This document shows, in pieces, positions 1 to 64,000 of a DNA stretch of 64,000 nucleotides. How positions within the stretch are numbered: position 1 is the stretch's first letter; every line of letters begins with the position of its first letter. The stretch covers positions 25,314 through 89,313 of the forward strand of contig JAWBMQ010000002.1 in the NCBI GenBank assembly GCA_038828875.1, written 5' to 3'. The notes under the pieces were generated by a model. That model had not been told where the DNA came from, ran no database searches, and saw only the letters and a program-made list of their open reading frames with translations. The stretch comes from Candidatus Woesearchaeota archaeon (GTDB taxonomy: Archaea > Nanobdellota > Nanobdellia > Woesearchaeales > JAWBMQ01). The translations under genes were made by a program, and so were the position numbers.

Positions 1-13
1 AATTATTAGAGAT

Positions 14-2461
14 TTGAAAAAGATAAGGTTAGGTGTTCAGGAATTTATTTTTTCAGAGATGAAAGAATCAAAATATGAAAATTATTTTATTGTATTAGAT
101 CCAAAAGATAATGAATATATTTATTTTGAATTCAAAGATCCACAATGTAAATATTATAATAAAAAAGTAAAATACGAAGGAAAAGAATTAAAATTAGAAG
201 ATATAGTAATTAAAGTTTTTAATCCAGTAATAGAATTAGAAGAATGTAAAGAAGGAGCGACAAAGATTTCTCAAAGTTATGAAGTATCTTTAAGAGATAG
301 AAATGAAGATATAAATCAATATATAAATCTTTTGAGTTTATCTACAGATCAAGGGAAAATAATTTTCCCAGAAGTAGTGTTATCTTCAATAGAAGAAAAT
401 CAGCCCTATTATTTTGATAAAGAAATTTATTATACTAGATCTCTTAAAAAAGTAGCTAATACAGTAAATATTAATATAAATGATTATTTAGTTGAAAACT
501 GCCCAACAGATAAAGGAGTTATTGTTAAGAACTATGTCTCTATTAAAGATTATTTAGGAAATTATTACAACGTTCCGGTAGAATTTGTTCTAAAGAAAAA
601 GAATGCAGCATTAAATTGTTATGCAAAATTAGAATCAGTTTCTTCAGAATTAGATCTGAGTTCAACTAATGAATTAAAAGTTAACTTTGATTATGGTGCT
701 TGTAGTAAAGTTTTGCTTTATTTAAACAATAATCCAATTGATGTAACAGGTAAAAAAGTTCATACCTTTGAAATAATCAATACAGGAAGGTATGATTTAA
801 AATTAAAATGTGAAAATTCTTTTTTAGGGTTTTCTTGCGAAGATGCAAAATCAGTTAATGTTAAAAGAACAAATACCGAAACGTGTAGTTTTTCAATAAT
901 CCTTGATAGTAATCAATTTAAAGTTGGTGAAACCACAGTATTAAAAGTAGTTGCTAATAATGCAGAAAAATGGAATTTAACAATAATAACTCCTAAAGGA
1001 GTTAAAGTAAATCAACAATATATTAATAGGAGAGAATCTATTAATTTGAAATTTGATGAAGCAGGAACTTATAAACTTGAATTAAATTGTTATATTAATG
1101 GAATGATTAAAGGTAGATCCTCCAAAGAAATAGTAGTTTCACAAGATTCTTCAAATTACGAGTGTTTAGGCTTCAACAATCTCATCATTGATTCCGAGGT
1201 ATTCAAAGAAAATACAATAATTAATAAAGATATTTCAGATTTCTTTTCAAAATTTAGTATTGAAAGAGAAAATAGACCAACATTATTTAATGAACTATTG
1301 CCAGAAGAAGTAGAAATAAAGTTTAATTTTAACAATAATAAAGTTTCCGTTTTCAAAATATCTAATCTTAAACAAAACTATGAAAAAATAAATGAAGTTT
1401 CATATTCTGATTATACTATTAAACTAAATTTAACATATGATAAAGAAAGTAGTAAACTTTTAGCTAATATTTTTTACGATTTTAAAGAAATGCCTGTTGA
1501 TAATAATTGGAATTTTTTTATGAATACTTTAAAAAGTAAAAACATATCATTTAAAGCATTGAAAACATTTGATAAGATTATAGCAATCGAAGTTATAAGT
1601 TATTGTAAAGATCCTAGCAATAGAGATGTTTCAAAAAGAAATGTTTTTAAGTTTGATAAAAATTATGACTCTTTGGAAAGTAATATTAATAATATCACCA
1701 ATTTAATGAATTATTTAGATTGTTTCTACAATACGATAGATTCAACCAACAAAGTTATCACTCGTCAAAATCCATTCCTCTTTGAGTATCCTGCATCAAT
1801 ATTAAAACTTTTGAATGAAAATTATAGGATTAGCATGAATAAGATAATTTTTATTAACGGTGGATCAAGTTCAAGCTACTTCAGTTTTTGTTTAGAATAT
1901 TACCGAAATAGAAATTCAACAAATTACTGTACTAAATTTATCAAGTTAGATGAAAAACTAAATAATGATCTTCAGTTAATAAATAATTCGAATACAATAA
2001 CTTTAGAAGTTCCTTCTAAAACTGAAGTTAAATTATTTTCCCAACTCTTTTATAAAGATAAAAATAATGATGTAGTTAATATGAATTTAGATGAAATTTA
2101 TAGTGGCGTTACTTCTGAGCAATTTAAGTTTGAGTCACAATATCTAAACAAAATCAATTCTGAAATAAATACTGATCTTTTTACAAGAATACTTCTTAAA
2201 AATAATAATGTTTATTTTTATTTTGAGAAATATTCAATTCCTTTGAATCAGCTTAAAAATTATCAGCTTATCTTTACAAATTTTCATACAAATCAATATT
2301 TGTCAAGAGGAATGATGATTTTAAAACTACTTAATGAAATTAAGTTACAAGGAATAACAGATGCCGAAATTGCGGATATCTTTAAATTTAATAAAAATGA
2401 GCAGATACGTGATGGAGAAAATATTAAGAAAGTTAAAGATTTTTGTGGAGAATTTAAATAA
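14..2461 (+). CDS. Large (>=815 aa) beta-rich secreted/surface protein; N-terminus probably lies upstream of the window
   Basis: Long ORF opening with a TTG at 14. The frame stays open back to position 2, so the gene is likely 5'-truncated by the window edge. Paired Cys motifs and an Ig-like composition. No catalytic motifs recognised. Confidence 0.5.
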   Translation: MKKIRLGVQEFIFSEMKESKYENYFIVLDPKDNEYIYFEFKDPQCKYYNKKVKYEGKELKLEDIVIKVFNPVIELEECKEGATKISQSYEVSLRDRNEDINQYINLLSLSTDQGKIIFPEVVLSSIEENQPYYFDKEIYYTRSLKKVANTVNININDYLVENCPTDKGVIVKNYVSIKDYLGNYYNVPVEFVLKKKNAALNCYAKLESVSSELDLSSTNELKVNFDYGACSKVLLYLNNNPIDVTGKKVHTFEIINTGRYDLKLKCENSFLGFSCEDAKSVNVKRTNTETCSFSIILDSNQFKVGETTVLKVVANNAEKWNLTIITPKGVKVNQQYINRRESINLKFDEAGTYKLELNCYINGMIKGRSSKEIVVSQDSSNYECLGFNNLIIDSEVFKENTIINKDISDFFSKFSIERENRPTLFNELLPEEVEIKFNFNNNKVSVFKISNLKQNYEKINEVSYSDYTIKLNLTYDKESSKLLANIFYDFKEMPVDNNWNFFMNTLKSKNISFKALKTFDKIIAIEVISYCKDPSNRDVSKRNVFKFDKNYDSLESNINNITNLMNYLDCFYNTIDSTNKVITRQNPFLFEYPASILKLLNENYRISMNKIIFINGGSSSSYFSFCLEYYRNRNSTNYCTKFIKLDEKLNNDLQLINNSNTITLEVPSKTEVKLFSQLFYKDKNNDVVNMNLDEIYSGVTSEQFKFESQYLNKINSEINTDLFTRILLKNNNVYFYFEKYSIPLNQLKNYQLIFTNFHTNQYLSRGMMILKLLNEIKLQGITDAEIADIFKFNKNEQIRDGENIKKVKDFCGEFK

Positions 2462-2599
2462 GATGGAAAAATATCAAAAATATTTTTTATTATTTTCTAG
2501 TATCCTGTAAATAAAAAATAGTTGTAGATAACGTCTAATATCTAAAAAATTTCATATTTTTCGAAAAATTTAAAAATAAAAATGTCATTAATTTTTTAA

Positions 2600-3139
2600 T
2601 TGAGGGTAATTATGAACTCAATAGTTAATAAAAAATCTCAAACTACCGAAGAATTAACTTTGTGGATAGTTAGAATTATAATTGTTGTTTTAGCATTAAT
2701 TTCTTTATACAATTTTATTAGAGCATTAATAAATACTCCAGTGTATATTTATGAAGTTAAAGGAAAATATCTTTTTGATAGGTTATTTTACACATATGAT
2801 GGAATTTCTTGCATTGAAAAAAGAGAAAAAAATAACATAATTCTGAATTACTGTGTTGATTCTCAACGGTTAAAAACATTTGAATCAAGATTTAGTAAGC
2901 TTTATGACCCTAACTATATTTCTGTTTTTATAGTTCTAATTACTCAATCAGCAAGTGGAAATCAAATAAAAGAAACTTTTGTTTTCAATAAAGATCATTT
3001 TTTAACATTCTTTCCAGAGGCGTTAGCAAATAAAGTTGATTATCATATTCATTATGAAAGCAAGTATGTAAAATTTAGAGATGGAAATGTTGAAACTTTA
3101 GCTAAAATAGGAGCAATTATTATATTTCCAAAAGAATAA
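2600..3139 (+). CDS. Small membrane-anchored protein with a possible class III (type IV pilin-like) signal peptide
   Basis: N-terminus is ...NKKSQ followed by a long hydrophobic helix (LTLWIVRIIIVVLALISLY). RBS-like GAGGGT lies upstream. The NKKSQT motif is shared with the ORF at 19791..21071. Confidence 0.4.
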   Translation: MRVIMNSIVNKKSQTTEELTLWIVRIIIVVLALISLYNFIRALINTPVYIYEVKGKYLFDRLFYTYDGISCIEKREKNNIILNYCVDSQRLKTFESRFSKLYDPNYISVFIVLITQSASGNQIKETFVFNKDHFLTFFPEALANKVDYHIHYESKYVKFRDGNVETLAKIGAIIIFPKE

Positions 3140-3147
3140 AAAATAAA

Positions 3148-3678
3148 ATGGTAAAAAAGGCACAACAATATATTACTTTATTCATTGCAATACTTTTAAT
3201 ATTTTTTTTAATTTTTGGTACAGGAGTAATAATTTCATCATTATCTTTACAAGGAGAAAAAATTACATTATTAATCAATAGTGATTTGGAATCTATTTAT
3301 GCAATAATAGATACACCACTTTATTTATCTTTGAACGATATATCTGATAGTAAGATATATTATAAAGATATTGCTTTAGTAAATTTGCTTAGTGTTTCTT
3401 ATCAAAATAGTATAGATTCTTTACAATATATATTTGAAAAGTATAATTCAACATTTAAGCAAGTTTTCAACGATCTTGTTTGTATAGAGCAATATGAATT
3501 AGATTCAGATGGAAAAAAATCAAATATTGTAATGTATAATGAATGTAAAAAATCAAAAGATTCAGTTTTATTGACTTTTGGCAAGTATAATTTTAAGATA
3601 TCAATCCAGAAAGAATCCGATCAAAAGTTTATAATGAATGAAGCTTTAGAATATTTGAAAAATGTACAGCAAAATTAA
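3148..3678 (+). CDS. Small pilin-like membrane protein (KKAQ followed by a hydrophobic helix)
   Basis: The N-terminus MVKKAQ/QYITLFIAILLIFFLIFG resembles an archaeal prepilin (class III) signal. It sits immediately upstream of the giant protein gene and overlaps it by 17 bp. Confidence 0.4.
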   Translation: MVKKAQQYITLFIAILLIFFLIFGTGVIISSLSLQGEKITLLINSDLESIYAIIDTPLYLSLNDISDSKIYYKDIALVNLLSVSYQNSIDSLQYIFEKYNSTFKQVFNDLVCIEQYELDSDGKKSNIVMYNECKKSKDSVLLTFGKYNFKISIQKESDQKFIMNEALEYLKNVQQN

Positions 3679-6600
3679 GAAAAAATTATTTAGAAATAAA
3701 AAAGGAGTTAATCCTTTTGATGTAGTTTTAGTACTTACATTAACTTCAACAATTATATTTTCATCTATGTTTTTAATATATAGAAAATCCTCACCATCAA
3801 TGATACAGGATTTGGTAAATTCTATATATTCTTATAGAGAATCAGTAAATAGAGATATGTTAAATAATTATCAAGATTCTTTGGTTGATGAAATGTTACC
3901 TTGGGAAGTAGTTTTATCAATTTATGAAAGAGACGGAGAAGGAAAAAAATACAGTAATGATTTGCAACAAAAGATAAGTGCTTCTTTTTATGATGATATG
4001 GTAGGATATTTTTTTGTTATGAACAATATTGATGAAAGTTTCTTAATTGATAAAGTTAGAATTTTATTGCAAGATAAAATTGGATACATTCAAGATATAA
4101 AATATGATTTTTACAATGATAAAATTAAGATTTTTTCATATATTAACAAGGAAGAAGCTTTGAAGGCATCAGCACAAGCATATCGTTTAGAATTATCAAA
4201 AAGTAAAGAATTTCTGTTACAAATTGCTAAAAACGACTGGTCAGATAATTGTCTTTATCTTTTTTTAAATTATTCTGAAAATAAATTGACTTTACCTAAT
4301 GCAATAATATCAGATGATGTTGTACCATTTTACTTGACTTATTTAGCTTCTGATATAAGGTGCACTCCTTTTTGTAGAAGTGGATTCTATAATTTTGAGA
4401 TTTCTGGAATTTCATGTGGTAGTAATAAATTATTCAATAGAGATGGAATTGAAGAAGAAGTTTCTTCAGATATACAAAATACAATTATTACTACTATTGA
4501 TAATTTAAAGCAAGTCTTGACTTTTGTCGATAAGTTGCCATTCGATGCAGAAAATAAATTAAAATTAGTTGCATATCTTATTAAATATCATCCTAACAAA
4601 AAAATAGTTTCTTCTTTATCAACTTTAGATTTGAAAGATCCTAAAAGTTTAGAAGATGCAATCTTAACAATATGTACTAAAGATTTAATAGAGAAGGATT
4701 TTTGTTATTCACGATTGAATAAACTTGAAAAAGATTATAATACCTTTAAATATGATTTTGGTTTAACTAAAAATTACGTTTTTGAAAAAAGCGAAATTTC
4801 TAAAGTTAAAGATGAACGGTTATTAGAATGGACTTATCTTTCTAAACCGTTTCCAATTAAAGAAGTTTCAAAATTATATGTTAATTTTACAGAGATATTT
4901 AAAAAATACGATTTAGGTATAATGATTCTTCCAGATAAAAGAAACCTTACAAATATTACAGAATACTTAAATAATTATTATAACGAAAAAAATGAAACAT
5001 TCAATAAAGTTTTTTTCAATTCTTTGTGGGGATTTAATTTTTCGATTTCTAAAGAGAAATCTAACGATACTGTTGTTTTTGAAGAGTTAGTTGGAGTTAG
5101 TTTTCTTTATTCATTATATTTAAATTCTTTAGCCTTAAAAGATTGTGATATAAATTATGATTTCTTCGATCTAAAGAAAAATGTAGGAACAGATAAATAC
5201 AAATACGATAATTTAATTTTTAATTTAGAAACATTTACAGATAGTGAAAAAACGATTGTTGATAATATTACTCTTGAAATAAAATTAACTGATGGAACAA
5301 AAAAATCATACAAAATAAGTTTTTCCCAGATTAGAGCACTTAATAATGTTTCAATTACTAAAGATACTAGTGTTGATAAATTAAAATTATGTACTGAATT
5401 AACATTTTATTATGTGGTTCCTTTTAGCACTTTCGGTGAATTGATTCCAAAAAAATTAGAATATTCAGTTATTGAATCGGATTTAGAAAAAAAATGGAGA
5501 TTATCAAACTATGAGTATAATTTTTTGTTAGTTATTGAAGGAGAAAAAATTTCACAACATATTTTGAAAGATATAAAGGAAGTAACAATAGATAAATGTG
5601 TAAAATTTCAACCATATAATAATGATGCAATTTTGATTGATTTTTCTGAAAATGATGAAAATTGTCAAAACTTGAAGAATGAAATTATTAGCAATAAAGA
5701 TCAATGGGAAATTTCATGTATAAATGGATTAACTAATGATTTTCTTGCAGAATCAACATATATTCCATTAAAAGAAGGTGATTCAAGAGAAAGTAAGTTT
5801 AGAAATCTTAGAGCTAAAGCAAGAACCTCTTATAAATTAGCCGATATTTTAGTTCAGGATTCATATAGTGGAGAGTATTTCTTCTTTGCAGAGATGGTAA
5901 TTTGTTCAGATGATGATTATCCTATTTTTGATAATTCTCTTACAAGTAGAACAATAACTAAAGAAAAATTAGCAAATATTAAGTTGAGAAATTTGAACAA
6001 GAATTATGATGGATATACTTTTATTGTTAATGACATTTTTCAAGAGAAGTTTGCTTTTATAGAATATTACAATCATAAAGATGATGAACCGCCAATGCTT
6101 GCAAAAATTGAAAAATCTTCTGGTATGTATACTATTACTTTTCTAACTGATTTAGATGTTTCTTTAAGAGATGGAGTTTGTTGGTTTTCAAAATCAAATA
6201 CTAATTATTATGAAATCAAAAATTTGAAAGTTTTTGTAAATAAAGATGTTGAAAAATATAATAAAATTTCTTTTGAAACTAATTATTCAAATATTTCAAA
6301 ATACAATTCTCCTTCAATCAGTTATCATACAGAAAATCAAATAAAATTAACTTTTGATATTAATTTTAGTTTTAATTTTACATCTGTAAGTTTGAAAAGA
6401 GCAAATATTTATAATGATATTTTATCAGCATTTATAATGAAAGACATTTGGAATATTACAGTAAGTGCGTTTCCATCTTTATCTTCTGCTTTTGCTTCTG
6501 CTCTTGCTTCAGCTTCTGATTTTTTCAATTGTTCCTTGAAAAATATTAAATTAGATTTAGATCCATATTACATGATTTACATAGCTGAAGGGTTGTTAAA

Positions 6601-9600
6601 CTGTGAATTAGTTTTGGAAGATGAATCTCATGATTTTATAAGTTATGATAAGGAGATTTCTGATTTATTAAATAATAACGAATTTATACTTTATGTTGAT
6701 CAAATGTTGGATGAAAAAAATACGGCGAAAGTTGAATGTTTATCATCTGTAGTTGGAAGTTATACGACAGGTGGTTCTACTTTAGTAGAAGATTGTGGAA
6801 TTGATTATTTTCAAGCTAGTAAAAATTCTATTGAAAAAGGTGATAGTGTAGATTTGAGTTATGGTTTAAAAGCGAATCGTGAATGTTTTTATCATCTAAG
6901 ATGTACTAACGGCTTAATTGACAAACCTATAAAATTAGCTCAACCGTTTGATAGTGATTTTTCTAATACGGATCCTGTTGTATTTGATGATATTGGAACT
7001 TATGAGTGTAAGCTAACTGTTGAACGAGATGGTGCTGAAGTTGCCTCACAAAGTCATATTATAGAGGTATTTGAAAAGTGTCAAGCAGAAATAATTAGTT
7101 TTGAAATAACGCCTTTAGTAGCAAAAAAAAGAGAAAATATTGATTTTAGCTTTGAAGTTAATCTATGTCCAAATAATTTTGTTAATTTATATTGTGTTAA
7201 TAAGGATTCTGGAAGTAAGATCCCTTTTGTTTCAAATAATATCGATTTGATTTACAAGCAAAAAAATTATTTTAATGAAATTGGTAAATATGATTGTAAT
7301 TTGGAAATAACGAGAAATTCAGTAGTAGAAATCTCAGATTCTAAGCAAATAGAAATTTTTGATGTTTCCGCTTTAGTTTCAACACCATCTGCAACTCCCA
7401 CAACATCTTGCACAGCTAAAATAAATTCTTTTGAATCTTCAAAAACTACGCTTAAACTTTCTGAATCTGTTGATTTAAGTTGGGATGCAACAATTTGTTC
7501 AGGTGATGAATTACTTCTTGAATGTAATGATGAAAATGGTATTCAGGAATTAAATTCTAAGGTAAATTCTATTGGTAAAAGAACATTTAATCCAAGTAAA
7601 GAAGGAACATACATTTGTAAGTTAAGCATTTTAAAGAGTTCTGGAGGAGTTGTTAGTAGATCATTATCTTTGAATGTAATGTGTGAAAGAAAAATCAACG
7701 ATTTCTTTGCTTCTCCTATAGAAGTATGTAAAGATGGAGACGTTTCATTATCATGGGATGTTAAGATTTGTAAAAATGAAAAAGTTAATCTTTATTGTAG
7801 TGTTGATAAAACAAACTATGATGTTACTTCTTTAGTTAGTAAAACCTATACTGTTAGTGATATAAATAATCATTTATGTACCCTTTCAATTCTAGATGAT
7901 TCAGGAAATGTTTTAGTATTCATGAACACTAATTTTAAATCACTTTCTTGTGTAGTACCTACATCAACAACCTCTTGTACTCCTAAAATTAATGAATTCA
8001 AATCTTCAAAGAGTAAAATTGAAATTATTAATTTAGCAAATAATGAGAAATTCACATTATCTTGGAATGCAAATTTATGCGGTAATGAAGAGCTTAATTT
8101 AGTTTGTAATCCAGGATCTATTAATCAAAAAGGTTTGTCAGCAAGTGGAACTTATAATGTAGTTGCAAATTTAGATGAAACCTATAGTTGCGAGTTGAAA
8201 TTAATTGATAAATCTGATGGTTCTATTATTGATGCCAAAGATGTTAAGGTTGAAGTTATTGATAAAAGAATAACATTCACATTAAATACTAATAAAATTG
8301 AATATTCAAGTACTGTGAAAGCAACATGGACGGCACCTGCAAAAGCTAAATCAGTTAAATTAATTTTAGATTATGATTCTTTGACTGATATTGAAGAGAA
8401 ATTATCTACTTCAGGAAGTAAAGATTATCAATTAAAAGATTTAGTAAAATTTATTTATATTGTAGAGTTTAGAGATGGTAGTTCAAAAAATATAGAATTG
8501 CCTGTATGTGTTTTACCAAAAGCTAGTTTATCTGTACAGCCGATTGGGTGTAAAAAATACAAAGTTGATTTAATTTTAGAGCATAATGAGAGATTTTTAA
8601 AAAATCAAATTAAAGATGTATCCATTTCTGATAAATCCGGATTAAGTGGAAGTTATTCATCTAATAAAATGAGTTATTCAACACAATTAGAAAACAAAGC
8701 ATCTGATTTAAATGATAAAGTAATAATTATGTTTAATAATTTTTGTAATACTCAAGAGGTTACATATAGATATCCACCAATGACTATTCCTTCATTTACA
8801 TTTTCTGGAAGTGTTCAACATAATGAATTTTTAGTTGAAGATTGTAATAAGAACACTTTTATACAAAAATATACTACAAAAATTACAGGTAATAATTTTT
8901 TGAATTATTTTGATAAATTTAGCTTACGTAGTATCACATCAGGAAATGAGTTTATTAAGGATTTATCTTTCAATGAATTTAACTCTAAAACAACTTATGT
9001 TTCAGGAGATATTGAAATAAATTTTGATAAAAGTGGAAATAAATTAGAAATTATTAGAAAGAATGTTCAAGCACCATGTGGATCTTTAGAATCTCCTGTA
9101 ACGCACCTTTTAACTCTTACAGATTGTAATGGTAAAAATTATGAAGTTTATTTTGAATTTACTTTTAAAAAGAAAGGAACAACAGTTTCGTCAACTTCAC
9201 CTAGTTCTTCAAAATCATGCAAAATTGATTCTTTTACAGTAACTCCATCTAAATTAGATTTAGCTAAAATTAAAAAATTTACAATAAGTTATAGTCTTTC
9301 AAATTCAATTGAAAATAAATTATATGTAAAAGGTCCAAAAGATACAGTATTTCAAGATAAGAGTGGGATATTAACACAAAAAGAATTAGTTCCAACTCAA
9401 TTAGGTAAATATATTTTTAATTTAACTTGCAAAGGAAATGATGGAATTATTAATAGTAAAGTTGTTGAAGCAGAGGTTGTAGAATCTTGTTATATAGATA
9501 AATTTACACTTTCATCAGAAAAAGTAAGTATAGGACAATCTGTTAAAATAACTGCTAATTTTAGGAATTCACAACTAAGAAAACTTTTAATAAATCGAAT

Positions 9601-11611
9601 TCAACCAAAGCAAGAAAAAATAGTGGATGAAACAATAACTAAGGAAAATCATGAATATACTTGGAATAATATAAAAGAATTAGGAACTTATAATATTACA
9701 ATTCAATGTAATTCATCATCATCTAATGAAATTGTTCAACAATCAAAAATCGTGGAAGTTTCAAGTCCTTGTGAATCTACTACATTTAGTGTGGATAAAA
9801 CTAATTTACTTGTTGGTGAAAATGTTAAAATTACTTATTCAGTATCAAACGGCGCAAAACTAAATATTTCGATTACATCATCAAAAACGACGATACCAGA
9901 GCAATCATTTACGTCTTCAGGATCAACCAGTCATAAATTTGATAATGAAGGAATTTATAAAATAATAGGAAAATGTTTTGAAGGTGATGTTTTAAAAATT
10001 AAAAAGGAGATAGAGATTAATGTTATCAAACCTAAAACTACAAAAGAATGCAAGCCAGTAACTGAATTTAAGATAGATTCTAAAAAAATTAATAATAATC
10101 TAATTTTAAAGGATTTTAATCAAAATTTACAGTTAGACAAATTTTCTTATGAATTTGAGATTTCATTTAATGGGAAAGTTTCTAGTGAAGATCAACGCAT
10201 AGTTTACGAAGAACCTAAAAAATTAAATTTAGTTTTTTCTATTGATACGAAGAAAGGTAGAAAGGAATTTACTTTTTCAATTTCTGATACTTCTAAAAGT
10301 TCACAAGATTATTTTTTAATAAGTAATTATGGTGACGTAAAGAAAGAGAATGTCAATGATTTGTTGAATAAAATTATTGAGGATCCTCTTAATAATAAAT
10401 TTGGCTTCCCTAATGAAAATAACGATGATTTTTATCTGATTAGTTTATTTTTTACTTATGATCCTACTAACAAAATAATAAAAGTAAAATTAAATTATTA
10501 TTTCAAAATATTTTTTTACCAGCCCAGATTGAAAAGGTTGAAAAATAATCCAGGTACCCCTTTTTATTTGATTCCAACAGGGCTAGCTTTAAACTTTGAC
10601 AATAGCCTAATTTTTAACATAGACAAAATTTGTGAAAATTCAAACAGAAAGGTTCAGATAAAATTAAATGTTTATGACAAGGTATTTTCACAAATCTTTA
10701 ATAAGATTAATGATGCACGTGAAAAATTGTATAATTTGTTAAATAATAAGAAAGTTGGTTTTATTACTAGTGATAGATCATTAATTGGAAACAAAGATTA
10801 TATCTTCAAATATGATGGATTCTATGATCCATTGTTCAAAAATCAACAATTCTTTCCTTATTTAAGTATTATTAAGTATTATTTTTTTGATACTAACAAA
10901 GGTACATCCTATATTCTTATTTGTCTTTCTAGAGAGAGCGAACTTTATTGTGCTAAACCAATTACTTATGGTGAATTAGAACATATTCTAGAAAAAAATA
11001 GCAAAACTTTAGTATTTCTTGATACTATTGATTCTTCGTTTGCAAAATTGTATAGTTCTACATTCGGATATGTTTATTTTAAAGATTATACCGCTCGAGG
11101 GTATTGGTTTTTATCATTTATTCCACAAGTAGTGTTAGTAAATGCTAAAATGAATATTATTGATGATATCCTCTTAGACGAGGGATCAAGTGGAGCAGTA
11201 CGGATACAATATTCTTCAGGAGTACACTATAGTGCATTTAAAGAACGTTTTTTAAATGAAATAAAAAGTCCAAATTCATATACTGAAAATATTGTTAATG
11301 TTGAAAATGTTGCTAAAATTATAAAATTTAAATCTAGAGATTATGTTATTGGTAAGGTAAAATATAATGAAATAATGGAATATTATGAAGAATATTTACT
11401 AAATTTTAAAAATATAGCTTCTTTTGATTTCATTTTTTCTAATTATTTTTTATCATCATTTGAGACAACTTCTTTATTCTACGGAGAACGAAGAGGAGTT
11501 ATGATTATTTATCCTTATAATCATGCTAATAGAAAATACATGGTTAAAAAATATCTAAATACGAAAAGTGATAATTCAAAGGAATTAGTTTCAATAACTA
11601 CAATTCAATAA
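3662..11611 (+). CDS. Giant (2649 aa) cell-surface repeat protein, putative adhesin
   Basis: Uninterrupted 7.9-kb ORF. The N-terminus is basic, then KKG, then a hydrophobic helix (VNPFDVVLVLTLTSTIIF), which looks like a class-III-type signal or anchor. The central region has at least six repeated ~90-aa modules, each with a Cys pair and a Trp (e.g. C..KIN.F.SS...L.LSW.A..C...L.L.C), typical of Ig-like or adhesin domains. There is also an S/A-rich linker. Confidence 0.7.
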   Translation: MYSKIKKKLFRNKKGVNPFDVVLVLTLTSTIIFSSMFLIYRKSSPSMIQDLVNSIYSYRESVNRDMLNNYQDSLVDEMLPWEVVLSIYERDGEGKKYSNDLQQKISASFYDDMVGYFFVMNNIDESFLIDKVRILLQDKIGYIQDIKYDFYNDKIKIFSYINKEEALKASAQAYRLELSKSKEFLLQIAKNDWSDNCLYLFLNYSENKLTLPNAIISDDVVPFYLTYLASDIRCTPFCRSGFYNFEISGISCGSNKLFNRDGIEEEVSSDIQNTIITTIDNLKQVLTFVDKLPFDAENKLKLVAYLIKYHPNKKIVSSLSTLDLKDPKSLEDAILTICTKDLIEKDFCYSRLNKLEKDYNTFKYDFGLTKNYVFEKSEISKVKDERLLEWTYLSKPFPIKEVSKLYVNFTEIFKKYDLGIMILPDKRNLTNITEYLNNYYNEKNETFNKVFFNSLWGFNFSISKEKSNDTVVFEELVGVSFLYSLYLNSLALKDCDINYDFFDLKKNVGTDKYKYDNLIFNLETFTDSEKTIVDNITLEIKLTDGTKKSYKISFSQIRALNNVSITKDTSVDKLKLCTELTFYYVVPFSTFGELIPKKLEYSVIESDLEKKWRLSNYEYNFLLVIEGEKISQHILKDIKEVTIDKCVKFQPYNNDAILIDFSENDENCQNLKNEIISNKDQWEISCINGLTNDFLAESTYIPLKEGDSRESKFRNLRAKARTSYKLADILVQDSYSGEYFFFAEMVICSDDDYPIFDNSLTSRTITKEKLANIKLRNLNKNYDGYTFIVNDIFQEKFAFIEYYNHKDDEPPMLAKIEKSSGMYTITFLTDLDVSLRDGVCWFSKSNTNYYEIKNLKVFVNKDVEKYNKISFETNYSNISKYNSPSISYHTENQIKLTFDINFSFNFTSVSLKRANIYNDILSAFIMKDIWNITVSAFPSLSSAFASALASASDFFNCSLKNIKLDLDPYYMIYIAEGLLNCELVLEDESHDFISYDKEISDLLNNNEFILYVDQMLDEKNTAKVECLSSVVGSYTTGGSTLVEDCGIDYFQASKNSIEKGDSVDLSYGLKANRECFYHLRCTNGLIDKPIKLAQPFDSDFSNTDPVVFDDIGTYECKLTVERDGAEVASQSHIIEVFEKCQAEIISFEITPLVAKKRENIDFSFEVNLCPNNFVNLYCVNKDSGSKIPFVSNNIDLIYKQKNYFNEIGKYDCNLEITRNSVVEISDSKQIEIFDVSALVSTPSATPTTSCTAKINSFESSKTTLKLSESVDLSWDATICSGDELLLECNDENGIQELNSKVNSIGKRTFNPSKEGTYICKLSILKSSGGVVSRSLSLNVMCERKINDFFASPIEVCKDGDVSLSWDVKICKNEKVNLYCSVDKTNYDVTSLVSKTYTVSDINNHLCTLSILDDSGNVLVFMNTNFKSLSCVVPTSTTSCTPKINEFKSSKSKIEIINLANNEKFTLSWNANLCGNEELNLVCNPGSINQKGLSASGTYNVVANLDETYSCELKLIDKSDGSIIDAKDVKVEVIDKRITFTLNTNKIEYSSTVKATWTAPAKAKSVKLILDYDSLTDIEEKLSTSGSKDYQLKDLVKFIYIVEFRDGSSKNIELPVCVLPKASLSVQPIGCKKYKVDLILEHNERFLKNQIKDVSISDKSGLSGSYSSNKMSYSTQLENKASDLNDKVIIMFNNFCNTQEVTYRYPPMTIPSFTFSGSVQHNEFLVEDCNKNTFIQKYTTKITGNNFLNYFDKFSLRSITSGNEFIKDLSFNEFNSKTTYVSGDIEINFDKSGNKLEIIRKNVQAPCGSLESPVTHLLTLTDCNGKNYEVYFEFTFKKKGTTVSSTSPSSSKSCKIDSFTVTPSKLDLAKIKKFTISYSLSNSIENKLYVKGPKDTVFQDKSGILTQKELVPTQLGKYIFNLTCKGNDGIINSKVVEAEVVESCYIDKFTLSSEKVSIGQSVKITANFRNSQLRKLLINRIQPKQEKIVDETITKENHEYTWNNIKELGTYNITIQCNSSSSNEIVQQSKIVEVSSPCESTTFSVDKTNLLVGENVKITYSVSNGAKLNISITSSKTTIPEQSFTSSGSTSHKFDNEGIYKIIGKCFEGDVLKIKKEIEINVIKPKTTKECKPVTEFKIDSKKINNNLILKDFNQNLQLDKFSYEFEISFNGKVSSEDQRIVYEEPKKLNLVFSIDTKKGRKEFTFSISDTSKSSQDYFLISNYGDVKKENVNDLLNKIIEDPLNNKFGFPNENNDDFYLISLFFTYDPTNKIIKVKLNYYFKIFFYQPRLKRLKNNPGTPFYLIPTGLALNFDNSLIFNIDKICENSNRKVQIKLNVYDKVFSQIFNKINDAREKLYNLLNNKKVGFITSDRSLIGNKDYIFKYDGFYDPLFKNQQFFPYLSIIKYYFFDTNKGTSYILICLSRESELYCAKPITYGELEHILEKNSKTLVFLDTIDSSFAKLYSSTFGYVYFKDYTARGYWFLSFIPQVVLVNAKMNIIDDILLDEGSSGAVRIQYSSGVHYSAFKERFLNEIKSPNSYTENIVNVENVAKIIKFKSRDYVIGKVKYNEIMEYYEEYLLNFKNIASFDFIFSNYFLSSFETTSLFYGERRGVMIIYPYNHANRKYMVKKYLNTKSDNSKELVSITTIQ

Positions 11612-11653
11612 TAACAAATATTTATATATTGTTTTTGCAAAAGAAAGTAGAAT

Positions 11654-12946
11654 ATGATAGAACTCTTTAGAATTTCAAAGAAAGCTAAGTTTTTGTTTTT
11701 ATGCTTATTTTTTTCTTTAATGATTTCCGTTTCAGGAATTCAACAATTTCATCCTGCTTCAGAAATTGAACCAGGTACTTTTGGTACTGATTTGTATATT
11801 GGAAATTATTCTTTTCCTGATTCTTTAAGTGTTGCAAATAATCTTTACGTTGGTCAAAGAGTTGGTATTGGTGTTTCTAATCCAAGAGATGCTTTAGAGG
11901 TTGTTGGTAATTTAATAGTTTCTGGAGGAGATCGATACATAGGTTTAGTTGATAATTTTGCATTAGGAATAAGAACAAATAACATTGATAGAATTTATAT
12001 TACTAATTCTGGAAACGTAGGCATAGGAACAACAAGTCCTGGTTATAAGTTAGATATAAGTGGAACCTTAAGGAGTACCCAAGATGCATATTTAGCAACA
12101 AGTAGTGGTAATGTAGGCATAGGAACAACAAGTCCGAGTACAAAGTTACAAGTGGTAGGGGATATAGGATTAAGTGGTGCGGATAGATTTATAGGAACAA
12201 TAGATAATTATGCATTAAATTTAAGGACGAATAATGCTAATAGGGTAACAATAACTAATGCAGGAAATGTTGGTATAGGTACAACAAGTCCTGGTTATAA
12301 ATTAGATATAAGTGGAACAATAAGGAGTACAGATTCGACATATTTAGCTACATCCTCAGGGAATGTAGGTATAGGGAGTATAAGTGCAAGTTATAAATTA
12401 GATATAAGTGGAACATTAAGGAGTACTCAAGATGCATATTTAGCAACAAGTAGCGGTAATGTAGGCATAGGAACAACAAGTCCGAGTACAAAGTTACAGG
12501 TGGTAGGGGATATAGGATTAAGTGGTGCGGATAGATTTATAGGAACAATAGATAATTATGCATTAAATTTAAGGACGAATAATGCTAATAGGTTAACAAT
12601 AACTAATGCAGGAAATGTTGGTATAGGTACAACAAGTCCTGGTTATAAATTAGATATAAGTGGAACCTTAAGGAGTACAGATTCGACATATTTAGCTACA
12701 TCCTCAGGGAATGTAGGTATAGGGAGTACAAGTGCAAGTTACAAATTAGATATAAGTGGAACATTAAGGAGTACTCAAGATGCATATTTAGCAACAAGTA
12801 GTGGAAACGTAGGCATAGGAACAACAAATCCCCAAGCGAAGTTGCATGTAGAAGGTAAAATAAGGGTTAATAATGCAATTCAAGATTCAGGAGGTACAGA
12901 TAGAATAACATTCTCAGGAACTAATGTTATAATTACGATAGGATGA
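11654..12946 (+). CDS. Gly-rich fibre-like repeat protein with a Sec signal peptide (tail-fibre / trimeric-fibre-like repeats)
   Basis: Hydrophobic N-terminal signal. Eight copies of the motif SSGNVGIGTTSP(G/S)YKLD(I/V)SGT.RST, ending ...GNVGIGTTNPQAKLHVEG. This resembles the N.GIGTT.P.AKLHV repeats found in phage tail-fibre and fibre-domain proteins. Confidence 0.65.
   Translation: MIELFRISKKAKFLFLCLFFSLMISVSGIQQFHPASEIEPGTFGTDLYIGNYSFPDSLSVANNLYVGQRVGIGVSNPRDALEVVGNLIVSGGDRYIGLVDNFALGIRTNNIDRIYITNSGNVGIGTTSPGYKLDISGTLRSTQDAYLATSSGNVGIGTTSPSTKLQVVGDIGLSGADRFIGTIDNYALNLRTNNANRVTITNAGNVGIGTTSPGYKLDISGTIRSTDSTYLATSSGNVGIGSISASYKLDISGTLRSTQDAYLATSSGNVGIGTTSPSTKLQVVGDIGLSGADRFIGTIDNYALNLRTNNANRLTITNAGNVGIGTTSPGYKLDISGTLRSTDSTYLATSSGNVGIGSTSASYKLDISGTLRSTQDAYLATSSGNVGIGTTNPQAKLHVEGKIRVNNAIQDSGGTDRITFSGTNVIITIG
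12101..12840. repeat. Near-identical tandem direct repeat, 348-bp unit x ~2.1, within the coding sequence
   Basis: Copies starting at 12101, 12449 and 12797 are nearly base-identical (compare ...agtagtggtaatgtaggcataggaacaacaagtccgagtacaaagttaca...). A degenerate ~108-bp sub-repeat is also present from about 11990. Confidence 0.75.
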
Positions 12947-13013
12947 AAATTTTTTAATTTTTTTAAACTACTTCTAGAAGTTTTTAGCTTTTACCTCAAA
13001 ATTTTAAACTTTT

Positions 13014-15089
13014 TCAATTTAACGGTAAACCGCTCCAAAATTTCCAATCTTCAGAAGGAATTAAGTAAAGGTTATGACCATATTCACCAACTCTATACTT
13101 ATGATAAACGTTATCCCAATTTACATCACTCCATGAAACTCCTGAATTTCCACGAACGTAAACTGCATTAGCAATATTTCTCCAAGCAGCAAACAATTGT
13201 TCATTAGGATCACTCCAACCTTCAGAATTGATAGGTCCTTTATAGCCAGATTCTACTAATTTCTTAACAATTTCTTTCAAAGGTAATTCTCCTTCACCAG
13301 GTGGAAGTTGAGAATGACCGCCAAGAGAATCGACTAAATGCACATTTCCAATAACTTTTTCATCAATCAGTTTTTGAACTTTTTCCTTGAACCATTCTAA
13401 GAAAAGTTCGTCTTTTTTATCAGGATTATTAGCTTTAAAATAATTTTTCCATAAAGCCATATGTTCAGTATCTAATGTCATTTTAATATGTTTTTCAGCT
13501 AATTCTTTAGCTTTGTTAACATCTTTAACATAAAAAGGATTCTTAATTTTTTTTCCATTTTCTTCAATTTCAGGACTTGTTAACATTTCGACCATTTTTT
13601 TCCTTGCTTCTTTTATTAAATATAAAATTTCATCAGGATGAGTTCCAAATCCTCTTCCAGCTTCCCAATTTTCAGGAGCAATGTAAATAGGTTTAGGTAA
13701 ATTGTTTTTTTGAGTATATTCTAAAGCTTTTAATCCCATTTTAGCTAAAGTTTCTATACTTTTGTTAATTGCTACATCTTCTAAAGCCTTTATTCTTTCT
13801 TTTCTAGCTTCAATTTCTTTAAGCTGTTCTTCATAGCTTATCATTGCTTCGTATCTTCTTTTAGCTTCAACTTGTAAAGTTTGTATATATTTTTCTACAG
13901 CATCAACTTTTTTAAGTTCATCTACAGGAACATTAAAGCCTGCAACGTGCAACATATCAACATGAGTTAATAAATATCTTTTCAAAGGTTCAGGTAATTC
14001 TTTATTATTTTGAATTATATCTTCTCTCTTTTTCAACTCTTCTTTGAATTGTTCTAATGCAATTATACTTTTCTTAATTTGCTCAAATTCTTTCATCATT
14101 TCTATTTTTCTAGATTCTGCTTCTTTTTCTTGTTTTTCCATAGAAAGTAATACTAATGATAGATGAGGTTTATCATAAAGTTCATTTACATCTTTAATTA
14201 CTCCTTTATTTTTCATCTCAATTGCATTACTTGCTATTTTAGCAGCAATAGCTTTTAATTTTTCATCCTTTATTTTTTCAATTTCTTTCAATTCTTTGCA
14301 ATTTTTCAACAATTCGCCTGCCTTTTTAAAATCTTCAAAAGATGCTAAATCTACTTTAATATTTCCATTTTCCCAAGGTTGCTTAAATCTTATTTCGTTT
14401 CCTTTAATTTCAAAACTTTCCAAAGCAATAGGAATTGTAGTTTTTTCAGAAATTCCGCTAATTTCACCTTTTTCAACATCTACAACGTAATAAGGTTTTT
14501 CGCTTGTAACTACAAAACTTCCGTATTTTTTTTCTTCTTCTTCATAAACATTTTTCAAAGCACTTATTCTTGGTTGTCCTGGTACTTCAGCTACGTGAAC
14601 AACAATAGCAACACCGTCACTTTTACTTTCTTGTTTTTTTGGCATAATGTCTGATGCAAATTTCATCACATGATCAACTTTATTCATAAACAAATTAATT
14701 CTATCTTCACTTATTTTTCCTCTTTCAGGATCTATTCCAGAAAGTCCTTCTACATAAGTAGGAACATGAACGCTATTAACTTCAACTCCAGTAGCAAATT
14801 GTAATTCTCTTAACTCCTGCCTTTTTAAATTTCCATATCCTTCTACTCCATAACCCATTGCTTGTTCATTTGTAGCTAATTCAACTTTAGTTGTACCTTT
14901 TCTAGAAGCTTGAGCTAATGTTTTTCTAAAATCTCCTCCAGCATTGGGTCCTTCTGTAATGGTCATACCTATTCTACCTGTGCTTATTATTGGTTGCTCA
15001 AGTTTTTTATCTATGGCTAATTGAGCATTCTTTTGCTTATCCATTAATTCCTTAAATTCTTTTTCCCATTCAGGTACATAGTAGCTCAT
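13014..15089 (-). CDS. Xylose-isomerase-like TIM-barrel (sugar phosphate isomerase/epimerase, AP-endonuclease-2 fold) protein interrupted by a ~250-aa coiled-coil insertion
   Basis: The N-terminal segment (NSVHVP..., HVAEVPG) and the C-terminal segment (LDTEHMA...; NVHLVDSLGGHSQLPPGEGELPLKEIVKKLVESGYKGPINSEGW) match conserved metal-binding strands of the XylA-like TIM barrel. The middle segment is K/E-rich heptad-like. Confidence 0.45.
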   Translation of the reverse strand: MSYYVPEWEKEFKELMDKQKNAQLAIDKKLEQPIISTGRIGMTITEGPNAGGDFRKTLAQASRKGTTKVELATNEQAMGYGVEGYGNLKRQELRELQFATGVEVNSVHVPTYVEGLSGIDPERGKISEDRINLFMNKVDHVMKFASDIMPKKQESKSDGVAIVVHVAEVPGQPRISALKNVYEEEEKKYGSFVVTSEKPYYVVDVEKGEISGISEKTTIPIALESFEIKGNEIRFKQPWENGNIKVDLASFEDFKKAGELLKNCKELKEIEKIKDEKLKAIAAKIASNAIEMKNKGVIKDVNELYDKPHLSLVLLSMEKQEKEAESRKIEMMKEFEQIKKSIIALEQFKEELKKREDIIQNNKELPEPLKRYLLTHVDMLHVAGFNVPVDELKKVDAVEKYIQTLQVEAKRRYEAMISYEEQLKEIEARKERIKALEDVAINKSIETLAKMGLKALEYTQKNNLPKPIYIAPENWEAGRGFGTHPDEILYLIKEARKKMVEMLTSPEIEENGKKIKNPFYVKDVNKAKELAEKHIKMTLDTEHMALWKNYFKANNPDKKDELFLEWFKEKVQKLIDEKVIGNVHLVDSLGGHSQLPPGEGELPLKEIVKKLVESGYKGPINSEGWSDPNEQLFAAWRNIANAVYVRGNSGVSWSDVNWDNVYHKYRVGEYGHNLYLIPSEDWKFWSGLPLN

Positions 15090-15173
15090 ATTCTCTTTTT
15101 AGTATTTTATAATATATAAATATGTTTTTTCAATTCATAACTTTTATAAATTTTGACTACTTTCAAGTAGAAA

Positions 15174-16049
15174 ATGCCACGATCTGATAATTTTTGGGAA
15201 TTTTTTGATGGATTTTTTAATGAGAATAATTCTTATAGAAATAATTACTATAATGACTTTCTGAGGACAAATCAAAAATATTATGAAAATATAATCTTGG
15301 ATTATTTAGTATTAGAGCCAGAACTGCTTCATTCTGAATTTAAAGCGTATCAGATGCAGGATTTACTTATGTTACTAAATCTAGAAAATAGGGTCTCGTT
15401 GATAAAAAATATAAATTCTTCTTATTCAAGAATAAAGGAAATTTCAACAAAGAAAGAAATGAATTATTATCCAATTGATGTTTTTGAAAAATTTACAAGA
15501 TTATATAATGCATATTCTCAGTTAAAAGAATACAAAAATCAATTAGATTCAAATCTTAGACAATTAATTTCCTATGTAAACATTCCTTCTTACTACGACG
15601 TAGATTTTGATGATTTGTTTGTTTTTCTTGAAACAAATTCAAGGTATTATAATAAAATGAATGAATTATATGAAGGCTATAGCAATTTAAAAAATCAATT
15701 AGAAAAATGGGTTAATGCTTATGAACTTTTGATGGAAAAAAATCTTTTAAAAGAGTTTATAGAATTAGGAAAACAATGGAAAGAAGAGGTTAAAAAAAGA
15801 AACATTCCTGAATCATCTTATAATGATCAAGCACTTTTAAAGGAATTTAAAGATATGCATGCTAATTTAGAAAGAAGTTATACTAATTTGAAGAATATAG
15901 AGGTAAGAGAAAGATATTCTAAGATATATGCTGCTGTCAAAGATGTAATCAATTCAAATATGTTTCCTGTAGAGGTTTTATTTATGTTAAAGAATCAACT
16001 TATGAGGAAGAAGTTGCAGAGAAAAGAATATCAAGATTATAGAGATTAG
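15174..16049 (+). CDS. Hypothetical helical K/E/N/Y-rich protein
   Basis: 291-aa ORF with no recognisable motifs. Confidence 0.5.
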   Translation: MPRSDNFWEFFDGFFNENNSYRNNYYNDFLRTNQKYYENIILDYLVLEPELLHSEFKAYQMQDLLMLLNLENRVSLIKNINSSYSRIKEISTKKEMNYYPIDVFEKFTRLYNAYSQLKEYKNQLDSNLRQLISYVNIPSYYDVDFDDLFVFLETNSRYYNKMNELYEGYSNLKNQLEKWVNAYELLMEKNLLKEFIELGKQWKEEVKKRNIPESSYNDQALLKEFKDMHANLERSYTNLKNIEVRERYSKIYAAVKDVINSNMFPVEVLFMLKNQLMRKKLQRKEYQDYRD

Positions 16050-16052
16050 AAA

Positions 16053-16934
16053 ATGAATCTTTATGGTTTACTTGAAAATTGTGCATTGTGTCCAAGAAAT
16101 TGCAAAGTGAATCGAAAAGAAGAAACAGGTTATTGTAAAATAGGTTATACCCCTAAAATAAGTTCAATTTATATTTCTGCTTCAGAAGAACCTGTTCTAT
16201 GTAATGAAATAGGTTCAGGTTTAATATATTTTTCAGGATGTCCTATGGATTGTATTTATTGTCATATGTCTGGATTTTCTAGAACCGGAAAAGGAAAAGA
16301 AATTACATTGGATGATCTTGTTGATTCAATGTTAAGAATTCAAGAAAAAGGAGCTAAAACACTAATGTTATTATCCGCAACCCAACATTTACCTTGGGTT
16401 CTTGAAGCTATAGATTTGGCAAAATCAAAAGGATTTTCATTACCAATAGTTTATAAAACATCAGGATATGAAAAAATAGATGTTTTAAAGATGATGAAAA
16501 ATTACATTGATATTTATTTACCTGATTTAAGATATTCTTCAAATGAAATAGGAGAAAAATATTCTCATGTGTCTAACTATTGGGATGTAGCAAGAGATGC
16601 AATAACTGAAATGTATAACCAAGTAGGTCCTTTTGATGAAAATAAGATGAAAGGATTGATCATAAGACTTTTACTTTTACCTTATGATTTGAATGGTACA
16701 GAACATGCATTTAAATTTGTTAAATCATTAAACGAAAAAATTCCAGTTTCAATAATGACTCAATACACACCATTATTTGAAGCAAGACGTGATGAATATC
16801 TTTCAAGGCCTCTTAATACCGAAGAAATTTTCAATGTAATTGTTTTAGCTGCAAGATATAATATTAATGGATGGATTCAGGGTGAAAAATTAAGTTTTGA
16901 AGAAGCAAGAAAAAGAATAATCCCTATTAAATAA
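16053..16934 (+). CDS. Radical SAM protein, PflX-like (COG1313; pyruvate-formate-lyase-activating-enzyme homolog)
   Basis: N-terminal CALCPRNCKVNR...GYC motif followed by the canonical CPMDCIYC (CxxxCxxC) cluster. Confidence 0.75.
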   Translation: MNLYGLLENCALCPRNCKVNRKEETGYCKIGYTPKISSIYISASEEPVLCNEIGSGLIYFSGCPMDCIYCHMSGFSRTGKGKEITLDDLVDSMLRIQEKGAKTLMLLSATQHLPWVLEAIDLAKSKGFSLPIVYKTSGYEKIDVLKMMKNYIDIYLPDLRYSSNEIGEKYSHVSNYWDVARDAITEMYNQVGPFDENKMKGLIIRLLLLPYDLNGTEHAFKFVKSLNEKIPVSIMTQYTPLFEARRDEYLSRPLNTEEIFNVIVLAARYNINGWIQGEKLSFEEARKRIIPIK

Positions 16935-17033
16935 AGATTATTGTTTTGATTGTTGTTTTTTTAAGGATTTCAAATTCAAAGGAAAAAAATATATATTAGT
17001 TTTAATTACTTAAATGTAGTTAAAGGTGATACT

Positions 17034-17822
17034 ATGAGTACATACCTAGCTAAAGAATGGCATGAATTGCAAAAATTGGTAATGTATTTATTGAATCAAG
17101 GTGTTGATTTTAGTGATGAAGAACAGATGAAAAGATTAGGTGAAGTGCGCGAAAGTATATTAGAAATGAGTTTTCGTAATTTAAGACAAAATGATCTCGA
17201 AGAATTAAGAGATATTATAAATTATGTGAAAAACGGAAGCAGAGAATATAATCAAAAAAATAATTTTTATTATAATGATAGTAGAGACAGTGAGAATGTT
17301 TCGAAACAGTTAAGAAAAGAATATATGAGTCATTTTAATGAAAATTCATCAGTAAAAAATATTGATGATTTATTCATGAGTTTTTTAACATGTGAAAGTG
17401 GAAGAGCTAGTAGTAAAGATAATTATAAGCAAGAATATAATCCAAATTACTCAAGATCTGATTCTTATGAAAGGAGATATGATAATCTAAAAAATAATTA
17501 TAATTCAAATACTAATAATAACTTTTCAAAGAATCAATCAAATTTAGATTCACTTTTGGAGGAGTTGCTTTCTCAAGTTCAGAAAGAGTATAGAGGTAAT
17601 AAATCTGTTGATAATAAAAAATCAGACGACAAATATTTAGAACAAAATAAAAATCAAAAAGCATTAGATGCTTCAGAAAAACCAGAACCACTAGAATTCT
17701 ATTGGCCATCTAAGAAGAAGGAAAATAAAGATGATCAGTACATGGACTCTTACACTAGAAGAAAAAAAGAAGAAGAGAAAAGGTACCGTATATTTGATGA
17801 CGATGAAAATCCGTTCTTTTAA
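17034..17822 (+). CDS. Hypothetical low-complexity (N/K/S/Y-rich) protein
   Basis: 262-aa ORF preceded by AGGTGA. Contains Asn-rich tracts. Confidence 0.4.
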   Translation: MSTYLAKEWHELQKLVMYLLNQGVDFSDEEQMKRLGEVRESILEMSFRNLRQNDLEELRDIINYVKNGSREYNQKNNFYYNDSRDSENVSKQLRKEYMSHFNENSSVKNIDDLFMSFLTCESGRASSKDNYKQEYNPNYSRSDSYERRYDNLKNNYNSNTNNNFSKNQSNLDSLLEELLSQVQKEYRGNKSVDNKKSDDKYLEQNKNQKALDASEKPEPLEFYWPSKKKENKDDQYMDSYTRRKKEEEKRYRIFDDDENPFF

Positions 17823-17860
17823 TTATAAGTAGATTGTTTTTTCTTAATTGTTTTCTTTTT

Positions 17861-17884
17861 CTTTCTTTCTTTCTTTCTTTCTTT
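17861..17884. repeat. (CTTT)6 microsatellite within a T-rich intergenic tract (17838-17890); possible terminator region
   Basis: The sequence ctttctttctttctttctttcttt is read directly. Confidence 0.8.
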
Positions 17885-17974
17885 GTTTTTAGATTCTATG
17901 TAAATTTAAAGTTCAAAAAATTTATAAATAAGTATTATTACTTTTAAATAGTAACAAAATATTGAGGTGAAAAA

Positions 17975-18748
17975 ATGCCAGACTCTTTAGAAGAAAAGAT
18001 AAAAAATTTTTCTAATTTAGTTAAATTAGTTGCAATCGATCAGGTGAATTTTGAATTATCATCAAAATTTATGAATGTAATAAATGATATCATTCATAAT
18101 CATCCAAAAGGATATTATTATTTAACTTCAAAATACGGTTCTGTTGAAGAGGCAAAAAGATATAGTGGAATTACTGGAATTGATTTTAGAATTTCAACAT
18201 GGTATTATGATATTAGAAGAACTACAAGAGAAGCAGATCCCTATTTAGATTTTCTTTTAAGGGAAGTTTATGAGCCTTTTAAAAATAACGAGGAAAGATA
18301 TAATATTTATGATTTTTCAAGAAGACATTTAGATAATACAAGTTCATATGATGTACTTATGGAAGATTTATCAGCGATTTGGTATTGTTTTCCCCAGATG
18401 TATGTTGCAGGAAGAGAACTTGTTAATATGTTTATTAATCAAATGAAAAATATTAGTTCATCCAGAAGACAGCTAGAATTATTAGACACATTAATAGAGA
18501 AATATCGTGATTCTTTTCGCCTATTTCAAGAAAGTGCAAAGGAATTAGTTAGAGATTATCAAAACAGTGGTTCTGAACAATTTAAAATCTTGATGAAAAA
18601 TGTAGGTTCAAGATATCAGTTGTTAAAAGATGCAGAAACAAGATTTAGAGAAAAATTGGCAGATTACTTAATGAATGAATATCTCCCAAGTAATTATGGA
18701 TATAGAATTGATGGAAGAAGAATACCTCAGCCATGGGATATCTTTTAG
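17975..18748 (+). CDS. Hypothetical protein
   Basis: 257-aa ORF preceded by GAGGTGA. Confidence 0.5.
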   Translation: MPDSLEEKIKNFSNLVKLVAIDQVNFELSSKFMNVINDIIHNHPKGYYYLTSKYGSVEEAKRYSGITGIDFRISTWYYDIRRTTREADPYLDFLLREVYEPFKNNEERYNIYDFSRRHLDNTSSYDVLMEDLSAIWYCFPQMYVAGRELVNMFINQMKNISSSRRQLELLDTLIEKYRDSFRLFQESAKELVRDYQNSGSEQFKILMKNVGSRYQLLKDAETRFREKLADYLMNEYLPSNYGYRIDGRRIPQPWDIF

Positions 18749-18764
18749 TTAGGGGTGAAAAGTT

Positions 18765-19421
18765 ATGTCAGAAACAATACAAAAAATTGAAGATCATGAA
18801 AATAATGAAAAATCACATTTTATGGAATATAGAAAATATTATTCTATGTTAGAATCAATGGTCGAAAATCAGTTGATAGTGAGTGGTTGGGATTTTGAGA
18901 AAGTGAAGAAGCATATAAATTTTTTATCTCCTTATGATTTATCAGATAGAGTGACAAAAAAATTAGAAGAGTATCATAATTTTGCATCAACTGATGTGCT
19001 AGACCGGCTAAAAAATATTTTTAAGGAAGTCTATGCCAATAATCCTTCAGTACCGTATTCAATACTTTCTTCTTTAAAAAAAGGGTTTGATGCAAGTTAT
19101 GAAAATTTAGATAGATTAAGAAAGAAAAATTTAAAAATCATTTCTTCTACAGAAGCTATTTCTGTAGAAGACTATTATCGAGAGCTTCATAATTTAAAAG
19201 ATTTTTTAGAGTTAGGCATGATTTTCGATATGTTAAATAAATTATTTAGTAAATTATATTCTTTTAATCAAGGTAAAGATACTATTGAGCAAGATTTTTT
19301 TGATGAGTTATTCTTTTTGAATTTAAAAGTTAAGAATTATATGAGAAACAATGCAAATAATGGTTGTCAAAATTGTAACAAAGATGCAGATTTATTAACA
19401 GATTTATATATTAAACTTTAA
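18765..19421 (+). CDS. Hypothetical protein with a C-terminal CQNCNKD motif
   Basis: 218-aa ORF preceded by GGGGTGA. Confidence 0.5.
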   Translation: MSETIQKIEDHENNEKSHFMEYRKYYSMLESMVENQLIVSGWDFEKVKKHINFLSPYDLSDRVTKKLEEYHNFASTDVLDRLKNIFKEVYANNPSVPYSILSSLKKGFDASYENLDRLRKKNLKIISSTEAISVEDYYRELHNLKDFLELGMIFDMLNKLFSKLYSFNQGKDTIEQDFFDELFFLNLKVKNYMRNNANNGCQNCNKDADLLTDLYIKL

Positions 19422-19425
19422 TCTT

Positions 19426-19803
19426 TTACCTTTTATTCTTTATTAGAAAAATTCTAGCAACAATAGGATTGTAATGAGTAAAATTTCCGGAAATAAAAAG
19501 ATTATAAATTAGTTCAGCATTCTCATTAACAAATTCTAACTTTAAGCCAGAAACATAAACCTTACATCTTAAATTGAGCTTTTCATAATATTTAGTACAT
19601 ATTTCAGAAGCATAGGTTAAATTTCTTTCAATGACCGCATTTCTAAAATCCTCATCTTCTAATAGTTTTTCAATATGAATTTTTTGATCTAATCTATTAG
19701 CTTTGAAAAAAAGAAAAACCCCTAGCAAAATTATGCTAACTAGTAAAATGCCACCAATCGTTGCTTCTAAAGTTTTAATAAAACTTTTTTTCATTCTTTC
19801 CAC
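19426..19803 (-). CDS. Small N-terminally membrane-anchored protein (possible pilin-like)
   Basis: N-terminus is MERMKKSFIKTLEATIGGILLVSIILLGVFLFF. Confidence 0.4.
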   Translation of the reverse strand: MERMKKSFIKTLEATIGGILLVSIILLGVFLFFKANRLDQKIHIEKLLEDEDFRNAVIERNLTYASEICTKYYEKLNLRCKVYVSGLKLEFVNENAELIYNLFISGNFTHYNPIVARIFLIKNKR

Positions 19804-21071
19804 TCTAAAAATGATAAATAAACTGGAACTATTGTAAAATTTTCCATATCCAATAACATTTTCTCAACAAATGTTTCTACTTTAACATCACTTAAAGTTT
19901 CTTTACCGAAAGTATAAATGTATTTTCCATTTTCATCAGTAACAATAATGTCTCTAAATTGTAAATCAATTCCTAAATCAGGTTTTAATTTGAAATATTG
20001 ATCGATTTTTCTTTGACTGAGAACAGTTTTCTTAATAGGCATTCCTTCTTTAATAGAATATTGATAAGTATCTAAATTAAAATCGTAGTTCGATTCTTTT
20101 ATATTAAATGTGATTCTGTCATGATTGCTTATTCTTTTTTTAATATTTAAAGTTAGATTTTCATAATCATAGCAAATAGTAATATTCATAAACGAAGGAG
20201 ATGCAATTATAAATGAATATTCTTTATTAAGAAAATTAAAATAAAAGACAACGTATTTAGTTTCATCATCGAAACAGATAGTTTCGTTTAAATCGTATGC
20301 TCTTTCATAGTTTATTAAATATTTAAGAAATCTTGCAGTAGTTACTCTTGAAAAATTTAGAAGGTTAATGTTTAATTCTACATCAGAATAAGGTATAGGT
20401 TGCAAAAGATAAAAATCAATGAACATTTTAGAATTTAGATTTTTTAAACTGGATTTTATTCTTAATAAAGGATTTTCAGCATAAAATTCATAAAATAATT
20501 TATAATCTTTAGATGATTCATTTTGTATAATAAAAGCACCTTTGTCTTGTTTATATTGTATGTATTTTATCAATTGAAGATCATAAAATTTAATGTAATT
20601 CAATAAATTTCTTTCCAAACCATAAAGGATTCCTGCTTTTGGAATTCTGCAAGTGTCAATGAGGCAAGAAAATTCAAGAGGAATAATATTACTTCTATTT
20701 TCGAAATCACTGTCAAAATAAGTAATTTCTATACTATCTCGGTCTTTAATCTCTTTTAGTATATATAATTTGTAATTATCAACCACATATGGTTCTTTAA
20801 CGTCAAATGATTTATTTTTTAGAGCTATTTCAATAATATCATAACCTAAATTTTCTTGAGAAGAGATAAAATAGTATTCTTTTTGAATTTCAGTTTTAAA
20901 ATGGTTGTAAAATTTTTCTATGAATTCTGAATTTATTGTTAACATAAACGTGTTTTTGTAAAAATAATTTATGAAAGTGATCCCTAAAAATATAAATAGT
21001 AAAAATACAAGCAATGCGAAAATTTCATCAATATGTTCTGTTTGGGACTTTTTATTAAATCTCATTTTCAT
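19791..21071 (-). CDS. Membrane-anchored 426-aa protein with an NKKSQT N-terminal motif
   Basis: N-terminus is MKMRFNKKSQTEHIDEIFALLVFLLFIFLGITFI. It is co-oriented with 19426..19803 and overlaps it. Confidence 0.5.
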   Translation of the reverse strand: MKMRFNKKSQTEHIDEIFALLVFLLFIFLGITFINYFYKNTFMLTINSEFIEKFYNHFKTEIQKEYYFISSQENLGYDIIEIALKNKSFDVKEPYVVDNYKLYILKEIKDRDSIEITYFDSDFENRSNIIPLEFSCLIDTCRIPKAGILYGLERNLLNYIKFYDLQLIKYIQYKQDKGAFIIQNESSKDYKLFYEFYAENPLLRIKSSLKNLNSKMFIDFYLLQPIPYSDVELNINLLNFSRVTTARFLKYLINYERAYDLNETICFDDETKYVVFYFNFLNKEYSFIIASPSFMNITICYDYENLTLNIKKRISNHDRITFNIKESNYDFNLDTYQYSIKEGMPIKKTVLSQRKIDQYFKLKPDLGIDLQFRDIIVTDENGKYIYTFGKETLSDVKVETFVEKMLLDMENFTIVPVYLSFLEWKE

Positions 21072-21409
21072 TTTCTTTTTTGTTTTCAGTGTTGTAAAAT
21101 TTCAATTGCTTTTTCAACTCTATGTTTTCATTCGTTATTCTTTGAAGCATTAAAAACAATTGCTTATTTTCTTTTCTTAATCGGGCTATTTGTTTATCCT
21201 TGTGTTTGATTATTTCGATAATTTCCCTTTTGTTTTTCTTACTTGATTTTTTTAAATTCATAAAATAAATAATTAAATTTTCGTAAAACTCAAAATACTT
21301 TTCAAAAATTTTTATAAATATTTTTAACATCTTTGATTTTTTAGTATTCTTAAATTATAAAAGTTACTAACATAAAATTTTTAAATTAAGTGTTTGTTTT
21401 TAAAATCTA

Positions 21410-22198
21410 ATGAAAAAGATAGGATTTGGAACATACAGATTGAATACTAGTGATGAAAAAATATTAAAATATGCAATAGAACAAGGATATCGAATTTTAG
21501 ATACTGCTGAAAGTTATGGGACTGAAAAATTAATTGGAGATGTTTTAAAATTAGCAAATAGACGTGAATTTTTTATAATTACAAAGGTAAGCCCTGAAAA
21601 TTTAACTTACAAAGGAGTTATAAATTCAGTGTTAGGTTCTGTTTCGAGATTAAATACATATATTGATCTTTTATTAATTCATGTTCCTAATCCTAATATC
21701 CCACTAAAAGAAACGTTTTCAGCTATGAAGTTGTTGCAAGAAAAAAGAATAATAAGGTATTATGGAGTAAGTAATTTTGATTATAATCAAACTTTAGAGG
21801 CAATAAAGTATGGCATTTATGCTCATCAACATGAGTTTAGCTTAGTTTATCGATGGTATGAAGATGTTTTAATGTTATGTAATTTTAAGAATATTAAATT
21901 TTTTGCATATCGTCCATTTTCAAACGGAGATATTTTTAAAGATCCTTATAAAAGTTACATAGATATTGTAGCTAAAAAATATAATAAAACAATTGCTCAA
22001 ATCGCATTGAAATGGATTCAAATCCATGGAGCAATTCCAATAATAGGATCCAAAAATTTTGATCATATTAAGGAGAATATTGATTTGGATTTTGAGTTAA
22101 GCGAATTTGATTATTTATTTTTAGAAGATCTTTTTAGATTGTTGATTTTAAATCAAAATGAAAATAATTCTTTAAAAGAGTCTAAATCGCTATGTTGA
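21410..22198 (+). CDS. Aldo/keto reductase family oxidoreductase
   Basis: GFGTYRL...ILDTAESYGTEKLIG, typical of the AKR N-terminus. Confidence 0.7.
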   Translation: MKKIGFGTYRLNTSDEKILKYAIEQGYRILDTAESYGTEKLIGDVLKLANRREFFIITKVSPENLTYKGVINSVLGSVSRLNTYIDLLLIHVPNPNIPLKETFSAMKLLQEKRIIRYYGVSNFDYNQTLEAIKYGIYAHQHEFSLVYRWYEDVLMLCNFKNIKFFAYRPFSNGDIFKDPYKSYIDIVAKKYNKTIAQIALKWIQIHGAIPIIGSKNFDHIKENIDLDFELSEFDYLFLEDLFRLLILNQNENNSLKESKSLC

Positions 22199-22208
22199 AG
22201 GTGATTAT

Positions 22209-23633
22209 ATGGCTAACAAAGATGGCAGAGAAACATTAGGAATTACAACAAAGAAAGAGCAAGCTTTAGGGGATTGGTTCAGTGAGGTAATTGTAAAAGC
22301 TGGCTTTGCTGATTACAGTCCAGTTAAAGGGTGTATTTATTATTATCCTCCAGCCATTTACGCATGGGAAAAAGTACAAAGGTTTGCAGATGAGCTTTTT
22401 AATCAAATAAATATTGAAAATGTTTATTTGCCTATGTTTATTCCTGAAGAGATGTTTGCTAAAGAAGCAGAACATGTTGAAGGTTTTAAACCTGAAGTTG
22501 CATGGGTTGAAACAGATTCTGGAAAATGGGCTGTAAGACCTACTTCAGAAGTTCTTTTCAGTGATGTTTTTTCTAGAAAAATTAGAAGTTATAAAGATTT
22601 ACCATTAAAATACAATCAATGGTGCAGCGTAGTAAGAATGGAAACAAAGGCAGTAAAACCATTTTTAAGAGGAAGGGAATTTCTTTGGCAAGAAACTCAT
22701 GCAATATATGCTACAAAAGAAGAAGCTATGAATGATGTTATTTATGTGTTGAACAATATTTACAAAAGAATTTCAGAAGAACTGTTGCTTTTGCCAGTTA
22801 TTACAGGACGAAAAAGTCAGAGAGAAAAGTTTGCAGGAGCAGAATTTAGTTTTGGTATGGAATCAATAATGCCAGATGGAAAAGCTTTACAAACAGGAAC
22901 TACACATTATTTAGGAACAGGATTTGCGAGGTCTTTTAATATAACTTTTTTAGATGAAAATAATCAAACTAAATACGTTCACCAAACTTCTTGGGGAATT
23001 AGTACTAGATTGTTAGGTGCAGCAATTATGGTACATTCAGATAATAAAGGAATTGTATTAAATCCAGAACTTATAAGAAATAAGATTGTTTTTGTACCAA
23101 TAATTTACAAAGATAATCAAGAGCCTGTAAAATATGCAAAAATTCTTGCAGAAAAGTTGAAAGTTTTTAATCCAATTGTTGATGATAGAGATTACACTCC
23201 TGGATGGAAATTCAACGAATGGGAGTTGAAAGGAATTCCTTTAAGAATTGAAATTGGTCCAAAGGATTTGGAAAAGAAGCAAGTTGTTGCAGTGCTTAGG
23301 CATAGTAATGAGAAGATAATTATAAAATGGGATGAATTAACAGAAGAAAAAATAAATCAATTATTTGATAAGATGAAAAGAGAACTTTACAATAATGCAA
23401 AAAGAATGATGGATTCTTATTTAGATGAAGCTAAAACATTAGAAGAATTTGAGCAAAAAATATTGCAGAATAAGCTTATAAAAGTGCATTTTTGTGATAA
23501 TCCCGAATGTGAAGAAAAAGTTAAAGAAAAATATGGAGTTACTTCTAGAGTAATTGTTGAAGAAAAAGAAGGAAAATGCATATTTTGCAATAAACCAAGC
23601 AAATACGTAGCTTATTTTGGGAGTAGTTATTAA
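22209..23633 (+). CDS. proS: Prolyl-tRNA synthetase, archaeal/eukaryotic type
   Basis: Class II aaRS motifs, a C-terminal Zn-binding domain, and the extreme C-terminal ...SSY Tyr. RBS GAAGGTGA lies upstream. Confidence 0.85.
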   Translation: MANKDGRETLGITTKKEQALGDWFSEVIVKAGFADYSPVKGCIYYYPPAIYAWEKVQRFADELFNQINIENVYLPMFIPEEMFAKEAEHVEGFKPEVAWVETDSGKWAVRPTSEVLFSDVFSRKIRSYKDLPLKYNQWCSVVRMETKAVKPFLRGREFLWQETHAIYATKEEAMNDVIYVLNNIYKRISEELLLLPVITGRKSQREKFAGAEFSFGMESIMPDGKALQTGTTHYLGTGFARSFNITFLDENNQTKYVHQTSWGISTRLLGAAIMVHSDNKGIVLNPELIRNKIVFVPIIYKDNQEPVKYAKILAEKLKVFNPIVDDRDYTPGWKFNEWELKGIPLRIEIGPKDLEKKQVVAVLRHSNEKIIIKWDELTEEKINQLFDKMKRELYNNAKRMMDSYLDEAKTLEEFEQKILQNKLIKVHFCDNPECEEKVKEKYGVTSRVIVEEKEGKCIFCNKPSKYVAYFGSSY

Positions 23634-23650
23634 TTTTTTATTTTATTATA

Positions 23651-24400
23651 TTATTCTTCAGAAGTGATTTCTAAGTTCATTATCCATTTGCAAACACTGT
23701 TAAGTTCATTAGAAGGAATCATTTGAGGAATTACATATTCTTTTGAAAAAACTACTAAGAAATAAAATTCTTTAGTTTTAAACTTTAAATTAAGATTCTC
23801 TTCTAGGTAGAATTTAATATTTCCTGTTGGAGTATTCTGAAGTTCATCTAATAAGCTGCCATGTACTAAATATGATGGAATTGATTCTAGATAATCCAAA
23901 AAACGCAAATCTCTCAACTCAAAATAACCTTTATTTTTTAAATAATTTACAATATCATCTTCAAACTTAAGTTTTGTACAAATTAAGCAAGTATTTTTTT
24001 CTCTATCTAGGAGGTTTTGAACTTTAGACATTATGTTAAAATTTCCTGCTCCTACTTTTCTATAGCAATTTAAAAAGTCTTCAGCAATTATTTTATCAAT
24101 CTTTACACTCTCTTCATCTAATTTTACATTATTCTTGAATTTTACTTCGTTATCATTAAGCTTTATTTTTTTCAATTCAGCAAGGCCTAGATTTTTTATC
24201 TTTATTTGACAAAATTTTAATTTTAAATCTTTCAAATACATAACATTTTGATAACTAATTAATTCGCTAAAACATTCATCACCGGATTTTTCAATTGCTT
24301 TTTTTTCTCTGTTAAATAAATTCATCATTAAAAGCAATCCTAAAGCAGCTAAAATAGTTCCTATTAAAATCCAAACAGTAAGTAATGATGATTTTTTCAT
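23651..24400 (-). CDS. Membrane-anchored hypothetical protein; start probably at the MKKSSLL codon (24400) rather than the ORF-track start at 24490
   Basis: An internal Met begins the signal-anchor MKKSSLLTVWILIGTILAALG. Using this start avoids overlap with the divergent SAMP gene. Confidence 0.45.
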   Translation of the reverse strand: MKKSSLLTVWILIGTILAALGLLLMMNLFNREKKAIEKSGDECFSELISYQNVMYLKDLKLKFCQIKIKNLGLAELKKIKLNDNEVKFKNNVKLDEESVKIDKIIAEDFLNCYRKVGAGNFNIMSKVQNLLDREKNTCLICTKLKFEDDIVNYLKNKGYFELRDLRFLDYLESIPSYLVHGSLLDELQNTPTGNIKFYLEENLNLKFKTKEFYFLVVFSKEYVIPQMIPSNELNSVCKWIMNLEITSEE

Positions 24401-24451
24401 AAATATTTTTTGTGCAATAAACTTTATAAATTTTATTTCTTCAACAAGTTT

Positions 24452-24649
24452 ATGGAAATTTACATTGAAAGAACAAATAAAAAGTTTCAAAAGAATGTTG
24501 ATAAAATTAAAGTGATAGATCTACTAAAGGAGTTAAATATAAATTTGGAAGAGGTTTTAGTAACTAAGAATGATGAATTAGTTGATGAAAATGAAATTTT
24601 AGAAAATGATGATAAAGTTAAGATAATTTCAGTTATCTCAGGAGGCTAA
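24452..24649 (+). CDS. ThiS/MoaD/SAMP-like beta-grasp sulfur-carrier protein (65 aa, C-terminal Gly-Gly)
   Basis: MEIYIE...VKIISVISGG followed by stop. Its stop lies 1 bp before the ncsA start. Confidence 0.7.
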   Translation: MEIYIERTNKKFQKNVDKIKVIDLLKELNINLEEVLVTKNDELVDENEILENDDKVKIISVISGG

Positions 24650-24650
24650 T

Positions 24651-25532
24651 ATGAATTGTTTTTGTGGGAAAAAAGCGATAATTAGTGGATATTGTAAAGA
24701 TCATTTTATAGAATATGTAGAAAATAAAGTAAAACAAACGATAGAAAATTTCAATTTATTTACAAAAAACGATAGAATTGTTGTTGCTACTTCAGGAGGT
24801 AAGGATTCTTTAACAGTACTCTATCTTTTGAATAAATTTGGTTATAATGTTGAAGGTCTATTAATAGATGAAGGAATCTCAAATTATAGAGAACACACGA
24901 TTTCAGATTTAAGAAAATTTTCAGAGCAACACAATATAAAATTTAGAATAATTTCTTTCAAAGAGGAATTTAACTATACTCTTGATGAAATAGTAACTAA
25001 AATTAAAGATACTTTACCTTGTACTTTCTGTGGCATCTTTAGAAGACATTTACTTAATAAATATTCTAAGCAATACGATGTTCTTGTTACTGGACATAAT
25101 TTAGATGATGAATCACAAAGTGTGTTAATGAATTTATTAAAGAATCAAATTCCAATTCTTGCAAGAATCGGTCCTGTTGCAGGAATTAAAAGGATGAATT
25201 TTACGAAAAGAGTTAAGCCGTTGTATTTGCTAACTGAAAAAGAGATAAAAGCATACACTATTTTGCTTAATTTTCCGATAACTTATTCAGAATGTCCTTA
25301 TGCTAAATATAGTTATAGGAATCATGTTATTGATTTTATTCATAAGTTCTCAAATTCTAAATCAATAAAGGAAAACATAATTAATTTTCATTTAGAACGA
25401 TTATCAAGATTAAAAGAGAAATATCAAGATACTGAATTAAGATTTTGTAAAATATGTAATGAACCATCAACAAAAGAAATATGCAATTCATGTAAATTGA
25501 TAATGAAAATAACGGGTGAAATGAATGAATAA
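24651..25532 (+). CDS. ncsA: tRNA 2-thiolation PP-loop ATPase (NcsA/TtuA family)
   Basis: PP-loop SGGKDS, an N-terminal CxxC...C..H Zn finger, and a C-terminal CKIC...C..C Zn finger. Confidence 0.8.
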   Translation: MNCFCGKKAIISGYCKDHFIEYVENKVKQTIENFNLFTKNDRIVVATSGGKDSLTVLYLLNKFGYNVEGLLIDEGISNYREHTISDLRKFSEQHNIKFRIISFKEEFNYTLDEIVTKIKDTLPCTFCGIFRRHLLNKYSKQYDVLVTGHNLDDESQSVLMNLLKNQIPILARIGPVAGIKRMNFTKRVKPLYLLTEKEIKAYTILLNFPITYSECPYAKYSYRNHVIDFIHKFSNSKSIKENIINFHLERLSRLKEKYQDTELRFCKICNEPSTKEICNSCKLIMKITGEMNE

Positions 25533-26274
25533 AACTTTTGAAATTGTTGTTTCTACAACAGATCCTGCAAGTTTAAACATTTACAATTTTTTAAAACAGA
25601 AGCAATTAAAGAATACAAAATTTTATTTTACTGAGTTAGATGGAATTTATGCAGATATTAATTCTGATGCAGATTTTCTCATTGTTCTTTCAACACATTC
25701 AAGTCAAACTCAAAAACCTTGCTTAACTTTGCACAGCGTAGGAAATTTCAGAAATGCTGAATTAGGTGGAATAAGCAATACTTTAATGCCTACAGATGGA
25801 ATTTTAATAAGATCTTTATTTTTGACGTTGAAGAAATATTCACCTATTGATGTTGATCTAGAAGCAACCCATCATGGTCCTGTTACTAATAAGCCAACAG
25901 TTTTTGTTGAAATAGGAAGCACGGAAAAAGAATGGAACGATCCTAGTTTAGGAAAAATATGGGCAAATGTTTTGGAAGAAGCAATAAACAATTTTGATTA
26001 CAAAGTTGAAATTCCAACAGCAATTTATGTAGGAGGTTTGCATTACAGTAAAGCATCTTCTTTACTCGATGAATTTGCAATAGGTCATGTTTGTGCAAAA
26101 TACAATTTACCAATAACAGAGAAAGATCTTTTAGAAATGATAGTCAAAACAAATCCAAAGCCCCAGTATATTTTAGTAGAAAGAAAAGGTTTAGGAGAAT
26201 ATAAACAAGAAACTATTGCATTAATTGAAGATTTTTGTGCTAAATATAATTTAACTAAGAAAACTATAAACTAA
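25525..26274 (+). CDS. dtdA: D-aminoacyl-tRNA deacylase, archaeal type
   Basis: DPASLNI near the N-terminus, plus EATHHGP, VEIGSTEKEW and AIGH motifs characteristic of DtdA. Confidence 0.75.
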   Translation: MNKTFEIVVSTTDPASLNIYNFLKQKQLKNTKFYFTELDGIYADINSDADFLIVLSTHSSQTQKPCLTLHSVGNFRNAELGGISNTLMPTDGILIRSLFLTLKKYSPIDVDLEATHHGPVTNKPTVFVEIGSTEKEWNDPSLGKIWANVLEEAINNFDYKVEIPTAIYVGGLHYSKASSLLDEFAIGHVCAKYNLPITEKDLLEMIVKTNPKPQYILVERKGLGEYKQETIALIEDFCAKYNLTKKTIN

Positions 26275-26357
26275 CTTTTTTGTTATTGATTTCAATTTCA
26301 TAAAATTTAAATATAGCCTTTATAATCCTTCTAACTTCAATAAAAGAGGTGTGAAAA

Positions 26358-27326
26358 ATGGATACGAATAAAGGATTAAAAAAAGCATTAGATAGCGAGT
26401 TTGTAGAAAGTGTGTTGATAAGTGGTAGGTATATGCCTGTAGAAATTATTAAAGAACAGAAGAATGTTTTTACTGTAAAAGATATTTTAAGCTTAATGAA
26501 TGATTTTATTAAAGACTATAATTATATTAAAAATGTTGTAAGCGAGAAAAATTTAGGTTTAAAAATTGAGCAGATTCCTTCTGTAGAAGAAGAATTTGAA
26601 AATTTAAAAAAGTATTATAATAAAATGAATGATGCAATAAAAAGATATTATTCTTCATTCAAAAATCAAGATGTGTCACTGTATGAATCAACAAAGGAGT
26701 TTGAATTTTTATTTGAAAACAAGTATTTGAATCCAAAAAATATAAAAGAAATTGTAGCAAATGATAAGGACATAGAACAATTAATTCAAAGTGACGAATT
26801 TTATGATTCTCAACTTTTTACAGATTTTTATAGATTAAATAAAGCATTTGAACCAAGAATGATTTATTTTACTAGAAACGTTTTTGGTGTTTTGGATGAT
26901 CTTTTGAAAAAACAGCAAGCAGAACTTTTAGAAAGAATCGAATATGAAAAAATTTTAAATGAAATTGTTTTTGTAGACAGAGTTCCAGTGAGAGTTTCTT
27001 TTGAGGAAAATCCTTTGTATTTTGATAGAATAAATGTTGCTTATGTAGAAAGAAAAAGAGATAGAGATGCTATTGAAAAATATCTTGTATTGAAAAATTT
27101 AGAACCTGTTTATGAAAGATTAATTGATAAATATACAAAATTAAAATCAGGGTTTTATGAAATGTTAAATTATCATTATGATGTAGAAAGAAAAATTTTA
27201 AGGAATGACTCTTTAGTAGAAAACCTAAAAGAATCAATTTTGAAGCAAATGATTGCAGAAGAAATAACAAAAAGAGTTAATGAATCTAGTAATATGAAGT
27301 ATGGTAGTAAGTATACTCTCTTTTAA
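26358..27326 (+). CDS. Hypothetical acidic helical protein (block ORF 1)
   Basis: 322-aa ORF preceded by GAGGTG. No motifs. Confidence 0.5.
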   Translation: MDTNKGLKKALDSEFVESVLISGRYMPVEIIKEQKNVFTVKDILSLMNDFIKDYNYIKNVVSEKNLGLKIEQIPSVEEEFENLKKYYNKMNDAIKRYYSSFKNQDVSLYESTKEFEFLFENKYLNPKNIKEIVANDKDIEQLIQSDEFYDSQLFTDFYRLNKAFEPRMIYFTRNVFGVLDDLLKKQQAELLERIEYEKILNEIVFVDRVPVRVSFEENPLYFDRINVAYVERKRDRDAIEKYLVLKNLEPVYERLIDKYTKLKSGFYEMLNYHYDVERKILRNDSLVENLKESILKQMIAEEITKRVNESSNMKYGSKYTLF

Positions 27327-27414
27327 TTTTTTTATTTTTTAGATTTTTAGTGCATAAATTTTATATATTTTCTTTTTATTCTACTAAAACAAAATTTCAC
27401 TAAATAGTGATAAT

Positions 27415-28551
27415 ATGACAAAATATGTATCAGATTTAGATTTTGATTTTAGATTGTATCCGGTATTAGTTTATTTTTCTCCTTTAATACTTCCTAAAGA
27501 AGAATATGACAAATTAGGTCTAGAATTTCCAGATTCAGAATATCTAATTAATCAAAAATCATTGAGAAAGTCATTTAAACTTATGAAAAAAGAATTTAAT
27601 AAATCTTTTAAAAAAGATATTTCTGATATTGAAACATTATTTGAGAATTATTATTTTTCACTTAAAAACATAATTAATTTACCTCAAGAAATGTTATCTT
27701 TGTTAGGATATATTTATTATAAAGAGGAAGTGGAGCCAATAATTGAAGAACGAATGAAACGCTTTAATGAAAAAGTTGAATCTTATGTTTTTGATTATGA
27801 ACTATTGTCTAGAAAAAAAAGAAATGATGATTCTTTGGAGTTTATTGTTGATGAAACTAATCTAATGGAATTTATTGCATTATCAACTGATTTAAGTTTT
27901 CAAGAATTTTATTTAAATTTTTCAGAAAATGATGAAGAATCAAATTATTATTTAGCTTATTATTTGGAAGAAGAAAAAAATAAAAAAATCAAAGATATTC
28001 TTAAATATGATAACCTTGCTTATAGTTATCTTAAAAGAAAATATTTTGAATTAGCCAATATTTTAGATAAAATTGATGATGATTTCAATAAATTATATGA
28101 AAGAATGCTTTTCCTTTACAATGAGGGAGTTTCTTCTCTTAACAAAATAATGAAATTATTGCCATCTGCAGATCCTGATGCTAAAAAAATATTGAAAAAT
28201 CAATATAGTCATTTAGTTAAAATAATAGCAATAGAAGATGTTTTTTTAAAAAATTTAGAGGATAATTATTTTTCAATACAGATTAATAAAAATTATTTAA
28301 ATTCAGTCTATAATAAAATTAGATTGAATGATGATGTTTATTCAGAAATAAGTTCTTTTTTTCAATATCAAGGTTTAGCGATGTATATGTATGATTTAAT
28401 TGTTGAGTTAAATAAGAAACTTAGATGGGGAGAGAGGGATTTGAACCCTCGACACCACGGTCTTCAGCCGTGTGCTCTCCCAGCTGAGCTATCTCCCCAA
28501 AAATCTATTATTGATGATAAGCAATCATTTATAAATTTTTCGAAGAGGTGA
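27415..28551 (+). CDS. Hypothetical protein (block ORF 2); the 3' ~40 codons are the antisense translation of tRNA-Phe, so the true 3' end is uncertain
   Basis: ORF with no in-frame stop until 28551. The C-terminus ...GERDLNPRHHGLQPCALPAELSPQ is the tRNA read in antisense. Confidence 0.4.
   Translation: MTKYVSDLDFDFRLYPVLVYFSPLILPKEEYDKLGLEFPDSEYLINQKSLRKSFKLMKKEFNKSFKKDISDIETLFENYYFSLKNIINLPQEMLSLLGYIYYKEEVEPIIEERMKRFNEKVESYVFDYELLSRKKRNDDSLEFIVDETNLMEFIALSTDLSFQEFYLNFSENDEESNYYLAYYLEEEKNKKIKDILKYDNLAYSYLKRKYFELANILDKIDDDFNKLYERMLFLYNEGVSSLNKIMKLLPSADPDAKKILKNQYSHLVKIIAIEDVFLKNLEDNYFSIQINKNYLNSVYNKIRLNDDVYSEISSFFQYQGLAMYMYDLIVELNKKLRWGERDLNPRHHGLQPCALPAELSPQKSIIDDKQSFINFSKR
28426..28498 (-). 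tRNA. tRNA-Phe: tRNA-Phe (anticodon GAA), 73 nt, no intron, CCA not encoded
   Basis: Minus-strand sequence GGGGAGAtaGCTCagctgggaGAGCaCACGGctGAAgaCCGTGgtgtcGAGGGttcaaatCCCTCTCTCCCCa. It folds into a canonical cloverleaf with a 7-bp acceptor stem, D arm, 5-bp anticodon stem, GAA anticodon and T-psi-C arm GTTCAAATC. Confidence 0.9.
28528..28535 (-). promoter_or_regulatory. Putative TATA box (TTTATAAA), with a BRE-like CGAAAAA, about 30 nt upstream of the tRNA-Phe 5' end
   Basis: The minus-strand context is cgaaaaatttataaatgattgcttatcatcaataatagattttt|GGGG. Confidence 0.35.
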
Positions 28552-28556
28552 AATAG

Positions 28557-29255
28557 ATGCAAACATTAGAAGAAAAATTAGTTAGTGATGGAGTTAAGTT
28601 GTTTAAGGTAATGTATCCTTTGAATGTGTATTTAACTAGATTAACAGAAATAGTAGAAAAAAATGATTTGAAAAAAGATGAAACTTTGATGAAGTTGATA
28701 TATGGATTAAATGATGCTATAGAAAGATATGATAAGACGGTAATTGATTTCTGGAAGTTATATGCTGCAAGTTCTGAACTTTACAAAAAATATTATTCTC
28801 AAGATAAAGAGCTCGATAATGTTGAAAATTATTATAAAAAAGATTTAATTCAATTGGTAACAGGTGCGAAGTCAAAAGATTTGCCAAAAGTTATAATGTT
28901 CTTAAAAAAGGAGTTAGATTTTAAAGATGTGCCTGATTTGTATTCAATTTTGAAAAGGGATAAACTTGCATATCACGTTAACAATGCGTACATTTATTTC
29001 ATTGATATATTTGAAAAAGTACATAAAATTTACTCACATTTTGAAAAAAAGAAAAAAGATTATCTTTACCTGCCTTTAGTAAAGTTAGAAAATTCAATAT
29101 ATTCAATTTTAGGAAATGATAAGAATGATTTAAATCCTGAAGTTTTGAATTATTGTACTGAAATTGGATTAAAAATGCATTTAATTTCTCATGTTTTAGA
29201 TCTAGAAATTTATAAAAAATTCGAAGAAAAAAAGAAAAATTATATTAAAAAATAA
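28557..29255 (+). CDS. Hypothetical acidic helical protein (block ORF 3)
   Basis: ORF preceded by GAGGTGA. Confidence 0.5.
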   Translation: MQTLEEKLVSDGVKLFKVMYPLNVYLTRLTEIVEKNDLKKDETLMKLIYGLNDAIERYDKTVIDFWKLYAASSELYKKYYSQDKELDNVENYYKKDLIQLVTGAKSKDLPKVIMFLKKELDFKDVPDLYSILKRDKLAYHVNNAYIYFIDIFEKVHKIYSHFEKKKKDYLYLPLVKLENSIYSILGNDKNDLNPEVLNYCTEIGLKMHLISHVLDLEIYKKFEEKKKNYIKK

Positions 29256-29267
29256 TGCGGTGAAAAC

Positions 29268-30008
29268 ATGGACGAAAAAGAATTATCAAAAATTGTTGTT
29301 GCAATAAGTAATCTTTATAATGATACAAACAATAATTTGTACAAATATAATGAATTATTTTTTGATACTTTTTTTGAACATTTTAGAGAATATTATCGTG
29401 AGTTCATTGAAAATTATAAATCAATAACTGATGCATTAGAAATGATGAATGAGGATTATAAGAATTTAATGTTCAATTCAGTAAAAATCTTTCCAGAGTA
29501 TAGACATATGTTTGAATCAACCAAAAATTTTCAAAATTTGAAATCACTTTACAATTCAAATTCTTTAGAAGAGTTAATTATAAATAATCCTTTGGAAGAT
29601 GTTGTTGTTTTCTTTAGAGATGAATTAAATTTTAAAGAGAACTTTGATATTGAAAATAAGCACAAAGTTATGGATATTTTGTATTCTTTCCTTTCTGATT
29701 TTGAAGTAGTATATTATAGAATTCTTAAAACTGAAAAATGGATTAATCATTTAACATCCAATGGAACTTACATTTCAAGAAAATACTTGGATATTTCATC
29801 ATTTTTTGGAGAATGGCTTTATGAGGTTTATTCTTTCGATAAGAAAATTTCAGAAAAATTGAAGCAATATGAAGAAAATAGTTTAACTTATTTTGAAGAC
29901 AAAAGCGAATATTTGAAACTTTGGTTGAGAAATTATTTGTTAGCAAACGTTGACAATTATAAGGATCTGTTTTTATCTAAAAAAGAAAATATTATTACTA
30001 AAAAGTGA
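29268..30008 (+). CDS. Hypothetical protein (block ORF 4)
   Basis: ORF preceded by GGTGA. Confidence 0.5.
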   Translation: MDEKELSKIVVAISNLYNDTNNNLYKYNELFFDTFFEHFREYYREFIENYKSITDALEMMNEDYKNLMFNSVKIFPEYRHMFESTKNFQNLKSLYNSNSLEELIINNPLEDVVVFFRDELNFKENFDIENKHKVMDILYSFLSDFEVVYYRILKTEKWINHLTSNGTYISRKYLDISSFFGEWLYEVYSFDKKISEKLKQYEENSLTYFEDKSEYLKLWLRNYLLANVDNYKDLFLSKKENIITKK

Positions 30009-30062
30009 TTTCAAATTAACAAATTTTATAAATGGTTCTTTTTTTGGTAGTTTGGTGATATT

Positions 30063-30575
30063 ATGAGAGCTAATCTAGATGATTTTTTCAAGATGGACAA
30101 TTATAAAATTAGAGCTGAAATCAAGCAGTTAGATGCTGAAGTTTTGGTTTCTGCAAAATTATCAAAAAGTTTAGAAGATACAATTTCAAATTACAAAGAA
30201 GAATTATCTTATGATGTAAGATTAAGCTATGAAAAATTTCAGAAAAATGCCAAAAATTTGTTGAGTTATTGGTATAACTATAATACACAGAATGGAAATG
30301 GTAGAATTACATTGAGTGAATATTTATCTTCATTAAGGGCAAAACTTAATTCATTGTCTATTGATTTGTACGAATTAGAGCTTTCAATTTACGAAACTTT
30401 CAAAAAGCAAAAAAATGAAATATATGAATCTATAATTAGCACTATACATTCATCATTTAATTGGGAATATTTAGCTAAGAAAAATGATAAATATCTTGAA
30501 AGAGTTAAAAATGAGGTGCTTGATTTTTACTATCCACCTTTAAATGATGAGGATCTTTCAAATGATGTATATTGA
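30063..30575 (+). CDS. Hypothetical protein (block ORF 5)
   Basis: ORF preceded by GGTGATA. Confidence 0.5.
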   Translation: MRANLDDFFKMDNYKIRAEIKQLDAEVLVSAKLSKSLEDTISNYKEELSYDVRLSYEKFQKNAKNLLSYWYNYNTQNGNGRITLSEYLSSLRAKLNSLSIDLYELELSIYETFKKQKNEIYESIISTIHSSFNWEYLAKKNDKYLERVKNEVLDFYYPPLNDEDLSNDVY

Positions 30576-30637
30576 AAATAGATTTTTAAATAACAAAATT
30601 TATAAATTATGTAATACTACTACTAAATGGTGATACA

Positions 30638-31114
30638 ATGAATATAGAAAACCTACTTAGAAAATATGCAGTTGCTAATGCATACAAAAATACAATAGAA
30701 AAGTACAATGAAATTTTTGATAAAGAATACTACAAGGTAAGAAACGAAGATGAATTTTCTGATGAAGTTAACTACGTTAATTTGAAAAAGAAGACCTTAG
30801 AATTAGCAATGAAAAATTTAGAGATGGGAAGTGAATTAATACAAGTTAAAGTAAGTAAAGTAAAAAATTATCTTAACAAGAATATTGACGAGCAAAAGTT
30901 GAAAACTTCTGAAGAATATTTCGATAATTTTATGGATAATTTGATTACAAATTGCTTAGTTATGGATGAATTGAGAAGTTTAGTAGAAGGAAGATATTTA
31001 AATAATAGATCGCAATTAAACAGAGAAACATTAGACTCTATTGAGAATCTTTCAAATACAGTTAAAGAATACAGGAAAATAATAAAATCATTAATGGCAA
31101 TTGATGTTAATTAA
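30638..31114 (+). CDS. Hypothetical protein (block ORF 6)
   Basis: ORF preceded by GGTGATA. Confidence 0.5.
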   Translation: MNIENLLRKYAVANAYKNTIEKYNEIFDKEYYKVRNEDEFSDEVNYVNLKKKTLELAMKNLEMGSELIQVKVSKVKNYLNKNIDEQKLKTSEEYFDNFMDNLITNCLVMDELRSLVEGRYLNNRSQLNRETLDSIENLSNTVKEYRKIIKSLMAIDVN

Positions 31115-31148
31115 TTTGTTTATTTTTTATATTTTTTGAGGTGGGATA

Positions 31149-31505
31149 ATGAATTATAAAAATTTAGAAGATAAATTAGAGTTTCAAAATTTTAGATATT
31201 ATTCAGAAGTAATCAAAAAGAATCTAAATATTAAAGGATATTTTGACATCCTTAGGAATTGTTATTATGATGATTCAAATATAAGAAAATATTATTATTC
31301 ACTTGTTGAGGAATATCAAAGAAGTCCTAAAAAAAATAAAGATTTAGATTTAAAAATTTTTGAGTTATACAAATCAATGAATTATCTAACAAATTCAAAA
31401 AATAAAAAATCAGACATTTTAAACTACAACGAAGAAATACAAAAGTTTGCTATTGAATATTTAACTATAAAAAAACAAATTGAAAATGATAGACGACAAA
31501 ATTGA
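31149..31505 (+). CDS. Hypothetical protein (block ORF 7)
   Basis: ORF preceded by GAGGTGGGATA. Confidence 0.45.
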   Translation: MNYKNLEDKLEFQNFRYYSEVIKKNLNIKGYFDILRNCYYDDSNIRKYYYSLVEEYQRSPKKNKDLDLKIFELYKSMNYLTNSKNKKSDILNYNEEIQKFAIEYLTIKKQIENDRRQN

Positions 31506-31932
31506 TCAGCTTTATGATGAATTTTATGCAAAGATGGGAGAATTTTTTAATAGTGAAGAAATTACAGATTCTTTAGTAATTTTGCTTTCAAGAAAAAAAG
31601 TTTTGGAAAATTATATTAACAAAGTAATTGATCAAGTTAATTATATCCGACATAAAAATGAAAATTTTTATTATGATGTTTTAGATGATTTATCAAAATT
31701 AACTATTAGTAAAATGTGGAAAGTTCTTAATAATAAACCATCTGAACAGCAATCACTTGAAGAATATGAGAAAAATATTCTAGAATATCATAAAGAAGTA
31801 ATAGATTGTGCTAACGATTTAATATATTTGAAAAAGTTGATTGATTATTATACTCTTTATGATCTTTTTTGTGCTCCATATTATTTAGAAGAAGCAAAAA
31901 AATTTTCTAAACAAATTATTAAGGAGGTATAA
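31480..31932 (+). CDS. Hypothetical protein (block ORF 8)
   Basis: ORF overlapping the previous gene by 26 bp. Confidence 0.45.
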   Translation: MKMIDDKIDQLYDEFYAKMGEFFNSEEITDSLVILLSRKKVLENYINKVIDQVNYIRHKNENFYYDVLDDLSKLTISKMWKVLNNKPSEQQSLEEYEKNILEYHKEVIDCANDLIYLKKLIDYYTLYDLFCAPYYLEEAKKFSKQIIKEV

Positions 31933-31934
31933 AA

Positions 31935-32456
31935 ATGACTCTTCCTACAAGTATAGAAAAGATAATTAATGAGTATTATACTATTATAAATGCATTTCAT
32001 TCGAAGTACTTTAAAAATGAAAATTATAACTACACAAACAAATTTGCAGCATATAAGAAAATTTTTGAAAGTAATGAAGAAATATTAGATTATTTTTCTC
32101 AAAAAATTTCAGAAGATGCTAAAAAAAATATTAAACAATATAAAAAATTGCTGAATCTTTTTGATGAATTTAGGAAAGAATATTCTAAGTTTTGCAAAGA
32201 AAAGAAAAAAGTTGAAATAATATATCATAATAATAAAGAGTACAATTTAGAAGAATATTTCTATGATTTAGATAAAATTGCTTTAGAGATGTTAAAAGAT
32301 AGCAATGTTGAAGATGTTGGAAAAACGTTAAATGAGTTTTTGAAAAAGCGAATTGATTATATTGCAAAAGGTTATCAATTATCTATAATGTATTTGAATT
32401 TAATGGATGAATGTTCAAAAGTTTATGAAGATGGTGGATTGTATGACTCTCGATAA
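31935..32456 (+). CDS. Hypothetical protein (block ORF 9)
   Basis: ORF preceded by GGAGGT. Begins 3 bp after the previous stop. Confidence 0.5.
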   Translation: MTLPTSIEKIINEYYTIINAFHSKYFKNENYNYTNKFAAYKKIFESNEEILDYFSQKISEDAKKNIKQYKKLLNLFDEFRKEYSKFCKEKKKVEIIYHNNKEYNLEEYFYDLDKIALEMLKDSNVEDVGKTLNEFLKKRIDYIAKGYQLSIMYLNLMDECSKVYEDGGLYDSR

Positions 32457-32973
32457 AAAATTAAATGAACTTTATAAGAATTTGAAAGATAAATGGAAAC
32501 AGTTTGAAGAGTGGGAAAATCAGATTAGATCAAAATATCTTGAAAAATGGAAAAGTAAAGATATTGAAGATATCTATCAATTTATTAAATATCCTATGAG
32601 TTATGAGTTAATGAACCTTATTTTAGAGAAAGAATCAAAATATTATAAATTAAACGTAAAAACAAATAATGAGTATGATCAATTGTTTAATAAATTTTTA
32701 GAACTAAAAGATAAGAAATTTAAAAAGGATTATGTTAAATTTAATGGAACAACAATCTATTCTCTGGAAGATTTATTTTATATAACAAGAAATTCAACGG
32801 ATTTACCTTTTGTTTTTTTAGAAACTTCTTATTCTTTAGGTCTAAATGAAACTTCAACTATGAATATTTTTGAAAATTATTTAGAAGATTTAAAAAGTTA
32901 TTATCAATCTCTTTATGAATTCATAGATATGTTAACAAATTACATTGTAAAAAGAGGTGATAAAAATGAATAA
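32407..32973 (+). CDS. Hypothetical protein (block ORF 10)
   Basis: ORF overlapping the previous gene. A later start, e.g. MTLDKK at ~32443, is possible. Confidence 0.45.
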   Translation: MNVQKFMKMVDCMTLDKKLNELYKNLKDKWKQFEEWENQIRSKYLEKWKSKDIEDIYQFIKYPMSYELMNLILEKESKYYKLNVKTNNEYDQLFNKFLELKDKKFKKDYVKFNGTTIYSLEDLFYITRNSTDLPFVFLETSYSLGLNETSTMNIFENYLEDLKSYYQSLYEFIDMLTNYIVKRGDKNE

Positions 32974-33550
32974 TTTAGAAAAAATTACATCAATGTCTTA
33001 TCCTGAGTACAAAATGATAGAAGATAGGTGGAAGAAACATTTAGATTATATTGCTTCAAGAATCAATATGTTGTATAGTTCAATTGGCAATAAAACATTA
33101 ATAGATAAATTTTTGAATTATTATCAGCAAAGCAATGGAAATCTATATAATAAATTAAACGATCTTTTTTCTCAATATAATATAATGCTAAGCTATTCCT
33201 CAAATTCTAAAGTAAATGCAATTATTCAAGAGATAACTCAAGAAATACAAATTTATGAAAATCTAAAAAATAAGTTAGAGGAAATAACTTTTTCTCCAGA
33301 GAAAAGGTATAATTTTAGCGATATGATAAAAAAATATATTCAAGAGAACAACATAAAGAATTTTAATTTAGTAAAAGATTTTCCAAAATTGTTTTTTTGG
33401 ATCTCTAGGAAGAATAACCTAAATACTCAAGAGATAAAAGTAGGTTTAGACACATATATTTTGAAAAGAGAACAAATGTATTACAGTTTATTTAATTTAG
33501 TTGAGCTTTCTATAGATTTAGTAAAACAAGTATCCAGTAATAAAAAATAA
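32957..33550 (+). CDS. Hypothetical protein (block ORF 11)
   Basis: ORF preceded by AGAGGTGA. Confidence 0.5.
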   Translation: MIKMNNLEKITSMSYPEYKMIEDRWKKHLDYIASRINMLYSSIGNKTLIDKFLNYYQQSNGNLYNKLNDLFSQYNIMLSYSSNSKVNAIIQEITQEIQIYENLKNKLEEITFSPEKRYNFSDMIKKYIQENNIKNFNLVKDFPKLFFWISRKNNLNTQEIKVGLDTYILKREQMYYSLFNLVELSIDLVKQVSSNKK

Positions 33551-33599
33551 TAGATTTTGAAATCATAATATTTTTTAATTCTTTTTTGATATTTTATAA

Positions 33600-34133
33600 T
33601 TGGTGATACAGATGAAAGTTGGAAAAAATATTGAAAAAAAATTAGATGAATTATCTTTTAAAAGGTTAAGTATGGAATATTATAGAGCTTTAGAATTGTT
33701 ATATTCAAATTATATTTCATATAGATTTAGAGAACACATTGAAAATGAGAATATAAAAAATTACTATAATTTTGAGAAAGAAATTTCAAAGAAAGTGAAT
33801 CAAGAGCTAAAGCCTGTTCATGATATGTTTAATTACGTCAAAAAATCAATATTCGAATATCTTGATAATCCAGAAAACTTTAAAGATCCTGTTGTTTTTA
33901 AGTATTATGTTAAATCTTTGGTCAATCAGTTTGAAAAGACAAATTCTTTTTTTGAAAAACATGTTATGCCATATCTTTGTCAAAAACTAGAAAATAGAAA
34001 AGCAAATATAGTTAGTTATGATAAAGCAAATAAAAAGATATACTTTTTCTATACTAATCGGTATGAAGAGATGAACAATCTTTACAAAACAATGCAAATG
34101 ATCACAGAAAAGCTGAAAAAAGCCATTTCTTAA
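33600..34133 (+). CDS. Hypothetical protein (block ORF 12)
   Basis: ORF preceded by GGTGATA. Confidence 0.5.
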   Translation: MVIQMKVGKNIEKKLDELSFKRLSMEYYRALELLYSNYISYRFREHIENENIKNYYNFEKEISKKVNQELKPVHDMFNYVKKSIFEYLDNPENFKDPVVFKYYVKSLVNQFEKTNSFFEKHVMPYLCQKLENRKANIVSYDKANKKIYFFYTNRYEEMNNLYKTMQMITEKLKKAIS

Positions 34134-34187
34134 TCTTTTTTATTTTTTTAAGTTTTCTTTAAAATTTTAAAAAATTTTATAAATGAT

Positions 34188-34760
34188 TTGTATTTATCAT
34201 ACAGTGATAAAATGTCTTTGGATTTCAATATTGAAAAATATTATGAACATTTGTTGGAAGAAGTAAGAGATAGTTTAGTTTCTTTAGGTTGGGATAAGCA
34301 GTTTGTTGATGAACATATTCAAGAGTTAAATAAATATAATAGATATTCTTTATCAGAAGAAACCGATTTAGAATTGAGAAGATATAAAAATTTAATACAT
34401 AAAATTTATTTAGGAATGCCTTATAGATTGAAAGAATATTTTTTAGAAAGATCTGAATATGTTTCTTTAGATGTAAATAAAATCTTAGAACTTTTTGATG
34501 AAACTTATGATAAATTAATAGAATTTAGAAATAAAAAAAGAAATTCAGAATTAAAAGATTATGTTGATCAAGAAAGTAAATTTTTAACTGAACTAGTTCA
34601 CTATGGTTTAGGTATTGAAAATATAGAATCTATTTTTGAGATTATTTATTCTGATGAAGATCATCTTGATGAAAATACGATTTATGAAAAAAATCAAGCG
34701 GCAATAAGTTATATAAAAGATTTTTATTTTCCTGAATTAATTTTGAAAAAAGATGATTAA
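34188..34760 (+). CDS. Hypothetical protein (block ORF 13)
   Basis: ORF. Confidence 0.45.
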   Translation: MYLSYSDKMSLDFNIEKYYEHLLEEVRDSLVSLGWDKQFVDEHIQELNKYNRYSLSEETDLELRRYKNLIHKIYLGMPYRLKEYFLERSEYVSLDVNKILELFDETYDKLIEFRNKKRNSELKDYVDQESKFLTELVHYGLGIENIESIFEIIYSDEDHLDENTIYEKNQAAISYIKDFYFPELILKKDD

Positions 34761-34762
34761 AT

Positions 34763-36007
34763 ATGGATTCATACGAATATAACCTTTTGAAAAGAGAGCG
34801 AAATTTAGTAGATCTTTTTGAAAAAAATTCACATTTCCTTTTTTATGAAAATTTAAGAAAAAATTTTTCATATGCTGATGCTGATAAACTTTATGCAATT
34901 ATCGTTACTAAAATATCTTCTTTAGATTATTCTCTTCTTTTAGAGCTTAAAGCAGGAATAGAAGATAAGATTAATGATTATTACAACAATAGACAAATCT
35001 ATTCTTCAAAAATTTTTGATGAGTTAGAAGAACGATTGATTAAAGAAGCAAAACCATTCCTTGATAAAATTAGAAATGAATATAATTTATTTTATAACAT
35101 AGTATTATCTAATTTAAATCATCTCAAAGATCATGAGGCTTTTGCAGAAGCATTAATAAATATGACTTTAGCTGAAATTATCACCTTAGATTTAACATAT
35201 AAAGAAATTTCATCTATGGAAATGAATTATGCGTATTTAAAATATGATGAAATTAAGAACAAAATTTTAAAAAACAAAGAAAAAAGAATTTACATTCAAC
35301 CTGAGTTTGATGCAATTTTAAATGCATCATTATCAATTTCTGATAAAGATTTTATGCGATATTTACCTAGTTTTTTTGATCATTATAAATATGTTTTTGG
35401 TTTTGTATTAAGCAAAAATTCCTTTGAAAATTTAAAAAATTCAATTCAGGATTATAAAAATTCTATGGATAGAATTTGTTTTGATTTTCTAGAAGAAATT
35501 TCTAAGAAGAACATTTATTTTTTACCGACTACTTTCGAATTGAGATATAAGACGTTAGTTCCAGAAATGGAAATTTATGTTAATGAAAGTTATTATAAGA
35601 AATTGATGGTACAGCTTGATGTTTCTTATTTTTCAATGGAATATCAGAATTATATCTTAGAAAAATTTCAAAAGATAAAATCTTTTAATCTAGAAATTTT
35701 AGAAGATAATAAACTAAATGCTTCTTCTTTATTTCAAAACTTAGAAACATTAATTAAAGACCCCATGAAGTCAGAATCCCTCTTTTTAGAACCTATCTTA
35801 AAGATAATTCAAGATGCAATGTTAAACAATTCGAATTATTCAAATATATTCTTTAAAGAATTGAAAAATCAATATTTGAAAATAGCATTTTATGGAAATC
35901 TTATTGAATCTCTTGATTTAATTCAGGATTACTTTAATTATAGTAATAAGTTAGAAAAATTCAATGATTTTTTAAATTATTTAGACAATAAATGTAATCT
36001 AAGATGA
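34763..36007 (+). CDS. Hypothetical protein (block ORF 14, 414 aa)
   Basis: ORF beginning 3 bp after the previous stop. Confidence 0.5.
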   Translation: MDSYEYNLLKRERNLVDLFEKNSHFLFYENLRKNFSYADADKLYAIIVTKISSLDYSLLLELKAGIEDKINDYYNNRQIYSSKIFDELEERLIKEAKPFLDKIRNEYNLFYNIVLSNLNHLKDHEAFAEALINMTLAEIITLDLTYKEISSMEMNYAYLKYDEIKNKILKNKEKRIYIQPEFDAILNASLSISDKDFMRYLPSFFDHYKYVFGFVLSKNSFENLKNSIQDYKNSMDRICFDFLEEISKKNIYFLPTTFELRYKTLVPEMEIYVNESYYKKLMVQLDVSYFSMEYQNYILEKFQKIKSFNLEILEDNKLNASSLFQNLETLIKDPMKSESLFLEPILKIIQDAMLNNSNYSNIFFKELKNQYLKIAFYGNLIESLDLIQDYFNYSNKLEKFNDFLNYLDNKCNLR

Positions 36008-36543
36008 CATTTGACTTAGAAAGAAAACTCAATCAATATTTTTTGGAATATAAGGAAAAGTTGTTTAATCAAGGCATTCCTGAAAAATTCATAAATTATT
36101 ATACGGATTATTTTTTTAACAAAATTGATAAGTTAGTTTTTATCTATGAAAGTGCAGAGAAAAAATTAGATTCGATTTATTTTCTCTTAAACGAAATTTT
36201 TGTAGATGATAAAAAGATAGATGACATTCTTTTTTCTTGTGATCCTTTCCTTTCAGAGTATTATTTTAGCATAGATCTTTTGATGACTTCTCTTGAACAA
36301 ATAACATCAACAAATGAAATAAATTTCAAAGAAATTAAATCAGAATTGAGAAATTATTATAAAGCAGTTACTACTTTTATAAAATGCGCATATTATTTTG
36401 ATAAAATTTATTATGTGATAAGTGATGCAACTTTATTTTTAGATAAAAGCTTTCAAAATAATGAAAAAAAGATGTACAACTACATTAGATACAATATTTC
36501 TTTGTTAAAAGAGCAATATCATAGCAAAAAATTTAAAAACTAA
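36004..36543 (+). CDS. Hypothetical protein (block ORF 15)
   Basis: ATGA start/stop overlap with the previous gene. Confidence 0.5.
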   Translation: MTFDLERKLNQYFLEYKEKLFNQGIPEKFINYYTDYFFNKIDKLVFIYESAEKKLDSIYFLLNEIFVDDKKIDDILFSCDPFLSEYYFSIDLLMTSLEQITSTNEINFKEIKSELRNYYKAVTTFIKCAYYFDKIYYVISDATLFLDKSFQNNEKKMYNYIRYNISLLKEQYHSKKFKN

Positions 36544-36561
36544 AAAATAATAAATAGTTTT

Positions 36562-37185
36562 ATGGCATCTAAAACATTAAAGATCTTTATTGGTGTAGCT
36601 GGATTATTTACTGGAATTTCTTTGCTTTTTCCTCAAACCTACACAGGAAATTTTGTCAATCAAAATCCATCTTTTAGTATTTTTTCTTATTTAATGATTT
36701 TAGCATCATTTTTGTTGATTCTTGTTGCATCATCAGAATCAGAGACTTCAGAAAAGAAAGAAACTCTTGAAAATATAGTTGATGAATCTATTGATCCTGA
36801 TTTAGAAAAGTATTATTCTTTAGCAAAAAAAATATCAGAAAGCTATGAAAAAGCAATAGTACCTAAATATGATAAAGAACAAATAAAGGTAGATCTCTTT
36901 AATCTTATGAAAGGAAATATTTTATATTATGAAGAGAATAAAGAGAAGATGAAAAGGATTTTGGATTATTTATCAGCTAACAAAGATAAAGAATTGGCAG
37001 AATTAGTAAAAACAAAGATTGATTTCTTACAGAAAGAATTAGAATATATGATCAATTACATTGATGATTTTGAATATTCTTTAGATAAGGATAAAAAAGA
37101 GATGAACATAAAAAGTAAGAGAGAAGAGTTGCTGAAAGAGTTGAATGAATATTATAAAAAAGTAAAAAGCAAGTTGCAATATTAA
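36562..37185 (+). CDS. Hypothetical membrane protein (two N-terminal TM helices plus a coiled-coil tail; block ORF 16)
   Basis: N-terminal segments IFIGVAGLFTGISLLF and FSYLMILASFLLILVA, followed by a K/E-rich heptad-like tail. Confidence 0.5.
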   Translation: MASKTLKIFIGVAGLFTGISLLFPQTYTGNFVNQNPSFSIFSYLMILASFLLILVASSESETSEKKETLENIVDESIDPDLEKYYSLAKKISESYEKAIVPKYDKEQIKVDLFNLMKGNILYYEENKEKMKRILDYLSANKDKELAELVKTKIDFLQKELEYMINYIDDFEYSLDKDKKEMNIKSKREELLKELNEYYKKVKSKLQY

Positions 37186-37557
37186 TTATTTTTTCTTAAT
37201 AGTCTTTTTTAAAACATTTAATGGAAGCAAAGCACATTTAATTCTATTAATCCCTAAAGGAATTTTAATCATGTTTCTTATGAATGTTTCATCAAGTTTT
37301 TCAATTTCTTTTATTGATTTTCCAATTGCGTAATCTAATAACATATCAGCACTTGCGATGCAAATAGAACATCCTTTTCCTGAAAACTTTGCATCTTTTA
37401 TTTTTCCATTTTCTAAAACAACAAACATTTGAATATGATCTCCACAAATTGCATTTTCTTCTTCATCACTCAAACTGTTATCAATCTTTCCAAAATGAAC
37501 TGGTTTTTGACTTCTTTCTATGATTTCGTTAAGCATATTGATTATTATGAAGTTCAT
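37186..37557 (-). CDS. Fe-S cluster assembly scaffold, IscU/SufU/NifU-like N-terminal domain
   Basis: Three conserved Cys motifs: CGDHIQMF, GKGCSICIAS and RIKCALLP. Confidence 0.7.
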   Translation of the reverse strand: MNFIIINMLNEIIERSQKPVHFGKIDNSLSDEEENAICGDHIQMFVVLENGKIKDAKFSGKGCSICIASADMLLDYAIGKSIKEIEKLDETFIRNMIKIPLGINRIKCALLPLNVLKKTIKKK

Positions 37558-37641
37558 TTTTAAATATTTTTTGAATTTTCTGGTAGTTTAACTATCTTTA
37601 AATGAATATATTTATAAAATTCCTTTGGCATTTTTAAAAAA

Positions 37642-38574
37642 ATGAAAAATCCTTTTGATGTTAAATCCTTGGATGAATTGGTTTTAATGTTTAGAGATTA
37701 CAAAAATTATGATATTAGAACCTATGAAACAGAGAAATATAGTTATCAAATAAGTGATTATGATTACCTAATCATATCTAAGAAGGATTTCAAATCAAAG
37801 CATATTTACTTTGACTATTATTTTGTTCTTCTGGATCAACTTTATCAGAATTTTATGCTAGAAATAAATGATAATGAATTTTATCTTTCTTATAACAATC
37901 AAAAAATAAGACTTGCAAAACCTAATCAAGTTATCAATGGCTTGTTTTGTTTCTTAGACGATTCTGTTTTAGATATTTTTGTTGAAGACAATGAGTATAT
38001 GAATTCCTTGTACAAAAATTTAACAAATTTGATTTCGTCAGTTAAAAAAGTGAGTGTTTTTGATCAGATAGATAAAACCATTTTTTTAAAATCTTCAACA
38101 AAGAAGAATTTGATAAACGTATTAGATGAACTTTTTGTGCTTAGACAAGTAACTAAAAAAGTATCAATTTTATTGACTTATGATGTTGTTGATGAAAAAT
38201 TTTTAAGCATAAAATATGCAATTGATAATAAAGACAATGATAAATTTTATGTGCCTTTGGATTTTTACATAAAAGAAGGTAAAGGAATTTGTAAGCAATT
38301 TTCTTTACTTTATGGTTATTTTTTAGAAAAATTGATTCAAGAGAAATATCTTCCAGGATCTTTTGCAATAGATTTAAATTATCGTGATTTCAACGATTTG
38401 CCTAGTGGAGGCCATATGTGGGTAAGATATACTTCAGAAGCAGGAAATGTTTTTATTTTAGATAATAACCATATTATTGAATTGTTTTCTTCAAAAGAAA
38501 ATAAAAGTAATGCATATTATAAAAGACCTTACGAATTTGAGGAATATGTTAAGAAAAAAATAAAGAATGTTTAA
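37642..38574 (+). CDS. Transglutaminase-like / papain-fold cysteine protease superfamily protein, paralog 1
   Basis: Candidate Cys-His-Asp triad: GKGICKQFSLLYGYFLE, ~50 aa later GGHMWVRY, ~15 aa later FILDN. No signal peptide. Confidence 0.55.
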   Translation: MKNPFDVKSLDELVLMFRDYKNYDIRTYETEKYSYQISDYDYLIISKKDFKSKHIYFDYYFVLLDQLYQNFMLEINDNEFYLSYNNQKIRLAKPNQVINGLFCFLDDSVLDIFVEDNEYMNSLYKNLTNLISSVKKVSVFDQIDKTIFLKSSTKKNLINVLDELFVLRQVTKKVSILLTYDVVDEKFLSIKYAIDNKDNDKFYVPLDFYIKEGKGICKQFSLLYGYFLEKLIQEKYLPGSFAIDLNYRDFNDLPSGGHMWVRYTSEAGNVFILDNNHIIELFSSKENKSNAYYKRPYEFEEYVKKKIKNV

Positions 38575-38622
38575 CCACTACAAGATAGTAAAATTTATAA
38601 GGAAATTTATTTTTCTTTTTTT

Positions 38623-39585
38623 ATGGATAAATTGTTCAAAGCTAAAAGTTATGAAGAGTTGGAAGATTTAATTTATGAATATCTTGATCACGATCATAGA
38701 TGCTATCAGGATTTTAAAAGATATTATGAGATAAGCGATTATGATTACCATATTACGTTTTTAAATGATTCTAAAAGGTTTGTTGAGGTTTCTTTTTCAT
38801 ATTTTTACAATTTGTTTGATCATCTTTTGATAAATCAATTGATAAAAGTAAAAGATAATGAATTTATTCTTCAAGATTGTGATCTTAAGTTGGTTAAAGA
38901 GGATTCAGTTATCAATAGGTTGTTTTATCTATATCAGATTCAAGAACCTGCACACATTTATATTGAGGACAACGATTACATGAATAAAATCTATAATTCT
39001 TTGAAAGAAAGAATTTCTAAATCAAAAGAAAAATCAGTACTTCAAGAGATTGACAAAACAATTCATCTTAAAGAGCAAACGAAGAACAATTTAGAAGATC
39101 TTTTAATTCATGAACTGAATATTCTCAATAATGTTAGATTAACAGTATTGGAACATTTAAGATATGATTATTTTAAAGAAAATCAAATTGCAAAAATCAA
39201 ATCAAAAAATAGAAAAATTATTGTTGAAAAACCTTATGTGTTGTTAGATGAATTTATAAGAGAAAGAATTGGAGTTTGTAAGCAATTTTCTTTGTTCTAT
39301 GGTTACTTAATTGAAAAATTAATACAAGATAATATTCTTTTTGGAAACTATTGTTTGGATTCTAACTTAGTTTATTCCTCAGAAAAACCACCTTCAAGTC
39401 ATATTTGGGTAAGATATAAAACCATAACAGGTTCAACATTCATACTTGATCAAGAATATATTTTGGAATTAAATTCAAAAGTCGAAAACAAGATGACTAT
39501 TTTTTATAAAAGACCTAAGGAGTTCGAAAGACACATTGTTGGCTTGTTAAATGCAAAATTAATGGTAATAAACAAAAAAGCTTAA
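38623..39585 (+). CDS. Transglutaminase-like cysteine protease superfamily protein, paralog 2
   Basis: GVCKQFSLFYGYLIE ... SHIWVRY ... FILDQ. Shares the N-terminal ISDYDYHI motif with paralogs 1 and 3. Confidence 0.55.
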   Translation: MDKLFKAKSYEELEDLIYEYLDHDHRCYQDFKRYYEISDYDYHITFLNDSKRFVEVSFSYFYNLFDHLLINQLIKVKDNEFILQDCDLKLVKEDSVINRLFYLYQIQEPAHIYIEDNDYMNKIYNSLKERISKSKEKSVLQEIDKTIHLKEQTKNNLEDLLIHELNILNNVRLTVLEHLRYDYFKENQIAKIKSKNRKIIVEKPYVLLDEFIRERIGVCKQFSLFYGYLIEKLIQDNILFGNYCLDSNLVYSSEKPPSSHIWVRYKTITGSTFILDQEYILELNSKVENKMTIFYKRPKEFERHIVGLLNAKLMVINKKA

Positions 39586-39599
39586 TAAAATTAACTACC

Positions 39600-40592
39600 A
39601 TGGAAAAAATTTTCAAAGCTAAAACTTTAGAGGATTTAGATCGTTTTATTTTTAGAAATGAGTCTCATGATCATAGAGTATATGAGGATTATGATTTTTA
39701 TTATTACATAAGTGATTATGATTATCATATTTGCCCAAAATGGGATTCTAGAAAAACAATAACAATTTCTAGAGATTATTATTACCAACTTTTCAAAGAT
39801 CTTCGAAATCAATCTAAGTTAGAGATAAAGGATAATGAATTCTTCTCAAAAGATCATGATATTCCTATTGTAAAGCCCAATAAAATCAAAGATAGAGTAT
39901 TTATTTTTTATAAAGAACCATTAGACATTATAGTTCAAAACAATGACTATATGCAAAATATCTATGAAAGATTAAAGAAAAAGATCTTTTCTACAAAGAA
40001 AGGTGAAGTTCTAAGCAGTATAAATAATGAAATTTTTTTAACAAAAAAAACTTATGAAAAGTTAGATGATATTACTTTAAATGAGCTTCATTTTTTGAAA
40101 AATTTGAGAGATGTAGTTAATGAAATTTTAGTTTATGATGTGAAAGAAGAAAACAAACTTCTTACAGAATTTATAATAAAAGAGATTCAGGAAATAAAAG
40201 TCTTTGATGATCTTTTTGCCTTTTTATATAATCCAACAAAAAATAGGATATCCATAAAATTAGAGGAATACTTAAAACGAGGAAAAGGAGTTTGTAAGCA
40301 ATTTGCATTGCTCTATGGTTATTTATTAGAATCATTAAGTGATGATTTTCTTTTAGCTGGAAATTTCTCTTTAGATCTGTATCTAATTAATGATTATAGA
40401 GATAGTTTGAATTTAGGTCATATTTGGGTAAGGTATGAATCTTTAGAAAATAAAGTATTTATTCTTGATCAAAGATATATTTTGGAGTTGTTTTCTAATA
40501 CAGAAAGACAAATAGGTCAGCATTATAATACGCCTAATGAATTTGAAGAATATATCAAGAGAAGAATAAAGAATAAATATTATTCAGTATAA
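39600..40592 (+). CDS. Transglutaminase-like cysteine protease superfamily protein, paralog 3
   Basis: GKGVCKQFALLYGYLLE ... GHIWVRY ... FILDQ. Confidence 0.55.
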   Translation: MEKIFKAKTLEDLDRFIFRNESHDHRVYEDYDFYYYISDYDYHICPKWDSRKTITISRDYYYQLFKDLRNQSKLEIKDNEFFSKDHDIPIVKPNKIKDRVFIFYKEPLDIIVQNNDYMQNIYERLKKKIFSTKKGEVLSSINNEIFLTKKTYEKLDDITLNELHFLKNLRDVVNEILVYDVKEENKLLTEFIIKEIQEIKVFDDLFAFLYNPTKNRISIKLEEYLKRGKGVCKQFALLYGYLLESLSDDFLLAGNFSLDLYLINDYRDSLNLGHIWVRYESLENKVFILDQRYILELFSNTERQIGQHYNTPNEFEEYIKRRIKNKYYSV

Positions 40593-41422
40593 AATTCTTC
40601 TTCTATTCTAGAAACTTCACCATTTTTATTATGATAAACTTTAACGAATCCAAAACCAACATAAGGAACAATCTTTTTTCCTTTCATAAATAAAGTTTGA
40701 TTGCATAATGTTCCAGATTCAAAAGCGTGAATGTTTCTTCTGAAGATATACAGATACTTATGATAATGTCCTGAATGTAAAATATTAGGTTTATTTTCAC
40801 CTTCAAGAGCGTCAATTAATTTTTCAATTTGATAGCTCATTCCAAATGCACTCTTATCGTTAGCATGGAAAAGTTTAATCTTAATTCCATCAATAGTAAT
40901 ACTTCCATCCATTTGTCCAAGATGAACATAATTATCTAAAACTTCTTCAAGCTTTTTTCCTACTATGATGCCAATGTTAAACTTGCTATGGTACCACATA
41001 TCATGATTTCCATCAATGCCATAAATAGTTACAGGAATTTTACTTAACAATTCAACAGCGTAATTGAATTGTTCATCAAATCCTATCTTTTCTAATTCAT
41101 AAATGTGTCCATCTCTTCCAGACATACCTTCCAAAGTATCACCGACATTTATTACAAAATCTGGTTTCTTTTGTTTAATCATTTTCACCATATAGTCAAA
41201 CATTTTTTTGTTGAATTGTTTATGTCCTATGTGAGGATCTGCAAAATAACAATAATAAAAGCTTTTGTTTCCTAAATCAATTTTCAAAGGTTCTTCTTCC
41301 TTTTGTTTAGCGTTTAAAATTATTTGTTCTAATTTATCTAAAGAAACATTATTTTCCTTCATCAATTTGATAATTTTTTCTAAATTACCATTATACATTT
41401 TAATGATTTCATCATCATTCAT
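40580..41422 (-). CDS. Calcineurin-like metallophosphoesterase, paralog A
   Basis: Motifs D-x-H (FADPHIG), GD (NVGDTLEG), GNHD and GHYH. Confidence 0.75.
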   Translation of the reverse strand: MNDDEIIKMYNGNLEKIIKLMKENNVSLDKLEQIILNAKQKEEEPLKIDLGNKSFYYCYFADPHIGHKQFNKKMFDYMVKMIKQKKPDFVINVGDTLEGMSGRDGHIYELEKIGFDEQFNYAVELLSKIPVTIYGIDGNHDMWYHSKFNIGIIVGKKLEEVLDNYVHLGQMDGSITIDGIKIKLFHANDKSAFGMSYQIEKLIDALEGENKPNILHSGHYHKYLYIFRRNIHAFESGTLCNQTLFMKGKKIVPYVGFGFVKVYHNKNGEVSRIEEEFYTE

Positions 41423-41430
41423 CTTTTCAC

Positions 41431-42339
41431 CTAATCTCTATAACTTGGAACAAAAACATGATTTAATCTTTTTATTTCATTATTTTCATAATTAACTTTT
41501 ACAATACCAAAGCCCATTGCTGCTGGAATTTTTTTATTTTTCATGTACAACGTTTGTCCACATAAGGTTCCTGACATAATTGCTACAATATCTCTTAATT
41601 CTGTTTTAAATGCTTGATGATAATGTCCTACGTGCAAAATGTTCGGTTTTTCACCGCCTCTAATACTTGCAATAAGTTTCTGAATTTTATAACTTGTAGT
41701 ATATGCTGGAGTATCAGTAGGATGAAATAACATGATTTTTATAGAATTTACTAAGATGTGTCCTTCTAATTGTCCAAGATAATTATAATTAGGTAATTCC
41801 TTTTCTAATTCATAACCTACTATAATTTGATTATTTTTCTTTTTGTAGAATTCTTTATCATGTTCTCCATCTATTGCATAAATTGGAATCTCAATTAAGC
41901 TTAGAAGATTTTTAGCATAATTCAACTGTTCTTGTAAGCCAAATTTATCCAATTCAAATGTGTTTCCTTCTATGCCTTTCATTCCTTGAACAAGATCTCC
42001 AACAAAAACCACAAAATCAGGTCTGTACTTCTTTATAGCTTTTAGCATTTTAAGATAAAGCTTTTCACTGAATTCAATATTACCCATATGAGTGTCAGAA
42101 AAGTACAAATATTGAAACTTTTTTTCAGGAATATCTATTTTAGCTGCTTCTTTAACAATATTTTTAGAACCAAGAATCATTGCTTCTAAATCTTCTAAGT
42201 TTAGTTTATATTTATTCATGAACTCAATTACTTTCTTTTTATCTTCATCACTTATCTTTATATTCTTGACTTCAAAACTTTTAAGAATATCTTCTAAATT
42301 CCCCCCCTCGTTCATTTTACTTTTATTAGTTTTTAACAT
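41431..42339 (-). CDS. Calcineurin-like metallophosphoesterase, paralog B
   Basis: Motifs FSDTHMG, VGDLVQG, GEHD and GHYH. A G7 tract lies at codons 4-6. Confidence 0.75.
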   Translation of the reverse strand: MLKTNKSKMNEGGNLEDILKSFEVKNIKISDEDKKKVIEFMNKYKLNLEDLEAMILGSKNIVKEAAKIDIPEKKFQYLYFSDTHMGNIEFSEKLYLKMLKAIKKYRPDFVVFVGDLVQGMKGIEGNTFELDKFGLQEQLNYAKNLLSLIEIPIYAIDGEHDKEFYKKKNNQIIVGYELEKELPNYNYLGQLEGHILVNSIKIMLFHPTDTPAYTTSYKIQKLIASIRGGEKPNILHVGHYHQAFKTELRDIVAIMSGTLCGQTLYMKNKKIPAAMGFGIVKVNYENNEIKRLNHVFVPSYRD

Positions 42340-42452
42340 TTATTAATTTTGTTGAAATTAAATATATAGATTAATTGAGTACTTTAGTTGTGCTTTATTT
42401 TTGAATACTATTTTTCAAGAATTAATTTTTTTGTTTTTGTTTTGTTACTAAC

Positions 42453-43625
42453 TTATATCTTTTTTAAAACATCAACAAACATATCAATTTCTTCAAAAGT
42501 GTTATAGAAATAAAGTGATGCTCTCACGCTTCCTTGATTGAAGTTTAAAGCATTATGTAAAGGCATTGCACAGTGAAAACCTGATCTAGTTGCTATGTTT
42601 TTTTCATTAAGCAAAGCACTCACATCATGACAATGCAATTTTTTATGTCTAAATGCAAATAAAGCTTGATCTGGCTCAGAAATCAGTTCTATATTATTAA
42701 GTTTTGTTAACCTTTCATAAAGATAATCTCTTAGCTTTTTTTCATACTTTTCAATGTTTTTCATGCCTAATTTGTTTAGATAATCAATTGCTGCTTTTAA
42801 GCTATAAGCTTCAACAAAAGGTTGAGTTCCTGCTTCAAATTTTTGAGGAATTTCAGCAGTTGAAAAATCTTCTTTAGTTACTTTGCTTATCATTTCTCCT
42901 CCACCAAGAAATGGTGGAATTTCTTTTGCTAAATCTTTATCTATTTTTAATACTCCTATTCCTGTACTAGCTAGCATTTTATGTCCTGAAAATGCAAAAG
43001 CGTGTGCTTTCAAATTAAATTCATGATGTGGAATGTATTGAGCTAAATCTAGAATAAGAAATCTTGCTCTTTTAGCTATTTTCAAAGTTTCTTTGTTTAT
43101 GTTTTTTCCAGTTACGTTTGAAGATGCTGTGATACTTAAAATGTCTGTGTTTTTAACTTTTTTTTCTAAATCTTCAACATCAATGTACTTTGTATTTTTA
43201 TCAATTTTAACAAAATCAAGCATTATCTTTTTCTTTTTTGCAAGGATTTGCCAAGGAACTATGTTGGAATGATGTTCTAATTCACTTATAGTTACATTAA
43301 TCTCTTTTTCTTTTTCTAATAAATAATCTGTTAAAGAATTAGCAATCAAGTTTATTCCCTCTGTTGTGTTCTTAACAAAAACAATCTCTTCGGGTTTAGC
43401 ATTTACGAATTCAGCAACTTTTCTTCTAGAATCTTCAAACAATTCTGTAGCTTCTTCACTCAACCTGTACAATCCTCGATGAGTGTTTGCATAGTGTTTA
43501 AGAAAGAAATCATTCATTGCTTGAATTACTTGTTTTGGTTTCAAAGTACTAGCTGCATTATCAAAATATATCTGTTCAAAATGAAAATCATTCCTTATTT
43601 TTTCCAAGTTTTTTTCAATATCCAT
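42453..43625 (-). CDS. sufS: Cysteine desulfurase (class V aminotransferase, SufS/NifS-like)
   Basis: PLP-Lys motif SGHKM and C-terminal RSGFHCAMP catalytic Cys loop. Confidence 0.8.
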   Translation of the reverse strand: MDIEKNLEKIRNDFHFEQIYFDNAASTLKPKQVIQAMNDFFLKHYANTHRGLYRLSEEATELFEDSRRKVAEFVNAKPEEIVFVKNTTEGINLIANSLTDYLLEKEKEINVTISELEHHSNIVPWQILAKKKKIMLDFVKIDKNTKYIDVEDLEKKVKNTDILSITASSNVTGKNINKETLKIAKRARFLILDLAQYIPHHEFNLKAHAFAFSGHKMLASTGIGVLKIDKDLAKEIPPFLGGGEMISKVTKEDFSTAEIPQKFEAGTQPFVEAYSLKAAIDYLNKLGMKNIEKYEKKLRDYLYERLTKLNNIELISEPDQALFAFRHKKLHCHDVSALLNEKNIATRSGFHCAMPLHNALNFNQGSVRASLYFYNTFEEIDMFVDVLKKI

Positions 43626-44097
43626 TTTTTTCTAAAATTTCATCAACTATTTTTTTTTCATCTTCTGTAATGTTAAGATGATTATATATTATTACTCTTT
43701 CAGGATTTTTAACATTTTTGCTTTTCAAATAAAATAAGAACTCTTTGTTCAATGGTTGAATTCGTGCAGAATGTTTGGCTTTTTTTATTCCATTTATTAG
43801 TAATGCTGGCATTATAGTAGTTGATTCTTTCAACTTTATCACATCAATTTCAATATTAACTTCATCCTTTCCATAAACAAAAATCTCTAAATTGCTTAAC
43901 GAAACTGCATTTATATTTATTGTTGAATTTGTAACTTTGTTTATCATAATTCTATTCTTTTCATTTGCAAGAATGAATATTTTACAATTGTTTAATATTT
44001 CTAAATCTATTTGATTCTTTCCATAGATGAATATTTCAGCTTCTTTTTCAATCCTTAAATTTCCCTCAAATTTAGTTATTAATATTTTGTCTTTCAT
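43615..44097 (-). CDS. Short (160 aa) SufD-like beta-helix fragment, or divergent Suf accessory protein
   Basis: Repetitive beta-helix-like segments with AKHSARIQP, similar to the SufB/D C-terminal motif. Too short for a canonical SufD. Confidence 0.35.
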   Translation of the reverse strand: MKDKILITKFEGNLRIEKEAEIFIYGKNQIDLEILNNCKIFILANEKNRIMINKVTNSTININAVSLSNLEIFVYGKDEVNIEIDVIKLKESTTIMPALLINGIKKAKHSARIQPLNKEFLFYLKSKNVKNPERVIIYNHLNITEDEKKIVDEILEKNGY

Positions 44098-45419
44098 TTT
44101 TCCATCGCTAATTCGATTAGTTTATTTAGTTCTATGGCATATTCTAAAGGCAACTCCTTAGCTACAGGACTTAAAAATCCTAAAACAAGTAAAGTTTTTG
44201 CTCTGCTTTCAGGAATTCCTTTGCTTTTTAAATAGTAAAGTAAAGTTTCATCAATGTAACTTGCTTTAGCTTCATGCTTAAGCAAAACATCTCCATTGTT
44301 TATATTAGTAGGAAATGTATTACTTTCTGCTTTTTCAGAAAGTATTAAACTATCACAATCAATGTTTATCATTCCTGAAGAATTTTCAGTAGTTTTAGCT
44401 AAGCTTCTAAAATTAGCTATAGCATTATCTTTAACTAGGGATTTGTTTATAACGTTAGCTCGACAATTTTTTCCTTGAAACAATACTTTTGCTCCTGCAT
44501 CTATTATTTGATTTTCAGTTGCTAAACTTAAGCTTAAAATTTCAGCTTTGGCATTATCTTTAAGTATAGCCATAGGATATTTCATTGTTAACTTGCTTCC
44601 TAGGTTTCCATCAATCCATTCAATGATTCCATTTTCTTCAACTAATGCTCTTTTAGTTGAAAAATTATAAACGTTCTTACTCCAATTTTGTATTGTAGTG
44701 AAACGCATCTTTCCATTTTTCTTAACGAAGATCTCTACAACTCCTGCATGAACATTAGCTTTCTTATAGATTGGAGCTGTACAACCTTCTATGTAATGTA
44801 ATTCAGCATCTTCATCTACAATAATTAAAGTTCTTTCAAATTGTCCTGTTCTTTCAAAATTTATTAAGTAGAATGTTTGTAACGGCATTTCTAGCTTAAT
44901 TCCTTTTGGAACGTAAATGAAAGTACCTCCTGTCCAAGCTGCTGCATTGAGTGCTGCAGCTTTATTATCTGAAAAGCCAATTAATTTTCCAAAGTATTCT
45001 TTTACTAAGTTTTCATGATTTTTTACAGCTTCTTCCATTGATTCAAAGATTATTCCTCTTTTCTTAATTTCTTCTTTTAGTTTCTTATAAATAACTTCTG
45101 CTTCTAGCTGAGTTGCTGAACCACTTAAATAGTTAATTTCTGCTTCAGGAATGCCTAGCTTTTTGTAAGTTTCTTTTATTTCTTTTGGTAGTTCTTCTAG
45201 ATCGTTTATTTTTTTATTTAAGGCTTTTACATCAATGAGTATGTCTTCATAATCTATTTTCTCTACAGGACTCCAGGAAGGCATATCTAATTTGAAGAAA
45301 AATTCTAAACCTTTCAATCTGAAATCAAGTAACCATTTTGGTTCTTGCCTTTCTTTACTTAATTCAACAATATTCTCTTTAGTTATTCCAATTTTTGAAG
45401 CCATTTTTCTCAATTTCAT
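44094..45419 (-). CDS. sufB: Fe-S cluster assembly protein SufB (SufB/SufD family)
   Basis: Conserved SufB C-terminal beta-helix region. Adjacent to sufC. Confidence 0.8.
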   Translation of the reverse strand: MKLRKMASKIGITKENIVELSKERQEPKWLLDFRLKGLEFFFKLDMPSWSPVEKIDYEDILIDVKALNKKINDLEELPKEIKETYKKLGIPEAEINYLSGSATQLEAEVIYKKLKEEIKKRGIIFESMEEAVKNHENLVKEYFGKLIGFSDNKAAALNAAAWTGGTFIYVPKGIKLEMPLQTFYLINFERTGQFERTLIIVDEDAELHYIEGCTAPIYKKANVHAGVVEIFVKKNGKMRFTTIQNWSKNVYNFSTKRALVEENGIIEWIDGNLGSKLTMKYPMAILKDNAKAEILSLSLATENQIIDAGAKVLFQGKNCRANVINKSLVKDNAIANFRSLAKTTENSSGMINIDCDSLILSEKAESNTFPTNINNGDVLLKHEAKASYIDETLLYYLKSKGIPESRAKTLLVLGFLSPVAKELPLEYAIELNKLIELAMEK

Positions 45420-46086
45420 CTAAAAGCTCTTTGTTTCCGGATTTTATAATTGTTTTCAACAAAATATGCACTTTGTCTATATTCAGTTCTTTTAATAATC
45501 TTGAATTATGGGAAATCAAAATTATTCCAACATCTTGCTTAATTTTATTTAAAATTTTTGAAAATATTTTCAAGTTGTCAATATCTACGCCAGAATCAAT
45601 TTCATCAAGGATTAAGAATTTAGGTTTTTGCAATAAGCAAAGCATAAGTTCAATTCTTTTCTTTTCTCCTCCACTGAAACCTGTGCTTCTGCTAAGATAG
45701 CTTTCAGGAATGTTAAGTTTTTCTAACAATTCTTTAAGTTTCTTTTGAAATTCTACGGCATTGTAATTGTTCTGTGCTATGTACCATGCTAATTGCCTTA
45801 ATTGTAGATTTTCAAACTCAGGTACATGTTGAAAAGCTATTGATATTTCTTTAGCTATATTTTCTGTTTTTTCATTAGTTATGTCTTTATCATTTAACAA
45901 AATTTTTCCTTCTTTTTGGTAATTAGGATGGTTCATTATTGCATTTATTAAAGAAGTTTTTCCTACTCCATTAGGACCAACAATTACATGAATTTCATTC
46001 TGTTTTATCTCTAAAGAAACATTTTCTATCAATTTTTTTCCATCAGCTAACTTTACACTCAGATTTTTTAACTTTAGTGTGTTCAT
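45379..46086 (-). CDS. sufC: Fe-S cluster assembly ATPase SufC (ABC ATPase)
   Basis: Walker A GPNGVGKTS, ABC signature LSGGEKKR, Walker B FLILDEIDSG, H-loop. Confidence 0.85.
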   Translation of the reverse strand: MNTLKLKNLSVKLADGKKLIENVSLEIKQNEIHVIVGPNGVGKTSLINAIMNHPNYQKEGKILLNDKDITNEKTENIAKEISIAFQHVPEFENLQLRQLAWYIAQNNYNAVEFQKKLKELLEKLNIPESYLSRSTGFSGGEKKRIELMLCLLQKPKFLILDEIDSGVDIDNLKIFSKILNKIKQDVGIILISHNSRLLKELNIDKVHILLKTIIKSGNKELLDEIEKNGFKNWNN

Positions 46087-46200
46087 AGTATATGAGAATT
46101 AATCTTTAATTTTATAAAGTTAATGAATTTTTTGGTAATATAGTAATATTTATAAATTGACCACCTTTTCACTTTGTATTACTTTTATCATGGTGATTAT

Positions 46201-46314
46201 ATGAAAAGATCCAGTAGACGTTGGAAAAAGAAAAATCAAATGCGTTGGAAGTGGCAAAGAAAAAAGATTAAAAGAGTTAAGAGAAAGAAGAAGATGCAAA
46301 GAGGATTAATATAA
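46201..46314 (+). CDS. rpl41e: Candidate ribosomal protein L41e (37-aa highly basic peptide); missed by the ORF track because of its size
   Basis: MKRSSRRWKKKNQMRWKWQRKKIKRVKRKKKMQRGLI resembles eukaryotic/archaeal L41e (M.AKWRKKRMRRLKRKRRKMR). Confidence 0.5.
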   Translation: MKRSSRRWKKKNQMRWKWQRKKIKRVKRKKKMQRGLI

Positions 46315-46347
46315 AAACTTATAAATCTTTTAATTTTTCTTTTCTTT

Positions 46348-47313
46348 ATGATTTACGATTATGATTTTTTTAAAAAGATAGCTTATTTTCCAGAGCCAAA
46401 AATTATAATTGATCGTGCTTTTAAGAGTGCTAAAAAAAGTCTTTCTAATTTAGAATTGCCTTCAAAGAAAGAATTAGTAAAGTTGAAAAAAATAAAGCAT
46501 AAGATCTTTGTCAATATTTTTGTTTTTATGATAGATCAAGAGCTTAATGAGATAATTTCTAAGTTACCAAATTTTAATGAACTTTCAGGTTTTTATCGCG
46601 ATCTAATTTCAGCTAAATTTGATTTTAACCAGATTAAATTAGAAATCAGAAAAATTAAATTTACTATTAAAAAGATAAAAGAATTTAAGAAAATCTATCT
46701 TGAAGATTATAAAAAGTATGAAGAATTTATTGGAAGAACTACTGATTTGGTTGAAAATTTATCAGATACTATTGAATATTTAAACTCATTCGTTGATTAT
46801 GTTCATAGTTTTCCTAATTTGAAATACTTGCCAACTATAGCTTTAGCAGGTTATCCTAATGTCGGAAAAAGTTCTTTTTTAAGATATTTTACAAAAGCAG
46901 ATGTAGAGGTTCAGGATTATGCTTTTACAACCAAACGTTTGCAAATAGGTTATGTTCAAGATTTACCTGCTTTACAGATTGTAGATGCTCCAGGAATGTT
47001 AGATCGTCCTTTCGAAGAAATGAATTTCATAGAAAAACAGGCGTATTTAGTTTTAAAATATGCTACTGCGGTGTTTTTTATCTTTGATCCTGGATTAGAT
47101 CATGAAAAGCAGCTTAATCTTTTGAGAAGAGTTAAAGAAATAAAAGATGTTTATATCATTGTAAATAAGATTGATCTTTATCCAGAATTCAAATGGAATT
47201 ACGATAATGCTCTAGGAATTTATTATATTTCACTTTCTACAGGAAAAAATTGTGAAGAAGTTTACAATTTAATGAAAAAGATCTTCTATGAAAATTATAA
47301 AACTTATAAGTGA
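46348..47313 (+). CDS. Nog1-like GTPase (archaeal NOG1/Obg-related family)
   Basis: G1 GYPNVGKSS, G2 FTT, G3 DAPG, G4 NKID. Confidence 0.7.
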   Translation: MIYDYDFFKKIAYFPEPKIIIDRAFKSAKKSLSNLELPSKKELVKLKKIKHKIFVNIFVFMIDQELNEIISKLPNFNELSGFYRDLISAKFDFNQIKLEIRKIKFTIKKIKEFKKIYLEDYKKYEEFIGRTTDLVENLSDTIEYLNSFVDYVHSFPNLKYLPTIALAGYPNVGKSSFLRYFTKADVEVQDYAFTTKRLQIGYVQDLPALQIVDAPGMLDRPFEEMNFIEKQAYLVLKYATAVFFIFDPGLDHEKQLNLLRRVKEIKDVYIIVNKIDLYPEFKWNYDNALGIYYISLSTGKNCEEVYNLMKKIFYENYKTYK

Positions 47314-47337
47314 TGAAAAAGATTTAAAAGTTTCTAA

Positions 47338-47607
47338 GTGCATTATGTTCCAATGTATCAGCGAAAGATGAATCCTAAAACTAAGATGATGATTTGTCTA
47401 TATGCTTTTCTCTTGCTAAATTTAGTGCTTTTTACTTTGATTTTAATTAAAGCTTCAGATAAGATAAAAACTATTCAAGTGAAGAATGAATTTTCAGAAG
47501 TTCAGAAATATGTTCCTACTGAAAATCCTTCCCAAGAACAATCTTCTGAAAAAGTAACTAATGATGGAATGAAATTGATCGCAAAAGTTGAGGTATCAAG
47601 AGAATGA
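47338..47607 (+). CDS. Small single-TM protein
   Basis: 89-aa ORF with the TM helix ICLYAFLLLNLVLFTLILI. Confidence 0.3.
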   Translation: MHYVPMYQRKMNPKTKMMICLYAFLLLNLVLFTLILIKASDKIKTIQVKNEFSEVQKYVPTENPSQEQSSEKVTNDGMKLIAKVEVSRE

Positions 47608-47648
47608 ATAATAATATTTAAAAATAATTATGTTTCTTATTCTTTAGG

Positions 47649-48233
47649 ATGAAAAAGAAAAAGAATAATAAAAAACGATTGATTTGGATAGTTGTTTCTT
47701 TATTGTTTATTTTTGTTGTAATCGGTTTGTTTTTTTTGTTTTCTTCAAAAAACAAAGAATCTGAATATGTTTTTAATGGTTTTACTTTTTACAGAAGTAT
47801 TGCAAATACATGGAAATTTAAATTTAATTACCAAGGTCAAGAGTACGATGTTGCTCTTAGAGTAGACCCTAAATCTTTGATAGCTAAAAATTATAAATTA
47901 GTAGAAAATTACGATATGTTTTTGCGTTTACAATCTGTAAATATCTTTTCAGATCCTGATTTAGATGCTAAATATACTTTTGGTATGTACGATCTTGGAA
48001 AGATTTTTGCATCTGTTTTTGGAATAAAAGTAAATTATGGAGTCAGTAGGAGTTATGCAGATTTAGCGGTTTATAACTGTTCAGAATATGGTTTCTATTT
48101 TACAAAGAATAATGAAAGTAATAAATTTTATTGGTTAGATAAATGTTTAGTTATCAATACAACTAATGCTGATGTTGCAATAGAATATGCTGATTTCTTA
48201 GTTTATCATTATTTGGGTGTTCTGAATGGTTGA
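47649..48233 (+). CDS. Membrane-anchored or secreted hypothetical protein
   Basis: Poly-Lys N-terminus followed by a hydrophobic helix. Confidence 0.45.
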   Translation: MKKKKNNKKRLIWIVVSLLFIFVVIGLFFLFSSKNKESEYVFNGFTFYRSIANTWKFKFNYQGQEYDVALRVDPKSLIAKNYKLVENYDMFLRLQSVNIFSDPDLDAKYTFGMYDLGKIFASVFGIKVNYGVSRSYADLAVYNCSEYGFYFTKNNESNKFYWLDKCLVINTTNADVAIEYADFLVYHYLGVLNG

Positions 48234-48819
48234 GCATTACTTTTCTAAACATCCTAAATCAGAAGAGAAAATTTTTGAGATTCAAGTTGATTTAGATATT
48301 TCTTTTAAAATTTATTCTGCAACAGGTTTGTTTAGTAAAGATGAGCTAGATTTAGGAACTGAAGTTCTGTTGAAGCATTTAAAGATTCAACCTTTTTGGA
48401 CTGTTTTAGATTACGGCTGTGGAAATGGTGTTCTTGGAATTTATCTTAAACTAAAATATCCAGGGATTACAGTATATGCAACTGATATTAATGAAAGAGC
48501 ACTAAAGATTACAAGAATGAACGTTAAAAAATTTGGATTTGAAAACTTTGAGGTTTTAAAAGTTAGAAAAATTTTAGAATTAGAAAACTTTTTTGATGCT
48601 ATTTATTTAAATCCTCCGATGGCAGCAGGTTTTAATGCAATTAAAGAGATGTTTATAAATGCTAAGAAAATGCTAAAACCAGGAGGTGTTTTTCAGATCG
48701 TTGTAAGGAGTAAAAAAGGAGCTAATTCTTTAGAAAAGATGCTTTACGAAATATTTGGAAACGTTAATGTTTCTGGCATAAAATCTGGTTTTAAAGTTTT
48801 AGAATCAACTAAGCTTTAA
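48226..48819 (+). CDS. Class I SAM-dependent methyltransferase (RsmC/RsmD-like small-domain MTase with an NPPM motif)
   Basis: Motif I LDYGCGNGVLG; motif IV YLNPPMAAG. Confidence 0.7.
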   Translation: MVEHYFSKHPKSEEKIFEIQVDLDISFKIYSATGLFSKDELDLGTEVLLKHLKIQPFWTVLDYGCGNGVLGIYLKLKYPGITVYATDINERALKITRMNVKKFGFENFEVLKVRKILELENFFDAIYLNPPMAAGFNAIKEMFINAKKMLKPGGVFQIVVRSKKGANSLEKMLYEIFGNVNVSGIKSGFKVLESTKL

Positions 48820-49264
48820 GTTTTTTGCTTAAATCATCAACAACCTTATCTAAATCTTTAACTTTTCTAATATCATAAGGCTTTAGCCAGATATCTATAA
48901 ATCTAAACATGAAAAATCTTTTAGCATAATAATTCCTATCTAAAGCTTCTTCAATTTTTCCTTGATATGATCCAAGTTTATCATCTATCTTTGCATCAAC
49001 ATCTACAGTAATTTTAGAATTTTTTCCGTCTGAATTTATTTTTATGCTTAATTTAAATTCATGGGTTATTTGTTCATGTATTTTTTTGCTGTATGTTCTT
49101 TTTTCTCCATATTCGATTTTATCTCCTTTTAAAGAGCCTTCTATGCTAGGAACTTCATCTAACTTCAATTGATTCTCTTGTTGCCATTGATCTAGTCTTT
49201 TAAAAAATTCTTTAACAGGCAAATTGCATTCAATTTTTTTATGGATTATTTTGTAAGTTGGCAT
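48809..49264 (-). CDS. Hypothetical protein
   Basis: 151-aa ORF. Confidence 0.45.
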   Translation of the reverse strand: MPTYKIIHKKIECNLPVKEFFKRLDQWQQENQLKLDEVPSIEGSLKGDKIEYGEKRTYSKKIHEQITHEFKLSIKINSDGKNSKITVDVDAKIDDKLGSYQGKIEEALDRNYYAKRFFMFRFIDIWLKPYDIRKVKDLDKVVDDLSKKLKA

Positions 49265-49266
49265 TT

Positions 49267-49734
49267 TCAGTTGTAAATATTAAGTAAATCTTTTATTCTT
49301 TTCTTAAAATCACCCATCAAATTACCTTCTTCTTTTTCCATATATTTTTCTTCTCCTTTACTGTATTCTTTGAACTTATTTTTCATGAATTCTGCTAAAT
49401 TACCTTCTGCGTTCTTGAAGGGTTTATCGTAATTGAAGGAAAATTCAAAACTGATAGAAAGTTCTAAATAACCAGTAAAACCTTCTACTTCTTTGGAATC
49501 TTTTTTCATAGTAGCTTTTTTAAGATCTGAAGCTTGAACTGATACTTCTCCTTCCATCTTTATATAGCTAGAATAATCTCTTGAGAATTTAATTTTTAAT
49601 TCGTAAGAATCAGGCTTAACTTTAATTTTTTGTTCATCTAAATCAATCTCATTATCATCTAGCCAAGAAGTTATAGTTTTTTTAATTTCATTAGGTTGAA
49701 AGAATCCTTTATAGTTAAGAGCAAACCTTGCCAT
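49267..49734 (-). CDS. Hypothetical protein
   Basis: 155-aa ORF, similar in size and composition to the neighbouring gene. Confidence 0.45.
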   Translation of the reverse strand: MARFALNYKGFFQPNEIKKTITSWLDDNEIDLDEQKIKVKPDSYELKIKFSRDYSSYIKMEGEVSVQASDLKKATMKKDSKEVEGFTGYLELSISFEFSFNYDKPFKNAEGNLAEFMKNKFKEYSKGEEKYMEKEEGNLMGDFKKRIKDLLNIYN

Positions 49735-49753
49735 GATTTTGCTTATATATTAT

Positions 49754-50665
49754 TCAATATATAAATGTTTTCAACAAGCTTATTGCTTCATCAGGATCGT
49801 TTATTATCTTTACATCTTTAGCAATCAAATCTTTAGTGTTGAATTTATCGTTTATACTAACTTTGCCTCTTACAAAAAGAATTTTTCCTAATAAGTTGTT
49901 TAGATTCTCTAAACTTCCTATTATTTCAAAAACTTCTTTGAAAAGAACTACTCTTATGCTATCAGTGGCATCATCAAGAATTAAAGTTACAACATAATTG
50001 TTTTCAGGAAGTTCATTAGAATGTTCTTGGCAAAAGTTTTCTACTCTTCTTTTACAAATTTTGCAAGTCTTGAAAGTTTTAGGTTCAAAAATCTTCACAA
50101 TAATTCCTAATGTTTCTACATCTTCTGGTTTTTGAATTTCTATTATTCTTTTTCTTATTCTTGGTTTTTCTTCATTCTTGATCTTTTCTACTTCGTTAAT
50201 TTCACTTTTAGAAGTTAAATGTACTTCATAGCTATTGTTATTTTTCTTTATCCTAACATTTTTGATTTCATAGATCGTTTGTTCTTCAAGCTGGAATTGA
50301 TCAATAAGATCGTTCCAAAGTACTATTCTTGTAGTTCCTGTTTCATCAGAAGCAAAATATGTTCTTACTCTTCCACTTTGACCGTCTTTTCTTACGAATT
50401 CAGAAATTCCGTTATCTCTGATCACTTTAAGCTTCACATTTGCTGATTCAGTTTCAAAGAATTCATTTACTTTAAGAACAATGTTATTAAAATCAGAGAA
50501 ATTTATCTTAAGTTCATTAGCTACTAGTAATGCTGCTCCTTCTCTTGAAAGAATGTTTGAAAATTGTCTTAATTTCTCTTGAATTTTTTCTTCTATCTCT
50601 TGCTTAGTTAAAGAAGTTTGTGCTTCTATGAAGTCAATTATTTTGTTGTAAGGAATCTTTAGCAT
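49754..50665 (-). CDS. RPA-like single-stranded-DNA-binding protein (OB folds plus a Zn ribbon)
   Basis: The N-terminus ...TKQEIEEKIQEKL....ILSREGAALLVANELKI is typical of archaeal RPA. Contains a CKICKRRVENFCQEH Zn motif. Confidence 0.5.
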   Translation of the reverse strand: MLKIPYNKIIDFIEAQTSLTKQEIEEKIQEKLRQFSNILSREGAALLVANELKINFSDFNNIVLKVNEFFETESANVKLKVIRDNGISEFVRKDGQSGRVRTYFASDETGTTRIVLWNDLIDQFQLEEQTIYEIKNVRIKKNNNSYEVHLTSKSEINEVEKIKNEEKPRIRKRIIEIQKPEDVETLGIIVKIFEPKTFKTCKICKRRVENFCQEHSNELPENNYVVTLILDDATDSIRVVLFKEVFEIIGSLENLNNLLGKILFVRGKVSINDKFNTKDLIAKDVKIINDPDEAISLLKTFIY

Positions 50666-50702
50666 TTGGTAGATTTGTGAGAATTAGATTTTAAAAATGT
50701 TT

Positions 50703-51377
50703 TTAAAAAAATTTCAAAAATTCAGGAGCATAATCTTTCCAATTAACAATTTCTTTCTGTATTATTTTTTGTTCATTGTTTTTGAAAATGTGTGTTTCAA
50801 GAATTAAGGTTAAAGATTCTTCAGGATTAATGTAGTAGGAATATGGCAACGTAGAGATGTGTTTTAAGTAAGATTTTACATAAACTCCAGGTTTCATTAA
50901 AAAATAAATTGGTCCTGTTCCTGTTGTGTTTATTGAGGTTTGACTCATAATTATTATTGGTGCTCCTGTTATAAGATGAATGCTTAATCCTGCTTCTCTT
51001 TTTGTTCCTGTTTTTTCTCCAAAATAAGCTTTTGCTAAATCCTTTATACTGTTAAAAGAAGGAAAAAGATCATGTACTAATGAATACTTTGGCTTTAACG
51101 TTATGTTGTTGCTTATTTGATTGTTCTTTAAGTCAATAATTATTGCTTTGTCTTCGTAAATTCTGTTTATAAGTTCATCTTTTAGATTTTCAATCTCTTT
51201 AAAATGAGGTTCTTCTGCTAAAAACTCTTCAGGAATTTTTTCTAGAATTAAAAATAATCCTGAAGTGTTATGATTTTCTTGATTAATTATTGTAGAATAA
51301 CCCTTATAATCATAGTAAATTCTTATAAAATTACATAGCGTAAAAACATCTTCGTTTTTTAGTGTAGTTTTTAGCAT
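50703..51377 (-). CDS. Hypothetical protein
   Basis: 224-aa ORF. Confidence 0.45.
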   Translation of the reverse strand: MLKTTLKNEDVFTLCNFIRIYYDYKGYSTIINQENHNTSGLFLILEKIPEEFLAEEPHFKEIENLKDELINRIYEDKAIIIDLKNNQISNNITLKPKYSLVHDLFPSFNSIKDLAKAYFGEKTGTKREAGLSIHLITGAPIIIMSQTSINTTGTGPIYFLMKPGVYVKSYLKHISTLPYSYYINPEESLTLILETHIFKNNEQKIIQKEIVNWKDYAPEFLKFF

Positions 51378-51601
51378 ATTGGTATAATTATGTGTATAAT
51401 AGTATTTAAATGTTTTGTTTTATCATTTTTCTGAATTTTATGAAAAATTAGAAATCATTTAAAAATGGTTTTTTCTTTATTTATAAATAGGGGTTGTTGT
51501 TTTGTTAATTACTCTTTAGTTATGAAAGTCTAAAAGTTCAAAATTTTGCAGTTTTAGGCTTTATCTTTGAATATGGTGTTTTTGATGTAGATTTTTGATA
51601 C

Positions 51602-51617
51602 AAAACATTTATAAATA
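51602..51617 (+). promoter_or_regulatory. Putative BRE/TATA (aaaacatttataaata) upstream of the S-layer gene; SD GGTGAG at 51661-51666
   Basis: TTTATAAATA lies ~55 nt upstream of the ATG. GGTGAG lies 5 nt upstream of the ATG. Confidence 0.25.
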
Positions 51618-51671
51618 GTTTAATGCTATTATCATATTAGCATTTTATGCTATAAATTCAGGTGAGAAAAA

Positions 51672-54056
51672 ATGAAAAACGGAAAAAAAATTAAAAAGTT
51701 AGTTGCATTGGGTACTGGTGCCCTAATGGTAGGTGCCAGTTTGTTCGGTGCAATGGCAGCTGGTTTGAGTGATTTGCCATCGCCATTTGTAAAGGCAGAT
51801 GGTAGTTTCGATGGGTTCATCGTAGTAGGTGCAGACGCAAAGACTGGAGATGTTTTAGGAGCAATCGACATTGCAACAGCATTCCAAGCAAGAGCAGTTA
51901 AGAAAGAAGTTGTAAGTGTTGAAGGAACAAGCAAAACTGAAGTTAGTGTAGATGATGGAGTTCTTCTTTGGAGTACTACTAAGCATCTAACATTAGATAA
52001 AAATTTAGATGGAAGAAGATCAACATTAAGAGAAGCACAATGGGATGTATTGAAAGAAAGAGAAATGAGATCCGATACAGGAAGTAAGAAAGTTAAGTAT
52101 ACTCAAAGTATAGCATTACCATCAGGTGTTGCAGTCGCATATGGAAGACCAGAATATTCTGATTTATTACCAATATTGCATTATGATATTACCAATAAAG
52201 AATTTACATATACCGTAAGTTTTGAAAGTGGATCTTGGAATTTTTCAGAATTTAAAAATGCAGAATTAGTATTATTTGGAAAAACATTTTATGTTACAGA
52301 TGCAACATACAACAGTTCAAGTAGTTTAACAAAACTAGTTTTATCAGGAGCAGCAGATGAAGTTACTATGAAAGTAGGAGATAAACAAACAGTAGGAGGT
52401 AAAAGTGTAGAACTAATCGGTGCAAATGAAAATACAAAAGATGTTTCTTTGAGAATAAATGGAAGATTGTATTCTGCTAAAGAAGGAGATAATATAGAAT
52501 TAACTGATGGAGATACAGTTTATGTTAGAAAGGTTATTTTGTATACAATTCCTGAGAAAAGTGTTTATGTAGAATTGTCAGTAGGTTCTAAGAAAATGGA
52601 ATTTGAAACAGGAAAAGTAACGATCAATGGAAAATCATATGGCGCTTCTAATGGAATTGATGTAACTTTACAGGATGACAAATTAACTGTGAAAATAAAA
52701 CCCTCTGCATTTTCAACAGATTTTGGAGGAGTTTTCAAGTATTGGAGAGAAGGTAGTGAATGGACAGATCCAATATTTGGTTTAAAATGGAGATTTGAAG
52801 GAACAACTCCTAATTATAAAGTTACAGAAAATAAAGTTCCAATAAGATTAGTGAGAGATGGAGATAGTTATGTAATCTTTAGAGGAGTAAGAGCAGATGA
52901 TAAAGAAGTAGAAATAAAATTATTTGAAAGTGATAACGCATCTCAAGTAAAAGTGTATAATGAATCAAATTATAAATTAGTTTTACAAGGAAATTTAACA
53001 AACGTAGAGGTAGGAACGGTATTTATTTACAATGATGCAGATTATGGAGACTATCCATTAACTAGAGTGTTCATGTTAGATAATATTTATGATGCAACAG
53101 GAACGGATAAAGACAGAATAAGACTTATTGATTTAACTACTAACGAATATATTGAAAAAGAAGATACAAATGGAAATTGCATAGAATTGATAAGCGATAA
53201 AGTATGGGGTAAAGTAAATTCAAGTACATTAGTTGATTTTTATAGTAACTCAGTTTGTAATGCATCATATAATTTAGCAGCATCTTCAGACTTTTATGCA
53301 AAAGGAGGATTTAAAATTACTTTTGAAATAGCCAGTAATAATGGAAAAATAACTTTAAATGAAAATACTGCAACAGATATTAAAGATGAAGTAACTAGCT
53401 TGATTCAAGGTCAAGTTATAAGCGTAACTGCTGATAGTACTAAGAAAATTTCTATGGATTTAGTTTCCACAGGAGGAATTATAGCTCTAGTTAAAGAAAG
53501 AGATGGAGATTGGAAATATGGAGTTAGTAATTTAGGAACTTTCTTCAAAGCAGATGATAAAGATAAGGATGAGGTATACATTTATTTACCACAAGAAGAA
53601 GCAAAGGTTGTTGTTGCAGTAGGAACTGAAGATATGAAAATTAACTATGGTGCAGCTGCTACATCAGGCTCTGTTGAAACACAAACAGTTAAACCAATTA
53701 AGTTAGGTGCTGCAGTATTGGATACTGAAGTACTTGGACAAGTTGGTAGAGCAAACATGATCAGTGTTGGTGGTCCAGCAGTTAACAGAGTAAGTGCAGA
53801 ATTGATGGGATTAACTTACCCAACCTATGGTACAGCATCAGGAATTCCAAAGGATTCAGGATTAATCAAGATGTTTAAAACTGGAAGCAAAGTAGGAATT
53901 GTTGTTGCTGGTTGGGAAGAAGAGCAAAGCAGAATGGCAGCAAGAGTTTTAGCAGAATACTTAGTAAGTGGTAAATATGCAAGTGATTTAAAAGATAAAG
54001 AAGAAGTTGTTGTTACTGGTTCAAGAGATAACATCAAAGTAACAACACCACAATAA
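51672..54056 (+). CDS. S-layer / major surface (glyco)protein
   Basis: The signal peptide MKNGKKIKKLVALGTGALMVGASLFGAMAAG resembles Methanococcales/Thermococcales S-layer protein signals. The 794-aa product is beta-rich and Thr/Val/Gly-rich. Confidence 0.65.
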   Translation: MKNGKKIKKLVALGTGALMVGASLFGAMAAGLSDLPSPFVKADGSFDGFIVVGADAKTGDVLGAIDIATAFQARAVKKEVVSVEGTSKTEVSVDDGVLLWSTTKHLTLDKNLDGRRSTLREAQWDVLKEREMRSDTGSKKVKYTQSIALPSGVAVAYGRPEYSDLLPILHYDITNKEFTYTVSFESGSWNFSEFKNAELVLFGKTFYVTDATYNSSSSLTKLVLSGAADEVTMKVGDKQTVGGKSVELIGANENTKDVSLRINGRLYSAKEGDNIELTDGDTVYVRKVILYTIPEKSVYVELSVGSKKMEFETGKVTINGKSYGASNGIDVTLQDDKLTVKIKPSAFSTDFGGVFKYWREGSEWTDPIFGLKWRFEGTTPNYKVTENKVPIRLVRDGDSYVIFRGVRADDKEVEIKLFESDNASQVKVYNESNYKLVLQGNLTNVEVGTVFIYNDADYGDYPLTRVFMLDNIYDATGTDKDRIRLIDLTTNEYIEKEDTNGNCIELISDKVWGKVNSSTLVDFYSNSVCNASYNLAASSDFYAKGGFKITFEIASNNGKITLNENTATDIKDEVTSLIQGQVISVTADSTKKISMDLVSTGGIIALVKERDGDWKYGVSNLGTFFKADDKDKDEVYIYLPQEEAKVVVAVGTEDMKINYGAAATSGSVETQTVKPIKLGAAVLDTEVLGQVGRANMISVGGPAVNRVSAELMGLTYPTYGTASGIPKDSGLIKMFKTGSKVGIVVAGWEEEQSRMAARVLAEYLVSGKYASDLKDKEEVVVTGSRDNIKVTTPQ

Positions 54057-54064
54057 AAACCAAC

Positions 54065-54093
54065 TTTTTAACCTTTTTTTTCTTTTCTTTTTC
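54065..54093 (+). terminator. Oligo-T tract (archaeal-type intrinsic terminator candidate) after the S-layer gene
   Basis: ttttttaaccttttttttcttttcttttt lies immediately 3' of the stop. Confidence 0.3.
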
Positions 54094-54140
54094 TAAAAAA
54101 ATTCATAATAGTTATAAATTGATAAAAGATTCTTGAATTT

Positions 54141-54974
54141 ATGGATTTATATGATTATTTAGATTTTGATAATAAGGAATTGCACAAGATGAATTATTCT
54201 AAGGAAGATTTACAAAAGATTTTAAATTTTCTTATAGATTTAGGAAGTTTATATGTTTTAGAAAACACAGAAGAAAAATTAAAAACATTAACTCCTTTTC
54301 CAGAAGAAGAAATAAAAAAAATATGGTTTTATAGAGCGATTCTTTACAGATTTAAGTCAAATGCATTCCATCTTTAAGAAAAGAGGAAGTTGAAAAGTTA
54401 CTAAAGAATTATGCAGATTTAGATTATTACTTAAAAAAGGAATATCCTATTAGAACTACACAAGGAGTTAGAAGAACTTTATACTAATTATTATAAAGAA
54501 TTAAAAAAACCAATAAATCCTGAACTTTACAAAGCTATAGAGAAAGAAATCAAGTCAATAGAAAAACTTATTATTACAGAAAAAGAAGAAGTAAGGCAAT
54601 TAGCAGAGAGTTATCTAGAAGAGTTTTTAAGATCATTTTACAGTTTAAATCTAAAGCCAGAAGATTTAGAAAAGATTACTAGTTTAAGTTATCTTAAAGA
54701 AGAGCTTAAGAATTATAGAATTCAAAGATTAAATACTAATTTTTTAGGATATATTAAGCTAGAAGCAATTCAAGAGATTACTGAAGAAGAGATTTTTATA
54801 ATTTCTAATTTAGATCCATTTAAATATCATGATTTTCAAGAAAATATCTGTAAAATTTTAGAAAAAGAGCCAATTCAACTTAAAGCTAAACTGCAATTTT
54901 ATTATAATGCAAAAGAAAATTATAAAAAACTTAAACATCAAAAGTCCACCAACGATTCCATTTCTTATATTTAA
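54141..54974 (+). pseudogene. Gene of ~277 codons disrupted by two compensating frameshifts (frame 0, then frame 2, then frame 0)
   Basis: Frame 0 is open over 54141-54377. Frame 2 is open over 54356-54487 (…IPSLRKEEVEKLLKNYADLDYYLKKEYPIRTTQGVRRTLY). Frame 0 is open again, without any ATG, over 54435-54974, i.e. 180 stop-free codons in ~25-30% GC DNA. Confidence 0.45.
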
Positions 54975-56340
54975 TGTAAATATCAGTCAAATCACTAACT
55001 ATCTTTTTCTTATCAACTTCTTTTTTAGATTCAGATTTTTTCTCTTCGCTAGGTTCAGGTAAAAATAAAGTAAACAATTCAATAAGTCCTTCAGCCAATG
55101 CTTTCAATGGTTCAAAGAGATCTCCAAAAGAATCATTTTTAGCAGAAGATTCCTTTTTCTCTTCTTTCTTAGTTTCTTCCTTTTTAACTCCTTCAGCTTC
55201 TTTTAAATATTTTTCAAAATCATCGCCTAAGTTTTTCAAAGTTTCTCTAATGCTATTGTCAATATCAGCAATCAAACTTAAACCTTCTTCTTCACGCATT
55301 TTTTTATAATTTTCAATCTCTTCTTTGCTCCAAACATAGCCACGTAAAGTAATTTCTAAAGTGCCGAGATGAATAGGATATCTTTGATATTCTTGACCTG
55401 TCATCATCAAAGGAGCAGTTCTAAAAAACATATTTACAAGAACACAATCGTACTTTGAGCTATCTCCTGAATTCTTTCTTTTAGCTAGAAATTCAATTTC
55501 AGTTACATTAGCATCAAAGCTATTAACAATGTAAACAGAGTTCATGTACTTTTCATGCAAATTTAAATAACGCACATTAGTTAAGTAAGGTTTTAACCAA
55601 TGAGAATACATTTTTAAAGAATTATAGTTTTGAACCATCATTTTTAAAAGAACATTTCTTCTTACACTTAATTCATGTTCAATTTCTTTTGCCCATCTTA
55701 GAAAGCTCATCAATTTCCTTTTTAAAACGCTTTTCAGAGGTAAAGAAACATCATAAGCATCAACAATAGTATCAATTTCCTTTTCATCTTGAACAAAGGT
55801 TCTAAAGAAAAGATCAGGCAAAGCACTGTATCCTGCTTGTTGAGCTAAAACAAATAAACCCATTTCTGTTTTAGAAGCATTATCGACATTATCAGCCCAG
55901 ATTCCTTTTAAAGCTACATCTGCAGCTTGACTTTTTTCTTTCCAAGCTTTAAAGTAGCCTAATCTTTCATCAATTTTCCTTAATTCTTGAACTTGTTTCA
56001 ATATGTCAATGCTTAACTTACCAATAGCTGCAAGAATTCCGCTGATTCTATCTTGTTGACTAGCTAATCTTTGCATAGCATTTCCAAAAAATCCAGACAT
56101 AGTTGATGAAGAGTAAACATCAGTAATTTTTTCAAACTCTTCAAACCTTTTAATTCTTTCAAGAAAATTCACAAAAAAATAGTAATGATTTTCTAAAGTA
56201 GCTTTAGGAGAAGAATAAATAATTTTAAAGTACTTTAAAGGCTTCGGATATCCTGTAACAATACCATTTACAGGATCTTTTTCGACTTCTTTAAAATTAT
56301 ATTTTTTCAAAAGATCTTCATTGTTCTTTGGAACTATCAT
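54931..56340 (-). CDS. Hypothetical 469-aa protein
   Basis: ORF with a K/E-rich C-terminal tail. Confidence 0.5.
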   Translation of the reverse strand: MIVPKNNEDLLKKYNFKEVEKDPVNGIVTGYPKPLKYFKIIYSSPKATLENHYYFFVNFLERIKRFEEFEKITDVYSSSTMSGFFGNAMQRLASQQDRISGILAAIGKLSIDILKQVQELRKIDERLGYFKAWKEKSQAADVALKGIWADNVDNASKTEMGLFVLAQQAGYSALPDLFFRTFVQDEKEIDTIVDAYDVSLPLKSVLKRKLMSFLRWAKEIEHELSVRRNVLLKMMVQNYNSLKMYSHWLKPYLTNVRYLNLHEKYMNSVYIVNSFDANVTEIEFLAKRKNSGDSSKYDCVLVNMFFRTAPLMMTGQEYQRYPIHLGTLEITLRGYVWSKEEIENYKKMREEEGLSLIADIDNSIRETLKNLGDDFEKYLKEAEGVKKEETKKEEKKESSAKNDSFGDLFEPLKALAEGLIELFTLFLPEPSEEKKSESKKEVDKKKIVSDLTDIYIKYKKWNRWWTFDV

Positions 56341-56902
56341 TTTCAGATTTTATTTTTTCATATTCCGCAAGCACTTCAATAAACGCATTTTTTACTTTTT
56401 TCATTATAATCTCATCAATCTTACTATTAACATCAAAGCTTTCAAATGCTTCTTTAATTTTTTCATTTAAAACGTGATCCAATCCAGAATAAGTTACAAA
56501 TTCAATAGGTTTCCAAAAGTCAATATATTTCTCTAATCTCATCACATCTTCTTTTTTAGCAGAGCCTTTTAATTCAGAAACCATTTTGTTCATAAGATCA
56601 GTTAATTGGTTCAAATTTTTTCTAAATTGTTCTAAATCACTTTTAAGTATATCAATTTGATCTTTATCTTTCTTAAACGTAGTAAGCATGTTTTGATTAA
56701 ATACTTCAATCTTCTTCTTTAAAAGTTGCAATTCATATTCTAACTCTTTCATTCTTTCGCTTAATCTTCTAACTTCTTCGGTTAATATTGGAATGATATC
56801 TACATTTTGTTGCTTTGGTTGAGTTGTTTGAGGTTTTTGCTGCTGGGGAGCTTGTTGCTGAGTTTGCTTTGTAACAGGTGGAGGAGGTGGAGGTGTTACC
56901 AT
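56318..56902 (-). CDS. Hypothetical protein with a Pro/Gln-rich N-terminus and a coiled-coil C-terminus
   Basis: Begins MVTPPPPPPVTKQTQQQAPQQQKPQTTQPKQQ, then heptad-like. Overlaps the downstream gene by 23 bp, suggesting an operon. Confidence 0.5.
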   Translation of the reverse strand: MVTPPPPPPVTKQTQQQAPQQQKPQTTQPKQQNVDIIPILTEEVRRLSERMKELEYELQLLKKKIEVFNQNMLTTFKKDKDQIDILKSDLEQFRKNLNQLTDLMNKMVSELKGSAKKEDVMRLEKYIDFWKPIEFVTYSGLDHVLNEKIKEAFESFDVNSKIDEIIMKKVKNAFIEVLAEYEKIKSENDSSKEQ

Positions 56903-56987
56903 TTCAAAATTCTAAGCTTTTACTATATTTAAATATTTCTAAAATTCATAACTTTTTTAAATTGAAATTATTGTGTTAGTTTGAAAG

Positions 56988-57581
56988 GTGATTCTTATGG
57001 CATTGGAAATAATAAATTTACTTATAGTACTTCAGATTTTTACTTTGGTAAATCCTTTAAGCTCAATTCCTATGCTTTTGATGGCATACAAAAATAATGC
57101 GGATGTTAAGAAAATTGCTTTAAAAGGAGTGATGTTGGCTTTGATTATTGCAATAGCAATGGTTCTTATAGGTCCTTTGTTGTTTAATTTGTTTGGTATA
57201 AGTATTGATGCATTCCGCATAGCAGGAGGGATTGTATTATTGCTTTTAGGTATTGATACTATAAGGGAGAAAGAGGAAGAAGAAGTTCAAAGATCAAAAC
57301 CTAATGATAGCATAGTTGCATTATTAGCAACTCCTATGCTTACTGGACCAGCAACAATTTCATTCTTAACTTTAAAAACCATGGAATTAGGTGCACAATA
57401 TATGATTTTTAACATAATTTTATCTTTTATTTTAGTACTTTTAGTTTTCTATCCATTAGCAACAATGATACCTAAAATAAATATGACAGTAATTAGTATC
57501 CTTTCAAGGATTTTAGGATTGTTTCTTACTGCAATGGCTATTGAAATGATTTTTGCAGGAGTAAAAGCAATAATTTTTTAA
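56988..57581 (+). CDS. MarC-family (UPF0056) integral membrane protein
   Basis: Six predicted TM helices. N-terminal FTLVNPLSSIPMLL matches the MarC family signature. Confidence 0.65.
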   Translation: MILMALEIINLLIVLQIFTLVNPLSSIPMLLMAYKNNADVKKIALKGVMLALIIAIAMVLIGPLLFNLFGISIDAFRIAGGIVLLLLGIDTIREKEEEEVQRSKPNDSIVALLATPMLTGPATISFLTLKTMELGAQYMIFNIILSFILVLLVFYPLATMIPKINMTVISILSRILGLFLTAMAIEMIFAGVKAIIF

Positions 57582-57607
57582 AATTGAAATTTACCTAGAA
57601 AATTAAT

Positions 57608-57805
57608 ATGATAAAGAAACTTTTATCTTTATTTTTAATTTTTAGTTTGTTTTTTATTTCTTGTGAAGAATCTTTGCCAAAAGAAACTAGGAAAGAGCTT
57701 TGTAATGCAGTAGATTATTCAGTAACAGAGGTTAGTGTAAACAATATAGATAATAAAATTTCAATAGTTCTAGATGTGAAAAATGAAGGAAAATCAAGTA
57801 ATTAG
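57608..57805 (+). CDS. Lipoprotein-like small protein (signal plus Cys); possibly the 5' part of a frameshifted gene continuing in 57783..58079
   Basis: MIKKLLSLFLIFSLFFISC. The ORF ends 22 bp after the start of the next ORF in another frame. Confidence 0.35.
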   Translation: MIKKLLSLFLIFSLFFISCEESLPKETRKELCNAVDYSVTEVSVNNIDNKISIVLDVKNEGKSSN

Positions 57806-58079
57806 TGGAATTGAGTACAGAATAAAATCTGAGAAAGCAGTAGGAATAGAATATACGGGTTTTTACACTGCAGAATTTCACAATAAATTAAGTCTTGAGC
57901 AGAAGAAAAGTTTGTTCATAAATTATCCAGAAGTGGATTTTAAAGAAGCAAAAGAATTAATTTTATATCCAAGAGTAGAAGTAAAAGAAGAAAAAACTAG
58001 AAGAGGAGTTTGTAGAGAAAAAGAGAAGAAAATTAATCTAGAAGATTATAAAGGAGGAATTAGAATAAGAATAGAATGA
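57783..58079 (+). CDS. Hypothetical protein (possibly the 3' part of the same gene as 57608..57805)
   Basis: 98-aa ORF. Confidence 0.35.
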   Translation: MKENQVISGIEYRIKSEKAVGIEYTGFYTAEFHNKLSLEQKKSLFINYPEVDFKEAKELILYPRVEVKEEKTRRGVCREKEKKINLEDYKGGIRIRIE

Positions 58080-58621
58080 AATTTAAAGAACATTTAGCAA
58101 TAAACGCAATAACTTTTTTTCCTTTACTTTTATTTGCTGAAAGTTTTTTAGATGTATTCATATACATAAACATATTGATATTCGCAATAATACCGGATCT
58201 AGATTATTATAAGAAATTTTCAATATTGAAAATTTTTCCATTCCTGCTTTCTTTGTTTTTCTTAAGAAAACCTAAACATAGAGATGTTTTTCATAGCATA
58301 TTTTCTTCCCTTCTAGTTTCTTTTCTTTTACCACTGCTTTACTTATTCTTTTTAAAATTTGATCAATATTTAACTATAGTTTTTTATTGCTTTTTATCTT
58401 ATTCATTACATCTTCTTTTAGATTCTTTTACTGTTTCAGGAGTTAAGCCTTTTCTTCCTTTTTCTGAAAAAAAATTTTCAGGAAGTTTAAGAAATACAAC
58501 CACAATTCTAATATTGATTATTCTTTTAATAGCTCAAATCGTGCTTTATCCCATTTTAAGAAAAGAAACAATAATTTTTGCTAATTTCTTGTTGATTTTT
58601 TGTTTAAGGTTTATTATTTAA
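58076..58621 (+). CDS. Polytopic membrane protein (possible membrane-bound metal-dependent hydrolase, DUF457-like)
   Basis: Multiple TM helices, with a conserved His cluster KHRDVFHS. Confidence 0.4.
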   Translation: MKFKEHLAINAITFFPLLLFAESFLDVFIYINILIFAIIPDLDYYKKFSILKIFPFLLSLFFLRKPKHRDVFHSIFSSLLVSFLLPLLYLFFLKFDQYLTIVFYCFLSYSLHLLLDSFTVSGVKPFLPFSEKKFSGSLRNTTTILILIILLIAQIVLYPILRKETIIFANFLLIFCLRFII

Positions 58622-58756
58622 GTTCTCTAAAATTTTTTCAACTTTAGGATTTTAATAGATTAATTTTAAAATCATAAATCTAGTCCAAAATTTAAAATAT
58701 TTTAGAAACTTTTTTATTTTTTTCAATTTATTCATAATCTACTAAATGGTGATAAA

Positions 58757-59716
58757 ATGAAAAATATAGAACATTTAATTGCAAAAAAGGAAAGGGAGTT
58801 GAAGATTGACGACTTTATGAATTTGCCTGATTTGAAGAAGAAGATACAAGCAAGTTGTGTAGAAAATTTCTTTAAGATGCAAAAATTGTTATATGAAATT
58901 TCAAGTATAGAAAAAGAAGTATATATTTCTAATTTTTCAAAAGATCGAAGACTTTGTAGAGATGTTTCTGAGTACATTGAAACTTTGAATAAGCTTTCGG
59001 CGTTGCAAACTAATACCTATTTAAAAATCATAAAAATGTTTGGAAAGATAAATTATTTATCAAAAGAAAAAGAAGAAGTTTTTGATGAAGAGATATTAAA
59101 TATTTACAAAAAATATCCTAATTTCAATTCATTTATCTATAATTATGAAAAGAAAGTGTTGAATAATCCAGATTATAGCGATTTAGACACAATGCTAAAG
59201 TTTTTAGAGAAAGAATTTGATTACAAAATTGCTTATGATCCTACTGTAGAGAATGAAGTGGTTTTAGAGGTTATTTTTGGAAAATATTATGACAATTTTA
59301 AAATATTAAATAATGTGATCTACAATATCAAAGAATGTTTGCACAATGAAGTAAAAAAGCTTCAAAAAGAATATTCAAAAAAGTATATTTTAGATGTGCC
59401 TTTTGAATTAGATGCTTTAACTTATGAAGAAGTTTTTAAAAAATATGATAAAGTAAAGCAAAGTTGGGATTATTCCTCTATTGAGAAACTTTATGAAAAA
59501 ATTTTAGAATTTGAAAGGCAGTTCGATGAAATTTTAAATGAAAATTTTAAGAGATATGAGTTGTTCTTTAAAGATCCAGAATACGATAAAAAGCATAATG
59601 AAAAGCAAACGAAATTCGGCATTTTAAGAGAAATTAAAGAAACCATAAGTTGGTATAGATTTGAAAAAGAATATCAGAAAAAAAGAAAGCAAGTTATTAA
59701 AAAAACAAAAGAATAA
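58757..59716 (+). CDS. Hypothetical K/E-rich helical protein
   Basis: 319-aa ORF preceded by GGTGATA. Confidence 0.5.
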   Translation: MKNIEHLIAKKERELKIDDFMNLPDLKKKIQASCVENFFKMQKLLYEISSIEKEVYISNFSKDRRLCRDVSEYIETLNKLSALQTNTYLKIIKMFGKINYLSKEKEEVFDEEILNIYKKYPNFNSFIYNYEKKVLNNPDYSDLDTMLKFLEKEFDYKIAYDPTVENEVVLEVIFGKYYDNFKILNNVIYNIKECLHNEVKKLQKEYSKKYILDVPFELDALTYEEVFKKYDKVKQSWDYSSIEKLYEKILEFERQFDEILNENFKRYELFFKDPEYDKKHNEKQTKFGILREIKETISWYRFEKEYQKKRKQVIKKTKE

Positions 59717-59806
59717 TTTTTTCATTTTTTCTTTGTTTTATTTAAAAATAATTTCTAAATTGGAATAGTTAAATTTATAATAAACAAAAGAATTTACATT
59801 CTAGAG

Positions 59807-60787
59807 GTGGTTTTAATGCCAAAGGAAGAAAAATCTAAAACACAAGAAAAGGAAATTACAATTTATGATCTTCCAGGAGTAGGACCAGCTACTGCTGAAA
59901 AGCTTGAAAGTGCGGGTTATAGTGATGTAATGTCTATTGCAGTTGCATCTCCCACAGAATTGGCTGAAATTACAGGTTTAACTGTAGCAGCAGCTAGAAA
60001 GATCATTCAATTTGCAAGAGAGCAATTTAATATGAGTTTTGTTAGAGGAGATGAAGTTCTTAAGCAAAGACAAACAGTGCTAAAGCTTTCTACAGGTTGT
60101 AAAGCAGTAGATGATTTACTTGGAGGAGGTTTTGAAACAGGAGCTATTACTGAAGCTTATGGTGAATTTGGTTCAGGAAAAACTCAATTAGGTTTAACTT
60201 TAGCAGTTAGAACAATAGCTTTAGAACCTGATGCAAAAGTTGTTTATATCGATACTGAAGCGACATTTAGACCTGAAAGAATAATTCAGATTGCACAAGG
60301 AATGAATTTAAAACCAGAAGATGTATTGAAAAGTATTTTTGTTGCAAGAGCATTCAATTCTGATCATCAAATGCTTTTAGCTGAAAAGGTAGAAGATTTA
60401 ATAAAGAAAGAAAATCAAAAGGTAAGAACTGTAATTGTAGATTCATTAACAGCACATTTCAGAGCAGAGTTTGTTGGAAGAGGAACTTTAGCTGAAAGAC
60501 AGCAAAAATTAAACAAACATATGCATCAATTGCTTAAACTTGCACAAGTTTATAATATATGTGTTTACGTTACTAATCAAGTTATGGCTAAACCAGATAC
60601 TTTTTTCGGAGATCCTACTGCAGCAATTGGAGGAAATATTGTAGCACATACTTCAACATATAGAATTTATTTAAGAAAAGGAAAAGCAGGTTCAAGAGTT
60701 GCAAGGATGATTGATTCTCCATCATTACCAGAAGCAGAAGCAGTATTTTACATTACTCCTACAGGAATTTCAGATAAACCTCAATAA
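59807..60787 (+). CDS. radA: DNA repair and recombination protein RadA
   Basis: N-terminal HhH domain ([18 protein letters not shown]), Walker [11 protein letters not shown], and RecA-fold Walker B. RBS GAGGTGG. The true start may be the Met at 59816. Confidence 0.9.
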
Positions 60788-60788
60788 G

Positions 60789-61271
60789 ATGAGATTATTC
60801 CTTGCAGTTAATGTCCCAGAAGAATATCATAAAATAATTGAGGAATTTCAAGATAGCATTAAAGGAATTCAAGGAACTAAGAATAAGCATTATCACTTTA
60901 CTCTTTATTTTTTTGGAGAAAAAACAGAAAAAGAGATGCAAGATATTATAGAAAAAGTATCAGCAATAAACTTTGAAAGGTTTAAGAATGAAGAAGTTAT
61001 TGTAAAAGATTTAGGTTTTTTTGACAACAGGGTTTTATTTCTTAAAGGTTATAATCTAGAAAATCTTTACAATGAAGTGATTTCAGTTTTAAAACTTCCA
61101 AAGGAAAATTTTCAGGCACATTTAACTTTATACAGAATAAAAAAACTTCTAACTTCAAAAGAAAATATTCTTAAACTAAAATCTCCAGAATTTAAGTTTA
61201 AGATGAATTTACATCTTATCGAATCAAGGTTAGATGTACATCAATATTTTATCAAAAAAACGTTCTTTTAG
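60789..61271 (+). CDS. thpR: 2H phosphoesterase (RNA 2',3'-cyclic phosphodiesterase / LigT-ThpR-like)
   Basis: Two H-x-T-x motifs (HFTLYF and HLTLYR). The start is set at MRLFLAVNVP, 1 bp after the radA stop. Confidence 0.65.
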   Translation: MRLFLAVNVPEEYHKIIEEFQDSIKGIQGTKNKHYHFTLYFFGEKTEKEMQDIIEKVSAINFERFKNEEVIVKDLGFFDNRVLFLKGYNLENLYNEVISVLKLPKENFQAHLTLYRIKKLLTSKENILKLKSPEFKFKMNLHLIESRLDVHQYFIKKTFF

Positions 61272-61279
61272 GTGAAAAT

Positions 61280-61864
61280 ATGAAAAAAACAAAACAAGAG
61301 TTAATAAAAATGCTATTAAAAGCTTATGTAGGAGAAAGTTTAGCAAGATTAAGGTATACATTTTACGCCAAAGTAGCAAGAAAAGAAAATCTTTTCAAGC
61401 TTGAAGAAATTTTTCTGATTACCTCAGAGAATGAATTAGAACATGCAGAATGGTTTTCAAGAATGATAAAATCTATAGATCCTAATTTTGAAATTGAAGA
61501 AATTACTTTAGAAGAACATCTTAGTTTAGGAAATTCTATTGCAAACCTTGAAACAGCAATTCAAGGAGAAAATTATGAAAATTCGAAATTTTATTTAGAG
61601 ATTGCAAAACTAGCTGAAGATCTAAACTATCTTGAAATTGCAAAGAGAGTTAGAGCTATAGCAATAGCAGAAAAACATCACGAAGAAAGATTTAGGAAGT
61701 TTTTAGATCAGTTAAAAAACAACACCTTACTGAAAAAAGAGAAGAATGTTTATTGGGTTTGTAGAAAATGTGGTTATATACATTATGGTAAAGAACCTCC
61801 ATCAGAATGTCCAAGTTGTGGACATTCAAAAGAATATTACGAATTGATGAACGAAGAATATTAA
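61280..61864 (+). CDS. rbr: Rubrerythrin
   Basis: Ferritin-like diiron motifs (E..H: ELEHAEW, AEKHHEE) plus a C-terminal rubredoxin-like CRKC...CPSC. Confidence 0.8.
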   Translation: MKKTKQELIKMLLKAYVGESLARLRYTFYAKVARKENLFKLEEIFLITSENELEHAEWFSRMIKSIDPNFEIEEITLEEHLSLGNSIANLETAIQGENYENSKFYLEIAKLAEDLNYLEIAKRVRAIAIAEKHHEERFRKFLDQLKNNTLLKKEKNVYWVCRKCGYIHYGKEPPSECPSCGHSKEYYELMNEEY

Positions 61865-61877
61865 AAAAAGAAAAAAT

Positions 61878-63041
61878 TTAATTTTTTACTTTTATTTCTA
61901 CTAAATTATCTACTTTCTTTACAATTCCGTCTGCAAAAACACACTTAGGACTTGGAATTCCATTAAACGTAGTTCCGTATTCTAATGTGTATGCTCCTGC
62001 TGCAAAGAAATATACTAGATCGTTCATAGTTATGCTTTTAGGTAATTCTATGTTGTAATACATAACATCCATACTATCGCAAGTAGGCCCTGCTAAATTA
62101 AACTTCTCTTTACTTTCATTGTCTTTTCCTTCTACTGAAATTCTGTACTTGATGTTTTGTATTGTTTCAGTTAAACCGTGAAATACTCCTGCATCAACGT
62201 AAACCCAATTTTCATTAAATTTAGTACTTCTTAAAATTACTTTAGTGATCATTATTCCTGCATTACCTACCATACTTCTTCCTGGTTCAGCAATAACTCT
62301 AACATCTTTTCCTAAATATTGTTCTACTGATTCATTAATTACTTTTGCAATTTCCTCAACCTTAGGAATTTCTTTTATGTATCTTACTGGTACTCCTCCA
62401 CCAGTATTAACCATATTTAATTTTATTCCCATTGCCTTAGCTGCATTGAAAATTTCAGCAGTTTGTTTTATTGCAATTCTCCAATTTTCAGGATTGTAAT
62501 TTTGACTTCCTACGTGAAAGCTTACTCCAATAGGTTCTAAGCCTAGATCTTTTGCATACTTAACTAATTTTATGCAATGTTCAACACTTGTTCCGAATTT
62601 TCTAGTTAATGGCCAATCTGCATCTTCTTCCATTCCGTTTGTGCTTAATCTTACATAAATTTTGCTTCCTTTTGCAACTTTTGCTATCTTTTCTAATTCC
62701 ATTTCTGCATCTACTGCAAACATTCTAACTCCTTTTTTATAAGCGTATTCTATATCTTCTAATTTCTTTATTGTATTTCCAAAACTCATTCTGTCTGGAG
62801 AAACTCCTAAAGAAAGTAGCTTATCAATTTCTCCTCTAGATGCTACATCAAAGTTGCTTCCTAAATCTCTTAGCAACTTCAATATGTTTTCATGGCTATT
62901 TGCTTTTACTGCATAATAAATTTCTACATTCTTAATGTTTTTCTTCAAAGTCATATAGTTTTCTTTTACTACTTCTAAATCCATTACTAACAAAGGCGTA
63001 CCAAACTTTTCAGCTAAATCTTTTAATGGAGTTGTGTCCAT
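61878..63041 (-). CDS. PLP-dependent fold-III decarboxylase (Orn/DAP/Arg decarboxylase family; LysA-like)
   Basis: YAVKAN PLP-Lys motif, GGG loop, and C-terminal beta-sandwich CDSMD substrate motif. Confidence 0.8.
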   Translation of the reverse strand: MDTTPLKDLAEKFGTPLLVMDLEVVKENYMTLKKNIKNVEIYYAVKANSHENILKLLRDLGSNFDVASRGEIDKLLSLGVSPDRMSFGNTIKKLEDIEYAYKKGVRMFAVDAEMELEKIAKVAKGSKIYVRLSTNGMEEDADWPLTRKFGTSVEHCIKLVKYAKDLGLEPIGVSFHVGSQNYNPENWRIAIKQTAEIFNAAKAMGIKLNMVNTGGGVPVRYIKEIPKVEEIAKVINESVEQYLGKDVRVIAEPGRSMVGNAGIMITKVILRSTKFNENWVYVDAGVFHGLTETIQNIKYRISVEGKDNESKEKFNLAGPTCDSMDVMYYNIELPKSITMNDLVYFFAAGAYTLEYGTTFNGIPSPKCVFADGIVKKVDNLVEIKVKN

Positions 63042-63280
63042 TTTCTTTTTCCCTCTTTTACAATCTTTTTTAAATTAGTTTAAGAATATAAAAAGCAATG
63101 CTCTGCATTTAAGAAGCAGATTGAACAATTTCAGTGAGAATCTATTTTTAAATTTTATGAATTTTAGATTTTAAAACTGAAAGGAAATGAAAAAATGCTC
63201 TATTTTATGCCAACATTTTTGAAAAATTTTCAAGATATGATTAAGATTAAATATATTTTTAAATCTAATTTTTTTATTTA

Positions 63281-64000
63281 ATGTTTTTAGAATTCCTTTT
63301 TGGTATTTTATTTGGAATAATTGCAGGATTGATTCCTTCAGTTCATATTAATTTTATTGCAGCAATTGTTCCTAGCAATTCGCCTTATTTTTTGATTCCA
63401 TTAGCTATAATTTTTTCTTACTTAAACACTATTCCAGCAATACTATTGCAATATGCAGATGATTATACAATAACTCTAAAAACTCAAGCAAGTGAATGGT
63501 TAAAACAAGGAAGAGCAATGGAAGCAATAGATTTGACAATTTTAGGTTCTTTTTATGCATCAATAATTTCAATAAATTTAGTTTTTCTCTTAGATTTTGT
63601 TCCATTAGATGCTATAAAATATTTTAGCGTTGCAGTTTTGGCAACGATAATAATTTATTTTCTAAAAATAGATTTTCTGATTTCTTTACTATACGGCTTT
63701 CTTGGATTTTTCTCATTCAACTTCAAACAAGGACTTTTTCATATATTTTCTTTAGGCATTGCAACTTACAATTTTTTTCATTTTTCAAAATCCAAAATTC
63801 CAGAACAAAAAATAATCTATGGAAAAATTAAGCTAAAAGAATTAATTGCATTGATTTTCGTATCATTGTTATCGATAATCTTCTTATTTTATCCAGGAAT
63901 TACAAGTAGCTTAGCAATTGTTCCTTTAATGTATTTATTTAGAAATCAAAAAAACGAAAGATTATACTTTCTTTTCATAGGTGCATTGAACAGTGCAAGT
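63281..64000 (+). CDS. Polytopic integral membrane protein (3'-truncated by the window end)
   Basis: Open frame from the ATG at 63281 to the window edge. At least seven hydrophobic helices. Confidence 0.5.
   Translation, partial: MFLEFLFGILFGIIAGLIPSVHINFIAAIVPSNSPYFLIPLAIIFSYLNTIPAILLQYADDYTITLKTQASEWLKQGRAMEAIDLTILGSFYASIISINLVFLLDFVPLDAIKYFSVAVLATIIIYFLKIDFLISLLYGFLGFFSFNFKQGLFHIFSLGIATYNFFHFSKSKIPEQKIIYGKIKLKELIALIFVSLLSIIFLFYPGITSSLAIVPLMYLFRNQKNERLYFLFIGALNSAS

Follow-up and report, generated by a model that had tools for sequence, protein, structure and literature searches.

Positions 26358–37185 of a 64,000-nucleotide stretch (the window) from a Woesearchaeota (DPANN) archaeon with a ~25% GC genome hold 16 genuine protein-coding genes, O01–O16. 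The array is native, vertically inherited chromosomal DNA, not foreign, and is restricted to one narrow lineage of Woesearchaeota, species-level to roughly genus-level in extent. With belief and doubt in about equal measure, we read it as a set of fast-evolving orphan genes for non-enzymatic helical-bundle proteins that probably assemble into small co-translated complexes; we infer both the complexes and the non-enzymatic nature from gene arrangement, charge, and composition only.

Coding Capacity and Selection

As predicted, all 16 ORFs lie on the + strand and encode 118–414 aa; together they take up 96% of the region. Sequences of the same composition simulated with a Markov-1 model gave 0.39 chance ORFs of at least 100 aa, compared with the 16 observed, and a longest ORF of 155 aa, compared with 416 aa. 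Every ORF is intact in a second strain (the QXR30 MAG), where the order is colinear, and O12–O14 are also colinear in a third lineage, represented by one contig with 77% nucleotide identity on which the O14 ortholog is partial. The pooled dN/dS of the array is 0.20–0.22 (0.22 in its low-divergence part) versus 0.07 for Pfam-annotated neighbors, and comparisons with the third lineage give 0.12–0.30. The genes evolve ~3 times faster than the neighboring housekeeping genes, yet under clear purifying selection, and saturation is rapid, with dS of 0.6–1.2 already reached within the genus. Neither homology to housekeeping families nor random codon statistics, the two outcomes against which the original prediction had been set, was found.

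One 2.5-kb segment, O03–O06, shows 15–25% divergence between two strains that are otherwise ~2% apart and starts exactly at the edge of a tRNA-Phe gene; its pooled dN/dS is 0.20 (203 synonymous and 278 non-synonymous differences). Islands of comparable divergence are found in other parts of the window too and take in a radical-SAM gene; the island is therefore not peculiar to the block.

Orphan Status and Lineage Range

The products were said to carry no family signature, and searches of Pfam, NCBIfam, PHROGs, PADLOC, and PDB gave no credible family match for any of them. Among 5.8 billion and 1.84 billion proteins and the JGI metagenomes, no relatives were found outside the array's own lineage: the database relatives are two close strains and the contig at 77% nucleotide identity, which strongly supports the claim of lineage specificity. 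The array genes are absent from the dtdA neighborhoods of other Woesearchaeota and Nanoarchaeota. The nearest dtdA genes among 185,579 species genomes are only 30–40% identical, and tblastn of their neighborhoods with all 16 genes gave zero matches. Orphan genes abound in this genome; of the window's remaining genes that were tested, ~60% likewise lack a family, and the run of orphans is therefore less special than its appearance suggests.

Two candidate assignments were rejected. The closest sequence match of any array member was that of the O13 profile to MecI residues 48–119 (E = 1.8e-4; NCBIfam MecI, E = 8e-5), but we judge a BlaI/MecI (Penicillinase_R) repressor spurious: PF03965 is unmatched at E ≤ 1, the match is lost once the profile takes in a paralog and the third lineage, and the 21 residues that O13 has ahead of the MecI-aligned stretch could not hold helices one and two of the winged-helix domain. 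The Fic/SoFic match of O09 amounts to 19 bits over profile positions 223–297 of 361 only; O09 lacks the Fic motif HxFx(D/E)GNGRxxR and has no Pfam Fic match.

Array Layout and Putative Transcription Units

The array is flanked, as had been stated, by dtdA on the left and an Fe-S scaffold gene of the NifU type on the right. Between its genes lie gaps of −20 to 88 nt, and its co-direction with short gaps or overlaps is that of a single operon. For five genes, ATGs further downstream (O08, 31486; O10, 32443; O11, 32966; O12, 33612; O13, 34212) are the better placed starts, preceded by an SD and in agreement with the gene calls of sister assemblies. With these starts the overlapping junctions number four (−20, −14, −8, and −4 nt) rather than the six predicted, although the ATGA overlap at 36004 holds; the close spacings reported at 31935 and 34763 are real but measure 2 nt, not 3. 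The pairs that overlap or abut with a 2-nt gap are O07/O08, O08/O09, O09/O10, O10/O11, O13/O14, and O14/O15. GGTGA-type SDs had been claimed for most ORFs, and we found a strong GGTG/GAGG site 8–12 nt upstream of 10 and a partial AGTGA before 2, whereas O08, O14, O15, and O16 have no SD site upstream.

Perfect TTTATAAA boxes lie 21–31 nt upstream of the start codons of O03, O05, O06, and O13, and the same arrangement precedes other genes of the window. In this 75% AT genome the box is not over-represented window-wide, and its placement alone is telling. The consensus match and position suggest that the array carries internal promoters and hence several transcription units; with putative TATA boxes ahead of these four genes, the block would not be one operon, and translational coupling would be confined to the sub-blocks O07–O11 and O13–O15. 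The candidate short co-directional units are O01; O02; O03–O04; O05; O06; O07–O11; O12; and O13–O15, possibly with O16.

The first gene, O01 (26358–27326; 322 aa, pI 5.4), is a soluble orphan with GAGGTG 7–12 nt upstream and no Pfam family; it is annotated as a hypothetical protein (QXS41_03700/QXR30_02890) and has a 98% aa ortholog in the sister assembly L001 (dN/dS 0.28). O02 (27415–28551; 378 aa, pI 5.1) keeps its full 378 aa in both L001 and L025, with a dN/dS of 0.38 from few substitutions; it has no NCBI call in L001 and a partial-protein call in the QXS41 MAG. The tRNA-Phe (GAA) gene, rightly placed antisense within the block by the original prediction, occupies 28424–28499 on the minus strand (ARAGORN; Rfam RF00005, 70 bits), wholly inside O02, whose final ~43 codons run antisense across it and whose stop codon falls inside the O03 SD. 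The first putative TATA box, palindromic TTTATAAA at 28528–28535, precedes the 5′ end of tRNA-Phe by 29 nt and the O03 ATG by 21 nt.

Four orphans make up the strain-divergent segment: O03 (28557–29255; 232 aa, basic, pI 8.7; GAGGTGA SD) with a 74% aa ortholog and dN/dS of 0.19 (Sd 62, Nd 79); O04 (29268–30008; 246 aa, pI 5.1; GGTGA SD) with a 66% aa ortholog in L001 and dN/dS of 0.20; O05 (30063–30575; 170 aa, pI 5.1; putative TATA box 30025–30032) with a 79% aa ortholog and dN/dS of 0.24; and O06 (30638–31114; 158 aa, pI 5.4; putative TATA box 30599–30606) with an 84% aa ortholog and dN/dS of 0.17. The next run begins with the orphan O07 (31149–31505; 118 aa, basic, pI 9.1; GAGGTGG SD; dN/dS 0.25), which overlaps by 20 nt with O08 (31486–31932; 148 aa from the refined start, pI 4.9; dN/dS 0.20), called identically at 148 aa in L001 and L025. 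There follow the orphan O09 (31935–32456; 173 aa, pI 6.2; GGAGGT SD; dN/dS 0.24), O10 (32443–32973; 176 aa from the refined start, pI 5.5; GGTGG SD), overlapping O09 by 14 nt, and O11 (32966–33550; 194 aa from the refined start, basic, pI 9.2; GAGGTGA SD; dN/dS 0.21), overlapping O10 by 8 nt.

In the third lineage (L027), O12 (33612–34133; 173 aa from the refined start, basic, pI 9.3; GGTGA SD) has an ortholog with 74% aa identity and a dN/dS of 0.12. The most acidic member, O13 (34212–34760; 182 aa from the refined start, pI 4.7, net charge −17; putative TATA box 34176–34183), has a 67% aa ortholog there (dN/dS 0.30), and O14 (34763–36007; 414 aa, pI 5.2), starting 2 nt past O13, has a partial one (71% aa, dN/dS 0.14); a 97% ortholog of O14 is its sole relative among the 1.84 billion representatives. 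O15 (36004–36543; 179 aa, pI 5.6), joined to O14 by the ATGA overlap, has a dN/dS of 0.67 that rests on 13 substitutions only. The most constrained member is O16 (36562–37185; 207 aa; dN/dS 0.03), whose database relatives all come from the same lineage.

Composition and Predicted Structure of the Products

Contrary to what had been claimed, the products are not uniformly acidic: 12 of the 16 are acidic (pI 4.7–6.2), and O03, O07, O11, and O12 are basic. They are depleted in G, P, C, and H (G+P content 1.3–4.8%; G, C, and H at 0.32, 0.36, and 0.71 times the window average) and enriched in Y, E, L, N, D, and K, exactly the residues with AT-rich codons. The block was described as more AT-rich than its flanks, which is correct but slight, GC being 0.22–0.24 in the array versus about 0.24–0.29; the extra AT stems from amino-acid composition, because the difference sits in GC1/GC2, and GC3 is 0.175 in the array versus 0.173 in annotated genes. 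The suggested codon-usage comparison gave RSCU correlations of r = 0.97–0.99 between the array and the remainder of the window, and synonymous codon usage is indistinguishable from that of the housekeeping genes.

As the original prediction had it, O16 alone has transmembrane (TM) helices, two N-terminal segments at about residues 5–26 and 35–60 followed by a helical tail; none were predicted in the other 15 products. The AF2 single-sequence model of O10 (pLDDT 65, pTM 0.65) has seven helices, and a fold search with it returned generic helical bundles only, with no specific fold match; the O14 model is unusable (pLDDT 37). The AF2 secondary structure is helical for both modeled members (2 of the 16). 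By these predictions, 15 products are soluble cytoplasmic proteins and O16 is a two-TM membrane protein, essentially all-alpha throughout.

Paralogy

No obvious paralogy had been noted among the ORFs, and all-vs-all comparison of the 16 bore this out, as BLASTP, phmmer, and profile-profile hhalign gave scores that did not exceed those of reversed-sequence controls. When the long proteins were split in half, the pieces matched neither each other nor the short members. Nine members share, to the eye, an N-terminal "L-E-K-K-L..Y" motif, which lies only ~2.3 SD above controls and is conserved no better than the rest of the proteins. Only O13 has a paralog that could be detected, a 218-aa + strand gene (18765–19421) 15 kb upstream, outside the array and in a second small orphan-gene cluster (17034–19421); the two are 26% identical over their full length (phmmer E = 6.5e-6, BLASTP E = 5e-6). 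The two strains' copies of this paralog are 73% identical in aa sequence, and an O13-family HMM found no additional member.

Preferred Reading and Alternative Explanations

The original prediction had raised a degraded or novel integrated element, and we consider a virus or mobile-element remnant that entered beside tRNA-Phe and lost its hallmark genes very improbable. SSV-type tRNA-linked archaeal proviruses carry runs of small co-directional orphan genes with an ORF reading through the tRNA, and the array, small, packed, co-directional, and with O02 reading through tRNA-Phe, resembles them; the divergent segment begins at the tRNA edge, and DPANN viruses are almost unsampled, which makes absent database matches weak evidence. 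Unlike such elements, however, the array has no integrase or fragment of one: Pfam, PHROGs, and NCBIfam revealed no recombinase family in the 16 ORFs and 3 downstream ORFs, and no capsid, packaging, or replication family. The halves of the tRNA have no second copy in the 64 kb with up to three mismatches allowed, no direct repeats flank the array, and no viral or plasmid similarity was found by IMG/VR scans with O01, O02, O13, O14, and O16, by tblastn of all 16 against 50,697 phage records and 72,556 plasmids, or by a BFVD fold search. In place of the atypical composition and presence/absence polymorphism of a provirus, codon usage is that of the host and each of the three known lineages carries the block in the same gene order (O12–O14 in the third). 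The tRNA 3′ end points to O01–O02, away from the divergent segment, islands of divergence also occur elsewhere, and there is a single membrane protein only. Arrays of toxin-antitoxin or effector-immunity pairs are, if anything, slightly less probable still: small basic and acidic partners do stand side by side, some overlapping (O07 and O08, O03 and O04, O12 and O13), and one segment is strain-variable, but Pfam and PADLOC show no toxin, antitoxin, immunity, or defense family, the variable segment is under purifying, not diversifying, selection (omega 0.20), and a DNA-binding fold did not emerge, the match of O13 to MecI having vanished with the broader profile.

That O01–O16 are all subunits of a single lineage-specific 16-component apparatus, e.g., an organelle with a cytoskeletal or host-attachment role in an episymbiotic DPANN cell, is unlikely, though less so than either of these. 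The strict co-direction and dense coding, the gene order kept in three lineages (O12–O14 in the third), the shared and unusual soluble all-alpha composition, and the lone membrane protein at the block's end would fit it, as would the symbiotic habit general among DPANN (PMC9258230, PMC8204110); against it, the internal consensus TATA boxes argue for independent units, the ~60% of orphans among other tested genes makes adjacency partly expected, the O13 paralog sits in a different orphan cluster, and conservation is known from three very close lineages only. 

We instead prefer non-enzymatic helical-bundle binding or scaffold proteins, with overlapping or abutting genes in each unit translationally coupled; this would fix partner ratios and yield small hetero-oligomers, basic members adjoining acidic ones (O03/O04, O07/O08, O11–O12/O13) and O16 serving as a possible membrane tether. 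Such genes probably arose as local copies that, with mutation pressing strongly toward AT, diverged until their kinship could no longer be recognized; the last pair still detectable would be O13 and the paralog upstream of it. A stronger version, compatible with the preferred reading as it concerns origin, traces most of the ~150–200 aa members (O05–O13, O15) to a single helical-bundle ancestor that was duplicated in tandem repeatedly, its copies having since diverged too far for sequence comparison to detect; we find it doubtful, if the least improbable of the alternatives. Nine members fall within 148–194 aa, the loose N-terminal motif is shared, one pair is still detectable, saturation is fast, and tandem paralogs (F1–F3 and two Metallophos genes) adjoin the array, but the all-against-all scores stay at control level, the protein halves do not match, the O13-family HMM adds no member, and the motif was defined post hoc.

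Likeness to Known Systems

In Mycoplasma, wall-less reduced bacteria, operons for the terminal organelle encode lineage-specific, acidic, helical, non-enzymatic cytoskeletal and attachment proteins. The array likewise comes from a reduced-genome symbiont and clusters genes for mostly acidic, helical, lineage-restricted proteins; there is no homology, and the parallel is purely an analogy. Hypothetical proteins predominate in DPANN genomes (Meheust et al. 2022, PMC9258230; Castelle et al. 2021, PMC8204110), and unannotatable families dominate what sets lineages apart, DPANN included. The archaeal lineage-specific modules of hypothetical proteins described there are defined for whole phyla or classes and show enrichment in TM helices and signal peptides (PMC9258230, PMC8204110). 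Like these, the array families are unannotatable, short, and conserved under selection within their lineage; unlike them, the array spans about one genus, 15 of its 16 products are soluble, with TM segments in O16 alone, and its genes are physically contiguous.

Protein-Coding Genes Maintained by Selection

The region from 26358 to 37185, part of an archaeal chromosome segment of ~25% GC, holds 16 ORFs of 118–414 aa (O01–O16 in gene order), all on the plus strand and together occupying 96% of it. Simulated sequences of matching first-order composition gave 0.39 ORFs of ≥100 aa in comparison with the 16 observed, and a longest ORF of 155 aa in comparison with 416 aa. The array stands much as the original prediction described it, with minor corrections to five start codons, the number of overlaps, and the acidity of the products. 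Downstream-shifted ATG starts with a Shine–Dalgarno sequence (SD) were placed on the plus strand at 31486 (O08), 32443 (O10), 32966 (O11), 33612 (O12), and 34212 (O13), and all five match the independent gene calls of sister assemblies. With the refined starts, the junctions from O01 to O16 measure +88, +5, +12, +54, +62, +34, -20, +2, -14, -8, +61, +78, +2, -4, and +18 nt, and the overlaps number four rather than six. SDs 8–12 nt upstream are of GGTG or GAGG type in 10 of the 16 ORFs and AGTGA in two, largely upholding the GGTGA-type signals expected before most of them. The products, thought to be uniformly acidic, were computed to comprise 12 acidic and 4 basic proteins, and transmembrane (TM) segments are, as anticipated, confined to the last ORF, O16 (36562–37185).

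The block is flanked on the left by a PP-loop ATPase gene and dtdA and on the right by a convergent NifU-type gene, plus suf genes. Directly upstream of the PP-loop ATPase and dtdA, within 24410–25532 and adjoining ProRS, lies a small ThiS/SAMP-like ORF (Pfam annotation on the ortholog in locus L029 of the second strain), which forms with the PP-loop ATPase a pair of the ubiquitin-like sulfur-carrier and tRNA-thiolation type.

A second strain, GCA_038889815.1 ("Candidatus Woesearchaeota archaeon", tags QXR30, loci L001 and L029), is colinear with the window and has all 16 ORFs intact. A third lineage is represented by L027, a 1.7-kb Logan contig from the unrelated run SRR7754706, which bears O12–O13–O14 in conserved order at 77% nucleotide identity to the window (amino acid identities 74, 67, and 71%, respectively). 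Nei–Gojobori estimates of dN/dS were 0.22 for the twelve low-divergence array genes pooled, 0.20 for O03–O06 (203 synonymous and 278 nonsynonymous differences), and 0.12, 0.30, and 0.14 for O12, O13, and O14 against the third lineage, the pooled value for six Pfam-annotated neighbors being 0.07. The constraint on the array is therefore real, yet ~3 times weaker than on housekeeping genes, with O16 (dN/dS 0.03) as the exception. The 16 ORFs are protein-coding genes maintained by selection. In the L027 ortholog of O14 (1236–1330), the N-terminal reading frame is conserved (…KDSYEYSLLKRERNL…) with AAG in place of ATG, and the called start is consequently an internal codon; the AAG may be a noncanonical start or a sequencing error, or translation may begin elsewhere.

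Native Composition and Strain Mosaicism

The block had been described as more AT-rich than its flanks, and one of the proposed explanations was a degraded or novel integrated element. The GC content is indeed lower, but because of GC2 (0.187 vs. 0.278), i.e., amino acid composition: the proteins are enriched in Y, E, L, N, D, and K and depleted in G, C, T, P, A, and W. The suggested codon-usage profile showed the block to resemble other genes, with a GC3 of 0.175 vs. 0.173 in annotated genes and RSCU correlations of 0.97–0.99. Beside this host-like codon usage, searches of the 16 ORFs against Pfam, NCBIfam, PHROGs, and PADLOC gave only subthreshold hits, with no recombinase and no viral, defense, or plasmid family matched; IMG/VR scans and tblastn against 50,697 phage records and 72,556 plasmids retrieved no relatives, and no direct repeats flank the block. 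An integrated element is thus unsupported, and there is no sign of the block being foreign DNA.

Against a background divergence of ~2% between the window and the QXR30 strain, O03–O06 (28.5–31.0 kb) form an island of 15–25% divergence that begins exactly at the edge of a tRNA gene and within which selection is purifying (omega 0.20). We rejected the idea that this island is special to the block, as comparison with L001 and L029 revealed equivalent ones at 15.0–19.8 kb (holding a radical-SAM gene), 23.7–24.4 kb, and 39.0–40.8 kb, so the O03–O06 island belongs to a genome-wide mosaic. The four islands are ~15–39% divergent at the nucleotide level, mostly cover orphan genes, and differ to about the same degree as the third lineage does. 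The most likely explanation is either recombination with a sister lineage across the genome or the mixing of such a lineage into the assembly (MAG chimerism).

A tRNA Gene within O02 and Candidate Transcription Units

The predicted antisense tRNA was recovered: tRNA-Phe(GAA) is encoded by the minus strand (28424–28499), wholly enclosed in the 3' part of O02 (27415–28551, 378 codons), which reads antisense through the complete tRNA gene and whose stop codon falls within the SD of O03 (28557–29255). The segment of O02 antisense to the tRNA (…WGERDLNPRHHGLQPCALPAELSPQ…) is the sole stretch rich in G, P, R, C, and H in the block, and the NCBI gene calls lack O02 in one MAG and have it as partial in another. 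No second copy of either tRNA-Phe half was found in the 64-kb window.

The window contains 21 copies of the archaeal palindromic TATA consensus TTTATAAA, approximately the chance expectation; the telling point is their placement, with ~12 of them intergenic. The start codons of O03, O05, O06, O13, and F1, the first of three tandem paralogs to the right of the block, each have a copy 21–31 nt upstream, and the one at 28528, located also 29 nt upstream of the 5' end of tRNA-Phe, could act for the tRNA as well as for O03. A scan for bacterial promoters and terminators has no relevance to an archaeon. From position only, the pattern suggests putative short-leader units O01, O02, O03–04, O05, O06, O07–11, O12, and O13–15(–16), with translational coupling inside them. 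The array products probably act as small cotranslated complexes.

Orphan Families of Probable Helical Proteins

Sequence searches of the PDB returned no relatives. A profile of O13 (34212–34760) matched MecI residues 48–119 (E = 1.8e-4), and O13 also had an NCBIfam MecI hit, but this subthreshold lead was rejected, as the Pfam family model was silent and the match was lost once the profile included a paralog and the third lineage; too few residues precede the MecI-aligned part of O13 for a winged-helix domain. The match of O09 to SoFic was likewise discarded, as it was partial, scored 19 bits, and lacked the Fic motif. Because no homologs exist, AF2 was run without alignments. The model for O14 (34763–36007) was unusable (pLDDT 37), while that for O10 was moderate (pLDDT 65, pTM 0.65) and showed seven helices, with the long N- and C-terminal ones confident; Foldseek with the O10 model gave no match below E = 0.5 in the PDB or BFVD. 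Together with the composition of the array proteins (G+P 1.3–4.8%; G, C, and H depleted), the O10 model points to compact, all-alpha, and probably noncatalytic products.

Lineage specificity, part of one of the readings originally offered, is confirmed, as the protein searches found only the same lineage. O14 had a single relative, its 97% ortholog, both in a word-indexed search of 5.8 billion proteins and when phmmer was run exhaustively over 1.84 billion cluster representatives, and in the former database O16 and the O13 family matched only this lineage. The clusters hold three NCBI MAGs, QW210 (the window strain), QXS41, and QXR30, plus assemblies of these samples in Logan; the DNA samples are runs SRR27730013/14 and SRR7754706. 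No relatives came from two scans of JGI metagenomes, and a literature search for the sample and assembly accessions yielded nothing. Among 185,579 species genomes (one per GTDB species), the closest dtdA genes are only 30–40% identical. In their neighborhoods tblastn matched none of the array proteins and no array of this kind is present; the comparison says nothing on insertion history.

All-against-all comparison of the 16 proteins agreed with the impression of no obvious paralogy: none was detected by BLASTP, phmmer, or half-protein tests, and hhalign scored no better than reversed-sequence controls (Mann–Whitney p = 0.79). An N-terminal "L-E-K-K-L...Y" motif was noticed by eye in nine members, and a post hoc regular expression, "LEKKL..Y," matched 6 of 16 array proteins vs. 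2 of 45 others. We rejected it as a shared signature, as a de novo Gibbs search placed the N-terminal motif only ~2.3 SD above controls and the N termini are conserved no better than the remainder. A paralog of O13 is found outside the block at 18765–19421 (BLASTP E = 5e-6, 26% identity end to end), and the O13-family HMM recruits no other window protein. This paralog, 73% identical between the two strains, is the last gene of a second small codirectional orphan cluster at 17034–19421 (262, 257, and 218 aa; low G+P).

Tandem duplication is visible nearby in F1–F3 (37642–40592) and in two Metallophos genes, and the array probably originated by local duplication followed by divergence under AT pressure. 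F1–F3 encode 310, 320, and 330 aa with a period of ~980 nt (phmmer E ~1e-55 to 1e-63) and belong to no family, although one has a subthreshold transglutaminase-like (DUF553) match; the second and third copies fall within a divergence island. The Metallophos (calcineurin-like phosphoesterase) paralogs lie on the minus strand at 40580–42339 (phmmer E ~1e-77), directly upstream of a sufS/sufBD/ABC-ATPase cluster.

Function and Genomic Context

The best-supported reading is that the genes are native, selected, fast-evolving orphans for soluble helical-bundle proteins. That all 16 form one multiprotein system, one of the two readings originally offered, appears unlikely. Quite improbable is also its specific form, in which the products would build a helical structure of a kind not seen before, cytoplasmic and tethered to the membrane, confined to this Woesearchaeota lineage and made entirely of families without relatives elsewhere; an episymbiont's cytoskeleton or apparatus of host contact would be examples.

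As fast-evolving orphans, the genes are 16 new protein families, yet a familiar kind of thing. In DPANN genomes, hypothetical proteins predominate, and lineage-specific hypothetical modules enriched in membrane and secreted proteins have been described (PMC9258230). A Pfam scan of 30 other window genes left ~18 without a family, one of which encodes a 2,649-aa protein. Abundant orphans are thus general in this genome, and the block is where they are most densely packed; with its surroundings similarly orphan-rich, it presents as it stands no new mechanism. It is a clean and well-delimited case of DPANN "dark matter," sixteen adjacent families without relatives among billions of sequences, and bears on the birth of orphan genes under extreme AT pressure. 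Its 11 kb of soluble proteins offer a compact target for structural genomics or interaction screens, through which the role of lineage-specific genes in ultrasmall symbiotic archaea could be learned.

Elsewhere in the window, two small proteins (179 and 176 aa), each with one N-terminal hydrophobic segment, precede the 2,649-aa orphan, which has an N-terminal TM or signal segment (2600–11611). None of the three has a Pfam family, and the arrangement resembles that of a giant surface protein accompanied by pilin-like partners. The gene at 11654–12946, for a Gly-rich protein of 430 aa, carries a tandem repeat of 348 nt (12017–12831; 2.3 copies, 95% matches, 96-nt subperiod); its counterpart in the other strain encodes 923 aa, which makes the repeat number strain variable. 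A 794-aa protein at 51672–54056 matches the S-layer outer-domain family (PF05124, E = 5e-15).

Follow-up and report, generated by a model that had tools for sequence, protein, structure and literature searches.

The closest described counterparts of the locus analyzed here are selB genes that contain a tRNA gene. Mukai (2021) reported that selC can lie inside the selB ORF and presented this as the first case of an entire tRNA within a bacterial protein-coding region (PMC8124441). In Shewanella and some Ferrimonas selC is reversed, and the tail of selB is the translated complement of tRNA-Sec, which runs from a Trp codon (UGG) to a Pro codon (CCN); the selC promoter is located near the selB stop codon (PMC8124441). 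The same report cites two further situations (PMC8124441). In Alphaproteobacteria selB harbors tRNA-Sec on the sense strand, and in animal mitochondria tRNA genes are integrated within protein genes, as is tRNA-Lys within cox1 of Armadillidium.

A similar arrangement occurs in a DPANN archaeon, the Candidatus Woesearchaeota MAG GCA_038830485.1 (~24% GC). The window, i.e. the whole 64-kb stretch of DNA that was analyzed, harbors a tRNA-Phe(GAA) gene on the minus strand (28426..28498) within the 3' end of an ORF on the plus strand (27415..28551, referred to as ORF 27415). Like the reversed selB/selC pair, this locus combines an entire tRNA that is contained in opposite orientation in the 3' end of an ORF, an extension that begins with W338 (UGG) and reaches P361 (CCN) at the tRNA 5' end, and a tRNA promoter near the ORF stop codon (BRE/TATA at 28528-28542, stop at 28549). 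In both cases the two transcripts would be mutually cis-antisense. The Trp codon of selB complements the encoded CCA, whereas that of ORF 27415 complements C71-C72-A73. The genes themselves differ as well. The selB/selC pair is bacterial, is conserved across species and joins tRNA-Sec with its dedicated elongation factor, which constitutes a functional link, and it was this conservation and this link that made the selB case convincing. The present case is archaeal and involves an elongator tRNA-Phe and an orphan host ORF seen in one lineage only. In the direct-orientation cases, as far as they are cited in that report, a whole tRNA also lies in an ORF whose stop is near or overlaps the next start, and the mitochondrial examples share a compact genome with the present case. 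The tRNA of Alphaproteobacteria selB and Armadillidium cox1 is, however, in direct orientation, so that tRNA processing would cut the mRNA, whereas here it is antisense. As the geometry is the same as in reversed selB/selC, the locus is counted as an archaeal, elongator-tRNA case of that kind. The short list of nested tRNAs, for which the first bacterial report dates only from 2021 (PMC8124441), would grow by an archaeal member with an ordinary elongator tRNA, and the nesting would show the extent of gene packing in DPANN genomes.

The tRNA-Phe(GAA) gene and its putative transcription unit

The sole tRNA detected by ARAGORN in the 64-kb window is tRNA-Phe(gaa) at 28424..28499 on the minus strand. 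Rfam model RF00005, which has a gathering score of 29, matched positions 28498..28426 over its full length with 70 bits (E 3e-13). Both programs bear out the canonical 73-nt minus-strand tRNA-Phe(GAA) that was proposed in the initial annotation. The gene is intron-free and is found without encoded CCA. Identity and modification of tRNA-Phe depend on G20, G34-A35-A36, G37 and A73. The sequence, GGGGAGAUAGCUCAGCUGGGAGAGCACACGGCUGAAGACCGUGGUGUCGAGGGUUCAAAUCCCUCUCUCCCCA, contains G20, G37 and A73 as well as the anticodon GAA (G34-A35-A36), and its acceptor stem, GGGGAGA, is unusual. The GC content of the tRNA gene is 60%, compared to a window average of ~24-29%. Judged by its appearance, the gene would be functional and is probably the working copy of the cell.

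A candidate promoter was recognized from the sequence and from the spacing of TATA boxes elsewhere in the window. The TATA box, TTTATAAA (28528..28535, no strand assigned), is a perfect palindrome. Its start lies upstream of both genes, at a distance of 37 nt from the tRNA 5' end and of 29 nt from the ATG at 28557. Directly upstream of TTTATAAA on the tRNA strand lies a BRE-like element, CGAAAAA (28536..28542, minus). Due to this position the promoter would point toward the tRNA, and the BRE thus favours the tRNA direction of the palindromic TATA box. Motifs of the GAAAAATTTATAAAT type also occur upstream of plus-strand genes, oriented in the direction of transcription, at 2563, 17915, 30593, 34170, 46312 and 51602. 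The BRE/TATA 15-mer was found 13 times in the window, compared to 9 +/- 3 times in shuffled sequences. Since this is no enrichment, the argument for promoter orientation is based on the location of the copies and not on their number. A scan for sigma-70 promoters and hairpin terminators was also carried out, but is uninformative for an archaeon.

In those genes of the window that lack a Shine-Dalgarno (SD) sequence and are presumably leaderless, the distance from the start of the TATA box to the ATG is 30-33 nt. Applied to the TATA box at 28535, this spacing places the start of tRNA transcription at about 28504 (A), which would result in a pre-tRNA 5' leader of 6 nt, AUUUUU (28499..28504, minus). 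At the other end of the gene a putative oligo-T terminator, TTTCTTATTT (28410..28419, minus), begins 7 nt past A73, and archaeal RNA polymerase is known to terminate at T tracts. On the plus strand the tract forms the codons AAT AAG AAA of ORF 27415. An archaeal promoter comprises a BRE and a TATA box ~25-30 nt ahead of the transcription start, and by these motif matches the tRNA-Phe gene has its own putative archaeal BRE/TATA promoter and T-tract terminator. The whole tRNA unit, from terminator to BRE (~28410-28542), is contained in the last 47 codons of ORF 27415.

Coding signal of ORF 27415 upstream of the tRNA and across it

ORF 27415 starts with an ATG, encodes 378 aa and is free of in-frame stop codons between 27415 and 28549. 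The earlier statement that it remains open until past the tRNA was confirmed by the ORF listing, the translation and a frame check. A TATA-like sequence, TTTATATA (27360..27367, plus), is positioned 55 nt upstream of the ATG and likely represents the ORF's own promoter; a weak SD (GTGA) is located at -8. The body of the protein (residues 1-337, 27415..28425) is rich in K, E, N and Y and is predicted to be all-alpha. Codon 338 (TGG) begins exactly at 28426, and the translation ends with ...LNKKLR-WGERDLNPRHHGLQPCALPAELSP-QKSIIDDKQSFINFSKR*. Codons 338-361, WGERDLNPRHHGLQPCALPAELSP (28426..28497, plus), are antisense to tRNA nt 73 to 2, and a predicted tryptic peptide of the tRNA-antisense part is HHGLQPCALPAELSPQK. 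Codons 362-378, QKSIIDDKQSFINFSKR, together with the stop codon TGA at 28549-28551, occupy 28498..28551 (plus), and these 17 codons are complementary to the stretch from tRNA nt 1 through the leader to the TATA box and the BRE. The description of the last ~40 codons as tRNA antisense is thus accurate for W338-P361, i.e. for 24 of the 41 codons, but not for Q362-R378, which mirror leader and promoter. Only one of the three antisense frames of the tRNA, that of ORF 27415, is open. The remaining two plus-strand frames are stop-rich and contain one stop each inside the tRNA (at 28442 and 28485).

The coding potential was assessed with a codon log-odds score for which the genes of the window with Pfam support served as training set. 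The ORF body scored +0.55 in frame, versus -0.70 and -0.92 in the other frames. In the frame of the ORF the score was still +0.38 for positions 28300-28422, but +0.07 for the tRNA antisense and -0.06 for the tail of codons 362-378; the next ORF (28557) reached +0.50. The coding signal of ORF 27415 therefore falls to about 0 exactly at the start of the tRNA. The body is a real gene that reaches the tRNA boundary without having its own stop codon, and no selection is apparent in the 41 overlapping codons. These values support the 3' extension of the ORF that had been put forward in the initial annotation, where it was suggested that such an extension could have arisen through loss of a stop codon. 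Stop-to-stop runs in the window have a median length of 6 codons, and 0.13% of them reach 378 codons. A single-sequence AF2 model of the protein, which was used for secondary-structure trends only because of its low confidence (pLDDT 44.5), is helical except for residues 341-360, which form coil. When the 49-nt tail was shuffled at the same base composition, it was stop-free in frame 16% of the time. With one of three antisense frames of the tRNA open and a probability of 0.16 for the tail, a read-through is not improbable, given that no earlier stop is present.

The protein has no recognizable family in Pfam or PHROG. A 5.8-billion word-index search returned only its own partial copy, and a full HMMER scan of 1.84 billion representative proteins returned only the protein itself. 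The exact tRNA-Phe sequence and two degenerate patterns derived from it were absent from the GTDB representative genomes and the JGI metagenomes, and the tRNA-Phe pattern was absent from IMG/VR. The closest relative, found via DTD2, is GCA_038825875.1 (58% aa identity, 65-74% nt identity). It keeps the upstream gene order from an AP-endonuclease-like gene to DTD2, but its contig breaks off within DTD2, ~2 kb before the position of the tRNA would be reached. The next DTD2 relative shows 48% identity and is not syntenic. At the DTD2 loci of these two relatives no tRNA was found, the contig of GCA_038825875.1 ending inside DTD2. In the window, the neighbours of the tRNA locus are archaeal housekeeping genes. 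They encode ProRS of the archaeal type, a ThiS-like protein together with a PP-loop ATPase, DTD2, NifU, the SUF system, a GTPase of the NOG1 type, RadA, an S-layer protein and a rubrerythrin. The locus is part of a chromosome with housekeeping neighbours and is not an obvious mobile element.

Origin of the overlap

The nesting of tRNA-Phe in ORF 27415 is most likely incidental in origin. A convergent overlap without purpose in a compact, very AT-rich DPANN chromosome is given a probability of about 0.6. According to this reading ORF 27415 is a lineage-specific gene with its own promoter and no in-frame stop before the tRNA. The tRNA, with its 60% GC, is a stop-codon desert in which one of three antisense frames happens to be open. 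The frame of a gene without its own stop consequently runs through the tRNA and its promoter, and the first available stop is the TGA that lies, by chance, inside the SD of the next gene. If a plus-strand transcript reaches this TGA, the protein would carry a 41-residue tail unshaped by selection, with 24 of the 41 residues dictated by the sequence of the tRNA. Both strands would then be transcribed and the tail would be translated, and the arrangement would serve no regulatory purpose. As ORF 27415 is an orphan, with no orthologue as a reference for an ancestral stop, the term incidental is based on codon statistics, which here cover 41 codons only.

The transition to the next gene is equally tight. 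The next orphan ORF (28557..29255, plus, 232 aa) is preceded by the SD GAGGTGA (28545..28551, plus), and genes of the window repeatedly use GGTGA at -8 to -12 as SD. The stop codon TGA of ORF 27415 sits within this SD, 5 nt before the ATG at 28557. The promoter elements of the tRNA had been reported to overlap the same SD, but the TATA box (28528-28535) and the BRE (28536-28542) adjoin it without sharing positions. The TATA box at -29 is the sole TATA of ORF 28557, and a promoter whose transcript contains its SD would not fit in. An SD without such a promoter suggests that transcripts cross the tRNA in antisense. For ORF 28557 two routes of expression are conceivable, namely translational coupling to ORF 27415 if transcription reads through from there, or a leaderless mRNA that is made from the shared TATA box.

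Three observations on this region were counted against the incidental reading. A stop codon inside an SD, 5 nt before an ATG, is also the geometry of translational coupling. The locus resembles the conserved selB/selC arrangement, for which a function has been proposed. The SD of ORF 28557 suggests that antisense transcripts across the tRNA are real.

A functional antisense nesting, in which transcriptional interference or an mRNA:tRNA duplex couples the expression of the orphan genes to tRNA-Phe transcription, is unlikely. Plus-strand RNA from ORF 27415, and perhaps from the entire downstream array, would cross the tRNA head-on and carry 73 complementary nucleotides. The SD of ORF 28557, being usable only on transcripts that start upstream of the tRNA, is consistent with this idea, as is the position of the ORF 27415 stop within it. 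The palindromic TATA box might in addition drive a leaderless ORF 28557 in the opposite direction, since its distance of -29 from the ATG is close to the -30 to -33 of leaderless genes, although the BRE favours the tRNA direction only. Folding prediction for the plus-strand RNA over the tRNA yielded a stable mirror cloverleaf (-38.7 kcal/mol, z -3.6), and a precedent exists in the reversed tRNA-Sec of the selB tail with its promoter near the selB stop (PMC8124441). However, the ORF is an orphan without demonstrable conservation, the codon usage of its tail is neutral, and no functional link is known between the protein and Phe decoding; Pfam, PHROG and homologue searches revealed no functional tie between ORF 27415 and tRNA-Phe. 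A stronger form of this idea would make the locus the first archaeal antisense nesting in a translated ORF, and the first known for an elongator tRNA in a prokaryotic chromosome, that is in actual use, with anti-tRNA-Phe transcripts folding into mirror cloverleafs and the shared palindromic TATA box coupling the orphan block to tRNA-Phe transcription. It is regarded as quite doubtful.

It is distinctly improbable that the true stop is masked by an error in sequencing or assembly, or that ORF 27415 is not a gene at all. Homopolymer-rich sequence of 24% GC is prone to error, the ORF has no homologue, and PGAP annotated no more than a partial CDS of 208 aa in the MAG, leaving the tRNA free of any CDS. 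This partial protein, deposited at NCBI for Candidatus Woesearchaeota archaeon MAG GCA_038830485.1, corresponds to the N-terminal 208 aa of ORF 27415. What truncates it is a 10-N scaffold gap within the ORF (near 28037) and not a stop codon. Window, NCBI MAG and Logan assembly all show the same sequence here. MAG contig JAWBLI010000010.1 agrees with the window across the tRNA junction, and the Logan assembly of SRR27730013 encodes exactly the full 378-aa protein, its contig differing from the window by 3 mismatches in 14.3 kb and by none in 27415-28560. An assembly artefact is therefore unlikely, although the assemblies may share reads. ORFs that gene callers place over GC-rich RNA genes are a common artefact in AT-rich genomes. 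ORF 27415 resembles such cases in that the overlapping part has no coding signal and is open where the RNA gene has no stops. In contrast to these short spurious ORFs it is long, with a strong and frame-specific signal (+0.55) across 337 codons, and its open run of 378 codons belongs to the top 0.13% of stop-to-stop runs.

The tRNA had also been suggested to mark the boundary of an old element. Archaeal proviruses and plasmids integrate at tRNAs, which are classical integration targets, and integration of the SSV type splits the integrase into int(N) and int(C), which overlap the tRNA gene. At the present locus the tRNA would be the boundary or attachment site of a provirus, plasmid or SSV-type integration and the tail a by-product of the insertion. 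The locus resembles SSV-type integration in that an ORF overlaps an archaeal tRNA gene beside a run of unannotatable genes. This block comprises 16 co-directional ORFs at 26358-37185 (11 kb), between DTD2 and NifU, and has a slightly lower GC content (0.22-0.24 versus 0.26-0.29). None of its ORFs reaches the curated Pfam cut-off for any family, PHROGs gave no match for the ten of them that were scanned, and all-against-all BLASTP detected no paralogues within the block. Several assemblies break here, namely the MAG at ~28037, the contig of Logan SRR27730014 at ~27969 and the contig of the relative in DTD2. However, orphan ORFs flank the tRNA on both sides, which places it inside the block and not at its edge. 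When the 64-kb window (28 kb upstream and 35 kb downstream of the tRNA) was searched with a 12-mer index and blastn-short, no stretch of the tRNA body exceeding 12 nt recurred as a direct repeat. Each of two half-tRNA patterns, in which as many as 3 mismatches were allowed, had a single match in the window, and a repeat finder returned nothing relevant to the tRNA. A 12-mer at 55456 shows no flanking similarity and was rejected as a chance match. No integrase or recombinase was detected by Pfam in ~60 of the 69 window ORFs of at least 80 aa, and no int(N) or int(C) fragments were present near the tRNA among the ORFs scanned with Pfam and PHROGs. Within this scope the locus differs from SSV-type integration by the absence of integrase similarity, of a tRNA direct repeat and of a second border. 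IMG/VR contained no relatives of ORF 27415 or ORF 34763, and phage records compared with 7.9 kb of the block gave only generic tRNA similarity and one 43-nt match, to a hypothetical gene of a Streptococcus phage. Without repeat, recombinase, viral similarity or edge position, an integration boundary is highly improbable and was rejected as far as the window allows.

The locus thus provides no pointer to a mobile element and, unless expression says otherwise, no new mechanism. It does call for caution in annotation. At ~24% GC, GC-rich RNA genes contain few stop codons, so that a real gene can gain a tail dictated by a tRNA, and pipelines that forbid the overlap of CDS and tRNA will truncate or drop such genes.

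The orphan-ORF block between DTD2 and NifU

The region between DTD2 and NifU (26358-37185) contains 16 ORFs of 118-414 amino acids, which are all located on the plus strand and are rich in K, E, N and Y. The GC content of the block (0.22-0.24) is slightly below that of its flanks. In Pfam, none of the 16 ORFs scored above the curated cut-off of any family, BLASTP detected no paralogues among them, and no PHROG match was found in the ten that were scanned. The ORF harboring the antisense tRNA-Phe(GAA) gene within its 3' end (27415..28551, plus strand, 378 amino acids) had no homologue in 1.84 billion representative proteins.

Independent assemblies are interrupted inside or shortly before the region at ~27969 and ~28037. 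A contig of the Logan assembly SRR27730014 ends at ~27969, and the NCBI MAG GCA_038830485.1 carries a 10-N gap at ~28037 as well as a contig end near 29420. L003, the contig of the syntenic relative GCA_038825875.1, ends inside DTD2 at the equivalent of ~26142. Strain variation or low-complexity A/T runs may have caused these breaks.

Gene starts and TATA boxes

The gene starts in the whole window fall into two classes. In about 16 genes lacking an SD sequence, a box of the TTTATA(A/T)A type begins 30-35 nt upstream of the ATG, a spacing that suggests leaderless genes. SD-bearing genes contain GGTGA at -8 to -12, and their TATA box is positioned either between -52 and -64 or at -38/-39. Besides the palindromic box that is a shared-promoter candidate of the tRNA-Phe gene and ORF 28557, a second palindromic TTTATAAA is positioned at 37611-37618, 31 nt upstream of the ATG at 37642. 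The 84-nt intergenic region that holds this box separates the divergently oriented NifU (minus strand) and ORF 37642 (plus strand), and the box may represent another shared or bidirectional TATA box.

Gene clusters and paralogues outside the block

A small ThiS/SAMP-like ORF, to which the gene calls of both Logan and NCBI assign 65 amino acids, is located immediately 5' of a PP-loop ATPase gene (ThiI / tRNA methyltransferase HUP-like; 24410-25532 for the cluster), and the latter overlaps the start of DTD2. Together these genes, ~2-4 kb from the tRNA-Phe gene, look like a small operon for tRNA-thiolation and tRNA-proofreading.

Five plus-strand genes at 15174-19421, including one for a radical SAM protein, are missing from GCA_038825875.1, where the homologue of ORF 19426 comes immediately after the AP-endonuclease-like gene (L003 2174-2239). 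This difference is an indel of ~4.3 kb between relatives.

A giant ORF of 2649 amino acids (3662-11611) had no match in Pfam. The 815-amino-acid ORF upstream of it (14-2461) is weakly similar to the giant ORF (23% over 635 amino acids, E 2e-9).

Three tandem paralogues (37642-40592) share 39-41% identity, and their similarity to transglutaminase-like proteins (DUF553) is weak. Next come, on the opposite strand, two tandem metallophosphoesterase paralogues with 47% identity (40580-42339).

Follow-up and report, generated by a model that had tools for sequence, protein, structure and literature searches.

A tandem triplet of transglutaminase-like genes with a putative Cys-His-Asp triad in Woesearchaeota, and a divergent block across two of the copies

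The stretch of DNA analysed here (hereafter the window, 64,000 nucleotides) is very AT-rich, with a GC content of about 22-32%, and comes from a tiny, symbiotic archaeon of the Woesearchaeota (DPANN). It carries three consecutive genes on the + strand, encoding proteins of 310, 320 and 330 aa, with ORF coordinates exactly as given in the original prediction. The genes at the locus are as follows.

37642-38574, + strand: paralogue 1, ORF of 310 aa
38623-39585, + strand: paralogue 2, ORF of 320 aa
39600-40592, + strand: paralogue 3, ORF of 330 aa
40580-42339, - strand: two paralogous metallophosphoesterase genes, between the triplet and the suf genes

The genes are separated by 48 nt (paralogues 1 and 2) and 14 nt (paralogues 2 and 3), and the last 13 nt of paralogue 3 are shared with the convergent metallophosphoesterase gene. 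The intergenic sequence was inspected for promoter and terminator signals, but a promoter reading is uninformative because TATA-like AT runs are found everywhere at 25% GC, and nothing was concluded from it. Paralogue 3 is identical to the database entry ‘MAG: hypothetical protein QW210_01200’. The 5' neighbour of the triplet is a NifU_N/SufU-like scaffold gene on the - strand, and on the 3' side, also on the - strand, lie in order the two metallophosphoesterases, SufS, a 160-aa ORF, SufB/D and SufC. The triplet had been described as lying between an Fe-S scaffold gene and the suf operon; the triplet is not directly beside the suf operon, because the two metallophosphoesterase genes separate them.

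The three proteins share 39-41% pairwise identity over their full length (BLASTP E 1e-59 to 3e-68), and a repeat scan found DNA repeats in register at a spacing of 977-1019 nt, which confirms tandem duplication. The motifs reported earlier (ISDYDY, G(V/I)CKQF, H(I/M)WVRY and FILD) are all found in the paralogues, with ISDYDY starting at residue 37 in all three. The putative catalytic residues, all encoded on the + strand, are listed below.

Paralogue 1, + strand: Cys217 (nt 38290-38292), His258 (38413-38415), Asp274 (38461-38463)
Paralogue 2, + strand: Cys219 (nt 39277-39279), His260 (39400-39402), Asp276 (39448-39450)
Paralogue 3, + strand: Cys232 (nt 40293-40295), His274 (40419-40421), Asp290 (40467-40469)

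The spacing from Cys to His is 41, 41 and 42 residues in paralogues 1, 2 and 3, shorter than the roughly 50 first proposed, and that from His to Asp is 16, close to the proposed value of about 15. No paralogue has a 19-residue window reaching a Kyte-Doolittle mean of 1.6, and this lack of any stretch resembling a signal peptide or transmembrane segment is consistent with the earlier view that the proteins have no signal peptide.

Models of paralogues 1 and 3 were produced with AlphaFold2 (AF2) from a shallow alignment of four sequences, giving a pLDDT of 77 and a pTM of 0.78 for paralogue 3, and a pLDDT of 64 for paralogue 1, the core of which reached 80-95. Both models show an N-terminal β-rich domain, then a helical linker, then a C-terminal α+β core, and the layout of β-domain and linker is the same in paralogues 1 and 2. 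The predicted domains are as follows.

39600-39935, + strand: N-terminal β-rich domain of paralogue 3 (residues 1-112, with the invariant ISDYDY), from AF2 secondary structure
Residues 113-215 of paralogue 3, + strand: helical linker, from AF2 secondary structure
40077-40565, + strand: transglutaminase-like C-terminal domain of paralogue 3 (residues 160-322), from domain alignment A6 and the matches of distant relatives
Roughly 38122-38550, + strand: equivalent C-terminal domain of paralogue 1, from the alignment
Roughly 39100-39540, + strand: equivalent C-terminal domain of paralogue 2, from the alignment

In paralogue 3, the C-terminal domain comprises a recognition helix, the Cys helix, the His and Asp strands and a Y-x-x-P-x-E tail. 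Assignment of secondary structure with DSSP places Cys232 at the opening of helix 232-248, His274 at the opening of strand 274-280 and Asp290 after strand 286-289; in the model of paralogue 1, Cys217 opens helix 217-233, His258 stands just before strand 261-264 and Asp274 follows strand 270-273. A nucleophilic Cys at the N-terminus of a helix, followed by His and Asp on or beside successive strands of an antiparallel sheet, is the hallmark of the superfamily, and the predicted order of Cys helix, His strand and Asp after a strand thus corresponds, in these models, to the papain/transglutaminase arrangement.

PF04473, the ‘Transglutaminase-like domain’ family, was the sole Pfam family matched by the paralogues. 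It scored 19.2 bits (E 9e-4) against full-length paralogue 2 and 18.8 bits against full-length paralogue 3, both below the gathering cut-off of 20.5, and 20.6 bits against the isolated C-terminal domain of paralogue 3, just above it; full-length paralogue 1 gave no match. The match spans profile positions 25-117 of 140, from the Cys helix to the Asp strand. The transglutaminase core model PF01841, which had been put forward as the profile to check, matched none of the three window proteins, even at E <= 10. For the isolated domains of relatives at E <= 1, PF04473 was matched in 12 of 27 and PF01841 in 6 of 27 (best PF01841 E 4e-4), and at E <= 0.01 just 6 of 58 full-length relatives matched PF04473. 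NCBIfam returned nothing meaningful for the paralogues, profiles A1, A4 and A6 run against the sequences of PDB chains gave spurious matches only (such as hippocalcin, cupin and cytochrome), and an hhalign comparison of the domain profile with an approximate TGM2 core sequence matched nothing beyond the Cys helix, fell short of significance and carries no weight here. We counted similarity to solved structures in favour of superfamily membership, although a Foldseek search against the PDB gave nothing significant.

Searched exhaustively with a HMMER profile, 1.84 billion cluster representatives gave 590 matches at E <= 1e-3, 122 at E <= 1e-10 and three at E <= 1e-30, the last being the three paralogue clusters themselves. 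Among the matches listed, distant relatives align with the C-terminal part only, at profile positions about 165-300. The putative triad of Cys, His and Asp is conserved in 6/6 family members and in 58/58 homologues; an alignment of these 58 relatives is invariant at Cys232, Gly254, His274, Trp276, Arg278 and Asp290 (paralogue 3 numbering), and the distance from His to Asp is 16 in every one of them. Taken together, the near-cut-off match to PF04473, the invariant triad and the order of helix and strands in the AF2 models back the original reading of a transglutaminase-like Cys-His-Asp protein, and assignment of the family to the transglutaminase-like/papain-fold superfamily of thiol enzymes (Pfam clan Peptidase_CA), with its putative triad intact, is supported.

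The relatives carry the signature GVCRHQALL...VSVDRN...GGHAWxRYT...ILDxAQ (alignments A4-A6), and 11 of the 58 are fused to an FHA domain; FHA fusions of the C-terminal domain are found in Woesearchaeota as well. Among 33 loci with the domain in representative genomes, about 20 are labelled as Patescibacteria/CPR (Levybacteria, Pacebacteria, Collierbacteria, Doudnabacteria, Saccharibacteria, Uhrbacteria, Peribacteria, Parcubacteria), while the remainder bear generic labels of ‘uncultured Pseudomonadales/Gammaproteobacteria’ or plain ‘bacterium’. No neighbouring gene family recurs in more than three of these 33 loci. The clade defined by this C-terminal domain is unmodelled, having no Pfam model of its own. 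The N-terminal domain matched nothing in Pfam or NCBIfam and, outside the three paralogue clusters, the best 150 of the 590 matches include none that begins before profile position about 64; on this sequence evidence the N-terminal β domain appears unique to the triplet family among those 150.

The full-length architecture was found in two Woesearchaeota MAGs only, with three copies in each: in the second, GCA_038889815.1 (locus L001), the triplet recurs together with its gene context. Over nt 37001-41000, triplet included, two Logan assemblies (L002 and L003) match the window at 100% identity. The HMMER search of 1.84 billion cluster representatives gave no further full-length members, and scans with short peptide patterns, which divergent members may escape, found no full-length family member in GTDB species representatives, JGI metagenomes or IMG/VR, and no broader domain in IMG/VR. 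A word-indexed protein search recovered the family's own members and a few FHA-fused relatives; it missed paralogue 2, so its absences are weak. The literature yielded nothing on TglA and nothing relevant on cysteine proteases of Woesearchaeota. Because relatives of the C-terminal domain are single-copy and mostly in CPR/Patescibacteria, the triplication is lineage-specific, as had been proposed. The paralogues probably duplicated inside their own lineage, since their shared N-terminal domain is found nowhere else among the best 150 of 590 matches, and the roughly equal identity of 40% between them shows that the duplications are old.

Selection was assessed between the window and the orthologues in the second MAG; between-paralogue values were left out, because at 40% amino acid identity the synonymous sites of paralogues are saturated. 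Neighbouring genes are 96-100% identical between the two genomes, with dS of 0.03-0.25. Paralogue 1 fits this pattern (97.7% identity, dS 0.055), while the identity of the orthologues falls to 81% for paralogue 2 (dS 0.56) and to 65% for paralogue 3 (dS 0.98). The ratio dN/dS is 0.13-0.28 across all domains and about 0.2 overall, with its minimum in the catalytic core. All three copies are under purifying selection, and such values in every domain indicate that both alleles are functional and constrained. These data bear on the suggestion that the proteins are non-catalytic scaffolds retaining only the fold, like protein 4.2, Rad4/XPC or menin. Those proteins have lost their catalytic residues, whereas here Cys, His and Asp are invariant throughout family and homologues and the core shows the lowest dN/dS, so that a scaffold role is extremely improbable.

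The raised divergence of paralogues 2 and 3 is confined to one block.

About 38880-40640, strand not applicable: divergent block of ~1.75 kb, from a sliding identity window against the second MAG and from dS

The block contains most of paralogue 2 and all of paralogue 3, and has 70-84% nucleotide identity to the second MAG against about 98% in both flanks, and only 53% across the short intergenic stretch that separates the two genes. Its edges are sharp: it starts within paralogue 2, where dS rises from 0.025 upstream of codon 86 to 0.85 downstream of it, and stops at the 3' end of paralogue 3. Values of dS are 0.85-0.98 inside the block and 0.03-0.25 outside, and blastn gave 93.9% for nt 37001-39537 and 81.5% for nt 39600-41000. 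The block most likely came in by homologous recombination from an unsampled and more distant relative bearing the same triplet; dS and dN are raised together, which points to a recombination import and not to positive selection. Gene conversion between the paralogues was also considered as a cause and was rejected, as the two alleles of paralogue 3 share 65% identity, against only about 40% with the other paralogues.

A second divergent block relative to the same MAG falls among small ORFs, unrelated to the triplet, about 8 kb upstream (at or before 31100), so that imports of this sort are not confined to the triplet locus.

Diversifying selection or hypermutation acting on paralogues 2 and 3, for instance in an arms race with a host or virus, might also be proposed, given that the block has almost exactly the extent of two genes from an expanded family and that conflict loci typically combine gene expansion with allelic divergence. 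We nevertheless regard this as improbable: dS is raised as much as dN, the dN/dS of about 0.2 equals that of the non-divergent paralogue 1, and divergence of the same kind recurs upstream in genes unrelated to the triplet. Searches against defence and phage families gave no meaningful match (in PADLOC only PDC-S05 at E 0.003 for paralogue 3, with no single stretch passing alone; in PHROGs a best E of 0.04, again for paralogue 3) and did not place the proteins in either, and a repeat scan of nt 37100-41500 found no diversity-generating element. A broader and very improbable version would have the paralogues forming a DPANN-specific, interdependent set of thiol enzymes, acting as a hetero-oligomer or cascade, with the N-terminal domains picking different partner proteins and the block held under balancing or diversifying selection in host-symbiont or virus-host conflict. 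Were it true, episymbiotic archaea would have in this family intracellular effector or immunity proteases of a new class, kin to an equally uncharacterised enzyme widespread in CPR bacteria.

Considering the evidence as a whole, we think it very probable that the locus reflects an old tandem triplication within one Woesearchaeota lineage, yielding soluble, intracellular proteins of three parts with a putative catalytic triad, and that the block arose by recombination. In the mechanism we propose, the His-Asp pair would activate the thiol of the helix-capping Cys, and the thiolate would attack the carbonyl of an amide or (thio)ester in a substrate protein or peptide, giving an acyl-enzyme linked through a thioester. 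This could then be resolved by water, as in a peptidase, isopeptidase or amidase, or by an amine or hydroxyl acceptor, as in a transferase. The variable N-terminal domain may select the substrate, in which case the three paralogues would differ in target specificity. The chemistry is not fixed by the fold, as proteases (LapG, CPR-C4), amidases (PNGase), cross-linkers (TGM2, TGM3) and acetyltransferases (NATs, Ceg10) share the same structural neighbourhood. The likeliest chemistry by analogy, at slightly under an even chance, is hydrolysis of a bond in a cytoplasmic protein, whether peptide, isopeptide or side-chain amide; it is preferred because most characterised prokaryotic relatives in the subgroup are hydrolases (LapG, pseudomurein endoisopeptidases, McjB, CPR-C4). 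The same majority of hydrolases speaks against true transglutaminases or protein-glutamine deamidases, whose targets for cross-linking or deamidation would be Gln side chains in proteins of the cytoplasm or associated with the envelope; the AF2 models have neither C-terminal β-barrels nor the animal-type architecture, and PF04473 itself is biochemically uncharacterised, leaving this activity rather unlikely. We hold much the same opinion of acyl- or acetyl-transfer in the manner of Ceg10 or the arylamine N-acetyltransferases, in which the acyl group would pass from acyl-CoA to the Cys and on to a protein or small-molecule acceptor.

A large part of the gene content in the tiny genomes of DPANN archaea and CPR bacteria lacks annotation. 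A predicted fold and a probable catalytic mechanism can now be attached to three such DPANN genes from sequence and models, and these are tied to a clade of transglutaminase-like proteins, mostly from CPR bacteria and numbering at least 590 clusters at 50% identity, which is unmodelled and deserves a Pfam entry. That three old copies persist under purifying selection in a reduced genome suggests that the family matters to the organism, and the probable recombination tract, with its sharp edges, would be direct evidence that diverged Woesearchaeota populations exchange DNA by homologous recombination. Archaea commonly have thiol enzymes of the transglutaminase/papain fold; the present family adds a new, narrow branch to a superfamily already well known and does not overturn current understanding.

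Among characterised enzymes, the classical transglutaminases TGM2, TGM3 and FXIII (PDB 3LY6, 8RMX, 4KTY) and PNGase (2F4O) are multidomain, eukaryotic and Ca2+-regulated, and share 9-16% identity with the window proteins. The animal-type TGM/FXIII layout of a β-sandwich, a core and two C-terminal β-barrels is absent from these proteins of 310-330 aa, which in the AF2 models stop about 40 residues past the Asp, with a single helix. Legionella Ceg10 (PDB 9B8D/9VMQ) is an acetyltransferase in the same structural neighbourhood (PMC12773746); it is a secreted effector that targets eukaryotes, with triad spacings of 33 and 12 compared to 41-42 and 16 in the window proteins, and only 12% sequence identity to them. 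CPR-C4 (PDB 7OB6/7PJO) is a conserved CPR cysteine protease of vasohibin-like fold, a Zn-bound homodimer with a non-canonical triad of Cys61-His93-Leu115(carbonyl) at spacings of 32 and 22 (PMC9108980). Family profiles detected no sequence similarity to CPR-C4, which belongs to a different family, and the window proteins are not of the CPR-C4/vasohibin type. PF04473 (DUF553), family 3 of the transglutaminase-like superfamily of Makarova, Aravind and Koonin (1999; PMC10318531), is likewise prokaryotic, uncharacterised and of the Cys-His-Asp kind, but its model lacks the N-terminal β domain and helical linker of the window proteins. The nearest sequence relatives are those of the CPR/DPANN clade (E 1e-19 to 1e-10), which are single-copy proteins with a median length of 259 aa, mostly from Patescibacteria MAGs, whereas the window family is triplicated. 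They lack the ISDYDY N-terminal domain and have CRHQ where the window proteins have CKQF, and their DRN motif is lost in the window proteins; in common with the window proteins, they have the same invariant C, G, H, W, R and D, the His-Asp spacing of 16 and the Y-x-R-P-E tail, and are predicted to be soluble.

A second stretch in which the window diverges from the sister MAG, a further Woesearchaeota genome (GCA_038889815.1) that carries the same three tandem transglutaminase-like genes, shows in ORF identity and dS. The sister contig stops short of its left edge:

29600-31100, second divergent block

Two small orphan ORFs lie inside this block, at 30063-30575 and 30638-31114. These are 79-84% identical to their counterparts in the sister MAG, with dS values of 0.55-0.60, while the region around them is otherwise 96-100% identical. 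The presence of this second block suggests that imports by recombination are frequent in the lineage. The block falls within a long run of genes on one strand:

26358-37185, + strand, about 20 consecutive ORFs of 118-414 aa

ORF order in this run is kept in the sister MAG from approximately 29700 onward, and the last ORF (36562-37185) has hydrophobic, TM-like segments at its start. No Pfam match above threshold was obtained for the 12 ORFs of the run that were scanned. Further upstream, we see a much larger gene and a neighbour:

14-2461, + strand, 815-aa ORF
3662-11611, + strand, giant ORF of 2649 aa

A Pfam scan of the giant ORF found no domain. Over approximately its last 600 residues it shares 23% identity with the 815-aa ORF (E 2e-9). 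The giant ORF may encode one of the large surface proteins that are common in DPANN.

Genes of Fe-S cluster assembly lie upstream of the triplet and, beyond two other genes, downstream of it:

37186-37557, - strand, Fe-S scaffold gene, best model SufU (TIGR01994)
43615-44097, - strand, 160-aa ORF between SufS and SufB/D

The scaffold protein, which is 100% identical in both MAGs, scores 82.7 bits against SufU, short of the cut-off of 92.5, and lower still on the IscU and NifU models. Its start in public gene calls lies 7 codons downstream, giving 116 aa versus 123 aa for the longest ORF. The 160-aa ORF occupies the place where SufD would be expected and shows only a faint match to SUFBD_core (E 0.07, residues 104-128); it might represent a SufD that is either truncated or strongly diverged.

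Among 58 aligned proteins that share the transglutaminase-like domain, 11 are fusions in which a phosphopeptide-binding FHA domain precedes it at the N-terminus:

FHA-fused relatives: L004, 6001-7314; proteins P0013, P0158-P0161 and P0152 (MBS3140925.1)

One of these comes from a Woesearchaeota archaeon, and another, in a bacterial MAG, has a response-regulator gene immediately upstream. Together, the fusions and this neighbour hint at a link between the wider clade and phospho-signalling.

Finally, a second duplicated family directly adjoins the triplet:

40580-41422, - strand, calcineurin-like metallophosphoesterase (PF00149)
41431-42339, - strand, calcineurin-like metallophosphoesterase (PF00149)

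The tandem pair, whose members are 47% identical to each other, is convergent with the third transglutaminase-like paralog, with an overlap of 13 nt. Besides PF00149, both match phrog_7339 ('DNA repair exonuclease'), and they weakly resemble the small subunit of archaeal PolD in its phosphoesterase domain.

What the first reader, a model, noticed from the sequence alone, without database searches (positions are those of the whole stretch)
40580..42339. Tandem paralogous calcineurin-like phosphoesterases adjacent to the transglutaminase-like triplet
Two adjacent minus-strand genes (280 and 302 aa) share all metallophosphatase motifs (D-x-H, GD, GNHD/GEHD, GHYH) and a ~60-aa N-terminal extension (...NVSLDKLEQIIL / ...KLNLEDLEAMIL). 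Together with the TGase-like triplet they form a ~5-kb block of duplicated enzyme genes inserted between iscU-like (37186-37557) and sufS-sufB-sufC (42453-46086), all on the minus strand. The insert splits what is normally a compact Fe-S assembly cluster. This suggests an accessory cassette. A functional coupling of TGase-like and phosphoesterase enzymes in this context has not been described.
Basis: partly seen in the sequence, partly recalled or inferred. Interest (0 to 1): 0.55.

Follow-up and report, generated by a model that had tools for sequence, protein, structure and literature searches.

The report
Duplicated DP1-like phosphoesterase gene pair
Two neighbouring genes in a small Woesearchaeota (DPANN) archaeon encode sister copies of a mostly virus-borne enzyme whose closest solved relative is the proofreading nuclease subunit of archaeal DNA polymerase D. 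The pair is real and conserved, but nothing ties it to the adjacent transglutaminase-like genes or to iron-sulfur assembly.

Summary
Genes 41431-42339 (MPE-A, 302 aa) and 40580-41422 (MPE-B, 280 aa) are minus-strand tandem paralogs, 47% identical, with all five metallophosphoesterase motifs. They lie between sufS and sufU of a Candidatus Woesearchaeota chromosome.

The family is large (1,268 clusters at E<=1e-30), patchy in cells and common in tailed-virus contigs. There it sits beside terminase and portal genes and often carries inteins.

The tandem pair occurs only in this small clade and stems from one duplication. Both copies are under strong purifying selection (dN/dS 0.04-0.06).

MPE-A alone carries family-unique active-site changes (motif III N to E; H to R in a sister species). 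At least three independent MPE-MPE fusions elsewhere show the same polarity: degenerate first domain, intact second. I infer a heterodimeric DNA nuclease with one catalytic subunit.

The TGase-like triplet is on the opposite strand, absent from a relative that keeps the pair, and hypervariable, so the cassette idea fails. sufS-sufU adjacency elsewhere supports the view that the suf cluster was split.

The parts
41431..42339 (-). MPE-A, the upstream paralog (302 aa). It is a stand-alone DP1-like metallophosphoesterase with an altered active site: motif II GDLVQG (41983-42003) and motif III GEHD (41857-41871). Motifs I, IV and V are intact.
40580..41422 (-). MPE-B, the downstream paralog (280 aa), with the canonical catalytic set: DPH (41225-41239), GDTLEG (41126-41146), GNHD (41000-41014), H186 and GHYH (40760-40771).
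   Evidence: ORF; Pfam Metallophos 28.2 bits; NCBIfam best hit is the DP1 model NF003118, E 3.9e-14, far below its cutoff. All catalytic positions match the family consensus. dN/dS 0.038 against L134.
41423..41430 (-). 8-bp spacer between MPE-A and MPE-B. The spacer is 2 bp in relative L001 and 8 bp in L134. This implies a bicistronic unit.
   Evidence: Coordinates. Co-transcription is inferred, not shown.
42340..42452 (-). 113-bp AT-rich spacer between sufS and MPE-A. It holds a TATA-like 'TATATATTTAA' about 20-30 nt upstream of the MPE-A ATG, which could be an own promoter for the pair.
   Evidence: Sequence. This is inference only. The genome is about 25% GC, so such strings are common, and the bacterial-type promoter scan was uninformative.
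42453..46086 (-). Context: sufC (45379-46086), sufB (44094-45419), short sufD-like gene (43615-44097) and sufS (42453-43625).
   Evidence: Pfam and NCBIfam hits. Syntenic in L001 and L134.
37186..37557 (-). Context: sufU/NifU_N scaffold gene, separated from sufS by the pair and the triplet.
   Evidence: PF01592 E 7.8e-19; TIGR01994 SufU E 2.3e-23, below its cutoff. Directly adjacent to sufS in other lineages.
37642..40592 (+). Neighbour, not part of the unit: three paralogous putative TGase-like (Cys-His-Asp) genes, 39-41% identical to each other. They are lineage-specific and hypervariable.

Best explanation
The two genes are an old, lineage-specific tandem duplication of a stand-alone metallophosphoesterase. 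Its catalytic domain is the closest known relative of the PolD small-subunit (DP1) proofreading phosphodiesterase, with Mre11 next.

The family is large. It is mainly carried by tailed viruses of bacteria and archaea, at the junction of the replication and packaging modules. It is scattered patchily in cellular genomes.

An ancestor of a small Woesearchaeota clade acquired one copy between sufS and sufU and duplicated it. Both copies are now maintained host genes.

Inferred mechanism: a two-metal phosphodiesterase that trims or cuts DNA, acting as a 3'-5' exonuclease and/or an endonuclease on ends or branched DNA. I infer that it works as a heterodimer. MPE-B (280 aa, canonical motifs) performs catalysis. 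MPE-A (302 aa) has unique substitutions of metal-binding or catalytic residues and serves as a modified, possibly non-catalytic, partner.

Shown: paralogy, family membership, DP1-like fold and sequence, distribution, purifying selection and the active-site asymmetry.

Inferred: DNA as the substrate, heterodimer formation and co-transcription.

I found no evidence that the pair is functionally linked to the TGase-like triplet or to Fe-S cluster assembly.
For: Paralogy and motifs.

DP1-likeness:
- NCBIfam best hits are DP1 models (E 3.9e-14).
- The family profile against PDB gives six DP1 entries on top (1.4e-13 to 1.1e-8), then Mre11 at 9e-5.
- The Foldseek PDB top 10 are all DP1.

Family size and distribution:
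- 3,646 clusters at E<=1e-3 and 1,268 at E<=1e-30.
- 180 confirmed IMG/VR hits.
- Halorubrum tailed virus BLv36 ORF43.
- 44 loci scattered across archaeal and bacterial phyla among 185,579 species genomes.

Viral neighbourhood:
- TerL lies within 5 kb in 43 loci, and all but one of the TerL ORFs are co-oriented.
- Portal genes are usually downstream.
- DnaB, NrdD/NrdG, DNA methylase and HNH genes are nearby, mostly upstream.

Duplication history:
- The pair occurs only in the window, L134 and L001-type genomes.
- The NJ tree gives ((win280, rel297), (win302, rel348)), which means one duplication before these species split.

Selection: dN/dS is 0.038 and 0.056, comparable to sufB at 0.048.

Active-site asymmetry: the motif III Asn is E only in the two upstream paralogs out of 244 members, and the motif III His is R only in the relative's upstream paralog.

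Recurrent two-unit architecture:
- 8 of 148 top representatives are fused MPE-MPE proteins from at least 3 independent duplications.
- In every one the N-terminal domain is degenerate and the C-terminal domain intact.
- 28 intact fused ORFs were verified in metagenome DNA.

Functional analogy: other stand-alone phage MPEs with Mre11/DP1-like predicted folds show exonuclease or DNA-degrading activity and are needed for phage DNA replication (PMC11795197, PMC12287305).
Against: - No biochemical data exist for any member of this family, and none was found in the literature searches.
- DP1 alone is a weak nuclease that depends on DP2 (established knowledge). No polymerase partner was seen in the window or in relatives' loci.
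- MPE-A keeps six of the seven metal ligands or catalytic residues, and Glu could still bind metal. It may therefore be fully active with a different specificity.
- The heterodimer is argued only by analogy with the fusions. No multimer prediction could be run.
- The polarity argument rests on only about four independent events.
- The tree is neighbour-joining without support values.
- dN/dS rests on few substitutions, because the proteins are about 98% identical.
- Metallophosphoesterases with similar folds act on many non-DNA substrates.
Confidence: 0.55

Rival explanations
1. One reading: the phosphoesterase pair and the TGase-like triplet form one accessory cassette whose enzymes work together.
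For: The five genes are physically adjacent in the window and in the close relative L134. Both sets are duplicated enzyme-like genes.
Against: - The two sets are on opposite strands and converge.
- The triplet is absent from L001, which keeps the pair.
- TGase-like homologues exist only in the window's narrow lineage.
- Evolutionary rates are discordant.
- None of about 130 other loci carrying family members contains a TGase-like gene.
- No PADLOC defence-system model matches either set; the one TG3 match at E 0.0029 is negligible.
Confidence: 0.04
2. The pair is a functional accessory of the SUF Fe-S assembly operon. It could be co-transcribed with sufCBD'S and sufU, for example as an iron-dependent enzyme that is co-regulated with suf or acts on a suf-related substrate.
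For: The pair has the same strand and short gaps within a sufC-to-sufU gene string. This is conserved across two species whose suf proteins are only 60-71% identical.
Against: - The association is confined to this one clade. Other Woesearchaeota and all viral or bacterial homologues lack suf neighbours.
- In L001 reverse gyrase, which is unrelated to Fe-S assembly, sits in the same string.
- The closest relatives of the fold are DNA nucleases.
- A 113-bp spacer with a TATA-like element precedes MPE-A.
Confidence: 0.08
3. The proteins are phosphoesterases for a non-DNA substrate, such as nucleotides, cyclic or oligo-nucleotide signals, or phosphoproteins. In viruses this could mean host takeover or anti-defence. 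Here it would be a domesticated housekeeping hydrolase.
For: - The superfamily is functionally very diverse.
- Weak hits were seen to YfcE and LpxG models.
- The mycobacteriophage MPE D29 gp66 is reported to hydrolyse mono-esters, diesters and cAMP (cited in PMC12287305).
Against: - The margin in favour of DP1, then Mre11, is clear in both sequence and structure.
- DP1-specific sequence signatures beyond the metal motifs align, namely GDxxDG...PGxxxEL and GHxH...GT.xxQTxF.
- Viral neighbours are DNA replication, modification and packaging genes.
Confidence: 0.2
4. The two paralogs are independent enzymes (homodimers or monomers) with diverged specificities. They do not form an obligate heterodimer with a catalytically impaired partner.
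For: MPE-A retains most catalytic residues and is under purifying selection as strong as that on MPE-B. Tandem paralogs often subfunctionalise without interacting.
Against: - Independent fusions of two units into one polypeptide recur, always with a degenerate first domain.
- The sister species' MPE-A has lost the motif III His. Mutating the corresponding His abolishes DP1 proofreading, as in PDB 6hmf, the 'H451 proof-reading deficient variant'.
- The pair has kept a 2-8 bp spacing in all three genomes.
Confidence: 0.25

Closest known systems
PolD small subunit DP1 (e.g. Pyrococcus abyssi, PDB 5IHE/6HMF/8PPT), the 3'-5' proofreading phosphodiesterase of archaeal D-family DNA polymerase
   Different: The window proteins have no OB-fold domain and no DP1 N-terminal domain, only about 60-75 helical residues before the catalytic domain. 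They score far below the DP1 family cutoffs (52.5 bits against 445). No DP2 gene is nearby. The family is mostly viral and patchy rather than a universal archaeal replication gene.
Mre11/SbcD double-strand-break repair nucleases
   Different: The window proteins have no capping domain and no Rad50/SbcC partner gene next to them. Similarity is clearly weaker than to DP1.
Mycobacteriophage stand-alone metallophosphoesterases: Bxb1 gp47 (recombination directionality factor, also needed for replication) and A10ZJ24 gp48
   Same: These are phage-borne, single-domain proteins of about 250-300 aa. Their predicted fold is closest to Mre11 and DP1. Reported activities are weak exonuclease (gp47) and DNA degradation (gp48) (PMC11795197, PMC12287305). 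They host inteins at conserved motifs (PMC5050341), as this family does.
   Different: There is no significant sequence relationship beyond the generic motifs (hhalign E 0.017, HMM 6 bits). No serine integrase context was seen. The genes here are chromosomal, duplicated and in an archaeon.
Eukaryotic DNA polymerase B subunits (Pol alpha B, Pol delta p50/Pol31, Pol epsilon p59/Dpb2)
   Different: B subunits keep the OB fold and bind a polymerase C-terminal domain. Nothing of that kind is shown here.
MJ0936 / YfcE-type small phosphodiesterases (TIGR00040)
   Different: Scores are below the family cutoff (22.1 and 27.5 against 56.25). The window proteins are about 100 aa longer, with DP1-type insertions and a C-terminal beta-hairpin region.

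Membership tests
Calcineurin-like metallophosphoesterase superfamily (Pfam PF00149) | Score at or above the Pfam gathering threshold | tested here: met
   28.2 and 38.5 bits against a cutoff of 21.5.
Calcineurin-like metallophosphoesterase superfamily (Pfam PF00149) | Five metal-binding and catalytic motifs: DxH, GD, GNH(D/E), H, GHxH | tested here: met
   All are present in MPE-B. MPE-A has GEHD in place of GNHD.
PolD small subunit DP1 | Phosphodiesterase domain of DP1 type | tested here: met
PolD small subunit DP1 | OB-fold domain N-terminal to the phosphodiesterase domain | tested here: not met
   Only about 60-75 residues precede motif I. The model shows helices only up to residue 58.
PolD small subunit DP1 | Reaches the curated family score (NCBIfam NF003116-NF003120) | tested here: not met
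   Best score 52.5 bits against a cutoff of 445.
PolD small subunit DP1 | Partner large subunit DP2 encoded in the genome or operon | tested here: inconclusive
   No DP2-like or other polymerase gene was found among the window ORFs that were scanned or in relatives' loci. The rest of the genome could not be searched.
Mre11/SbcD | Nuclease domain followed by a capping domain | tested here: not met
Mre11/SbcD | Adjacent Rad50/SbcC ATPase gene | tested here: not met
   The neighbours are sufS and a TGase-like gene. No Rad50-like neighbour appears among the commonest neighbour clusters of the viral loci.
YfcE/MJ0936 phosphodiesterases (TIGR00040) | Curated family score | tested here: not met
   22.1 and 27.5 bits against a cutoff of 56.25.
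PPP-type Ser/Thr phosphatases (e.g. lambda NinI) | PPP fold and signature (GDxHG, GDxVDRG, GNHE) | tested here: not met
Bxb1 gp47-type phage MPE / recombination directionality factor | Sequence homology to gp47 | tested here: not met
   hhalign E 0.017 with probability 2.7%, and an HMM score of 6 bits.
Bxb1 gp47-type phage MPE / recombination directionality factor | Cognate large serine integrase in the same element | not tested
   No recombinase was seen among the scanned window genes, but no dedicated search was made.
Transglutaminase-like (PF04473/DUF553), for the neighbouring triplet | Family score and a Cys-His-Asp catalytic triad | tested here: inconclusive
   Scores are 19.2 and 18.8 bits against 20.5, and the third paralog has no hit. 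C219, H260 and D276 are invariant. There is no PDB hit, and no fold search was left to run.
SUF Fe-S assembly cluster (context) | sufC, sufB, sufD, sufS and sufU present | tested here: met
   ABC_tran, SUFBD_core, Aminotran_5 and NifU_N hits. The SufD-like gene is truncated at 160 aa and gives only a weak hit.

The most novel reading that the evidence does not exclude
This stand-alone family may be the viral sister group, or a source, of the DP1/B-subunit phosphodiesterase. The Woesearchaeota pair would then be a minimal proofreading or end-processing module. MPE-B would be the nuclease and MPE-A an inactivating partner that docks it onto a DNA polymerase or another replication or repair factor. 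That would replay, in unfused form, the active-to-inactive transition that produced eukaryotic polymerase B subunits. One gut-bacterial lineage places a fused member just downstream of a Y-family polymerase, which has no proofreading. That is compatible with this reading but counts as a single observation.
Probability: 0.1. Interest if true: 0.75.

Novelty: new variant of a known kind. Interest (0 to 1): 0.4.

Why it matters
The result gives a concrete, testable identity to genes otherwise labelled 'metallophosphoesterase family protein'. They are OB-less relatives of the PolD proofreading subunit.

The family is very common in uncultured tailed viruses. It is intein-rich, positioned at the boundary of the replication and packaging modules, and has no characterised member.

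Duplication has recurred in the family, each time with loss of catalytic residues in the first unit. This happened in at least three independent fusions and in this unfused pair. It offers a natural series for studying how a nuclease subunit turns into a structural partner, the route proposed for eukaryotic polymerase B subunits.

For the scan itself, the result removes a tempting but unsupported 'TGase plus phosphoesterase cassette' hypothesis.

Tried and rejected
- PADLOC scan of the pair, the triplet and five upstream ORFs: no meaningful defence-system hit.
- Search for att-like or tRNA-derived direct repeats in 26-43 kb, to test for a recent integration next to tRNA-Phe: only the triplet's own repeats and chance AT-rich matches.
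- Bacterial-type promoter and terminator scan: fewer sites than in shuffles, so uninformative for an AT-rich archaeon.
- Bxb1 gp47 RDF as a possible family identity: rejected, no significant similarity.
- tblastn against cultured phages: only Halorubrum tailed virus BLv36 (all genes annotated as hypothetical) and marginal Melnitz phage hits.
- Context of the fused proteins in IMG/VR: the P0022 and P0048 scans found nothing, and the alignment scan found only single-domain relatives. The metagenome scan succeeded.
- The AFDB50 fold library was not available.
- TGase-like family profile against PDB: no hit.
- Literature searches for DP1-like viral phosphoesterases and for Woesearchaeota metallophosphoesterases: nothing specific.
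- Composition: the pair shows no GC anomaly against its surroundings (0.27 against 0.22-0.29 for the neighbouring 2-kb bins), so there is no compositional sign of recent transfer.
Full report
**Observation**

The window is an AT-rich stretch (about 22-32% GC) of a Candidatus Woesearchaeota (DPANN archaeon) chromosome. MPE-A is identical to an NCBI MAG protein on a 138,535-bp contig. Elsewhere the window carries ordinary archaeal genes: ProRS, D-aminoacyl-tRNA deacylase, RadA, an S-layer protein, a NOG1-type GTPase and one tRNA-Phe.

At the reported coordinates there are two minus-strand ORFs, 41431-42339 (302 aa, here MPE-A) and 40580-41422 (280 aa, MPE-B), 8 bp apart.
- They are 47% identical over 271 residues (E 7e-83).
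- Both exceed the Pfam gathering score for Metallophos.
- Both carry the five metallophosphoesterase motifs and a shared helical N-terminal extension of about 60 aa.

The flanks are SufS, a short SufD-like gene, SufB and SufC on one side. On the other side are three paralogous genes (39-41% identical to each other) and then SufU. The triplet is on the plus strand, converging on and overlapping the 3' end of MPE-B. Its 'transglutaminase-like' label rests on two sub-threshold DUF553 hits and an invariant Cys-His-Asp set.

**What kind of phosphoesterase**

None of these is the best answer.
- In NCBIfam the best matches for both proteins are models of the PolD small subunit DP1 (E 3.9e-14 and 6.3e-12). 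These are ahead of YfcE but far below the DP1 family cutoffs.
- A profile of 16 family members searched against all PDB sequences returns six DP1 entries first (1.4e-13 to 1.1e-8). Mre11 follows at 9e-5 and MJ0936 at 0.03.
- That alignment covers more than the metal ligands. It includes the DP1-type stretches GDvvDGvgiyPGq..EL and GHvH...GTwqaQTeF.
- The ten best Foldseek matches in the PDB are all DP1.

The proteins are nevertheless not DP1. The region before the catalytic domain is a short helical segment, not an OB fold. No polymerase gene is nearby.

**The family and where it lives**

The word-indexed search found only 16 relatives. The exhaustive profile search found 3,646 clusters at E<=1e-3 and 1,268 at E<=1e-30.
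- IMG/VR contains at least 180 confirmed copies.
- The only clear member in a cultured virus is ORF43 of Halorubrum tailed virus BLv36.
- Among 185,579 species-representative genomes only 44 loci were found. They are scattered over Woesearchaeota, Methanosarcinales, Thermoplasmatales, Saccharibacteria, Bacillota, Bacteroidota and others. This is the pattern of a mobile or viral gene.
- BFVD matches are phage proteins. Some are auto-named 'DNA polymerase II small subunit' or 'metallophosphatase'.

I clustered the neighbours within 5 kb in about 125 loci.
- The commonest are terminase large subunits of several families, present in 43 loci. All but one of the TerL ORFs are co-oriented with the phosphoesterase gene, and two-thirds lie downstream of it.
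- Portal proteins are nearly always downstream.
- N6/N4 DNA methylases, DnaB, NrdD/NrdG, HNH endonucleases and small terminase subunits also recur.
- One close viral relative has the order methylase-TerL-MPE-portal.

About 15% of the best 148 representatives contain inteins. These are inserted at motif III, near motif IV, at an intermediate site and at motif V, and two proteins hold two inteins each. One further intein-bearing copy lies in viral locus L058. Such intein load is typical of viral DNA-metabolism proteins and has been described for mycobacteriophage metallophosphoesterases (PMC5050341).

The family is not exclusively viral. In another Woesearchaeota genome a single 280-aa copy lies among GlmS, phosphoglucomutase, RLI/ABCE1 and an aminoacyl-tRNA synthetase.

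**History of the pair**

Among 134 loci, two full-length copies in one locus occur only in the window and the L001-type relative (GCA_038888395.1 and GCA_038825875.1). A third genome, GCA_038889815.1 (L134), fetched afterwards, has the same pair and layout.

A neighbour-joining tree groups window-280 with relative-297 (62% identity) and window-302 with relative-348 (52%). The two groups are sisters, nested among viral and DPANN sequences. This indicates one duplication before these species diverged, with the upstream copy evolving faster.

L134 has exactly the window's layout. Comparison with it gives dN/dS of 0.038 for MPE-B and 0.056 for MPE-A, similar to sufB (0.048) and sufS (0.083). Both copies are therefore functional genes, not decaying prophage remnants.

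L001 has the order sufC-sufB-sufD'-sufS-reverse gyrase-MPE-MPE-sufU, all co-directional, with no TGase-like genes. In the nearest other SufU lineages, sufS and sufU overlap or abut (L135, where the SufS identity was confirmed, plus L136 and L137). The suf cluster has therefore indeed been split in this clade.

The content of the insert differs between relatives. The phosphoesterase pair is the constant part. Reverse gyrase (in one lineage) and the TGase-like triplet (in the other) are variable additions.

The triplet family was detected only in the window's own narrow lineage. It behaves like a variable island. TG1 is 97.7% identical between the window and L134, but TG2 is 81% and TG3 65.5% identical. 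Their dS is 0.56-0.96, against 0.05-0.2 for all flanking genes. No other locus with a family member contains TGase-like or suf genes.

The 'coupled cassette' reading is not supported. A functional tie to Fe-S assembly is unlikely.

**Active-site asymmetry and recurrent two-unit architecture**

I aligned 244 non-redundant family members to the family profile.
- The motif III Asn is conserved in 224 members. It is Glu in exactly two, the upstream paralogs of the window and of L001.
- The motif III His is conserved in 241 members and is Arg only in the L001 upstream paralog. This is the residue class whose mutation gives the 'proof-reading deficient' DP1 variant deposited as 6hmf.
- The window's MPE-A also has Gln where 232 of 244 members have Glu or Asp after motif II.
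- MPE-B is canonical at every position.

Independently, 8 of the 148 best representatives are proteins of 640-767 aa with two complete family domains.
- A tree of the half-proteins indicates at least three separate duplications.
- In all eight, the N-terminal domain has lost several catalytic residues while the C-terminal domain is intact.
- The fusions are real. 28 uninterrupted ORFs of 565-729 aa with two domains were found in rumen and human-gut metagenome contigs.
- Their contexts look cellular: CofD/YvcK, ProRS, VanY, NUDIX, a DNA-alkylation repair protein and, in one lineage, a co-oriented Y-family polymerase about 1.3 kb upstream.

The window's pair shows the same polarity, with the first unit altered and the second intact, but unfused and only partly degenerate.

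**Mechanism proposed**

Shown: the genes, their paralogy, the DP1-like fold and sequence, the distribution, purifying selection and the asymmetry.

Inferred:
1. The enzymes are two-metal phosphodiesterases acting on DNA, by 3'-5' trimming and/or cutting at ends or branches.
   - Their closest relatives are DP1 and Mre11.
   - Their viral neighbours are replication, modification and packaging genes.
   - Other stand-alone phage metallophosphoesterases with Mre11/DP1-like predicted folds show weak exonuclease activity and a replication requirement (Bxb1 gp47; PMC11795197) or DNA degradation (A10ZJ24 gp48; PMC12287305).
2. The two products form a heterodimer in which MPE-B is catalytic and MPE-A is a modified partner, by analogy with the repeated fusions.
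3. The pair is a bicistronic unit (2-8 bp spacing in all three genomes). It may have its own promoter in the 113-bp spacer after sufS, where a TATA-like element lies about 20-30 nt upstream of the ATG.

My confidence in the identity and history is high. My confidence in the DNA substrate and the heterodimer is moderate.

**Comparison with known systems**

The pair works like, and is structurally nearest to, the DP1 proofreading subunit. It fails DP1 membership on the OB fold and the family score, and no DP2 partner was seen.

It fails Mre11/SbcD membership because it has no capping domain and no Rad50 partner. It is not related in sequence to Bxb1 gp47.

It is best described as a new variant of a known kind: an OB-less, stand-alone DP1-type metallophosphoesterase family, here as a domesticated, duplicated and asymmetric pair.

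**Limits**
- No member of the family has been studied experimentally, as far as the searches show.
- The trees are neighbour-joining without support values.
- dN/dS values rest on few differences.
- Multimer prediction and a whole-genome census for PolD and Mre11 could not be run.

**Verdict**

The feature is real and correctly located. It is ordinary in being a metallophosphoesterase gene duplication, and moderately interesting for its DP1 affinity, its viral origin and the recurrent active/degenerate pairing. The proposed link to the TGase-like genes is not supported.

Noticed in passing
window 37642-40592 compared with L134 9020-12011: The three TGase-like paralogs form a hypervariable island. 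Between two otherwise about 98%-identical genomes, TG1 is 97.7% identical, TG2 81% and TG3 65.5%. Their dS is 0.56-0.96 against about 0.05-0.2 for all neighbours. This suggests allelic replacement or recombination. The family was detected only in this narrow lineage.
   Followed up: partly
L001 6550-9891 (GCA_038888395.1): A reverse gyrase gene (helicase, Toprim and Topoisom_bac domains, 1,113 aa) sits between sufS and the phosphoesterase pair in the relative. It is absent from that position in the window and in L134. It is a marker of thermophily in the clade.
   Followed up: no
window 43615-44097 (-): A truncated SufD-like gene of only 160 aa lies between sufB and sufS. It gives a weak SufD/SUFBD_core signal and is conserved at 45% identity in L001 and 96% in L134.
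   Followed up: no
representatives P0019, P0026, P0030, P0035, P0046, P0051, P0056, P0064, P0070, P0081, P0086, P0087, P0097, P0098, P0108, P0127, P0131, P0137, P0138, P0143, P0152, P0153; locus L058 5962-7659: About 15% of the best family representatives carry inteins at three to four distinct sites: motif III, near motif IV, profile position about 217, and motif V. Two proteins have two inteins each. LAGLIDADG and Hint domains were confirmed in two proteins.
   Followed up: partly
P0018, P0022, P0023, P0036, P0041, P0048, P0103, P0134; loci L141-L220: These are fused two-domain MPE-MPE proteins with a degenerate N-terminal domain and an intact C-terminal domain. Each domain is preceded by a helical, HTH-like segment. 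They are common in rumen and human-gut metagenomes. In one lineage (L197-L199, L203 and others) the gene lies about 1.3 kb downstream of a co-oriented Y-family DNA polymerase and near a DNA-alkylation repair gene. Only 28 of 80 loci give an intact ORF with table 11, so some hosts may use another genetic code.
   Followed up: partly
window 26358-37185 (+), including tRNA-Phe at 28424-28499 (-): About 19 co-oriented ORFs, mostly of 120-250 aa, gave no family hits where tested. They fill the 11 kb between the D-aminoacyl-tRNA deacylase gene and sufU. The relative L001 has only four genes there, and L134 shares at least the 28.6-37.2 kb part of the array (its fetched locus starts there). The 378-aa ORF at 27415-28551 overlaps the tRNA-Phe gene on the other strand and is probably over-called. 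No att-like repeats were found.
   Followed up: partly
window 3662-11611 (+) and 14-2461 (+): A giant 2,649-aa ORF and an 815-aa ORF share weak similarity (23% over 635 aa). Neither has a Pfam hit. They may be surface or host-interaction proteins of the DPANN cell.
   Followed up: no
L009 (IMGVR_UViG_3300005935_000516) 1639-8075: One of the closest viral relatives of the pair (40% identity) has the phosphoesterase gene inserted between the terminase large subunit and the portal gene, that is, inside the packaging module.
   Followed up: partly
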